From contig JBIKWN010000030.1 of assembly GCA_044356295.1 (NCBI GenBank), positions 1-29,623 of the forward strand: DNA of 29,623 nt, given 5' to 3'. The notes beneath the pieces were generated by a model, which was not told the origin of the DNA, searched no databases, and saw nothing but the letters and a program-made list of their open reading frames with translations. Made by a program: the position numbers and the translations under genes. Positions 1 to 29,623 of this stretch are shown here, piece by piece. The DNA is from Bdellovibrionota bacterium. GTDB lineage: Bacteria; Bdellovibrionota_C; UBA2361; JBIKWN01. Every line of letters starts with the position of its first letter. Within the stretch, counting starts at the first letter, position 1.

Positions 1-519
1 TTTAAGATTCTTTCTAACATAAGCAAGATAAATCTCATGTAGCTGATCGTTAAATCTTGTTTCTTCAGCTTTATAAAAGTCAGCATTTATAAATATTCCG
101 TCTTTGACGAGCCATTTTGAAATTTTTCTAAACAGAACCTCTTTCTGTTGTGCTGTTAAATTATGAATAGTTACTGCAGAAATAATACAGTCAAAGGTAC
201 AATCGAATTCGAGATCCCAAATATCCTTCAAAAGAAATGAGTAGCTGTCATCATTTGTGTTCTTTCGAGCTTTTTCAAGCATCCGCTCTGAGAAATCGAC
301 ACCAAGAATTTTTGCATGAGGATGAGCAGCTTTTAGAAGCTGCATTCCATGAGCAGTACCGCAGCCAAGATCAAGTGCATGGGTAATTGTAGAGCGAAGA
401 GTTTTTGTAGGTTCAATCAGTGCGTTATGAAGCTCATCATTTTTGATAACAACAGCATCGACGACAGTATCATAGTCATCGACGGTATTTGAGAAGTGAT
501 TGAAGGCGTGGCTTGTCAT
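1..519 (-). CDS. Class I SAM-dependent methyltransferase (CmoA/Methyltransf_25-like), 3' end runs off the window
   Basis: Not in the ORF track. Manual translation from ATG at 519 gives MTSHAFNHFSNTVDDYD...ALDLGCGTAHG...ILGVDFSERML...FDCIISAVTIHNL...DGIFINADF, open to position 1. Motif I (LDLGCG) and the following GVDFS motif are clear. Confidence 0.88.
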   Translation of the reverse strand, partial: MTSHAFNHFSNTVDDYDTVVDAVVIKNDELHNALIEPTKTLRSTITHALDLGCGTAHGMQLLKAAHPHAKILGVDFSERMLEKARKNTNDDSYSFLLKDIWDLEFDCTFDCIISAVTIHNLTAQQKEVLFRKISKWLVKDGIFINADFYKAEETRFNDQLHEIYLAYVRKNLK

Positions 520-581
520 TGAGTTTTTAATAATACTAATTATTAGGCATTTTTCTCAATATGATTAACGTCCCTACTCAT

Positions 582-620
582 AAAAAAAAGAGCTCCGTTG
601 ATCTTACCCAAGGAAGCTCT
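582..620 (-). terminator. Probable intrinsic terminator of glnA
   Basis: The minus strand reads AGAGCTTCCTTG-ggtaagat-CAACGGAGCTCT followed by a T run, about 30 nt after the glnA stop. Confidence 0.65.
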
Positions 621-651
621 CCTATCTGAAATGTAATACTTACTTTCTTAC

Positions 652-2091
652 TTAGAAATTACCCCACAAGTACTGATTAGTAATTTCATGATGAAATAAA
701 ACCTCGCTCGTTTTTACCATCGTTCCAAGTTCACGAGGGCAACGATCAGCAGAAGCAAGCTTTCTTTCGATGAATTTATCTTTGTTATCTTCCCCAAGAA
801 TAGAAGAAACAAAATCACTTTGTTTACAGTAACGAATCGCATCGTAAATATTTCCAGGAAGGAAACGAGTACGAGTTCTTCGTGTCTCTGAAGTAATTGT
901 TTCCGTCATAGGCCCCTCTAATCCTGTTCTTAACAGTGCATAGAACGTAATATAAGGATTCGCATCAGGAGCAACAGTTCGTACTTCAACACGAGATGAC
1001 TTTTCATTTCCAAGTGGGATTCGAATCATTGAAGTTCTATCAACTGGCGAAGACTTAATCTGATTCGGAGCTTCGAAATGTGGATCAAGTCTTCGATATG
1101 CATTCACTGATGGGTTCATGATAAGGCAGATGTCATTTGCGCTGTTAAGAATTCTGTCAACAAAATCCCATGCAAACTTAGAAAGATTCTCTTCCCCTTT
1201 AGCATCATAGAAAATGTTTACACCTTTTTGTGTAATCGACATATTCGTATGCATCCCACTTCCATTGATCCCAGCAATCGGTTTAGGAAGGAAACAAGCA
1301 GTCATACCCATATTTGCAGCGATTTGCCGTGCTGTAAGTTTGTACAGCTGAACCATATCTGCAGCTAATAATGCATCTGCATACGAGTAATTAAGCTCAA
1401 ATTGCGAAGGAGCAACTTCTGGGTGATCTTTCTCATTTTCAAAACCAAGAGCTCTTTGTGCTTCTGCAAGTTTATCAATGAAAAGTTTCAAAGGATCGTT
1501 TGGTAAGGAATGGTAATAGCCACCGCTGGAAACTAATTTAAATCCAGAGCGTGAATTAAAAGTCTGTTCAGCATTTATTCCATCGAATAAAAACCCTTCA
1601 ACTTCTACTGCAATATTTGCAATCATTCCTTTTTTAGCAAGCTGCTCTGTGTAATCTTTTAAGAGTCCACGCATGTCTGAGCTATAGAACTTTCCATCCT
1701 TATCTTTGATTAAACCAAAGACCAAGACTTTACCTGGACCAAATACATCACTTGGAAGCCACCTAAAACTTCCCCAATCAATATCGAGTCTCAAATCTGA
1801 TTCGCTTACTACTGAGAATCCACGAATAGAGGATCCATCAAAAGTTAAATTATCGTAAGATTTAAGAAGGAATTTTTTATCGTAATCCAACATATGGAAT
1901 CGACCTTCAAGGTCAGTAAAGCAAACAGTAACTGCTTTGAGCGATTTTTCATCATGAAGATATTTGAGGTAGTATTCGCGTAATTTTGTGTGATCTGGAG
2001 TTTTTAAGTATCGTTCTTTAGCTTCGAGATTCTTTTCTTCAAGAGTGTCGTAAGGTATTTCAAGAAAGGTTCTTAATGGTGCGTTTGTCAT
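652..2091 (-). CDS. glnA: Glutamine synthetase type I family
   Basis: Motifs FDGSSIRGF, EVEGFLF, HPEVAPSQFE, FLPKPIAGINGSGMH, NAYRRLDPHFEAP, RTSMIRIP and RVEVRTVAPDANPY. Confidence 0.93.
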   Translation of the reverse strand: MTNAPLRTFLEIPYDTLEEKNLEAKERYLKTPDHTKLREYYLKYLHDEKSLKAVTVCFTDLEGRFHMLDYDKKFLLKSYDNLTFDGSSIRGFSVVSESDLRLDIDWGSFRWLPSDVFGPGKVLVFGLIKDKDGKFYSSDMRGLLKDYTEQLAKKGMIANIAVEVEGFLFDGINAEQTFNSRSGFKLVSSGGYYHSLPNDPLKLFIDKLAEAQRALGFENEKDHPEVAPSQFELNYSYADALLAADMVQLYKLTARQIAANMGMTACFLPKPIAGINGSGMHTNMSITQKGVNIFYDAKGEENLSKFAWDFVDRILNSANDICLIMNPSVNAYRRLDPHFEAPNQIKSSPVDRTSMIRIPLGNEKSSRVEVRTVAPDANPYITFYALLRTGLEGPMTETITSETRRTRTRFLPGNIYDAIRYCKQSDFVSSILGEDNKDKFIERKLASADRCPRELGTMVKTSEVLFHHEITNQYLWGNF

Positions 2092-2238
2092 ATAATATAG
2101 GTTAAAAAGTTTTAGTTACCTTAAAGCATAAAATTTAAGGAATATTATAAATATTATAAAAAATACTATAAAAATGTTCAATTTAAATTTAATTCACAGA
2201 CTTTTTATTATAAAAACCAGTGTTTTAGTGATATTTTC

Positions 2239-3189
2239 ATGATTGAAGAGGTCCTCTGGCAGGGAGTGAAAATTTTCGAGCTCCAAAATTCAAGGCTACG
2301 GGCTCGCATATCACCTTTTCATGGAGCTAATCTATTTGATTTATTGGATAAAAAGCATAATTTTTCTTTACTAAGAGTCCCTCAAAGCTTGCAAGACTTG
2401 GTTGAACGCCCTCAGTTTTTTGGCATCCCAAACCTTTTTCCTCCAAATCGCATAAAAAACGGAAAATTTATCTGGAACTCAGAACGCTTTGAGTTTCCTA
2501 GAAATGATGAAGCAGGAAATCATATTCATGGTGTCTTGATGGATAAAGAGTGGCGGTTTTCTCATCTCGATGACAGTGATGATAAAACCTCACTAACACT
2601 TACTCTTGATGTAGTTGATCATCTTGAATGTTATCAAGCATTAAAACGAAAATTAAAATTTAGTATTACAATTACTTTAGAAGATGCAGTTTGTAAGCAC
2701 CGTTTTTTAGTTGAGAACCTTGATGTAAAAGATATTCCAATTGGTTATGGAGCTCATACGTGGTTTAACTTGGAAGGAGGAAGAGACGTATGGTCACTGA
2801 TAGTCCCCTTTGAAAAAGTTTGGGAGCTCGATGAAGAAATTCTACCAACTGGAGACTTCTTATCAGGAGAAAGAATTAGAGAACTCACAACCGGGATGCC
2901 TTTAAGAGATAAAACATTCGATACTATTCTTTATCGTGGACCGAACGATGCTTCAGTGCTTTTACAATCTAATACCGGATACAGAATAAATTACTGCGTG
3001 AGTGATAACTTCAAGCATTGGGTATTACATACACCTGATAACGATCTATCCTCGATTGCCATTGAGCCCTATAGCTGGATTACAAATGCTCCAAATCTGT
3101 CTCTTGGAGGTGATGTTACTGGGCTTATAGTTTTACGCTCTGGAAGCAGCATTGAATTTGTGCAGGAAATATCAGTGAGCACCATTTAG
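2239..3189 (+). CDS. Aldose 1-epimerase / galactose mutarotase-like protein
   Basis: GIPNLFPPNRI, NHIHG, GYGAHTWF, LPTG and IAIEP motifs, including the catalytic His and Glu. Confidence 0.85.
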   Translation: MIEEVLWQGVKIFELQNSRLRARISPFHGANLFDLLDKKHNFSLLRVPQSLQDLVERPQFFGIPNLFPPNRIKNGKFIWNSERFEFPRNDEAGNHIHGVLMDKEWRFSHLDDSDDKTSLTLTLDVVDHLECYQALKRKLKFSITITLEDAVCKHRFLVENLDVKDIPIGYGAHTWFNLEGGRDVWSLIVPFEKVWELDEEILPTGDFLSGERIRELTTGMPLRDKTFDTILYRGPNDASVLLQSNTGYRINYCVSDNFKHWVLHTPDNDLSSIAIEPYSWITNAPNLSLGGDVTGLIVLRSGSSIEFVQEISVSTI

Positions 3190-3204
3190 CAGGATTTTTC
3201 ATTC

Positions 3205-4023
3205 ATGCCACAACTCGACACTTGGTTTTCAAGTTCCGTGACACTTCCTTGGGAGATATCTGAGGAGTCTCCTTGGAATGAAAAAAAAGGAAAGCCGTTT
3301 AAAACATTTCCATTATCTTGGTTAGTTCCATATTCCAATCCAAGGATTGAAGATCTGCGTGATACGTCTACCCCAATTTGGATAACAGAGATCCATCCTT
3401 CAAATCCTTTAGGAACGTTGGTAGAAGATCAAGAAGGAACATTTATTATAGATTTACCAAGTTCGATTGATTTTTATTTTGAATCTCTAGAACCAAAAGA
3501 TAGAAAAAAATTTAGTGATAATTTAAAAAAGAACTCAACACTTTCTGTTGTTGAACAAAGTGTGGCTGATATAGATGCACTTTGGGGAAGTTATGTTGAT
3601 AGGCTGCAGGTTCTTGCCAAAAAAGCAGGCGGAGACATCTATTCAGAAGAAGAGATCGAATGGCGGCATCGTTTTCTTCACCAGGAATCGATTCGAGCAA
3701 TTAGTTTCTATGAAGAAAACACACTACTTGCAGTCAATATTGCACTTGTAAAGAATGACATTGTCTACGATTTAGCCTGTATTATTAACCAGGTCCCATC
3801 AGCCCTTAAAAGATCTTTAGGAACTACAGCAATTCTTAAAAATATCGAATGGTCTATTCGAAACGGGTATAAGACGTATGACCTACTTTCCCGAGATTAT
3901 GGATATAAGAGGCAGTTCGGAGCGAAAGAAGTTAAGTTAAAAGCAGTCATCATTGGAGATGATGATTTCTTTGATGAATACTCTATATCAAAAGATCTTC
4001 GTTGGAACCCGCAAAGCTCGTAA
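3205..4023 (+). CDS. GNAT-superfamily (Acetyltransf_6/FemAB-like) acyltransferase, paralog 1
   Basis: C-terminal KRSLGTTAILKNIEWSIRNGYKTYDLLSRDYGYKRQFGAK is a typical GNAT motif A/B region; IIDLPSSIDFYFESL is the Acetyltransf_6-type entry motif. Confidence 0.7.
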   Translation: MPQLDTWFSSSVTLPWEISEESPWNEKKGKPFKTFPLSWLVPYSNPRIEDLRDTSTPIWITEIHPSNPLGTLVEDQEGTFIIDLPSSIDFYFESLEPKDRKKFSDNLKKNSTLSVVEQSVADIDALWGSYVDRLQVLAKKAGGDIYSEEEIEWRHRFLHQESIRAISFYEENTLLAVNIALVKNDIVYDLACIINQVPSALKRSLGTTAILKNIEWSIRNGYKTYDLLSRDYGYKRQFGAKEVKLKAVIIGDDDFFDEYSISKDLRWNPQSS

Positions 4024-4075
4024 ACTCTATTAGATCTTTTGCATTTTGATATAAGAAGTCTATCATTTGAATGCA

Positions 4076-5335
4076 ATGGAAATGAAAAAAGAGATAGCAG
4101 CAATCAGGAAAAAAATTATTGCAGATCCTAGATGTAATACCGAAAAACCGGTCTATATCTTCGATCAGAATGAACTAATTAAAAGTGCAAAAGATTTTAC
4201 GAAAGCTTTTAAAGAAAATGGATTACAAGTACATCCATACTACGCACTTAAATCAAATCCTTATCCTAAAATTGTATCTACTCTCGCGAAGTTGAATATT
4301 GGTGTTGATGTATCGAGCGAACACGAGCTTTTAATTGCCAAAAAAGCAAAAGCTAAAAAAATCATCGTAACTGGGCCAGGTAAGACAGAAGTTTTTTTTC
4401 AAGCGATAAAGAAAACTTCAGCAGTACAGATTGTCTATTTAGAAAGTATTCAAGAGCTCTTAAGTTTTAAAAAAGTTTTTAAAAATTCCAAACCACCTTT
4501 TTTAGTTGGGGTTCGTATTGTTCCTACTGCATATGCATCGTGGGATAAATTTGGGATTTCCTTAAATGAACTCTCATCATTTCTTAAACTAGCGTTAAAG
4601 CATTGTGTTTTGATTGAAGCGATTCAATTTCATATTTCCTATGTAAAAGATAAAAAAACACATGCAAAAGCATTGCGCGAACTCGCAGCTGTTGGTGAAA
4701 AATTAAAAAAGCATGAAGGTAATGTTATTAAGGTTATTGATATAGGAGGAGGATTTTCTCCTCAAACTATAGAGGGTGATTATCCATGGAATCCAAAGGG
4801 ATTTAGTCTGTTTGATATAGATCCTATTAAAGCTAAGATTCTGAATCTTACCAAAGGGAAAAGGGCTAAGTTTTCAAAGCCTGATACCTTAAGTAGTATG
4901 GCAAAAGAAATTGCTTTAGTTTGGTTCAGCAAAATTCAAAAATATTTCCCGACAGCAAAACTTTGTGCCGAACCTGGAAGATATTTATCGCATCGGTGCA
5001 TGCATATACTTTTAAAAATTGTTGATAAAAAAAGCCCAACAACAGTAATTTTAAATGGTGGCTGGAATATGCTTGGGTGGGAAAAGTATCAATATATATC
5101 GTACGTTCCCGTTTTTAATATTGATAATTTCTCTTTAACGCGGGAACAACCCTGCATTCTTTATGGTAATTTGTGTTTACCTGATGATATCTGGGGCTAT
5201 TATCTTTTTGGCTCTAAGATTCAGATTGGTGACAGGATTTTGATTCCTTTCCAGGGTGCTTATACCTATACGTACCGTCAGGAATTTATTCGAGGTATTC
5301 CAAACGTAATTGATTGGCAAGGAGCATCACGCTAA
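4076..5335 (+). CDS. PLP-dependent group IV decarboxylase (diaminopimelate/ornithine/lysine decarboxylase family), substrate uncertain
   Basis: YYALKSNP (PLP Lys), TGPGKT, DKFG, IDIGGGF, EPGRYL, GNLCLPDD and GAYT. The start could be TTG 4067, ATG 4076 or ATG 4082. Confidence 0.85.
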   Translation: MEMKKEIAAIRKKIIADPRCNTEKPVYIFDQNELIKSAKDFTKAFKENGLQVHPYYALKSNPYPKIVSTLAKLNIGVDVSSEHELLIAKKAKAKKIIVTGPGKTEVFFQAIKKTSAVQIVYLESIQELLSFKKVFKNSKPPFLVGVRIVPTAYASWDKFGISLNELSSFLKLALKHCVLIEAIQFHISYVKDKKTHAKALRELAAVGEKLKKHEGNVIKVIDIGGGFSPQTIEGDYPWNPKGFSLFDIDPIKAKILNLTKGKRAKFSKPDTLSSMAKEIALVWFSKIQKYFPTAKLCAEPGRYLSHRCMHILLKIVDKKSPTTVILNGGWNMLGWEKYQYISYVPVFNIDNFSLTREQPCILYGNLCLPDDIWGYYLFGSKIQIGDRILIPFQGAYTYTYRQEFIRGIPNVIDWQGASR

Positions 5336-6159
5336 TGCCGTTAATTAGCGAATGGTTAGAGACTCCAATTGAGCTTTCTTGGGAGCAAGAATCTGTTGCT
5401 TACCATTATAACAGTCAAAAAGGGGAGCCGTATGCTTCGTTTCCTATGACCGGACTAACACCTATAAATATCGTTAACGAAGAAGACTTAAAAGATGCTC
5501 CTGAGCCTTTATGGATTACGTATCTTGAACCAGAGGATGGTATTGGAACTTTAGATTCAAAAGGGGACATGACCTACCGACTGGATCTACCTCAGAGCTT
5601 TGAGCAGTACATTGAGAGTCTTGATTATGATTCCCGAAAAGAGATGAGGTATGTCCTACGTAAAAATCAAGATTTAATAGTTCTTGAAAATCAAAAAGAA
5701 GATCTCTTAGCGGTTTGTGATGGGCATTTCGAAACTATTCGAAACCGATGCATAGAAGAAGGAGAGACTCCTTTTTCACTAGAGGGAATTGATATATTAA
5801 AGAAAATCTATGCAACCCCTCTATGTTATTCACTTTCTTTTATAGATTCTACTTCAAAAAAGCTTCTCGGAGTGAATGTAAGTTTCAGAAGAAAGGGCAT
5901 TGTCTATGACAGTGTCTGCATACGTCCTGAAAATGAGCTCTCGAAGAAGCGATCTCTTGGGACCTATGCGATTCTTAAAAATATTGAATATGCAATCAGA
6001 GACAAGCAGCGGATCTATGACATGCTTGTAGGTGAATGGGGATACAAGCCAAAGTTTGGAGCTAAAGCTGTACCGATGAGGCATATCATTCGTTGTTCAC
6101 GACAATTTGCAGATTCATACGGAATTCCACATCAAGATGTAGATCGGTTCAGCGAATAG
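5335..6159 (+). CDS. GNAT-superfamily acyltransferase, paralog 2
   Basis: KRSLGTYAILKNIEYAIRDKQRIYDMLVGEWGYKPKFGAK closely matches paralog 1. Start moved to ATG 5335 because of the TAATG overlap with the decarboxylase stop and because MPLISEW aligns with MPQLDTW. Confidence 0.7.
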   Translation: MPLISEWLETPIELSWEQESVAYHYNSQKGEPYASFPMTGLTPINIVNEEDLKDAPEPLWITYLEPEDGIGTLDSKGDMTYRLDLPQSFEQYIESLDYDSRKEMRYVLRKNQDLIVLENQKEDLLAVCDGHFETIRNRCIEEGETPFSLEGIDILKKIYATPLCYSLSFIDSTSKKLLGVNVSFRRKGIVYDSVCIRPENELSKKRSLGTYAILKNIEYAIRDKQRIYDMLVGEWGYKPKFGAKAVPMRHIIRCSRQFADSYGIPHQDVDRFSE

Positions 6160-6289
6160 CGAAACTCTTCATTGAGTTCTTGCACCATTACACAGGAAGA
6201 CTAAAATGATTTTTTTAAGTGTTTGCAGAATACGTTAATTTGTTATGCTCTCACTTGAGCTTTAATTTATTTACCCTCTATTTTATTCC

Positions 6290-8674
6290 ATGAGCCGCGA
6301 CGATACCCTTACTGCTAAAACTCTTCTGTTTGTAAACTCTGGAGGAAAGAAGAAAAAATTTACTCTTGAAATCGCAAGACGAACAGGCGCACAAATCATC
6401 CTCCTTGGCCCTGAACTTGATGTTCCTAAAAAATTAGTAGATTTCTTTATTCAAGTTGATAACTACAATCACACTGAATGTATAGAGAAACTACAAACAT
6501 TTCTCGAAGAGCACCCTAGTATTTATATCGATGGTGCAATTACTTTTTGGGAAGACGATGTGCCACTTCTTTCTAGACTTTGTGAGCATTTTGGATTTAT
6601 TGGAAATAGCTATCAAACTGCAATAAATACTCGGAATAAATACGAGATGAGGAAGCGCCTTCGAGAAACTGGACTTGGCAGTCCTGAGTTCCATCTTTTG
6701 CAGTCAAAGGATGACCTAGAAGATGCAATGCATTTTATTGGGTTTCCCGCTGTGATGAAGCCTGTATGGGGAGCTGATAGCCAGTTCGTCGTTATGGTGA
6801 AAGATGAAGAGGAAGCAAAGGCGACCTATGAGTATTTTCAGAAAAACTGTAATGAACAGTACGATCCAATATTTAAATACAATGAAAATCAGTATCTGTA
6901 TGAAGAGTATTTAGATGGAACAGAGATTAGCCTTGAGTGCTATTCCCAGTTTGGAATTCCTCATGTCCTAGGAATAAATGAGAAGCAACCGATTCAGCCT
7001 CCTTATTTTATTGAATACGGCGATATTGCCCCTGCACGTCTTACGGAAGATATAGAACAAGAAGTCATTAAGCTTGCAGAGAGTTCACTGATTGCCCTGG
7101 GTGTTCAAAATTCACTTTCACATATTGAATTAAAGATTACATCAGACGGACCTAAACTTATCGAAGTAGCCTCTAGAATGGGTGGTGATGATATTTACCT
7201 AAACGTAAAAACCGTTTGGGGCTTTGACATGCTAAAGATTGGATTCCAAGTTGCTTGTGGAATCAAAGTTGAAAATAAGAAAAGAGAAGCACATGACATT
7301 GTAATTTGTCGTTATTTTATTCCAGAGTACTCAGGAATAATTACAAATATCTCTGGCACAAAAGAATGCAAAGAGATGAAAAACGTCCTCGATCTTGTGA
7401 TATCAAAAGACGTAGGTGATGCCGTTTTCGTTCCACCAGAAGGTTACGAAAATATGGGATGGATTGTCGCAAAGGGGCGGTCTTACCAGGAAGCTGAAAC
7501 TGTGATGGACCGAGCGATAAAGAAGCTTGAAATCAACGTAACAAGATTTCGAAAAGGATCGAATCTTAAGCCAAGAATTGGTACTGAATCATTAAGCACT
7601 GCACCACTCATAAGACGTCAATTAATGCGAGCTGCAAAAATTCAGAGAATTAGAAGTTTTGATGCATTAAAAAAACTTCATATCGGAATACTTGCAAACA
7701 CGCTTTCAGTGAGCGAAGGGGATAAGCTTTCAAAAAATAGTGATTGCGAACTTATAAAATCACTACTCGATGCTCGCGGATATAAAGTTTCTTTGTTTGA
7801 TATGAGTGAATCACCAATTCCACTCAGAAAATTACAAAGAATGAATCTCGATTTTGTTCTAAACCTGTGTGAGTCAATCTATAACTCAATGAGTATGGAG
7901 CCACACGCTGCAGCACTCATGGATCTTTTGCAGATCCCTTATACTGGGTCATCTTCAGCTACTATTTCACAGTGCATGGATAAGATTACTGTTAAAAAAC
8001 TTTTTCAGTACCATGAAATTCCAACTCCAGCATGGGACTATGTCTATAGTATGGATGAGGTTATTCGTGACGATCTGCATTTTCCACTTATTGTAAAACC
8101 AGCAGATACGGATAATTCATACGGTATCACAAATCAGTCCGTCGTGAAGAACCGTGCTGAGCTTAAAAAACAACTCCATGCGGTTATTGTCGGACTTGGA
8201 CGTCCTGCATTAATTGAAGAGTTTATCGATGGCGATGAATTTGACGTTTGTATTCTTGGAAGTGGTGAAGATGTTCGTGTGCTGCCACCTATTCGTTCAA
8301 TATTTGATAGAATGCCAAAAGGGTACTGGCATATATATGCTCAATCTTCAAAAACTGAGAATGGGGATCCTGCATATGATGCGATTAGAGTTGAGAAGCA
8401 CCCAAAGATTTCAAAAAAGTTAGCATCGCTTATTAATAATATTGCACTCGATGTGTATTCTCTTTTTGATTGTCTTGATTACGGTAAAGTTGAGATTAGA
8501 GTAGACAAGCAAGGAAATCCTTACGTTTTAGAAGTCAATCCAAATCCTCCGATTGGAAAAGAAGACTTTATGGCAATTGCTGCTAAAACTGATGGATATG
8601 ATTATGGTGATTTTATTGAAGAGATATTATACCGAGCCGTCGATCGATACCGTCAAAAGCCACTCGTTCGGTAA
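6290..8674 (+). CDS. Tandem double ATP-grasp ligase: N-terminal L-amino-acid-ligase-like module and C-terminal D-Ala-D-Ala-ligase-like module
   Basis: Module 1: RNKYEMR, FPAVMKP, EEYLDGTEISLE, HIELK, IEVASRMGG. Module 2: DFVLNLCE, IPYTGS, MDKITVK, FPLIVKP, LIEEFIDG, LEVNPNP. Confidence 0.85.
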   Translation: MSRDDTLTAKTLLFVNSGGKKKKFTLEIARRTGAQIILLGPELDVPKKLVDFFIQVDNYNHTECIEKLQTFLEEHPSIYIDGAITFWEDDVPLLSRLCEHFGFIGNSYQTAINTRNKYEMRKRLRETGLGSPEFHLLQSKDDLEDAMHFIGFPAVMKPVWGADSQFVVMVKDEEEAKATYEYFQKNCNEQYDPIFKYNENQYLYEEYLDGTEISLECYSQFGIPHVLGINEKQPIQPPYFIEYGDIAPARLTEDIEQEVIKLAESSLIALGVQNSLSHIELKITSDGPKLIEVASRMGGDDIYLNVKTVWGFDMLKIGFQVACGIKVENKKREAHDIVICRYFIPEYSGIITNISGTKECKEMKNVLDLVISKDVGDAVFVPPEGYENMGWIVAKGRSYQEAETVMDRAIKKLEINVTRFRKGSNLKPRIGTESLSTAPLIRRQLMRAAKIQRIRSFDALKKLHIGILANTLSVSEGDKLSKNSDCELIKSLLDARGYKVSLFDMSESPIPLRKLQRMNLDFVLNLCESIYNSMSMEPHAAALMDLLQIPYTGSSSATISQCMDKITVKKLFQYHEIPTPAWDYVYSMDEVIRDDLHFPLIVKPADTDNSYGITNQSVVKNRAELKKQLHAVIVGLGRPALIEEFIDGDEFDVCILGSGEDVRVLPPIRSIFDRMPKGYWHIYAQSSKTENGDPAYDAIRVEKHPKISKKLASLINNIALDVYSLFDCLDYGKVEIRVDKQGNPYVLEVNPNPPIGKEDFMAIAAKTDGYDYGDFIEEILYRAVDRYRQKPLVR

Positions 8675-8683
8675 AAGATATCA

Positions 8684-9238
8684 GTGAAAAATCCTTGGAC
8701 AAAATTATCTTCGAAAGTTGTTTATCAAAACCCTTGGATTACTGTTCGCGAAGATCAAGTTTTAAAGCCAAACGGTGAACCTGGGATTTACGGTGTTGTT
8801 GAACCTCGGATTGCGACAGGGGTTGTGGCAATGACAGAAAAACAAGAGATTTATCTTGTCGGTCAATATCGTTATCCAATGGATCTTTACTCTTGGGAGA
8901 TTCCAGAGGGCGGGACTGAAGTAGGTGAAGATCCTCTTGTCGCTATCAAAAGAGAGTTAAAAGAAGAAGCCGGCATTACTGCTAAAAACTGGAAACAGCT
9001 GGGTCATGAGCTGCACTTGAGTAACTGTTTTACAAATGAGCGAGCATATCTTTATTTAGCAACAGATTTAGAAGAGGGTATGAGTTCTCCAGAAGATACT
9101 GAAGTACTAACGGTGAAAAAAATGCCAATTAGCCAAGTATTTTCAATGATCCAGAAAGGCGAGATTTTTGATGCCATGACTGTCATGGGGGTGATGATGG
9201 TGATGTCCACTCTCGGTAAAAAGGGTAATTTTTACTGA
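8684..9238 (+). CDS. NUDIX hydrolase (ADP-ribose pyrophosphatase-like)
   Basis: Nudix box GGTEVGEDPLVAIKRELKEEAG, with upstream QYRYP and WEIP. GTG start. Confidence 0.9.
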   Translation: MKNPWTKLSSKVVYQNPWITVREDQVLKPNGEPGIYGVVEPRIATGVVAMTEKQEIYLVGQYRYPMDLYSWEIPEGGTEVGEDPLVAIKRELKEEAGITAKNWKQLGHELHLSNCFTNERAYLYLATDLEEGMSSPEDTEVLTVKKMPISQVFSMIQKGEIFDAMTVMGVMMVMSTLGKKGNFY

Positions 9239-9273
9239 TTTACCGTGATTTTATCGCTGCAGACTAAATATGC

Positions 9274-9406
9274 CAATGTCATTAAGTTAAGGCATTCCTA
9301 CCCCGTGACCATGACCGTAGGCGTGAGCGTGACCTTAAATTGTTTGGGTCACGCTCACGCACACGCTCAAGGTCACGGCACGTAAGTTCTTAACTTAATG
9401 ACATTG
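9274..9406. mobile_element. Non-autonomous fold-back element (MITE) with IS4-like terminal inverted repeats
   Basis: Perfect TIRs CAATGTCATTAAGTTAAG (9274-9291) and CTTAACTTAATGACATTG (9389-9406); inner perfect 14-bp stem 9321-9334/9347-9360; degenerate flanking direct repeat GACTAAATATGC / GACCAATATGC. Confidence 0.75.
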
Positions 9407-9454
9407 GACCAATATGCATTACATACGAAATATTACTAAAGATCTTTTTCCTAG

Positions 9455-11470
9455 GTGCCGACTAAATCTGTTATGGGAATTAGGGAACAATTAAAAAACT
9501 TTTTGAGTAAAACTGCTGTACCAACTGACAACCTAAGTGATCTTGAGCTTTCTCGCTTAGTTGCAATTGAATTAGGTCTCCCTTATTACGAAACAGCACC
9601 AGAAGATATGCCTCATTTGAGTGGCGTACTCGAGCATCCAGTTGTTCGTGCAGTTCCAATTTCTAAATGGAAAGAGCTTACTGCTATACCAAAAGAGATC
9701 ACAGCTGATTCTGCAACAGTCCTCGTGGCTAATCCATTTCAACTAGAGCTTCAAAGAGAGTTAACATTTCTTTTAGGAGGAAAAACTGTAGAGATAGTAA
9801 TGTCATCTGAGCAAAGTATCTCATCGATTCTTAATTGTTTTGGAAAAGTTCAAAATACGAATGAGCTTAAATTACAACTCGATGATAGTGAGCTTATATT
9901 TACTCAAAAGCCTGTAGTTGAAGCCACACATGAATCAACGATTAAGCCTGAAGATGTTTCTGCTCCTCTTGTCATTAGACTTGTCAATAAAATATTTTCA
10001 GATGCACTTGATTCTGGAACAAGTGATATTCACTTGACTCCTACTCAAAAAAATCTCGAAGTAAAAATTCGTATCGATGGAATTCTAAAAGATCTACTGA
10101 CAGTACCTATAAACTTAAAACTTACTGTAACTGCTAGAATTAAACTTCTTTGTGGGATGGATATATCTGAAAGAAGAAAACCACAGGATGGACGACTTCG
10201 TTTAAAAACTGGCTCACAACCCGTAGATTTAAGAGTTTCTTGTGTTCCAAGTGTATACGGCGAGACGATTGTCATACGGCTTTTATCAACAAAAATTTCA
10301 CAGGTTGAACTTGATAGCCTTGGCATGGATAAGAACCTCGTTGGTAAAGTCGAGCGAGCTTTGAAAAGTTCATCAAAAGTAGTGCTTGTTGCAGGACCGA
10401 CAGGTTCAGGAAAAACAAGTACTCTTTACGCAGCACTCTCGCATATTGCAGATGGAACCAAAAATATTATTACCATTGAAGATCCAGTTGAATATCGCAT
10501 CGAAGGTATTACTCAGATGCAGGTAAATAATAAAACTGATATGACTTTTGCAAATGGTCTACGGTCAGCGCTTCGACAAGATCCAGATGTCATTATGGTC
10601 GGTGAAATTAGAGATTTGGAAACTGCGCAAATATCAATGCAAGCTGCTCAGACAGGGCACCTTGTATTATCAACGATTCATACAAATACAGCCGAAGGAT
10701 CTATTACACGATTACTTGACCTTGGAGTTCCGGCATATCTTATTGCATCTTCAGTCACTGCAATTATAGCTCAAAGACTTGTTCGACGATTACAACCAGA
10801 TGGGACACTTTCAGGAAGAGTTGGTATTTTTAGCATGATAGAAATCACCCCTGAAGTTGTTGATCTAATCCGTTGTGGAGCAGGAGAGCATGAAATTATA
10901 AACAGAGCTTCTTTACAAGGATTTGTCCCACTTTGGCAACATGGACAATCTTTAATTGACCAAGGGGTAACCACCTACGAGGAAGTTGAAAGAGTTCTTG
11001 GTCCAAAGCCAAGTCTAGATCATCAAACTAACAATCAAACACGTATCAACGTCAATATGTCGCAAGGAAATGTTACACATAATCCTATCGCTAAAAGAAA
11101 GATTCTATTAGTGGAAGATGATGATACTTCTCGCACAGTACTCTCAATGTTATTTGAAGATGAGTTTTATGAAGTGATTCAAGCCTCAAATGGGCATGAA
11201 GGGCTCGAGAAAGTTTATGCTCACCATCCTGAAATCATTGTCAGTGACCTGATGATGCCAAGAATGTCGGGACTTGAAATGCTTCAAAAATTAAAAGGTG
11301 ACACTCGTTTATCGTCTATACCTGTTTTGATGCTTACAGCTGCAGCTCATGAAGAAAACGAAATCGATTTAATCAAACACGGTGCTGATGATTTTGTTAG
11401 TAAATCAGCTGATTCGAAGGTATTGCTGGCTCGGGTTGAGCGTATATTAAACAGAGCTTCTCATAGCTAA
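9455..11470 (+). CDS. GspE/PilB-family secretion/pilus ATPase with C-terminal response-regulator receiver domain
   Basis: SDIHL, RIDG, ERRKPQDG, Walker A GPTGSGKTSTLY, TIEDPVE, LRQDPDVIMVGEIRD, TGHLVLSTIHTN. REC domain: ILLVEDD, SDLMMPRMSG, LTA, GADDFVSK. Alternative start ATG 9473. Confidence 0.92.
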   Translation: MPTKSVMGIREQLKNFLSKTAVPTDNLSDLELSRLVAIELGLPYYETAPEDMPHLSGVLEHPVVRAVPISKWKELTAIPKEITADSATVLVANPFQLELQRELTFLLGGKTVEIVMSSEQSISSILNCFGKVQNTNELKLQLDDSELIFTQKPVVEATHESTIKPEDVSAPLVIRLVNKIFSDALDSGTSDIHLTPTQKNLEVKIRIDGILKDLLTVPINLKLTVTARIKLLCGMDISERRKPQDGRLRLKTGSQPVDLRVSCVPSVYGETIVIRLLSTKISQVELDSLGMDKNLVGKVERALKSSSKVVLVAGPTGSGKTSTLYAALSHIADGTKNIITIEDPVEYRIEGITQMQVNNKTDMTFANGLRSALRQDPDVIMVGEIRDLETAQISMQAAQTGHLVLSTIHTNTAEGSITRLLDLGVPAYLIASSVTAIIAQRLVRRLQPDGTLSGRVGIFSMIEITPEVVDLIRCGAGEHEIINRASLQGFVPLWQHGQSLIDQGVTTYEEVERVLGPKPSLDHQTNNQTRINVNMSQGNVTHNPIAKRKILLVEDDDTSRTVLSMLFEDEFYEVIQASNGHEGLEKVYAHHPEIIVSDLMMPRMSGLEMLQKLKGDTRLSSIPVLMLTAAAHEENEIDLIKHGADDFVSKSADSKVLLARVERILNRASHS

Positions 11471-11553
11471 TAATCTAGGGGACATGCCTCATGATTCCTT
11501 GTTCGGTACTTTGTGCTGACAGATGATTATTTAATCGCTATCATGAATAGGCT

Positions 11554-12285
11554 ATGGCTGATGAAACCCCAGCAATGACTCCTCAACAACGACTTCTTAC
11601 TGAGGGGGCTCAAAATCCGTTGGCGTTATATAAAGAGTTATCAGTCGGACAAGAAAACTCATTTTCTTATTTTCTTCTATTTGAGTTTTTAACAACTTTT
11701 ATCTCTGGCTTGCCTGGATTGTTAGGTTTTGGTTTCAGATCTGTTTTATATCCTCTTTTATTTAAATGTTGTGGAAAGCGCCCAGCTATCGGTAGAGGTG
11801 TTGTGCTGAGGAGAACTAGAAATATTTCATTAGGAAATAAAGTACTTATCGATGACTACGCTGCTATTGACGTAAGAGGACACGGATCCATTACTATTGG
11901 CAACAACGTCTCAATTGGAAGGCTCACCACAATAACTGCAAAAAATGGATCTATTACTTTAGAGTCTGGAGTTAATATTGGCTCCTATGCACGAATTGCA
12001 ACACAATCAAAAGTACATATTGGAGAAAGCACTTTAATAGCAGCATATGCATACATTGGTGCAGGGAATCATCAGCCTGGTGACCACGATACTCCACTGA
12101 TTGAACGCACTATGCAGATAAAGGGTGGCGTCTCTATCGGAAAAAATTGTTGGATTGGAGCAGGTGCGATGATTCTTGACGGCGTAACTATTGGGGACGG
12201 AGCAATTATTGGCGCACAAAGCCTTGTTAACAAAGATGTTCCTGCCGGAGTAACAGTTATTGGTACACCAGCAAAACCTTTATGA
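11554..12285 (+). CDS. Hexapeptide-repeat (left-handed beta-helix) acyltransferase, WcaF/MAT-like
   Basis: Repeated [LIV]G hexapeptides; GNH; IGKNCWIGAGAMILDGVTIGDGAIIGAQSLVNKDVP; GTPAK. Confidence 0.88.
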   Translation: MADETPAMTPQQRLLTEGAQNPLALYKELSVGQENSFSYFLLFEFLTTFISGLPGLLGFGFRSVLYPLLFKCCGKRPAIGRGVVLRRTRNISLGNKVLIDDYAAIDVRGHGSITIGNNVSIGRLTTITAKNGSITLESGVNIGSYARIATQSKVHIGESTLIAAYAYIGAGNHQPGDHDTPLIERTMQIKGGVSIGKNCWIGAGAMILDGVTIGDGAIIGAQSLVNKDVPAGVTVIGTPAKPL

Positions 12286-13073
12286 CAGTATATTCGGAAA
12301 AACGTTACCCTGTTTGGTTTATTGTTGTTGTTTCTATAACGACACTTCTTATAACGCTATACGCTGTCCGTCCAATTAATAGTCTAGTTCTTCCAAAAGA
12401 TGGCACGTATATAGGTAGTCTCTCAATGAGTGGATTGGACGAAGCGCCGTTTTTAGCTGAAATCGATCGTTCAAAAAATATTTTACAAATGACTTTTTTT
12501 CATCGAGATATTTCACCTCAAAAAAATGATCTTGTTGTAACACCATCATTATTTGGCACAAGTTTTAAACCACCTCGGATTCTTATTTTTGGTAAAGAGT
12601 ATAACTTTACTGGGAATTCTGTCTCTCAGGATGATGCAAAAGGATATCTTTCAAGTGATCGTGGACAATCAGTTGGACACTGGTATCTGAGGAAAGTGGC
12701 CTATTTACCTACTGTTAGTAAAGATACTGCATCCTCATATGTTACAACATGGAAGCAGTCTCAAGAGTTATTAAAGCTTAAAACAAAAGAGAACCATGAA
12801 TATGCACTATTAAAAACTGATCAACAGAAGTTAAAGGAAATCTTAGCGCAACAAAGTGCAATACAGGTTGAAGGCGGGCGAAAACTAGCTCGAGCCCGTC
12901 GCGAGCTTGATGAGAAAAGTCTTGCAAAGAAAAAAACAACTGCTGAGCTTTCGGTTTTGCGAGGGCGTATTATATTGGCGCAAAAACTATCTCCTCAGGG
13001 TAAATTCTTGGCTCTTTCAAGGATTTCACTTAAAGAAGAAGCTTCTTGGTTTTTTCAGGGAGCTAAAAAATGA
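12282..13073 (+). CDS. Hypothetical membrane-anchored protein with C-terminal coiled coil
   Basis: N-terminal hydrophobic helix (VWFIVVVSITTLLITLYAV), charged heptad-like C-terminus, and ATGA overlaps at both ends. Confidence 0.7.
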   Translation: MTVYSEKRYPVWFIVVVSITTLLITLYAVRPINSLVLPKDGTYIGSLSMSGLDEAPFLAEIDRSKNILQMTFFHRDISPQKNDLVVTPSLFGTSFKPPRILIFGKEYNFTGNSVSQDDAKGYLSSDRGQSVGHWYLRKVAYLPTVSKDTASSYVTTWKQSQELLKLKTKENHEYALLKTDQQKLKEILAQQSAIQVEGGRKLARARRELDEKSLAKKKTTAELSVLRGRIILAQKLSPQGKFLALSRISLKEEASWFFQGAKK

Positions 13074-13744
13074 TAAGAGCATCTTTATCACTTTTAATGA
13101 TATTTTTACTTTGTACGACTTCTGAAGTGGTTGCCCAAGAAAAAAAATCCTTCCTTTTTTTTGAAATACCTGAAGAAAAGCAGCCTTTAGGTCAGTGTCG
13201 AATTTATTGGTGGAACGATGATCTAACAGATGGATTTGAAACTGAAGTTGAAATAGCTGAAGGGGCTCAAAGTGTCTATGGAATAGCGCTACGTCCTGAA
13301 GTGCTAAAAGAAGATGTTCTTTCATACGGATTAAAATGCGAGTTTAACGGACAGACAAAACCAATCTTCATAACGGGGGGACGTACCATTACTGAACGTG
13401 AAGTAAATCGTCTCAGTTCTGAGAGAAAGGTGTTTGTTTCTGATATCCAAGATGCTCGAAAGAGCAAAGAGTCGCTTGCACTTGAGACACGAATTGCTCG
13501 CTCTCAGCTTTTATCATTAATTCCTACAGACGATATTATTAATCTGAGACAAGAAATAGAGAGATTAACTCAAGATACTGCAATGCTTGTCGCGGAAAAA
13601 AAGGTACTTCAAGCAGCCCTTGAAAATTTAGATTTTAAGAAAACTGAATCCGACGTATTCTTTGCTTCTGAAAAACTTTTACAGCAATACCTTGAAGAAC
13701 AACGACCAAAACCAAAGCAGCCTGTCAAAAAGTCAAAAGGATAG
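13070..13744 (+). CDS. Hypothetical exported protein with C-terminal coiled coil
   Basis: Signal-peptide-like N-terminus (MIRASLSLLMIFLLCTTSEVVA), helical charged C-terminus, ATGA overlap with the upstream gene. Confidence 0.7.
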   Translation: MIRASLSLLMIFLLCTTSEVVAQEKKSFLFFEIPEEKQPLGQCRIYWWNDDLTDGFETEVEIAEGAQSVYGIALRPEVLKEDVLSYGLKCEFNGQTKPIFITGGRTITEREVNRLSSERKVFVSDIQDARKSKESLALETRIARSQLLSLIPTDDIINLRQEIERLTQDTAMLVAEKKVLQAALENLDFKKTESDVFFASEKLLQQYLEEQRPKPKQPVKKSKG

Positions 13745-13970
13745 TATCCAGCAGTTTGCCGTCATGGTAAGGCAAACGAACATGTCTGCTGTAGTACTAT
13801 TTTTAATTGAAGCGCATAAACCGCTACGTTCGATTTTCCGGCAATGTTTCATTGCATGCTCTCCTTTCACCAAAAGCTCCAATGTTGCAAGCACTATTCT
13901 TACTCAACTGCTTTTACTAACTACAAATCCTAAGGCTCTAGACTATTTCGTAGCGGAGCTTGAACAATGA
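13662..13970 (+). CDS. Small hypothetical protein (FLIEAHKPL motif)
   Basis: Fills the gap between operon genes and its stop overlaps the next start (ATGA). Start uncertain (TTG 13662 or ATG 13764). Confidence 0.6.
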   Translation: MLLKNFYSNTLKNNDQNQSSLSKSQKDSIQQFAVMVRQTNMSAVVLFLIEAHKPLRSIFRQCFIACSPFTKSSNVASTILTQLLLLTTNPKALDYFVAELEQ

Positions 13971-14695
13971 ATGTAGAGCATGCCAATAGTTATACAGCTC
14001 TCTTTCTTTTTATAAGTTTTTGCGTTGTTTTGTATTTTCGAAAGTTTAATCAAAACATTACGGTAAGACACATTGCAGCGATAGAAATGATCTCTTACGG
14101 AGTTGCACGTGCTGCAGAAGCAGGAAAATCAATAATATTTACTACGGGCATTTCTACTTTAGGTCCAGTATTTTTTGCATGTTTAACCCTTCTTAAGGGA
14201 ATTCTTCAAAAGGCAAAACAACTTCATGTACCAGTTATACTCCCTCAAAATTCTCCTGAATGTGTTGCATACTTAGAGTCGTTTCTTGAGCAGAATGAAT
14301 TTCATGATAGTTCACCAGCACCCTCTGTACAATTTCTTTCAGAAGATCAGTTTGCATTTGCGTCTGGTTATATGGGCTTAGTTCACAGACATCAAACCGA
14401 GACTGCCTTTTTATTCGGACAGTTTGCAGGTGAATCTTTGATATTGAGTGAGGCAGGGCGTCAAGTAAATGCTTTTCAAATCGCAGGTAGTGTAAGCCCA
14501 GAGCAAGTGCCATTTTTTATCTGTACCTGTGATTATACGTTAATAGGAGAAGAGCTTTTTGCGGCAGGAGCATATCTGAGTGGTGATTCAAGTGACCTAG
14601 GGAATTTGCGTTCTCAAGATATTTTGAAACTTCTTTTGATGCTTATTATTGTTGTAGGAATTATCTGGACATATTTTTCTAAGTATTTTCTATGA
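13967..14695 (+). CDS. Conserved membrane protein, DUF6754-like
   Basis: N- and C-terminal TM helices around a soluble domain with VRHIAAIE...GVARAAEAGK, QFAFASG, ESLILSEAG, QIAG, QVPFFICTCDYTLIGEELFAAGAYLS. The family name is from recall. Confidence 0.7.
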   Translation: MNVEHANSYTALFLFISFCVVLYFRKFNQNITVRHIAAIEMISYGVARAAEAGKSIIFTTGISTLGPVFFACLTLLKGILQKAKQLHVPVILPQNSPECVAYLESFLEQNEFHDSSPAPSVQFLSEDQFAFASGYMGLVHRHQTETAFLFGQFAGESLILSEAGRQVNAFQIAGSVSPEQVPFFICTCDYTLIGEELFAAGAYLSGDSSDLGNLRSQDILKLLLMLIIVVGIIWTYFSKYFL

Positions 14696-15582
14696 GACTG
14701 ACATCAGCCGTTACCTTTATATCAGGTCTGTATTTTGTTTTGTATTTCTTGATTCCTGAAGTCAAGCTGGAGCAGTGGGGTATTATCGCTCTTCATCCTA
14801 CAATAACTCAGGGGTATATCATTGTAGGAGTTATGGCATTTGGCGTTGGGTTAATTAACCTTAGCTTCGTTCATTTAAAAACAATCGCACTGTTGAAAAA
14901 AGATGCCATCTTTAGCGTAATCCTTTTATCTTCACTGATTGGAACTATCCTTTTCGGACTTGTTGATTGGTATCAAGAAAGAGCAGTTGCTCGGTTTTTT
15001 TTAAAAGCTCAAGTGTATCAAAGTTTTTTTGAAAAACATTCAGAAGAGATAAAGAAAGATTATTATCCTTTTATAAAAGAATTAGCAGTTGAGGCTTCGA
15101 ATATTGGATTTTCTGAAAGATACAGCAATGAAATCGTGAATCTTGAAAAAAGTATTACAGGAAGTGAAATTAGTCAGAAGTTAAATGAAATTTTACTAAA
15201 AAAAGATCAGTTCCAGGAAGCGGATAATACAGAAAGATTTGCTGCAAAAGTATCAAGATTCTTTAATGAAGGAATATTTATTCCTCTTGGCTCATCAATG
15301 TTTGCTCTTCTTTCATTTTATATAGCTTCGGCCGCATTTCGTGCGTTTCGGTTGCGTTCATTTGAAGCGACGCTATTAATGATAACAGCTGTTCTTGTTG
15401 TGTTTGGACAAGTTCCAATGATTGCTTCACATTGGGATGGGTTTCCGCTTATTCGGAACTGGCTTTTAACCGTTCCCAATACTGCCGCTTTTAGAGGAAT
15501 TTCATTTGGGGCGAGTATTGCTGGCTTAGTATTGGCAATCCGTGTTTGGCTTTCTATTGATAAAAATCAGGTAGGAGCATAA
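14692..15582 (+). CDS. Uncharacterised multi-pass membrane protein
   Basis: About 6 TM segments; conserved-looking PLGSSMFALLSFYIASAAFRAFRLRSFEA and WLLTVPNTAAFRGI. Confidence 0.8.
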   Translation: MRLTSAVTFISGLYFVLYFLIPEVKLEQWGIIALHPTITQGYIIVGVMAFGVGLINLSFVHLKTIALLKKDAIFSVILLSSLIGTILFGLVDWYQERAVARFFLKAQVYQSFFEKHSEEIKKDYYPFIKELAVEASNIGFSERYSNEIVNLEKSITGSEISQKLNEILLKKDQFQEADNTERFAAKVSRFFNEGIFIPLGSSMFALLSFYIASAAFRAFRLRSFEATLLMITAVLVVFGQVPMIASHWDGFPLIRNWLLTVPNTAAFRGISFGASIAGLVLAIRVWLSIDKNQVGA

Positions 15583-16437
15583 GTGACTCGATCATCCCGA
15601 ATAATTTATATTTTACTTTTTCTAACGCTGCTGATTCCTCTCATGAGTTCGTTGTCTATTACGCCAGCGTTTAATTCTTCAGCGAAAAAAACGTATGATT
15701 ACATAGAATCGTTACCACAAAACCAAAATAATTTTGCTTTACTATTCTTAGATTATGGTCCAGGTACTCAGGCAGAGAATCAACCTCAAGCGTCAGTTAT
15801 TTTTGAGCATCTCCTAAGAAAAAAAATTCCAACAATTCTATTAACGACATACTCATTGGGGGAAAAGTTCACTCAAGAAACGGTTAAAGAAGTATTACGT
15901 CGAATGAAATTAGAAGCTCCTGATACAGAGTATGTGTACGGTGTAGATTATGTAGTTCTTGGTTATAGACCGGGGGCAAATTTATTTCTGCAGGGTATAT
16001 CACAATCAAATAAATTAGCTGAGTTTTTAGGTAAGGATATTAAAGGAATTCCACTTGTTCACTATGACGCCTTTAAAAATCTTACAACACTTTCACAAGT
16101 TTCAACTATCGGTCAGTTTACTGGACTTGTTGGTTTTTTAAGCTCATATATCCAGTTTTTAACAGTGCAAGGTCAAACAGCACCACTCATTCACGGGTGC
16201 ACCAGTATTACTATTCCAGAAACCTATATTTATGCTGATACTGGTCAACTTCGAGGTACATTAGAAGGTGTTTCGGGTGCTGCGTATTACTCTCATATGC
16301 TACAAACGAATTTCAAAAATCGACAAACTGATGATTCATTGGTCATTAATACAGCTCTCGGACTTGGACAGATATTAATACTGATTCTCATCGTTGCAGG
16401 GAATCTCATTGAGTTTTTTGGAAGGCGAATAGTGTGA
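15583..16437 (+). CDS. Uncharacterised membrane protein with large extracytoplasmic domain
   Basis: N- and C-terminal TM helices; DYGPGTQAENQP, YGVDYVVLGY, TGQLRGTLEGVSGAAYY. GTG start immediately after the upstream stop. Confidence 0.8.
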   Translation: MTRSSRIIYILLFLTLLIPLMSSLSITPAFNSSAKKTYDYIESLPQNQNNFALLFLDYGPGTQAENQPQASVIFEHLLRKKIPTILLTTYSLGEKFTQETVKEVLRRMKLEAPDTEYVYGVDYVVLGYRPGANLFLQGISQSNKLAEFLGKDIKGIPLVHYDAFKNLTTLSQVSTIGQFTGLVGFLSSYIQFLTVQGQTAPLIHGCTSITIPETYIYADTGQLRGTLEGVSGAAYYSHMLQTNFKNRQTDDSLVINTALGLGQILILILIVAGNLIEFFGRRIV

Positions 16438-17105
16438 GTATAGATTCATTTACAATCTTTTTTGCTGGAATAGGTACTCTTGCGATCTTTTCTTTTCTTA
16501 TCTCAGAAAATCGATTTTATCGCTCTTTTGAGTATCTATTTATCGGAGTTGCGGCAGGATATGTGCCACTTGTGACTTTCAAGACGTTTCTTTGGACTCA
16601 AGTTTTAGAGCCAATGGTTGGAGGCGATAGGATTTTGCTTCCAGATGGAACTTTTTCGAGTGAGCCATTAACGGTCAATCCATTTTGGTATTTAATTCCT
16701 ATAATTTTTGGACTGCTTTACTATACTGTTTATATCCCACGATACAGGTGGTTAGCAGCGCTTGTTATAGCATTTTCTCTTGGAGCGTCTGCTGGATTAA
16801 GTTTTCAAGGATTTTTTGCCGAAGTCGTTCCGCAAGTAATCAAAAGTTTTGATTCGGGAATATTATTTGCCTCTATACTTCTTTCAACAATGTACTATTT
16901 CTTTTTTACCTTTCGAAGAAAACAAAAAGGTTTAGGAAGTGCAGTAGCCTGGTATGGAAGAACCTGGATGATGGTTTGTTTTGGAGCATTTTTTGGCTCT
17001 ACCATAATGGCTCGCCTAGCATTACTGATAGAGCGTTTACAGTTTTTAGTATCAAGTTGGTACCCCGAGATAATAAAATTAGGCAAGGGTATCTATGGAG
17101 CGTGA
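16434..17105 (+). CDS. Uncharacterised multi-pass membrane protein
   Basis: TLAIFSFLISENRFYRSFEYLFIGVAAGY, YFFFT and GRTWMMVCFGAFFGSTIMARLALLIERLQFL. GTGA overlap. Confidence 0.8.
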   Translation: MSIDSFTIFFAGIGTLAIFSFLISENRFYRSFEYLFIGVAAGYVPLVTFKTFLWTQVLEPMVGGDRILLPDGTFSSEPLTVNPFWYLIPIIFGLLYYTVYIPRYRWLAALVIAFSLGASAGLSFQGFFAEVVPQVIKSFDSGILFASILLSTMYYFFFTFRRKQKGLGSAVAWYGRTWMMVCFGAFFGSTIMARLALLIERLQFLVSSWYPEIIKLGKGIYGA

Positions 17106-18687
17106 AGCTTGGGTAGTTACTGACTGCGGAAGTACAACATCAAAATCGATTGTTTTTTCGAATGATAATGGAAATTGGAGAATGATTGACTGGGCGGTAA
17201 GCCCAACAACGGTAGAGGCACCAACAGCAGATGTAACATATGGAGTAAAAAATTCATTTCAATCTTTAAACGAGAGAGAGGGGACAAAACTACTCTATAA
17301 TGAGTCCGGTTTCCCGAAAAACTTTCTTGCAACAAGCTCAGCTGGAGGAGGCCTTAGGGTTGCCGTCGTAGCTCTCACAAAAGAAATAACAGGTGAGTAT
17401 CTTATTGAAGCAGCACTACACGCGGGAGCAATTATTTCAGCAGTAATTTCTCTTGATGATAACGATTCAATGGATGTGCGAATTGAAAAACTTCGCGATG
17501 CAATGCCTGATATCTTAATTGTAGCAGCTGGATTTAAAAATTCAGTTCCAGCCGGGGTTATTGAATTGGTTGCACTTATCAAAGATGCAGCACTCGTGTC
17601 GCGTCTTGATGCATTGATAAAAATTCCATTAATTTTTGCGGGTTCTAAATATGTTACCCAGCAGCTAGATATTTTAAAAGAATCGTATGAGCTTTTTTCT
17701 GTTGAAACAATTGCAGTCTCTGCACGTGAAAAATCTTTGCTACCTACCGAAGAAAAAATTCATACTCTTTTTTTAGAATCAGTGATGGAGCATGCTCCTG
17801 GATACAAAAAACTACTTTCGCATGTATCTATACCTATTCTTCCAACGCCAGTGGCAGTATCAAAAATACTAGAAGCATATTCAATTCATAAATCCGAGAA
17901 ACTGTTATGTATAGATATGGGAGGAGCAACAACGGATATTTTTAGTACTGGTTTAACAGGAATTGATAGGACAGTTAGCTCAAATGTTGGAATGAGTTAC
18001 TCAAGCTACTATGTGTTTGAAAAAGTTGGTATTGCAGGATTTAGAAAGTATCTACCCTTACATATATCTGATGAACAGATTGAAGCATCAATCTTTAACA
18101 AAATGCTTCGTCCAACAACGATTCCATCTGATGCAAATGAACAGGAAATTGAATATGCGCTTTGTAGGCTGGGATTAGAAATTTCTTATACTTCACACGT
18201 AAAAATAATTAGTCGTGCACGGCAACAGAAAAATAAGCTTTCAATTGAAAATATCTTCTCTCAGAATAATCAAGTTGAATCTGCGTCGTATGACCGAATA
18301 ATTGCTTCTGGCGGAGTTTTTAGTCACTGTCCCAATCCCGACCTAATTCCTTGGATACTTGCTGATGGATTATCTTTATCAGGGATATCTGAAATCGTTG
18401 TCGATAAGGTTTTTATGCTGCCTCATCTAGGAATGCTTTATCAAATTCGGCCTGACGCTAGTATGCATATTCTTGAGCAAGACTGCTTAGGTGCAATCGG
18501 TATTTTTATTTCAATTAAAAAAAACGACGAAATAATTGTAAATTCAGAAAAATTAATCTTTAACAATAATCACAGAAGGCAAATCCTTGAGTTTAAAGAT
18601 GGAATATCGGTAATAAAATATAAACAGAAAGAAAAATATTTCTCTTTAAAGTTTAATAAAATTTATTTAGAAATTGTTGACTCATGA
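17095..18687 (+). CDS. glmL: Glutamate mutase L (GlmL/MutL)-family ASKHA-fold ATPase
   Basis: Phosphate-1 DCGSTTSK, SPTTVEAP, ATSSAGGGLR, PTPVAV, phosphate-2 DMGGATTDIFS, RTVSSNVGMSYS, IASGGVFSH. The symbol denotes the family, not a proven function. Confidence 0.8.
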   Translation: MEREAWVVTDCGSTTSKSIVFSNDNGNWRMIDWAVSPTTVEAPTADVTYGVKNSFQSLNEREGTKLLYNESGFPKNFLATSSAGGGLRVAVVALTKEITGEYLIEAALHAGAIISAVISLDDNDSMDVRIEKLRDAMPDILIVAAGFKNSVPAGVIELVALIKDAALVSRLDALIKIPLIFAGSKYVTQQLDILKESYELFSVETIAVSAREKSLLPTEEKIHTLFLESVMEHAPGYKKLLSHVSIPILPTPVAVSKILEAYSIHKSEKLLCIDMGGATTDIFSTGLTGIDRTVSSNVGMSYSSYYVFEKVGIAGFRKYLPLHISDEQIEASIFNKMLRPTTIPSDANEQEIEYALCRLGLEISYTSHVKIISRARQQKNKLSIENIFSQNNQVESASYDRIIASGGVFSHCPNPDLIPWILADGLSLSGISEIVVDKVFMLPHLGMLYQIRPDASMHILEQDCLGAIGIFISIKKNDEIIVNSEKLIFNNNHRRQILEFKDGISVIKYKQKEKYFSLKFNKIYLEIVDS

Positions 18688-19661
18688 TAACAATTCAAAC
18701 TCTACAAAAAAAATATGTTGTTCCGAAATCTGTTAAGAAATCAGAGCTTCTTCAGGGGGCAGTATGCTCAATTAAAGCGGGGAATCTTCTGTGGAAAGAA
18801 GTGCAACCAGGGAAGCTTCATATTCTATCTTTAGCTCAGTTTTTTGATATTGAAGCAAAAAAGAGTCTTCAGTTGATGAATAGGAAAGTAGGAGAAATGC
18901 TCAGGAAGGGTGATGTTATTGCAAGGAAGAAATCGCTCTTATCATTTTTCAATCAGGAGCTAAAAGCTCCTACCAGTGGGGTTTTTGAAGATTTTCATGA
19001 ACCATCTGCTAGTGTTTTTTTTCGAGAATTACCAAAAGAAATTTTATTTCATTCACCAATGTCTGGAGATCTCCATGAAAATGACAACTCTATAACAATT
19101 GAATCCTTTGGACTTTGTATACAAGGTGCGTACGGTGAAGGCAGTCAGTGTTTTGGAGTATTTCAATGGAGTGACGATTTCTTAAAAAATCCTCATCAAT
19201 ATGAAGCCCCATTAGTATTAGGATTGAAGAATTCAGTAATTGAACCAGTTATCAGCCTATCAAACAAAATTAAGGCTGTAATAGCAGCATCACTATCTCT
19301 TTCAGATATTAAAATGCTTAATGACAGGGGCGTAAGTGTAGTCATTACCGAAGGAGTTGGTTCAGTTACGATGAGTAATGTATTAATGGGTGTCTTAGAC
19401 AAGTGTATAGGTAAGGAGGTCTCGGTTTTTCCTCAGACAAAAGTATATGCAGGAGCTATTCGTCCAACTATTTTTTGCTCTGACGTATCAGAACTTAGGA
19501 TACCTGAGAAAAAGAATATTTATCGTGGAATTCGAACTCCATTTTTAGGCGTCTATGGAATTTTAGAAAATGCAATCCAAGATTCGCTTCAATTAAAAAA
19601 CGAGCAAGGTCAAAGCATCCTAATTCAAAAACAGAATTCCTCTTCAGTTTTTCTTGAGTAA
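18684..19661 (+). CDS. Uncharacterised GlmL-associated protein with barrel-sandwich-hybrid-like motif
   Basis: KVGEMLRKGDVIA...LKAPTSG (biotinyl/lipoyl-hybrid-like), IQGAYGEG, VITEGVG...M, AGAIRP. ATGA overlap with glmL. Confidence 0.7.
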   Translation: MITIQTLQKKYVVPKSVKKSELLQGAVCSIKAGNLLWKEVQPGKLHILSLAQFFDIEAKKSLQLMNRKVGEMLRKGDVIARKKSLLSFFNQELKAPTSGVFEDFHEPSASVFFRELPKEILFHSPMSGDLHENDNSITIESFGLCIQGAYGEGSQCFGVFQWSDDFLKNPHQYEAPLVLGLKNSVIEPVISLSNKIKAVIAASLSLSDIKMLNDRGVSVVITEGVGSVTMSNVLMGVLDKCIGKEVSVFPQTKVYAGAIRPTIFCSDVSELRIPEKKNIYRGIRTPFLGVYGILENAIQDSLQLKNEQGQSILIQKQNSSSVFLE

Positions 19662-19662
19662 T

Positions 19663-20709
19663 TTACGCGGGATACCCGTTATATCGTTGACGAGTTCTTC
19701 TAGCGTTAAAACAGACTCCGTAGGCAGATTGTAAATCAAATGTAATGACGGTCATCTTGCCTCCACGAAGTTGTTCTCTAGGAAGCGAAACACCTAGTGT
19801 AAAACTTCTCCATGGGGTAATTTTTGCAAGATTTTTTGTAGTCGTTGATGACATTCTTTTTACAGACCCATTCGACCAGCGTGTATACATGTGCTTATCA
19901 AAGCCACTCATTAATGACATTAATACTAATGCTTCTTTAAATTTTCCATCTCCGAGAGGTTTTAATGATGAAGCTTTATTTCCTTTGTAAACACTTTCGT
20001 TAATTTGCACTGAAAGCGTAAAACCAGAAGCACGGTCTGATGCTGAAATTTTAGATAGATCCAAACTCATCACAACAAGATAGTTACTTTTCTTATCACA
20101 AGCGTCTTTTATAACATGTGATACCGCTACAAGAGTGCTTAGTGAAGAGTTTGAGCCACCTCCCGAGTAATTCCTCCAAGCGTCACCAAAAAAATAAGTA
20201 CACAACTCTTCGTCATCTCTGTGTGGAATATTGTCATTCTCTATTAGGTACGTGTATTCATAATAATCACGATATTCCGCTAGGGTATAGCCATTACACA
20301 TAGTTGCTGGACCAGATGAGGTATCTTGCGAAGAGCCAATAGTTAACTTTTTAGTAAATTTTCCACCAGGGGTTGCCAATTCTTGAATATAATTTATCTT
20401 AGACGATGCTTTTAATGCATTTTCAATACTCATTGCTTTTCTAAAACCAGCTGTATTTGCTGTAATAGTAGTTTTACCTGGTGCTTTAATTTCAAGATTT
20501 AAAGTTGAGGTTTCTCTCGCTTTCGAAAAGAAAACAAGATTTATTTTCTTTGTAGTTTCTTGTGGCTGAAAAACTATTTCATTTACTTTGCCAAGTGTAA
20601 TTGAAACATTTCTTTCTTGGGTTGATGCATCAGCAGTGAAGAAGAGAGTTGAAAAAAGTACGGTTAGAAAGAAGCAGTTTAGAGTCGAAGGATTATACTT
20701 AATTTTCAT
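19663..20709 (-). CDS. Hypothetical exported protein
   Basis: 348-aa ORF with a signal-peptide-like N-terminus ending in TADA. No family recognised. Convergent with the GlmL operon, stops 1 nt apart. Confidence 0.7.
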   Translation of the reverse strand: MKIKYNPSTLNCFFLTVLFSTLFFTADASTQERNVSITLGKVNEIVFQPQETTKKINLVFFSKARETSTLNLEIKAPGKTTITANTAGFRKAMSIENALKASSKINYIQELATPGGKFTKKLTIGSSQDTSSGPATMCNGYTLAEYRDYYEYTYLIENDNIPHRDDEELCTYFFGDAWRNYSGGGSNSSLSTLVAVSHVIKDACDKKSNYLVVMSLDLSKISASDRASGFTLSVQINESVYKGNKASSLKPLGDGKFKEALVLMSLMSGFDKHMYTRWSNGSVKRMSSTTTKNLAKITPWRSFTLGVSLPREQLRGGKMTVITFDLQSAYGVCFNARRTRQRYNGYPA

Positions 20710-20781
20710 ATAGTCTAATCGGATCTAGATGAATAGTTGTTTCTGATAAAATCAGGCTAATTCAAATAAATAAATCAATAT

Positions 20782-20915
20782 AATCAAGTAGTTAGATAGA
20801 GAGTAGCAGTTCTTCGCGCTATAGGACCAAACCCGAAAAAATCGTCACGCATAGTTTCTTTCAAGCTTTTCAATCAGTTAGCTCAAAAGTCCCACTTAGT
20901 ATAATCAAACAGTTA
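20782..20915 (+). promoter_or_regulatory. Cluster of IHF-consensus boxes
   Basis: WATCAANNNNTTR matches: AATCAAGTAGTTA (20782-20794), AATCAAACAGTTA (20903-20915), and one-mismatch TTTCAATCAGTTA (20868-20880). Confidence 0.5.
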
Positions 20916-20994
20916 TGAAATATAGTCAGGATTTGTATCAGTTAAAAATTAGAAAACTTCGCTTAAAATTGAATTCTTAGTTACATTAGCCTCC

Positions 20995-21822
20995 GTGAGA
21001 GTTAGTAAAAATCCACCTATCGTTCCACCTGATTTATCAAAAGAAAAAACTAAACTACCTCAACGCTCCCCCCATCCCTTGGATATTTTGCTACAAGAGG
21101 CAGAAAAGCTAAAACGCCCAGTTACGTTGAATGATGTAAAAAAACTTCTTACCGAAAAGCAATTTAAAAAAATTCTTTTGCATGCTGCTAATGATAAAAA
21201 GTTATCCCTTCTATTAAAAATTCATTTTGCTCGAAGTTATATCTCTGAGCTTCCTCATGTAAAACAATCATCTGAAGCTTACAATCTAGTAACTTTGCGT
21301 CATAGAGGAGTAGGAGTATATTTTAAGAACGATCCTCAGTTGCTCCATTCATTTTCTTTGCAGTTTCTAAAAAGTCTTCTTAGACCACATATAGTTGACC
21401 AAGCGGAGTTAGTAGCAAGCGCAAATTCTCTATTAATCAGGGAGCAACTTCCCATAATCCAGTCGATACCTCTCCTTATTGAATCGCCTAAAAGATTTAT
21501 GCAGCAACTCAGTCAAGAACATAACGAGATTATTCAAAAGCGGCTTAAGAAAGAAGAATTTATTTCGACAATCATCGATTGTTTATTGGCTGATCAAGAA
21601 AAGAAGAAAGACTTAACAGATCAAGATTTTGCAAGGCTTCCGCTTGTAGAGCTGCTAGCTTACAGTGAAAAAAAATTACGAATTGGTTATGAGCAAACTA
21701 TGGCTACGATTGAAGAATTTTTCGGCACATGGGAGAGTGCTCGAGAAGAAGCTCGTAAGTTATACTTAGCCGGCTTATCCAATCGGGATGCTCAAAAAAA
21801 TAAAACTAAAAAGAAAAAATAA
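20995..21822 (+). CDS. Hypothetical basic helical protein
   Basis: 275-aa ORF with GTG start, C-terminal FFGTWESAREEA and a Lys-rich tail. Confidence 0.65.
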   Translation: MRVSKNPPIVPPDLSKEKTKLPQRSPHPLDILLQEAEKLKRPVTLNDVKKLLTEKQFKKILLHAANDKKLSLLLKIHFARSYISELPHVKQSSEAYNLVTLRHRGVGVYFKNDPQLLHSFSLQFLKSLLRPHIVDQAELVASANSLLIREQLPIIQSIPLLIESPKRFMQQLSQEHNEIIQKRLKKEEFISTIIDCLLADQEKKKDLTDQDFARLPLVELLAYSEKKLRIGYEQTMATIEEFFGTWESAREEARKLYLAGLSNRDAQKNKTKKKK

Positions 21823-21859
21823 GCATACAGTAATCGAACCTCTAAAGTGTTCGAGAAGC

Positions 21860-21886
21860 GGGGCGATGTCATTAAGCTGACGCCCC
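21860..21886. terminator. GC-rich hairpin between convergent genes (possible terminator)
   Basis: GGGGCG (21860-21865) pairs with CGCCCC (21881-21886). There is no strong U tract. Confidence 0.3.
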
Positions 21887-21972
21887 TAAACAGTATTCAA
21901 TAGAAATTAACGCAAAGGCCACAAAGGATGCCACAAGAAAATTCTACAAAGTTTTAAATATCTATCAATCCT

Positions 21973-22374
21973 CTACTTAACAAATTTATCAAGATCTGTT
22001 TCACTTCTAAGTTCCTGTCGAGCATGTTTTCTTCTTGTGTAGAATATAGCGATTACAGCTTGTGATGAAAAAAATATAAGTGCGCCACTCCACCACCCTA
22101 CACTCACTCTCGCGGTACCAGTAGAAGATGATAAATACGAACGGAAGAACAACATAATTATGGCAAGAATGGTACAAATCCATCCCCATATCTTAATGGC
22201 TCTATAATCTGAAATGAGTTTTTTATCAGAAGACAAAACATCAGCTTGCTTTTCAAGATTTGCATCAAAAAAAGTTCCACACTTGACGCATTGGCCTGTA
22301 TTTCTTGAAATGTCCCATGCTGAATCACTTTCTTCAAATGTATATTGGCAATTTTTGCAGGTTATGGTTCCCAT
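21973..22374 (-). CDS. Hypothetical zinc-ribbon protein with two TM helices
   Basis: CKNC...CVKC at the N-terminus, then two hydrophobic segments (IWGWICTILAIIMLFF; WWSGALIFFSSQAVIAIFY). Confidence 0.7.
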   Translation of the reverse strand: MGTITCKNCQYTFEESDSAWDISRNTGQCVKCGTFFDANLEKQADVLSSDKKLISDYRAIKIWGWICTILAIIMLFFRSYLSSSTGTARVSVGWWSGALIFFSSQAVIAIFYTRRKHARQELRSETDLDKFVK

Positions 22375-22561
22375 TATTTATAATTAGACAGCATAATTTT
22401 TAACCCAAAATACAGTTCGCATATGCATGACGGGTTCTAATATTTTATTATTATCGCAATTAGTCTTGAAGTATAACGTCATAAATCAACATTTCTACCC
22501 CAAAAGAACCCTTATTCAAATCAATTACTTAAATATGGGCAAAATCTGGTGGATTTTTTTG

Positions 22562-22603
22562 TTGTCTGGCGGCTGATATTAACGCATAATAATTGTAGAT
22601 ACA
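22562..22603 (+). promoter_or_regulatory. sigma70-type promoter and palindromic operator of brnTA
   Basis: TTGTCT (22562-22567), 17-nt spacer, CATAAT (22585-22590), then TGTA-GA-TACA palindrome (22594-22603) just before the ATG at 22608. Confidence 0.55.
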
Positions 22604-22607
22604 TAAA

Positions 22608-22897
22608 ATGTTCATTTGGGACACAAATAAAGCACAGTCAAATTTTGATAAGCATGGTGTCTCCTTTGAAGAGGCGTAACGGCTTTTGACGATGAATCGG
22701 GGATTGAACTTGAAGATCTCAAGCATTCAATTGCAGAGAAGCGATTTGCAAGGTTTGCAAAATCTTCTGGAGGCCGTGTTCTCACTGTAATTTTTACTAT
22801 TCGGAGATTAAGCAATGGCAAAGAAACTATCAGGATCATCAGCGCGAGGGCGGCGTCCCGCAAAGAACGCGAAAATTATTCCAGACTCAGAAATTGA
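22608..22897 (+). pseudogene. brnT: BrnT-family toxin, frameshifted
   Basis: Frame 1 reads MFIWDTNKAQSNFDKHGVSFEEA then TAA at 22677. The -1 frame continues VTAFDDESGIELEDLKHSIAEKRF...VLTVIFTIR...IRIISARAASRKERENY to TGA 22895-22897. WD..K...N..KHG.SFEEA and RIISAR.A...ER are BrnT hallmarks. Confidence 0.85.
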
Positions 22898-23108
22898 CTT
22901 CAGTGATATCCCTGAATTTACTGATGAAGAGTTGGCACGCGCTAGGCCTGTTGGTCGCCCAAAAATTGAGAACCCCAAAAAACTCATGGCAATTCGCATG
23001 TCACCAAATTTGATATACGAGCTTCGCAAATTAGCAAAGAAGAAAAAGAAACCTTATCAGACGCTACTTCATGAGCTTCTAGAAAAAGCTGTAAGAAATG
23101 CCGCTTGA
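22815..23108 (+). CDS. brnA: BrnA-family antitoxin (ribbon-helix-helix)
   Basis: IDFSDIPE, GRP, K...AIR and PYQT motifs; overlaps the brnT 3' end. Confidence 0.85.
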   Translation: MAKKLSGSSARGRRPAKNAKIIPDSEIDFSDIPEFTDEELARARPVGRPKIENPKKLMAIRMSPNLIYELRKLAKKKKKPYQTLLHELLEKAVRNAA

Positions 23109-23153
23109 ATTAGCCAGATAACGTTTGGATGAGCAGTTTTAAACTAATATAAA

Positions 23154-23702
23154 TCATAGCTTAATCCGAGTACTGGTAGGAACAAAATCTCTTCTATCAT
23201 TTGGAACAGTTAACGCATCATCACCCCAGTTGTGATTAACCTTAGTATTATAAGCAAACCGCCCTTCTTCATTAGGGTCATACGTTTTACTGGTAATATA
23301 GAATAAATGCGCTTCATCACTTAGAACTTTAAGCCCATGAAGAACCCCAGGAGGGATTTTTACACACGTTTCAAATACTGAATTTCCGTATTTTTTTTCA
23401 CCAACTTGAAAGACCATTTTTTTAGTATACGTTTGGCTCTCAGGTCGATCGTCATAAAGAACTACTTCGGCGTGTCCAATTGGCAAATACCACCAATCAG
23501 TTTGTTCATGATGATAATGCCAAGCTTTTACAACATTTTTAATCATGCGGCTGTGACTCCACTGACCAAAGCCACCCTCGTCAAAAAAATTATCCGTTTT
23601 TCGTATTATTTCGCGAAAAAATCCTCGGTCATCGGCGTGACTCTTTAAGTCTTTTAAAAACACACCAATTATTTCTTGATTAAGTGATTCGATTGTAGTC
23701 AT
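23154..23702 (-). CDS. dTDP-4-dehydrorhamnose 3,5-epimerase (RmlC/RfbC)-family cupin
   Basis: HADDRGFFRE, VVKAWHYH, DDRPESQTY, IPPGVLHG, YDPNEE. Confidence 0.85.
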   Translation of the reverse strand: MTTIESLNQEIIGVFLKDLKSHADDRGFFREIIRKTDNFFDEGGFGQWSHSRMIKNVVKAWHYHHEQTDWWYLPIGHAEVVLYDDRPESQTYTKKMVFQVGEKKYGNSVFETCVKIPPGVLHGLKVLSDEAHLFYITSKTYDPNEEGRFAYNTKVNHNWGDDALTVPNDRRDFVPTSTRIKL

Positions 23703-23708
23703 AACGTT

Positions 23709-24671
23709 TTATTTTGTAAGAGCTCGATTAATTCTATCCATAATAGCGGCGCCAATTCCGACAGGCTCGCATTCATCGATAAGGATAATATCTAATTGCA
23801 TTTGATCAAGCGAGCGTAAAGCTTCATAAAGGCGAGCCGCGATCATTCTTTCATTTCGATTTTCACTTAAAATTTCTATCGCGGCAAAATCATGCTCACA
23901 TCCTTTATCTGCACTGAATGCAATAAGTCCAATTCTTTCGTAGTAATTTGCTCCAAAATCAAAACCGGAAAGAAGTTTTAATTTCGTTCTTGGAGCATAG
24001 TGGATAGAGCCTTGCCCTGGTGAAATTTGTGCTACGTGTTGAACTGAATTTTGTATTGTTGTCTCAATAGGAATTCCAAGTGCACCCTCAATTTGATTTT
24101 TAGTAATAGCCCCGGGTCGTAAAATAATAGGTTTTTTTGCATTCAAAAGTGAAAGTACTGTTGATTCAATGCCTACGTTGCAGGTTCCACCTTCTAAGAT
24201 ATAAGGAGTATCGTCACTAAATTCCTTTCTCACATGGTCACTTGTGGTTGGGCTTATATAGTTTGAGCGATTAGCACTTGGAGCTGCGAGAGGAAAGGGG
24301 ATTTTATTTAGTAGTTCAAGAGTAACAGGATGATTGGGAATCCTTAGTGCTACTGACTGATGGCCAGCAGAGATAATATCAGGAATGAGAAAAGATTTCG
24401 GAACAACAACTGTTAAGGATCCTGGCCAAAAAGGTTTGAGTTTTTCAAGTAATGGCACAATTTCATGTGCTGAATTTTTATCAATAAAGGGAAGCATTTT
24501 TTCAATGCTCGGAACATGACAAATAAGCGGATTTGTTGCTGGGCGATTCTTTAAGGTAAAAATCTTTTGAACTGCTTTTTCATTAAGTGCATTTGCAGCA
24601 AGTCCATAAACTGTTTCTGTTGGAATGACAACAAGCTCTCCATTCGTTAATAACGTAACAGCCTTATCCAT
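23709..24671 (-). CDS. sua5: L-threonylcarbamoyladenylate synthase (Sua5 type, YrdC + SUA5 domains)
   Basis: PTETVYGLAANA, KNRPATNPLICH, AAPSANRS, GIESTV, LRPG, SPGQ...HYAP, IMDRINRA. The likely start is ATG 24671 (overlapping the dus stop) or 24683, not 24722. Confidence 0.93.
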   Translation of the reverse strand: MDKAVTLLTNGELVVIPTETVYGLAANALNEKAVQKIFTLKNRPATNPLICHVPSIEKMLPFIDKNSAHEIVPLLEKLKPFWPGSLTVVVPKSFLIPDIISAGHQSVALRIPNHPVTLELLNKIPFPLAAPSANRSNYISPTTSDHVRKEFSDDTPYILEGGTCNVGIESTVLSLLNAKKPIILRPGAITKNQIEGALGIPIETTIQNSVQHVAQISPGQGSIHYAPRTKLKLLSGFDFGANYYERIGLIAFSADKGCEHDFAAIEILSENRNERMIAARLYEALRSLDQMQLDIILIDECEPVGIGAAIMDRINRALTK

Positions 24672-25797
24672 TTGCAACTGCATCGAATTGATTCCTATCT
24701 TGAAGCTGTGTCTTAAATGCATCTGACTCGATTAGTTCCTCTGCGAGCTGTTGAGAAAGAGCCACTAACGTATCTTCATTAGCCTGTAAAAGCATCTGTG
24801 CAATTTTTATATGGATATCAGGGTTAGGACTCGCTAAAAGACGGTCAATAGGATCAAGTGAAGATTCATTGATCGTTCTTGATTGCATCAAGGGGTGTAG
24901 TTTTGATTCATCAAGATATCGGTCTTTAGGAAGGTACTGATAGCGGTGAAAAAACGCGAAATGCCAAGGAAGGAACTGCATAATTCGTCGAATTCCCTTT
25001 TCGTCATCTCTAAAATGTTCTTTCAAAAATTTAGTAAAAAGAAAAAGAATCTCTACTCTTTCTTTAGGTGAAAATTGCAGTGTTTTTGATTCATTAATTT
25101 CTTGGAACAACCAAGGTTTAATTAACGCTCCCCTACCAAGCATAATGCCATCAACGTGAGATTGTTCTAGTCGCGCCTCTGCTTCGTAGTGAGTAAGTAT
25201 ATCGCCGTTTCCTATAACTGGAATTTTTACAGCTGCTTTAACCTCTGCGATAGCTTGCCAATCGGCTGCACGACTATAGCGTTGTTCCCTTGTTCTTCCA
25301 TGAACAGTAATAGCACTTGCACCGGCACGTTCTGCTGCGAGTGCTGATTCAATAAAGTTTTTTTCATCTTCTTTCCAACCTAATCGAATTTTTACAGTCA
25401 CCGGAACTGAAATTTTTGAAACCATACCAGAGACTAATGATTCAATTGTGCGAGTTTTTTTTAAAAGACTCGCTCCAAGTCCACGACGTGTTGTGTCTTC
25501 AATAGGGCAGCCACAATTTATATCTATAAAATCTGCACCCATATCGATTGCAATTTTTGCAGCTTCTGTTGCTTCGATTGGATCTTTCGCAGCTAGTTGC
25601 ACACCAAATATTTTTTCATCTGCATGACGTCTTAATAGTGCTTTTTCTCGCACTTCGCCTTTTACGACAAACCTTGCATAAGCCATCTCTGATACTGTAA
25701 TAGCAGCGCCAAAATGGCAGCAAAGTCTGCGAAAGGGGAGGTTACCCCCCTTGGTTAAAGGGGCTAAAATAACGGAGTTTTTGAAATTTATTGGCAT
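24664..25797 (-). CDS. tRNA-dihydrouridine synthase (Dus3-like)
   Basis: LAPLTKGGNLPFRRLC, DINCGCP, VTVKIRLG, HGRTREQRY, GNGDI, GRGALIKPWLF. Confidence 0.92.
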   Translation of the reverse strand: MPINFKNSVILAPLTKGGNLPFRRLCCHFGAAITVSEMAYARFVVKGEVREKALLRRHADEKIFGVQLAAKDPIEATEAAKIAIDMGADFIDINCGCPIEDTTRRGLGASLLKKTRTIESLVSGMVSKISVPVTVKIRLGWKEDEKNFIESALAAERAGASAITVHGRTREQRYSRAADWQAIAEVKAAVKIPVIGNGDILTHYEAEARLEQSHVDGIMLGRGALIKPWLFQEINESKTLQFSPKERVEILFLFTKFLKEHFRDDEKGIRRIMQFLPWHFAFFHRYQYLPKDRYLDESKLHPLMQSRTINESSLDPIDRLLASPNPDIHIKIAQMLLQANEDTLVALSQQLAEELIESDAFKTQLQDRNQFDAVANG

Positions 25798-25905
25798 GAT
25801 CTTTTAGTTAACTATTTGATATTACTCTAGATAATTATTTATCTATTTTCTGAAATGAAAACTCTTCTCTTTTTTTAAGCACGTGCCGATTACACTCCTT
25901 ATAGG

Positions 25906-25932
25906 AACCTAAAGAAAGTCGTTCTTAAGGTT
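25906..25932. promoter_or_regulatory. Inverted repeat, candidate transcription-factor site
   Basis: AACCTAAAGAA-agtcg-TTCTTAAGGTT (10/11 match), 25 nt upstream of the His-rich peptide start. Confidence 0.4.
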
Positions 25933-25957
25933 TCTTGAACATTATTTCGGAGAAATT

Positions 25958-26116
25958 ATGAAAAATAAACTAAGCCTTTACCTTTTACTTTCAGCACTTA
26001 TTGTAGTTGGTTTCGTAGCACCTGTATTCGCTGATCATCATGAAGGTGACCACAAAAAAGAAGAGCATAAAGATGGTGAGCATCACGACGGAGATCACCA
26101 CGAAGAGAAGAAATAA
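25958..26116 (+). CDS. Small exported His/Asp/Glu-rich peptide (52 aa), putative metal-binding
   Basis: Below the ORF-track cutoff. GGAG RBS at 25949-25952. Sequence MKNKLSLYLLLSALIVVGFVAPVFA-DHHEGDHKKEEHKDGEHHDGDHHEEKK, followed by a terminator. Confidence 0.85.
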   Translation: MKNKLSLYLLLSALIVVGFVAPVFADHHEGDHKKEEHKDGEHHDGDHHEEKK

Positions 26117-26154
26117 TTTTTCCTAGTCTACTTCTTAGTAGGCTTAGTTAAGAG

Positions 26155-26179
26155 AAGGGAGGCGAAAGCCTCCCTTTTT
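26155..26179 (+). terminator. Intrinsic terminator, probably bidirectional (His-rich peptide / ppa)
   Basis: AAGGGAGGC-GAAA-GCCTCCCTT followed by TTT: a perfect stem with a GNRA loop between convergent genes. Confidence 0.85.
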
Positions 26180-26209
26180 AATTGAGCATCTCTGCTTTTT
26201 AATTATAAA

Positions 26210-26857
26210 TTAATCAGCATTAATTCTTTGAAACTCTGCAAATTCTCTCGAAAAATGCTCTCTGTAATCAGCAATACCAGCGTTGATAACTGCTTTTGCT
26301 TCATCTGCACCGTAAACTCCAGCGATATAAACATTTTTCTTTTCAGTTCCAGGAAGATCTTTATACGTTAAAAAGTAGTGTTTAAGTCTATTAATAAACT
26401 GTTCTGGGCAATCATTGATATCTCGGTATTGCCCGAATAAACCATCATTGTGTAGCACTGCAATAATTTTATCGTCAGCTTCACCTTTATCAATCATTCG
26501 AATGCCGCCAATTGGTCTTGCTTTCATAAGCATTCCGCCACGAGTAATCGGACGCTCTGTTAAAACACAGATATCGATAGGATCGCCATCTCCCTTTACT
26601 TTGTCACCCGTTGCTTTTTCGGCAATTAATGCAACTTTTTCAGCTGCATATGTTTGAGGGATAAACCCATAAAGAGTTGGACACTGAGAAGAAAACGAAA
26701 GAGGTCTATCAACGAAGATATGACCACTTGGTTTATGAATTTCATATTTAATAACGTCAGTAGGGAGTATTTCAATAAATGAATAAACCAAATCAGGAGC
26801 ATCTTCTCCGACGGTAATACCATGCCATGGGTGTGCTCTATACAATGCTTGTGTCAT
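26210..26857 (-). CDS. ppa: Family I inorganic pyrophosphatase
   Basis: HPWHG, KYEI, VDR, YGFIPQT, GDGDPIDICVL, MIDKGEADDKIIAV, YFLTYK. Confidence 0.95.
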   Translation of the reverse strand: MTQALYRAHPWHGITVGEDAPDLVYSFIEILPTDVIKYEIHKPSGHIFVDRPLSFSSQCPTLYGFIPQTYAAEKVALIAEKATGDKVKGDGDPIDICVLTERPITRGGMLMKARPIGGIRMIDKGEADDKIIAVLHNDGLFGQYRDINDCPEQFINRLKHYFLTYKDLPGTEKKNVYIAGVYGADEAKAVINAGIADYREHFSREFAEFQRINAD

Positions 26858-26929
26858 ACTTTTTGTTCAGCCAATAAAGAATTAAGATAGCTTTCATTAC
26901 GATTCTAAAAGCCGTTCAGTATAACAACT

Positions 26930-27934
26930 ATGATATCAGCCCACAAACTTACTAAATCTTTTACCATAACAAAAAAAAATCCAGGCTTTGTCGGATCGCT
27001 TATATCTTTGTTCAATCGAGAGCGTGAAACCAAATTTGCCCTCCAAGGAGTTTCCTTAGATATCGAACCAGGAGAAATCGTAGGTCTTGTCGGTGCAAAT
27101 GGTGCTGGTAAAACTACTCTTATAAAGATTCTCTCTGGAATTATTCATCCAACATCAGGCGATGTGTCCGTTCTTGGATTTAAGCCATGGGAAAGAAAGA
27201 ATGATTTTCGAAGAAAAATTGGTTTGTTAATGGGTCAAAAGGCTCAGCTCTGGTGGGATTTACCAGCAGCAGATTGTTTTACATTACTTCGTGAAATATA
27301 CAGAACTCCGCAAAAACAGTTCGATGAAATGTTGGCCCTTCTTTCAGAAACATTACAAGTAAAAGAGTTACTGCATGTTCCAGTTCGAAGATTAAGTTTG
27401 GGTGAACGAATGAAGATGGAACTTATTGCAGTGCTACTTCACCGTCCCGAAGTAGTTTTTCTCGATGAGCCCACCCTGGGGCTTGATATTACTTCTCAAA
27501 AAGCAATTCGTAGTTTCTTAACTGATTATTCAACGCGCTATAAACCGATACTTCTTATTACATCTCACTACATGCAAGATATTGAAGAGGTCTGCAAACG
27601 TCTTATCGTTATAAGAAAGGGAAGTTTTGTTTATGACGGAGCACTGTCAGATGTTCGTGCAACTTCGGATTCACATAAAAAAGTAACGTTTCATACAGAT
27701 CAAACTGTTTCAGATGTAGATGTTCGAAAAATACTAAGCGGTATACCAATTAATGATTTAACTGTCATAGGCGGTGATATTGCATTTCAAGTAGGACGTG
27801 ATGGTCTTTCTGCTGCACTCGGTGCATTAGTTTCACAAATTACAGTTCGAGACATTGCAATCGGTGAAGAAGATATCGCTGATATCATTGAGCGTTTAAT
27901 GATTGTAAAACAGGATACAAAACATGTGGCATAA
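26930..27934 (+). CDS. ABC-2 type exporter ATP-binding protein
   Basis: Walker A GANGAGKTT, GQKAQLWWDLP, signature LSLGERMK, Walker B FLDEPTLGLD, TSHYM. Confidence 0.93.
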   Translation: MISAHKLTKSFTITKKNPGFVGSLISLFNRERETKFALQGVSLDIEPGEIVGLVGANGAGKTTLIKILSGIIHPTSGDVSVLGFKPWERKNDFRRKIGLLMGQKAQLWWDLPAADCFTLLREIYRTPQKQFDEMLALLSETLQVKELLHVPVRRLSLGERMKMELIAVLLHRPEVVFLDEPTLGLDITSQKAIRSFLTDYSTRYKPILLITSHYMQDIEEVCKRLIVIRKGSFVYDGALSDVRATSDSHKKVTFHTDQTVSDVDVRKILSGIPINDLTVIGGDIAFQVGRDGLSAALGALVSQITVRDIAIGEEDIADIIERLMIVKQDTKHVA

Positions 27935-28721
27935 AGCAGCACTATCAATCGAGCTGCAACGCCGAACAATCTATGGACTTGATTTTTGGATCAAGATGCT
28001 TGTTCCGCCTGTGGTGCAGATGCTTGTTGCTTATTATTTATGGGATGCTGTTTTTGCTACAAGTGGATCTTTAGAGATAGGCGGATATACGTTTTCACAG
28101 ATGATGATGTATTATGTTGTTGCAGCCACTGTCTATCAAATGGTTCAACCAGAGGTTGGCATTGTGCTTCGAGATATTTATGACGGAACCCTTACGAAGT
28201 ATCTTTTTTACCCACTCAGTTTTTTTCAGTTTAAATTTATTACTCATCTAGCGCAGATGTTAATCGTTTCTGTGCAACTCATCGGAGCCTTATTAATTTA
28301 TATTCTACTATTCGGAAGCGATGCACTGGGCAATGTTTCAGTTCTCTCAGTTGCACAAGGTTTAGTAATCTGTTTTTTTTCTGGATACTTATTTTTTATA
28401 TTTGCTGCTTTTTTAGAAGTAGTTGGATTCTGGGTAGAAACTGTTTGGGGGCTTGTTTTGATGTTGCAGTTTGTCACAAATCTTTTAGGCGGAAAGCTTT
28501 TGCCACTTTCGATTTTTCCTGTCTGGCTTCAAGAAGTACTTGTTTGGACGCCGTTTCCTTATATGGTCAGTTTCCCTACTAAAGTAATGCTTAATCAAGT
28601 TTCAGGTCATGAGATGATTATAAGTTTCGCAGCAACGATTGCTTGGTGTTGTATTCTTCATGCAGGTGCTAAGTTTTTGTGGAAGCAAGGTTCCTTTAAT
28701 TATTCTGGAACGGGGATGTAA
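27924..28721 (+). CDS. ABC-2 family permease (ABC2_membrane_6/DUF990-like)
   Basis: Multi-TM; IGGYT, DIYDGTL..YL..P, GFW, GGKLLPLSIFP, PFPYM..FP. Confidence 0.88.
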   Translation: MWHKAALSIELQRRTIYGLDFWIKMLVPPVVQMLVAYYLWDAVFATSGSLEIGGYTFSQMMMYYVVAATVYQMVQPEVGIVLRDIYDGTLTKYLFYPLSFFQFKFITHLAQMLIVSVQLIGALLIYILLFGSDALGNVSVLSVAQGLVICFFSGYLFFIFAAFLEVVGFWVETVWGLVLMLQFVTNLLGGKLLPLSIFPVWLQEVLVWTPFPYMVSFPTKVMLNQVSGHEMIISFAATIAWCCILHAGAKFLWKQGSFNYSGTGM

Positions 28722-28725
28722 TCAT

Positions 28726-29514
28726 ATGCTTCGATATCTAAAACTCTATCTTCATTTCATTGTTTTTTCATTTGGAAAAGCTACAGCATATCGATTTGAT
28801 TTTTGGTGCCGTATTCTTATGGATATTGCATATTATGCTGTTGCAATTGGATTTTTTAAAATTCTTTTTCTTAAGACAGGAAGTCTTGGTGGATGGACAG
28901 AAAAGCAAACTATGGTGTTTGTTGGTGCACAGTTAGTGCTTGATGCGCTACAAATGACAACAATTTCTAGTAATTTATGGCAGCTTCCTTCCACTATTAA
29001 TAAAGGAGACCTTGATTATCATATTGTACGTCCTGTCTCGACGTTATTTTTCCTGTGTTTTAATGAGTTTGCAGTTGGCTCTCTTGTGAATTTAGCGATT
29101 GCTTCAAGTTTTTTTGCTTGGGCGTTGAGCCAGTATCCAGAACCATTCACTATTTTTCAGCTTTTAACATTTCTTTTCTTTTTACTAACTGGTTATTTCA
29201 TTTTCTTTGGACTGCGATTATTGATCTCTCTTCCGGTTTTCTGGACACAAGCACCGTATGGATTTGAAAGAATCTTTTATTCAATGCTCCCTTTAATGGA
29301 GCGTCCTGATGTTATATTTCGAGGTTTTTTAAGGATGGTGATTCTTACCGTGATACCATTTGCGCTTATGGTTTCATTTCCTGCTCGAATATTTTTTGAT
29401 GGATTTGATATTGATATAGCACTGCATATGTTTGCAGTGCTGTTTTGCTTGTGGACGGTTGTCTTTTGGGTTTGGAAAAAGGGGATTAATAGTTATGCTT
29501 CTGCTAGTAGTTAA
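28726..29514 (+). CDS. ABC-2 family permease (ABC2_membrane_6/DUF990-like), second subunit
   Basis: Start moved to in-frame ATG 28726 (MLRYLKLY). Motifs YRFDF, LGGW, GDLDYHIVRP, FWT, IPFA..SFP, YASASS. Confidence 0.88.
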   Translation: MLRYLKLYLHFIVFSFGKATAYRFDFWCRILMDIAYYAVAIGFFKILFLKTGSLGGWTEKQTMVFVGAQLVLDALQMTTISSNLWQLPSTINKGDLDYHIVRPVSTLFFLCFNEFAVGSLVNLAIASSFFAWALSQYPEPFTIFQLLTFLFFLLTGYFIFFGLRLLISLPVFWTQAPYGFERIFYSMLPLMERPDVIFRGFLRMVILTVIPFALMVSFPARIFFDGFDIDIALHMFAVLFCLWTVVFWVWKKGINSYASASS

Positions 29515-29623
29515 GCCCTTTTGCTTAATCGTTTCTTATTGATCTGCTACGTGTTGTATCCCCATGTATTGTTTCAGATTAATTCTATTTAAATTTAGTA
29601 ACGCGAAGGTCGCGAAGTACGCG

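Follow-up and report, generated by a model that had tools for sequence, protein, structure and literature searches.

A conserved decarboxylase, ATP-grasp and GNAT operon in a Bdellovibrionota bacterium as a candidate NRPS-independent pathway for an amide-linked amine

Introduction

What might be made by a bacterium in which a group IV PLP decarboxylase is encoded between two GNAT proteins, with a two-module ATP-grasp ligase and a NUDIX hydrolase following on the same strand? The question was raised by an earlier note on a stretch of 29,623 nucleotides from a Bdellovibrionota bacterium (contig JBIKWN010000030.1; the whole stretch is hereafter called the window), in which a 'multiply amidated amine' was inferred as the product. 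In the analysis reported here, the locus was found to be a genuine operon, of a kind that recurs in many uncultured bacteria. The reading preferred is that GNAT1, the decarboxylase, GNAT2 and the double ATP-grasp ligase form one NRPS-independent unit, probably for a small, free, amide-linked amine, a tentative reading that was given a probability of about 0.45; the product would probably take the form of a short peptide-amine or a pseudo-polyamine. No description of the cassette was returned by a full-text literature search, and no curated family covers it.

Organization of the Locus

All the features described in the earlier note were recovered at their coordinates from the ORF list, the sequence and Pfam (Table 1). 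The five genes, encoding GNAT1, the decarboxylase, GNAT2, the two-module ATP-grasp ligase and the NUDIX protein, lie on one strand and are separated by gaps of 43 nt (GNAT1/decarboxylase), 130 nt (GNAT2/ligase) and 9 nt (ligase/NUDIX, 8675-8683). The proposed TAATG coupling was also found, the decarboxylase stop codon TAA (5333-5335) overlapping the ATG of GNAT2 (5335-5337). Read from this ATG, GNAT2 begins MPLISEW..., parallel to the MPQLDTW... of GNAT1. The start codon of the decarboxylase is TTG, with alternative ATGs at 4076 and 4082.

Table 1. Features of the locus, with positions in the window.
Feature	Positions	Strand	Remarks
Aldose-1-epimerase-like gene	2239..3189	+	Pfam Aldose_epim; possible first gene of the transcription unit
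GNAT1, Acetyltransf_6 / Fem-like GNAT-fold transferase	3205..4023	+	272 aa; Pfam, AF2, Foldseek
Group IV (alanine-racemase-fold) PLP decarboxylase	4067..5335	+	422 aa; Pfam, NCBIfam, AF2
GNAT2, paralogue of GNAT1	5335..6159	+	ORF open from 5314/5335; TAATG overlap
Intergenic gap, without recognizable element	6160..6289	+	130 nt; promoter/terminator scan, Rfam, folding
Two-module ATP-grasp ligase ('AG2')	6290..8674	+	794 aa; Pfam, PDB sequence matches
NUDIX hydrolase	8684..9238	+	184 aa; Pfam NUDIX; 9 nt 3' of ligase

With 130 nt between GNAT2 and the ligase, the set may be expressed as two transcripts. The possible extended -10 pointed out earlier (TGTTATGCT, 6241-6249) is present, but it was missed by a sigma-70 consensus scan and is not conserved in L001, a locus from one Bdellovibrionota MAG and the sole syntenic relative, against which the whole gap (6160-6289) is poorly conserved. 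No promoter-like or terminator-like site was detected by the scan in the gap; the scan carries no weight either way, since it gave fewer promoter-like sites overall (15) than were found in shuffled sequence (mean of 22.9). A riboswitch, T-box or other RNA in the gap was considered and rejected, with no Rfam match and folding no better than that of shuffles (z = -0.67), and an Rfam search of positions 2000-9600 (E <= 1) gave nothing except a chance snoRNA match inside the decarboxylase gene. No tRNA gene was found in the window. An anti-phage defense system was likewise discarded: of six proteins compared with PADLOC, the NUDIX protein gave a weak PDC-S07 match (30.1 bits) and the other five gave none.

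An aldose-1-epimerase-like gene, overlooked by the earlier note, lies upstream on the same strand, 15 nt away from the start of GNAT1 (Pfam Aldose_epim, 2.3e-35; aldose 1-epimerase PDB 4bzf/3mwx, 1.4e-45). Its counterpart in L001 is syntenic and 73% identical, with an ORF that overlaps the start of GNAT1; given this overlap and the 15-nt spacing, the transcription unit may begin at the epimerase. Among the 79 loci that were fetched via the decarboxylase family for comparison, an epimerase gene was detected near the decarboxylase by tblastn in L001 alone, and adjacency is what argues for its membership in the operon, which is uncertain.

At the other end, the NUDIX protein (Pfam NUDIX, 1.2e-16) carries a Nudix box, GGTEVGEDPLVAIKRELKEEAG, at residue 76, as in NUDIX hydrolases, in which the motif is GX5EX7REUXEEXGU, and it scored below the NudE equivalog cut-off (70.7 bits vs. 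169). The inclusion of this gene in the set was upheld in part: it does follow the ligase by 9 nt, with which it is probably co-transcribed, but a homologue near the decarboxylase was found in only one of the 79 loci (L001), so that it is the 9-nt spacing that argues for its membership. A functional link between the NUDIX protein and the pathway is without support from conservation.

The GNAT Pair

The two GNATs are paralogous, as had been proposed, with 35% identity over 264 residues (E = 4e-53). GNAT1 passes Pfam Acetyltransf_6 (PF13480; 27.9 bits vs. a gathering threshold of 22), and no Pfam family was found for GNAT2 at E <= 1e-3. When the AF2 model of GNAT1 (pLDDT 96.3) was searched with Foldseek, ranks 1-9 (E up to 3e-8) were taken by Sbb17/Sba18 (E = 2e-9 to 7e-9) and FemX (1e-8), followed by MprF, L/F-transferase and ATE1, and the best 30 or so matches were aminoacyl-tRNA-dependent enzymes. 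GNAT1 resembles the Fem-type transferases moderately in fold, with TM values of 0.49-0.53 to Sbb17/Sba18/FemX at 13% identity, and the Fem-like reading of the GNATs was strengthened by this search. The single NCBIfam match of the GNAT was a weak one to arginyltransferase (27.6 bits), and the A3 profile, compared with PDB sequences, gave one near-significant match, again Sbb17 (E = 0.12).

In the GNAT alignment, D226 occurs in every row and K235 in 38 of the 44 as aligned; the lysine of the G-[YW]-K motif and the invariant Asp are retained across all three GNAT groups, and GNAT2 carries the G-Y-K and D motifs as well. According to passages of PMC12945691, Fem and aminoacyl-tRNA-dependent GNAT-fold transferases are composed of two complete GNAT domains, and their key catalytic residue is a C-terminal lysine, K305 in FemX and K329 in DhpH-C. 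In the AF2 model of GNAT1, the N-terminal beta-rich part is shorter than that of FemX. GNAT1 is probably an enzyme that transfers aminoacyl (or acyl) groups to an amine.

The same pathway logic would apply if the GNATs were acyl-CoA-dependent N-acyltransferases, in which case an N-acylated (e.g., acetylated or succinylated) amine or peptide would be formed. Acetyltransf_6 is a GNAT family, every Atlas neighbor of the GNAT bears the label GNAT acetyltransferase, the pI of both GNATs is acidic (about 5), which is unexpected for a tRNA binder, and acetyl-CoA enzymes such as VipF and MAB_4324 (E about 4e-5) appear lower in the fold list. Nevertheless, the first acetyl-CoA enzymes in that list have E values three to four orders of magnitude worse than those of the aminoacyl-tRNA-dependent matches, and the arginyltransferase is the sole NCBIfam match. 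Since TM is about 0.5 and identity 13%, and the protein is shorter than the Fem-type enzymes and its pI acidic, the use of acyl-CoA, although considered unlikely, is worth keeping in mind.

The Decarboxylase

The decarboxylase was assigned by Pfam to Orn_Arg_deC_N (2.3e-28) and Orn_DAP_Arg_deC (3.2e-4), and the TIM-barrel PLP domain and C-terminal beta-sheet domain of the group IV fold were recognized with Pfam, AF2 (pLDDT 90.7) and Foldseek. The deduction of a substrate from the fold was rejected, because TM values of 0.70-0.73 were obtained alike for ODC, ADC, DAPDC and FslC and do not discriminate between them. Among 23 sequences of the family, K62 (KSN), G227-G229, C370 and G397-A398-Y399 are invariant, and H189 and E302 are invariant or nearly so; the conserved motifs align with the corresponding ones of DAPDC and FslC, and presumably include the PLP lysine, the Gly-rich phosphate loop and the active-site Cys.

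The possibility, named in the earlier note as a refutation, that this enzyme might be the housekeeping LysA did not hold: with TIGR01048 it reached 115.8 bits, far short of the cut-off (297.9). The remaining named members of group IV were rejected in the same way (bits vs. curated cut-off), namely FslC (56.6 vs. 500), NspC (34.2 vs. 409), DokD (31.3 vs. 700), SpeA (20.3 vs. 624) and the exosortase-associated TIGR03099 (81.1 vs. 478). The family is large and without a name, with 468 relatives in reference genomes. The best single-sequence PDB match reached just 2.4e-12, and the family profile retrieved DAPDC (6.5e-41, the best), 6knh (8.4e-40), FslC (7kh2, 5e-39) and BtrK (2.5e-38), so that decarboxylases of conjugated amino acids (FslC, BtrK) scored nearly level with those of DAP. 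In a quick tree, the decarboxylases of the window and L001 fell, on a long branch (1.53), within a clade of loci with the double ligase or its AGy-type partner (SH-aLRT 98).

The Two-Module ATP-Grasp Ligase

In the N-terminal module of the ligase, ATP-grasp_4 (1.3e-27, residues 150-299) is followed by LAL_C2 (2.1e-13, residues 341-417), the domain architecture of the L-amino acid ligases (ATP-grasp core, then LAL C-terminal domain 2), and the C-terminal module matched Dala_Dala_lig_C (residues 590-780). The PDB matches were 3vot (1.7e-34, residues 69-406), BacD (5e-21) and Ddl 3r23 (2.2e-19, residues 475-782). By sequence, an N-terminal module of L-amino-acid-ligase type is joined to a C-terminal one that is D-Ala-D-Ala-ligase-like. 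The housekeeping Ddl was rejected (PRK01372, 160.8 bits vs. 243; TIGR01205, 123 vs. 245.65); the ligase was also below the BacD model cut-off, and its LysX matches were weak (63.6 bits vs. 275.6). Homologues numbered 413, with identities of 44-86% among the 120 listed, and those of the double ATP-grasp occur in CPR bacteria, DPANN archaea and Elusimicrobia.

Conservation of the Neighborhood

In many phyla, the decarboxylase is accompanied by an ATP-grasp and an Acetyltransf_6 GNAT. Of the 79 loci, 74 had an ATP-grasp gene next to the decarboxylase, and of the five that did not, four lie at contig ends. An Acetyltransf_6 GNAT was present in 58 loci and the same two-module ATP-grasp as in the window in 17, and the association of decarboxylase, ATP-grasp and GNAT spans at least ten phyla. 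The refuting possibility that the neighbors are not conserved together was thus not borne out; with regard to synteny of the set as first drawn, the decarboxylase, ATP-grasp and GNAT do co-occur, but the exact five-gene set recurs in one locus only (L001).

Three layouts were distinguished among the loci. That of the window was seen again solely in L001, where GNAT2 has a counterpart of 77% identity. In the CPR/Nitrospirota layout, the same double ATP-grasp is joined by one to three further ATP-grasp genes; over 14 CPR/Nitrospirota loci, the double ligase is 47-65% identical to that of the window and the decarboxylase 37-43%. In the widespread layout, the gene order is SpeD-like, GNAT, ATP-grasp, decarboxylase, and the genes at the flanks of the operon are TetR or sigma-54 regulators and not envelope genes. 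The amide-forming units range from 2 to 5 per layout, and the idea of a constant four was dropped; such a varying count is typical of diversifying small-molecule pathways.

The GNAT family of the window had 13 members in a word-indexed search and scored just 12-27 bits against the GNATs of the other layouts; the other two groups, compared with each other, reached about 200 bits. Orthology across these groups was therefore rejected, and the GNAT pairing in the window is read as a separate recruitment; because the relation is so distant, the conservation of the GNATs in the other layouts is not directly transferable to the window. The window layout is rare: it has none of the extra stand-alone ATP-grasps found in the CPR layout, and the decarboxylase is surrounded instead by a duplicated pair of GNATs of independent recruitment.

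Instead of a free metabolite, an envelope precursor (peptidoglycan stem peptide or lipid) might be modified, with side-chain residues added by the GNATs and ligases and a DAP-like residue acted on by the decarboxylase. Peptidoglycan cross-bridges are known to be built alternatively by ATP-grasp Asl enzymes or by Fem transferases, FemX and MprF rank high among the fold matches of GNAT1, the C-terminal ligase module is Ddl-like and DAP decarboxylase is the best PDB match of the decarboxylase profile. However, no Mur, Pbp or lipid-carrier gene was found in the operon with Pfam, the Ddl and LysA models were both under cut-off, and the related widespread operon has a SpeD-like gene and regulatory flanks in place of envelope genes. 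The double ATP-grasp family is, moreover, present in DPANN archaea, which are not known to have peptidoglycan. A role in the envelope was consequently held to be improbable.

Comparison with Known Systems

The rhizoferrin system FslA/FslC resembles the locus in that FslC (N-citrylornithine decarboxylase, PDB 7kh2) is a pathway-dedicated group IV decarboxylase acting on an already amide-joined amino acid. The same applies to SbnH, the staphyloferrin B decarboxylase, which we take to be the PDB entry 6knh, itself named 'probable diaminopimelate decarboxylase'; 6knh has an LCTP.D stretch that resembles the LCLPDD of the window decarboxylase. The rhizoferrin and staphyloferrin B pathways employ IucA/IucC-type NIS synthetases and citrate, whereas ATP-grasp and Fem-like GNATs are found in the window; no NIS synthetase or transporter was detected in its operon with Pfam, and the FslC model was far under cut-off.

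In the butirosin pathway, BtrJ (ATP-grasp) and BtrK (group IV decarboxylase, PDB 2j66/7ru7) alternate on a glutamyl unit, and an ATP-grasp ligase is thus found with a group IV decarboxylase, as in the window. The butirosin chemistry proceeds on the carrier BtrI, and a comparable scheme could be drawn here, in which the substrate would be an amino acid tethered to a carrier protein or peptide (BtrI or LysW-type) and released later. This would agree with the place of BtrK, which decarboxylates carrier-bound Glu, among the top profile matches, and with the weak LysX matches of the ligase. Against it, no carrier-protein gene was found among the window ORFs (ORF list, Pfam), and the operon has neither the carrier gene of a butirosin-type cluster nor a conserved small ORF nor aminoglycoside genes. 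No carrier was found either among the gene families shared by at least six of the 79 loci (ORFs of at least 60 aa), the small conserved families being antisense shadows of core genes. Carrier-bound chemistry was accordingly rated as highly improbable.

The best structural matches to GNAT1 were the GNAT-fold aminoacyl-tRNA-dependent transferases, represented by FemX and by Orf11/Sba18/Sbb17 of BD-12 (streptothricin analogues). As described in parts of PMC12945691, Orf11/Sba18/Sbb17, FemX, PacB, VlmA and DhpH transfer an amino acid from aa-tRNA to the amine of a small molecule or precursor. GNAT1 differs from them in its length (272 aa vs. 286-335), its low identity and TM, and its family, Acetyltransf_6 and not FemAB. 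As for the ligase, its N-module is matched by the L-amino acid ligases BL00235 (PDB 3vot) and BacD, and its C-module by D-Ala-D-Ala ligase, enzymes that form amide bonds via acyl-phosphates; it differs in that a single protein of 794 aa, with a family of its own, contains both modules, and it scores under the cut-offs of the Ddl and BacD models.

Proposed Pathway

That the genes are neighbors without a common function, as the recurrence of the five-gene set in one other locus only, the lack of conservation of NUDIX and epimerase with the decarboxylase and the division of the set by the 130-nt gap might suggest, is already disfavored and barely credible in view of the association in at least ten phyla, the translational coupling and the clustering of the window decarboxylase with decarboxylases that occur together with this double ligase.

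For the preferred reading, a single NRPS-independent unit, the order of steps would be ligation first and decarboxylation after. Each ATP-grasp module would join a carboxylate to an amine at the cost of ATP, and the decarboxylase would strip an amino acid of its alpha-carboxyl, most likely after that amino acid had been bound as an amide, as with FslC and BtrK. An amine would be created or exposed in this way, to which each Fem-like GNAT would then add a residue, most likely from aminoacyl-tRNA.

Biological Significance

Related neighborhoods may reportedly have been sketched already by Iyer et al. in 2009, in work on amidoligases. SpeD homologues in polyamine clusters are treated in PMC10407285, the matched passages of which make no mention of ATP-grasp or acetyltransferase partners.

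A bolder generalization, which is doubtful at present, is that of a widespread, unrecognized family of ribosome- and NRPS-independent pathways, built around one dedicated decarboxylase of an amide-linked amino acid, in which ATP-grasp ligases and tRNA-dependent Fem-like transferases would be interchangeable. CPR bacteria, Bdellovibrionota, many anaerobic phyla and possibly DPANN archaea would then produce cationic metabolites of a new, amide-linked class (pseudo-polyamines or peptide-amines), and the window would represent a natural swap of two stand-alone ATP-grasps for a duplicated tRNA-dependent transferase.

If the proposed reading is true, hundreds of genomes, mostly of uncultured lineages and including those of host-dependent CPR bacteria and predatory Bdellovibrionota, would encode a new small metabolite by means of a simple, portable enzyme set, and a widespread mis-annotation would be corrected, the names seen on homologues being 'alanine racemase', 'diaminopimelate decarboxylase' and 'D-alanine--D-alanine ligase'. 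From the SpeD-like gene of the related operon, one might suspect that polyamine-like metabolism has a further, undescribed branch. The window layout would then constitute a natural experiment, with tRNA-dependent transferases where its relatives have ATP-dependent ligases, and would be useful for understanding and engineering amide-bond formation.

Gene Organization

The window (G+C content of 37%) carries the run of genes listed in the table. The gene set given in the earlier note was accurate in every detail that could be checked (ORFs, Pfam and sequence), but its list left out the upstream epimerase gene. GNAT1 and GNAT2, the GNAT-fold transferases on either side of the group IV PLP decarboxylase, are paralogues (35% identity, E = 4e-53).

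Coordinates of the gene run and of other features of the window
Feature	Position	Strand	Remark
Glutamine-synthetase-like gene	652-2091	minus	Divergent from the plus-strand run
Aldose-1-epimerase-like gene	2239-3189	+	15 nt before GNAT1
GNAT1, 272 aa	3205-4023	+	43 nt before the decarboxylase
Group IV PLP decarboxylase, 422 aa	4067-5335	+	TAATG overlap with GNAT2
GNAT2, 274 aa	5335-6159	+	130 nt before the double ATP-grasp
Two-module (double) ATP-grasp protein, 794 aa	6290-8674	+	9 nt before the NUDIX gene
NUDIX hydrolase, 184 aa	8684-9238	+	End of the run
Type II/IV secretion ATPase	9455-11470		Fused to a C-terminal response-regulator receiver
DUF6754	13967-14695		Same strand as the ATPase-receiver
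GlmL/MutL-like protein	17095-18687		Same strand as the ATPase-receiver
Small ORF	22815-23108		BrnA/CopG antitoxin-like domain (3.2e-8)

No promoter, terminator or RNA element was detected in the 130-nt gap (6160-6289), which is poorly conserved. A sigma-70 consensus scan of positions 2000-9600 returned 15 promoter-like sites, compared with a mean of 22.9 (sd 4.6) in dinucleotide shuffles; the consensus may be unsuited to the promoters of this organism. The 9-nt spacing supports the place given to the NUDIX gene in the earlier note, but its conservation does not, a homologue lying near the decarboxylase in only one of 79 loci surrounding decarboxylase relatives. The epimerase was matched by tblastn in only one of these loci, L001, from a Bdellovibrionota MAG, and both genes may be co-transcribed passengers. 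Further downstream (9455-19661), the strand of the ATPase-receiver fusion also encodes a hexapeptide acetyltransferase and several family-less genes. An 83-aa ORF without a family overlaps the antitoxin-like ORF on the opposite strand.

Conservation of the Neighborhood

The 79 loci were annotated by tblastn, Pfam and custom HMMs, and an ATP-grasp gene was found to adjoin the decarboxylase in 74 of them. In four of the five exceptions the decarboxylase lies at the end of its contig; in the remaining one, L023, the neighbor resembles an ATP-grasp only weakly. The question of co-conservation posed by the earlier note thus has a divided answer, as this pairing recurs whereas the exact five-gene order (layout A: GNAT, decarboxylase, GNAT, double ATP-grasp, NUDIX) is found beyond the window only in L001, which is syntenic from the glutamine-synthetase-like gene through the downstream genes. 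Conservation between the two across window positions 652-9238 is uneven, with identities of 96% for the glutamine-synthetase-like gene, 92-94% for the double ATP-grasp, 77% for GNAT2, 75% for NUDIX, 73% for the epimerase, 66% for GNAT1 and 64% for the decarboxylase. In L001, tblastn further detected the hexapeptide acetyltransferase and part of the ATPase-receiver fusion (8827-9201), and the downstream ORFs are similar in length to those of the window.

Layout B (20 loci; Peregrinibacteria, Gracilibacteria, other Patescibacteria and one Nitrospirota MAG) has a double ATP-grasp of the window's type (16 of 20 loci), followed by 0-2 ATP-grasp genes of the LAL type, one of the ATP-grasp_3 type and the decarboxylase, with an Acetyltransf_6 GNAT in seven loci. 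At L005:7225-8643, and likewise in L011 and L012, a 472-aa ORF without a Pfam family separates the double ATP-grasp from the following ATP-grasp and takes the slot of the LAL-type ligase in other layout-B loci. Layout C (53 loci; Thermodesulfobacteriota, Zixibacteria, Planctomycetota/other PVC lineages, Ignavibacteriota, Omnitrophota and others) starts with a SpeD-like (AdoMet_dc) gene, present in 45 of the loci, followed by an Acetyltransf_6 GNAT (in 50), a single LAL-type ATP-grasp and, last, the decarboxylase. Upstream there is often a regulatory gene, TetR in 26 loci and a sigma-54 activator in 17. This four-gene operon, conserved in 45 loci within L024-L079 (e.g., L071:7178-11125 and L049:7114-11209), bears no curated name. 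The SpeD-like proteins conserve E-T-S in place of the E-S self-cleavage site of AdoMetDC. A rapid maximum-likelihood phylogeny of the decarboxylases split layouts A and B from layout C (both SH-aLRT 100) and placed the window and L001 inside A+B (SH-aLRT 98) on a long branch (1.53).

Decarboxylase and Double ATP-Grasp

The decarboxylase is not the housekeeping LysA, an identity that the earlier note had named as counting against its proposal: against a cut-off of 297.9 bits, its score for the LysA equivalog was 115.8, and its scores for all other named group IV decarboxylases were likewise sub-threshold. The catalytic motifs are invariant among 23 relatives, and a confidently predicted structure (pLDDT 90.7) shows the fold of group IV enzymes, being equally similar (TM ~0.7) to ODC, ADC, DAPDC and FslC. 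The best single-sequence PDB match reached only 2.4e-12. With the family profile, DAP decarboxylases came first (6.5e-41), followed by 6knh (8.4e-40), whose LCTP.D stretch is shared with LCLPDD of the window, FslC, an N-citrylornithine decarboxylase (5e-39), and BtrK, which decarboxylates carrier-bound glutamate (2.5e-38). Judged by these neighboring scores, decarboxylases of ligated amino acids are as close to the window enzyme as those of free substrates. The family is large (1348 matches among 8000 candidates scored; 468 confirmed relatives in a species-level genome collection), and its members are named in their sources only as 'alanine racemase', 'diaminopimelate decarboxylase' or 'hypothetical'. 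Two tandem copies occur at L013:8371-11197, and at L002:8658-11110 the family enzyme is directly followed by another group IV decarboxylase of more canonical type (Orn_Arg_deC_N 4.4e-50).

Sequence conservation is far stronger in the double ATP-grasp than in the decarboxylase: between the window and 14 layout-B loci, identities are 54-65% for its N half and 47-58% for its C half, against 37-43% for the decarboxylase. The family has 413 detected members, and an independent Atlas search returned clusters from Peregrinibacteriota, Falkowiibacteriota and Elusimicrobiota. Among the matches listed, proteins labelled as belonging to many CPR phyla or to DPANN archaea (Micrarchaeota, Woesearchaeota, Diapherotrites and Nanoarchaeota) were 44-60% identical. 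Such cross-domain conservation is unusually high for an unnamed enzyme.

GNAT Transferases

The window GNAT family is rare (34 matches, only nine below 1e-30, among 1.84 billion representatives). A word-indexed profile search found 13 proteins, and equal longest-contig sizes (346311, 5478 and 10132) suggest that three of these lie on the same contigs as decarboxylase/double-ligase matches. Layout-B and layout-C GNATs are closely related (about 200 bits), whereas the window family is remote from both (12-27 bits) and closer to other, generic Acetyltransf_6 proteins (41-84 bits). The window pair is therefore the outcome of a separate recruitment and a later duplication rather than of inheritance with the cassette. 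The GNAT superfamily has thus joined this core of decarboxylase and ATP-grasp on more than one occasion, which speaks for a functional fit.

The AF2 model of GNAT1 (44-sequence alignment, pLDDT 96.3, pTM 0.91) found its best fold matches among aminoacyl-tRNA-dependent transferases, headed by the Sbb17/Sba18 peptide synthases with streptothrisamine (E = 2e-9 to 7e-9, TM 0.53), followed by FemX (1e-8 to 3e-8) and then by MprF aminoacyl-phosphatidylglycerol synthases, L/F-transferase and ATE1. An invariant D226 and a near-universal K235 in a G-[YW]-K motif are common to all three GNAT groups. According to a 2026 review, FemX and DhpH-C depend on a C-terminal Lys as their key residue, and Orf11, PacB, VlmA and DhpH/K are small-molecule examples of such transferases (PMC12945691). 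Use of acyl-CoA by the GNATs, giving an acylated product of the same pathway, is the foremost alternative and is considered rather unlikely. The acidity of both proteins (pI about 5) counts against tRNA use and the likeness to the Fem-type fold is moderate (TM about 0.5, 13% identity), but acetyl-CoA enzymes appeared in the fold search only from about 4e-5, after the aminoacyl-tRNA-dependent ones.

Proposed Pathway

It is improbable that these enzymes modify a peptidoglycan or lipid precursor, given that no Mur or Pbp genes were found, that Ddl and LysA scores were sub-threshold and that the context of layout C is regulatory and SpeD-like. Chemistry on a carrier-tethered substrate, as in butirosin, is more doubtful still, no carrier gene having been found among the screened ORFs of at least 60 aa. 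Chance proximity is the least credible explanation and is contradicted by the conserved neighborhood.

The preferred reading is an NRPS-independent amide-forming pathway; only the family assignments and the linkage are observed, and all the steps are inferred. The two ATP-grasp modules would each form one amide bond via an acyl-phosphate, the decarboxylase would convert an amino-acid unit to an amine, probably after ligation, and GNAT1 and GNAT2 would each add one residue to an amine, probably from aminoacyl-tRNA, yielding a small, probably cationic peptide-amine. The enzyme classes and their logic are known from NRPS-independent amide ligases, tRNA-dependent GNAT transferases and pathway-dedicated group IV decarboxylases. 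No curated family covers the conserved cassette, its three layouts or the window's GNAT-for-ligase arrangement, and NCBIfam holds no curated model for any protein of the three layouts. No description of the cassette was found in the full-text literature searched, which covers few subscription journals, so that an earlier mention is possible. Stand-alone ATP-grasp ligases of layout B occupy the positions flanking the decarboxylase that GNATs have in the window, suggesting that the two kinds of amide-forming enzyme substitute for one another. Since the number of amide-forming units varies from 2 to 5 per layout, the products probably differ between layouts.

Follow-up and report, generated by a model that had tools for sequence, protein, structure and literature searches.

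What does an ASKHA-fold ATPase resembling accessory proteins of B12-dependent mutases do in a bacterial gene cluster that also encodes four membrane proteins? The window analysed here, the whole stretch of 29,623 nucleotides from contig JBIKWN010000030.1 of a Bdellovibrionota bacterium, contains seven plus-strand ORFs at positions 13662-19661, which we designate A to G. Together they probably encode a new kind of ATP-driven membrane machine, and we consider it fairly probable that F and G, possibly with A, form a shared cytoplasmic ATPase unit that drives an envelope-acting B-C-D-E complex and is not a reactivase of B12-dependent mutases.

Organization of the cassette

In the ORF listing with translations, the seven genes lie where the original prediction had placed them, and their coordinates bear out its claim that they are joined by overlaps or zero spacing, with 4-nt overlaps at the A/B, B/C, D/E, and F/G junctions, 0 nt between C and D, and an 11-nt overlap between E and F. 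The A/B overlap, read directly in the sequence, is ATGA. A hydropathy scan detected two to three hydrophobic segments in B, two in D, several in C and E, and none in A and G.

Protein A (13662..13970, plus strand) has at most 102 aa and an uncertain start, and its conserved, moderately hydrophobic helical core is matched by a profile in 47 of 80 compared loci, with no Pfam or NCBIfam family match in profile searches. Because the conserved core in the alignment begins 5' of the first internal ATG, a start at TTG or a nearby codon is plausible, in which case A overlaps the preceding gene. Depending on the locus, A accompanies either F-G or B-E. It had been described as a small soluble protein; its small size is borne out, but rather than being soluble it may be associated with the membrane.

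An acetyltransferase gene and two coiled-coil genes (11554..13744, plus strand) lie outside the conserved core and probably form the upstream part of the same transcription unit. The unit probably begins at the acetyltransferase gene (11554), considering that 4-nt overlaps connect the genes from there on and that the best promoter-like site is at 11516-11544, such sites being no commoner than in shuffles. Profile searches identify the acetyltransferase as a WbbJ/WcaF-like hexapeptide O-acetyltransferase, and one other locus (L073) likewise has an acetyltransferase directly 5' of A. The two coiled-coil proteins are N-terminally anchored and lineage-specific, with no homologue in the 80 loci compared.

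Membrane proteins B, C, D, and E

Four membrane proteins, one of them DUF6754-like, had been proposed, and both hydropathy and the Pfam search agree. Protein B (13967..14695, plus strand) matches PF20539 (DUF6754) with an E-value of 1e-59 and 202 bits (cut-off 27), and consists of a cytoplasmic Rossmann-like alpha/beta domain between two TM helices. Its predicted structure (pLDDT 90.0, pTM 0.82) matches only generic doubly wound alpha/beta proteins (Z 9.5-10.9), with many unrelated families tied, and the fold is thus uninformative on the ligand. Some B homologues carry N-terminal extensions annotated as PKD, He_PIG, PQQ or WD40 propeller, or Fn3.

Protein C (14692..15582, plus strand) is polytopic according to hydropathy and alignment; it contains an invariant motif (...FxxxxxxxRxFR...E) within a hydrophobic stretch, and about 100 aa of soluble sequence are inserted in its Bdellovibrionota forms. 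Protein D (15583..16437, plus strand) has an alpha/beta domain of about 220 aa between the two TM helices seen in the hydropathy scan, and the positive-inside rule predicts an extracytoplasmic location for this domain. Protein E (16434..17105, plus strand) is polytopic as judged from hydropathy and conserved motifs (YFFF..., G..FG.T.MAR, and L..GR), and one Zixibacteria copy is fused to D (571 aa). For each of C, D, and E, no family in Pfam or NCBIfam and no solved relative was found.

ATPase F and the question of B12-dependent mutases

Protein F (17095..18687, plus strand) is a predicted ATPase that matches PF13941 (MutL/GlmL) with an E-value of 3.7e-73, the ASKHA-fold match spanning residues 7-464. 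The genome has a single copy of it. Both phosphate loops are present (DCGSTT and DMGGATTD), as originally noted, and the phosphate-1, phosphate-2, and adenosine motifs are intact and invariant among 17 homologues (D10, G12, T14, T15, D274, G276, G277, T279, T280, D281, and S405-G407). A C-terminal extension brings F to 530 aa in the window and about 580-640 aa in relatives, compared with about 450-460 profile positions.

Considering that F belongs to PF13941 and scores best against GlmL and Or-4 in NCBIfam, it might have the classical GlmL role of reactivating or chaperoning a B12-dependent mutase encoded elsewhere, the membrane genes being unrelated neighbours. Other contigs of the genome indeed carry two PF01642 genes of the methylmalonyl-CoA mutase type and encode three B12-binding domains, and a B12-binding radical-SAM gene lies between G and B in one Elusimicrobia locus (L029). 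However, the bit scores of F are far below the family cut-offs (GlmL, 148 vs 475; Or-4, 126 vs 600; TIGR01319, 109 vs 204), and so are those of typical F orthologues (216-242, 207-222, and 155-173, respectively). None of the 12 window ORFs scanned, cassette and neighbours alike, encodes a mutase or a B12-binding protein, in agreement with the original prediction, and no GlmE was detected in the genome, which is 93.6% complete. The designation of F as an orphan is relative, given the two mutase-type genes on other contigs. In eight genomes of the same order, DUF6754 is present and PF01642 mutases are absent; in the five of them examined (each at least 94% complete), F adjoins membrane genes, and the sole above-cut-off B12-binding match is in an ORF of 1230-1345 aa, the size of methionine synthase. 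Strict co-occurrence with a mutase of this type is thus not seen. In addition, no mutase family recurs among the 94 co-directional neighbours scanned (of 109 selected), none of the loci examined has GlmS/GlmE beside F, and F is tied to B-E by linkage, co-occurrence, and the complex model described below. A link of F to B12 mutases is not supported, the label of vitamin-B12 enzyme helper is a misassignment, and a GlmL role, already contradicted by this distribution, appears scarcely credible. The proposal that the ATPase has a different job here is supported by conserved synteny without mutases together with the complex model with B.

Partner protein G

Protein G (18684..19661, plus strand), the constant partner of F, comprises a barrel-sandwich hybrid domain (~43-117), a swivelling beta/beta/alpha domain (~143-267), and a KOW/SH3-like domain (~277-325), as indicated by its predicted structure (pLDDT 86.7) and alignment. 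The barrel-sandwich-like motif reported from the sequence was recovered in structure comparison with NqrA (Z 8.3) and RnfC (Z 8.1) over 63-65 residues, and a Nitrospira orthologue matches Pfam RnfC_N (27 bits, cut-off 25.6). The window copy is diverged and shortened, with 19-26% identity to orthologues. Two proteins are F-G fusions (859 and 1011 aa).

The middle domain of G resembles the swivelling phosphohistidine domains of Enzyme I, rifampin phosphotransferase, and pyruvate phosphate dikinase (PPDK) (Z 8.7-9.1 and 6.9-7.9, 99-119 residues). Many ASKHA enzymes are kinases, and tandem BCDE arrays adjoin a PPDK gene in two genomes. It is conceivable that F is a kinase and not a motor, the swivelling domain of G delivering a phosphoryl group, or another group, to the substrate of the membrane module in the manner of PTS/PEP-utilising enzymes. 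However, the G alignment has no His in any invariant or near-invariant column, and in the conserved segment GATQ[IV]RAG the Ile/Val presumably occupies, in an alignment by eye, the position of the catalytic His in the TSH motif of PEP-utilisers. G was not matched by Pfam PEP-utilizers in our searches, and the same fold is found in non-phosphocarriers such as the diol dehydratase reactivase DdrA (Z 8.0, rmsd 2.8, 114 residues). Phosphotransfer or group translocation thus seems quite unlikely.

Conservation and co-occurrence across genomes

A pattern search of species-representative genomes gave 602 matches, of which 590 correspond to relatives of F; the 80 best loci, which were compared, come from many phyla. 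In 36 loci, F has 9 kb or more of flanking sequence on both sides. Of these, 25 contain the complete B-E set, 33 contain G, 23 contain A, and 21 have all seven genes. The gene order varies between lineages (ABCDEFG, AFGBCDE, FGABCDE, AFG..BCDE, and divergent (BCDE)n with F..G), suggesting selection on the set and not an inherited order. All-against-all clustering of ORFs revealed no other family in more than 10 of the 80 loci, apart from antisense shadow ORFs. When the set is split, its parts still share a genome: DUF6754 was found elsewhere in 5 of 5 and 26 of 27 F-bearing genomes whose retrieved locus lacks B, these including all 11 of the full-flank loci that have no B-E; where DUF6754 lies away from F, A-B-C-D are clustered together; and G is encoded elsewhere in four of five genomes in which F has no G neighbour. 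The statement that similar cassettes exist in other lineages is thereby confirmed, the seven families occurring together across many phyla despite rearrangements, and literature searches found no description of the seven-gene system, consistent with the earlier statement that no function had been assigned to it.

Four genomes have a single F but 4-6 copies of B and 4-5 copies of D. In the order to which the window belongs, 58 of 61 genomes carry DUF6754. This near-universal single copy suggests a housekeeping function, such as quality control of membrane or envelope proteins, in which F, an Hsp70-like chaperone ATPase by its ASKHA (Hsp70/actin) fold, would together with G engage B-E to extract or hold membrane or secreted proteins or pass them to proteases. 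One B homologue carries a C-terminal Peptidase_S49 (SppA/NfeD-like) domain, two SPFH/Band-7 genes lie directly 5' of A in locus L065, and a Peptidase_M48 gene is located two genes downstream of F in locus L092. However, each of these hints was seen at one locus among the 94 scanned neighbours or in one of the B copies examined, F has no Hsp70 substrate-binding domain, and paralogous modules with varied PKD or propeller ectodomains better fit a substrate-specific role than a general chaperone, which makes quality control unlikely.

The same scan of neighbours gives a weak envelope/glycolipid signal, each case being lineage-specific and the flanks heterogeneous. PMT-like GT-C genes lie between G and B in four Elusimicrobia loci, CdsA is upstream of F in three loci (with an adjoining DAGK-type kinase in two of them), a GT2 gene (plus a second) and, in two loci, sugar nucleotidyltransferases were observed, and a hexapeptide acetyltransferase is near the cassette both in L073 and in the window. 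Other neighbours include proteases, SPFH, peptide ABC transporters, and histidine-utilisation and glycine-cleavage genes.

Predicted docking of F on B

A three-chain complex prediction (F 1-495, G, and partner B 30-207) yielded a confident model for F-B, in which the cytoplasmic domain of B is the predicted docking site of F. The ipSAE of the best runs was 0.77, and the best of three controls gave 0.00; in the calibration, this mark was attained by 116 of the 157 solved complexes and by 2 of the 215 mismatched pairs, a set from which the F-B prediction differs in its three chains and custom alignments. The runs share at least 80% of contacts, with a partner pLDDT of at least 82. Because the control with F replaced gave 0.00, the contact with B depends on F in the model. 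Among solved structures, B has no relative and F only one marginal, unrelated match, so the score is unlikely to reflect a memorised complex. The predicted interface places an inserted alpha/beta subdomain of F (~94-154) on the first helix and nearby surface of the B domain. Conservation gave this interface no backing, since it is not more conserved than the rest (B paralogues, 0.81 vs 0.74, p = 0.09; B orthologues, p = 0.23; F, p = 0.90).

PilM and FtsA dock on the cytoplasmic parts of their partners in a similar way, and F shares the architecture of the actin-fold superfamily. It might thus polymerise like MreB, FtsA, or MamK as a membrane-anchored cytoskeletal or positioning element, with B-E as the anchor. 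However, we know of no PF13941 member that polymerises, G, a multidomain partner resembling an enzyme, always accompanies F (two proteins being fusions of both), and one F per 4-6 membrane modules is not what would be expected of an anchor and its filament. We regard this explanation as very unlikely.

A putative ATP-driven machine acting on the envelope

The reading we prefer is one machine with two modules, in which F, its obligate partner G, and A would form the cytoplasmic module and B-C-D-E the membrane module. B would present its Rossmann-like domain to the cytoplasm, D its alpha/beta domain to the outside, and C and E would be polytopic. ATP binding and hydrolysis in F, docked through its subdomain on B, may be coupled to domain movements of G. 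We infer that energy would flow from there outwards, the movement being passed via TM helices to extracytoplasmic parts, namely D and, in other lineages, also the PKD, Fn3, Ig, and beta-propeller extensions of B. The outcome would be work on the cell envelope, either transport or a mechanical remodelling that acts on a surface or lipid-linked component, and a single F-G unit may be able to serve several paralogous membrane modules.

Comparison with known systems

F shares PF13941, the ASKHA fold, both phosphate loops, and the adenosine motif with GlmL/MutL (glutamate mutase accessory) and with the Or-4/OraF-type proteins of ornithine aminomutase operons (NF040745, NF040744, and TIGR01319). However, its scores reach a third to a half of the family cut-offs, it has a C-terminal extension, it lacks adjacent GlmS/GlmE in the loci examined, and it is accompanied in the genome by G and the B-E set. 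The diol/glycerol dehydratase reactivases (DdrAB and PduGH) likewise combine an ASKHA ATPase with a swivelling beta/beta/alpha domain, and in the DdrA-DdrB mechanism the ATPase acts on an alpha/beta-fold partner domain, to which the F-B pair may be likened. Here, however, the swivelling domain belongs to a separate protein that contains barrel-sandwich and KOW domains as well, the client is predicted to be the membrane protein B, and there is no cobalamin enzyme. With RnfC and NqrA, G has only the N-terminal barrel-sandwich hybrid of about 65 residues in common, and neither Fe-S or flavin modules nor Rnf or Nqr membrane subunits are present here.

PilM-PilN, FtsA, and MreB-RodZ are also actin-fold proteins docked on the cytoplasmic parts of bitopic membrane proteins, analogous to the modelled F-B contact. 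They have no sequence or family relation to F-B, B offers a folded Rossmann-like domain instead of a short peptide, and no polymerisation of F is known to us. Type VII ABC mechanotransmission systems (MacB, FtsEX, and LolCDE) and group II ECF transporters serve as a working analogy only. F is ASKHA-fold and not P-loop, and no component of A-G matched ABC, FtsX, or ECF families in profile searches. Nevertheless, in these systems a cytoplasmic ATPase drives extracytoplasmic domains via a few TM helices, and one ATPase unit may be common to several membrane modules, as the copy numbers of F versus B and D suggest for the cassette described here.

Gene organization and probable transcription unit

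The seven co-directional genes named in the original prediction were recovered with exactly the same coordinates in the ORF listing, all on the + strand: A, encoding a small protein (13662-13970), B, encoding a DUF6754 protein (13967-14695), the membrane protein genes C (14692-15582), D (15583-16437), and E (16434-17105), F, encoding an ATPase (17095-18687), and G, encoding its multidomain partner (18684-19661). Four of the junctions between them are 4-nt overlaps (the ATGA at the A/B junction was read directly in the sequence), one has 0-nt spacing, and one is an 11-nt overlap. Genes upstream of A are likewise joined by 4-nt overlaps, namely a WbbJ/WcaF-like acetyltransferase gene (11554) and genes for two anchored coiled-coil proteins, and the best promoter-like site lies at 11516-11544. 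Based on these overlaps and this site, the transcription unit probably extends from 11554 to 19661. Neither promoter-like sites nor terminators were commoner than in shuffled sequences, so the operon limits are drawn from gene spacing. Only A-G of this unit are conserved elsewhere.

Several other genes of the window were considered or noted. The two coiled-coil proteins with an N-terminal anchor (12282-13744, + strand; 263 and 224 aa), which lie between the acetyltransferase gene and A and belong to no family, were rejected as members of the system because neither has a homologue in any fetched locus. A secretion ATPase gene (9455-11470, + strand) encodes a 671-aa protein in which an MshEN domain, a T2SSE ATPase of the type II/IV kind, and a C-terminal response-regulator receiver are fused; it was also rejected, as a T2SSE gene lies just upstream of the cassette only in the window and in three other loci (L002, L013, where the receiver is present too, and L073). 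Further upstream, a 794-aa protein (6290-8674, + strand) contains two ATP-grasp modules (ATP-grasp_4 with LAL_C2, then Dala_Dala_lig_C) and is followed by a NUDIX gene (8684-9238). On the other side, a 348-aa protein without a family and with a signal-like N-terminus (19663-20709, - strand) is convergent on G with a 1-nt gap.

ATPase F and the question of B12-dependent mutases

F matches the MutL family of the ASKHA clan (PF13941) over profile positions 2-450 of 450 (E = 3.7e-73, 247.3 bits, gathering score 27) and is the only PF13941 gene in its genome, which is 93.6% complete. Both phosphate loops reported at the outset (DCGSTT and DMGGATTD) were read intact in the translation, and an alignment of 17 sequences revealed that the phosphate-1 (DxGxT, D10-T15), phosphate-2 (DxGGxT, D274-D281), and adenosine (GGV-type, S405-V408) motifs are invariant, by which F is predicted to be an ATPase. 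No meaningful relative of solved structure was detected for F by sequence profile. Among 8,000 scored candidates, more than 6,300 are significant relatives of F, most of which are approximately 580-640 aa long, bear the label 'glutamate mutase L', and come from Oligoflexia, Bdellovibrionota, Planctomycetes, WOR-3, Dadabacteria, and other groups. The top NCBIfam profiles for F are GlmL, Or-4, and TIGR01319, and it scores far below the cut-off of each: 147.7 bits against 475 for GlmL (NF040745, equivalog model of the methylaspartate mutase accessory protein), 126 against 600 for Or-4 (NF040744, GlmL-related ornithine degradation protein), and 109.4 against 204.05 for TIGR01319 (a subfamily model of the GlmL family). 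Two typical orthologues of F also remain below these values (242.4 and 215.6, 221.6 and 207, and 172.7 and 154.8 bits, respectively), and JGI labels F relatives 'TIGR01319 family' despite such scores.

A GlmL accessory protein would be expected to be encoded alongside the glutamate mutase subunits GlmS and GlmE. As originally noted, the window contains no mutase among the ORFs scanned with Pfam and NCBIfam, none was found among co-directional neighbours at other loci (0 of 94 scanned), and GlmE (PF06368) has no match in the 93.6% complete genome. However, two genes of the methylmalonyl-CoA-mutase type and three B12-binding domains are located on other contigs of the same genome, so this genome alone cannot settle the question. 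It is settled by relatives in which the cassette occurs without PF01642: within the order, eight genomes possess DUF6754 and lack PF01642, and in the five examined, each 94-97% complete, F and DUF6754 share a contig and are separated by a few kb, and the sole B12-binding match above the cut-off falls within an ORF of 1230-1345 aa, the size of methionine synthase. These screens covered PF06368, PF01642, and B12-binding domains. The single hint in the opposite direction comes from one Elusimicrobia locus, where the stretch from G to B includes a B12-binding radical-SAM gene. Since F scores below all of the curated cut-offs of GlmL type and its gene context does not fit either, we do not class it as GlmL, although it is a member of PF13941.

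Conservation, gene order, and co-occurrence

In a scan of species-representative genomes, 590 F loci were confirmed, and the best 80 of them were compared. Profiles built from the window proteins matched A in 47, B in 45, C in 44, D in 41, E in 41, and G in 62 of these 80 loci, many of which are short contigs. Where F is flanked by at least 9 kb on each side (36 loci), the complete B-E set occurs in 25 loci, G in 33, A in 23, and the full set of seven genes in 21. When all ORFs in the 80 loci were clustered, no additional family was shared by more than 10 loci, antisense shadow ORFs aside. According to the locus records, the cassette is carried by Nitrospira, Scalinduaceae, Planctomycetes, Bdellovibrionota, Armatimonadota, Elusimicrobia, Zixibacteria, and Ignavibacteria. 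Gene order is ABCDEFG in Bdellovibrionota, Binatia, and one Syntrophobacterales MAG, AFGBCDE in Nitrospira, Planctomycetes, and others, and FGABCDE in loci of the Marinimicrobia/Fidelibacterota type; in Elusimicrobia, AFG and BCDE are separated by an insert of 2.3-3.7 kb, and Zixibacteria, Ignavibacteria, and Calditrichaeota have two to three tandem copies of BCDE divergent from F..G. In 10 loci of the Zixibacteria/Ignavibacteria/Calditrichaeota type (including L022, L028, L051, L087, L088, L090, and L093), a gap of approximately 800 nt between F and G is filled by the gene of a protein of about 260 aa without a Pfam match. Gene A was found in no locus having this gene, and its product may replace A.

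Genes missing from an F locus are usually present elsewhere. When DUF6754 was absent from the F locus it was found elsewhere in the genome in 5 of 5 and 26 of 27 genomes (two sets), among them those of all 11 full-flank loci without B-E, and G was found elsewhere in four of the five genomes whose F has no neighbouring G. In genomes where F stands apart, A-B-C-D are grouped together. Protein fusions are further evidence: F is joined to G in two proteins (859 and 1011 aa), and D to E in another (571 aa). Within the order to which the window belongs, DUF6754 was detected in 58 of 61 genomes (38 of the 39 good-quality ones), and it was absent from all 14 model-organism controls. A role in anti-phage defence was considered and rejected: PADLOC returned no match for six of the seven proteins and a single chance-level match for C (E-value 0.0015), and the near-universal presence of a single copy of the system in the order argues against a defence island.

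Membrane proteins and the partner of F

The call of one membrane protein as DUF6754-like holds for B, which matches PF20539 over profile positions 15-248 of 257 (E = 1e-59, 202.2 bits, gathering score 27), and no Pfam family was found for A, C, D, E, or G. Hydropathy scans, together with the positive-inside rule, predict a cytoplasmic domain between two transmembrane helices for B and an extracytoplasmic domain between two transmembrane helices for D, and C and E appear to be polytopic. The model of B (pLDDT 90.0) places a Rossmann-like alpha/beta domain between the two helices; its fold matches are generic, and MT0777, sirtuins, glycosyltransferase halves, and transhydrogenase dIII score alike (Z 9.5-10.9). 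Sequence profiles detected no meaningful relatives of solved structure for B, C, D, or E, and no paralogy between B and D (hhalign probability 7.8) or between C and E (0.4). In the ESM Atlas, B matched only other DUF6754 clusters and D only unnamed clusters, with no model of D there. Longer homologues of B carry N-terminal extensions annotated as PKD, He_PIG, PQQ or WD40 propeller, or Fn3, and one has a C-terminal Peptidase_S49 domain; given the predicted topology of B, such terminal extensions would face outward. The S49 homologue is a 795-aa protein (SppA/NfeD-like C-terminus; L100, 7321-9708, - strand) whose gene has no adjoining C, D, or E gene.

G is modelled with three domains (pLDDT 86.7), the Z values quoted here being in a range that supports claims of fold only. 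Domain 1 is a predicted barrel-sandwich hybrid aligning with NqrA (Z 8.3) and RnfC (Z 8.1), in agreement with the motif proposed earlier for the partner of F. Domain 2 is modelled as a swivelling beta/beta/alpha domain that matches the phosphohistidine domains of Enzyme I, rifampin phosphotransferase, and PPDK (Z 8.7-9.1) and also the diol dehydratase reactivase DdrA (Z 8.0), and domain 3 appears KOW/SH3-like (Z approximately 7-8). By sequence, the only solved structures matched by G are KOW domains, and these weakly. The likeness of domain 2 to phosphohistidine domains might suggest a phosphocarrier role. No His stands at any invariant or nearly invariant position of the aligned G sequences, which may speak against such a role; the site expected for this His was placed by eye. 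The PEP-utilising mobile domain (PF00391) has no match in G.

Predicted docking of B on F

Complex prediction with F (residues 1-495), G, and B (residues 30-207, the scored partner) suggests that the cytoplasmic domain of B docks on F. Three runs gave ipSAE values of 0.77, 0.76, and 0.77, compared with 0.00 for the best of three controls, and replacement of F abolished the score. In the calibration set, 116 of the 157 solved complexes attained the mark used, as did 2 of the 215 mismatched pairs; the present job differs from that set in having its own alignments and three chains. The runs share at least 80% of contacts, and pLDDT of the partner is at least 82. In the model, the contact would involve residues 94-99, 120-123, 145-154, 207, and 210 of F and 40-54, 82-88, and 170 of B, with G contributing two residues. 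Considering that no relative of B and no real relative of F has a solved structure, it is unlikely that the prediction passed by reproducing a solved complex. An independent test of the model by interface conservation, including eight B paralogues obliged to share one F, found the interface positions not significantly more conserved than the rest (p = 0.09, 0.23, and 0.90), so the evidence for the F-B contact is the model itself.

Copy numbers of membrane modules and neighbouring genes

Four genomes of the Zixibacteria/Ignavibacteria type have one F gene compared with 4-6 DUF6754 genes and 4-5 D genes; in a fifth genome, three F genes, of which two are fused to G, are accompanied by seven B and seven D genes. 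The fetched regions contain additional complete B-C-D-E modules, either in tandem or scattered. These copy ratios fit a shared energising unit serving substrate-specific membrane modules, and they match neither a filament-anchor pair nor a dedicated enzyme chaperone. In a Zixibacteria region (L099, 4496-15495) and an Ignavibacteriaceae region (L107, 5612-20000), about three tandem B-C-D-E modules adjoin a pyruvate phosphate dikinase gene, and histidine-utilisation genes (urocanase, imidazolonepropionase-like, and FTCD) were observed near such modules in L107 and L102.

Genes flanking the cassette differ between loci, and hints of envelope functions among them are recurrent and lineage-specific. 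PMT-like GT-C genes lie between G and B in four Elusimicrobia loci (L029, L037, L039, and L042), and the insert in L029 (12915-16510) encodes the B12-binding radical-SAM protein together with a 737-aa PMT-like (GT-C) membrane glycosyltransferase. CdsA is found upstream of F in three loci, in two of which a DAGK-type kinase gene lies beside it; GT2 genes and sugar nucleotidyltransferases also occur among the neighbours, and a hexapeptide acetyltransferase gene is present in L073 and in the window. A role in quality control is hinted at by the fusion to S49, by SPFH genes, and by an M48 peptidase, and other neighbours include oligopeptide ABC, histidine-utilisation, glycine-cleavage, and lipoate-ligase genes. 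The most likely direction is that the system works on an envelope component, and our confidence in any specific substrate is low.

A possible class of membrane machines and its relation to known systems

Tentatively, and with more doubt than conviction, we propose that B-C-D-E and F-G-A may represent a new class of primary-active membrane machines, in which a single motor, an ATPase with the ASKHA fold in place of a P-loop, P-type, or rotary one, would serve interchangeable modules with substrate-selecting outward domains, and from whose older family GlmL of the mutase operons might be an offshoot. A single F-G-A motor unit would plug into different B-C-D-E modules, and the outward-facing D, together with B extensions of the PKD, Fn3, or propeller type, might select different envelope substrates. 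'GlmL' of B12 mutase operons could then be a specialised member of this larger family, the activity common to it and F possibly being the ATP-driven manipulation of a Rossmann-like client domain. Our literature searches found no published description of the seven-gene system, of DUF6754, or of the F clade in those parts of the sources that they returned, which were unrelated papers only.

The label 'glutamate mutase L' or 'methylaspartate mutase', borne by thousands of F proteins, is functionally wrong for the F clade. Carriers span many phyla and include cultured and environmentally important organisms such as nitrite-oxidising Nitrospira and anammox Scalinduaceae. If the proposal is true, a widespread bacterial membrane machine would operate on an energy-coupling principle so far undescribed; this reading is directly testable in culturable carriers, and the compact proteins of the window (F, 530 aa; G, 325 aa; B, 242 aa) are handy for structural work.

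No component of A-G matched the mechanotransmission or shared-ATPase transporter families, whose way of working the system as a whole would resemble by analogy only. The F-G pair itself is similar to diol dehydratase reactivase, which likewise combines an ASKHA ATPase with a swivelling domain.
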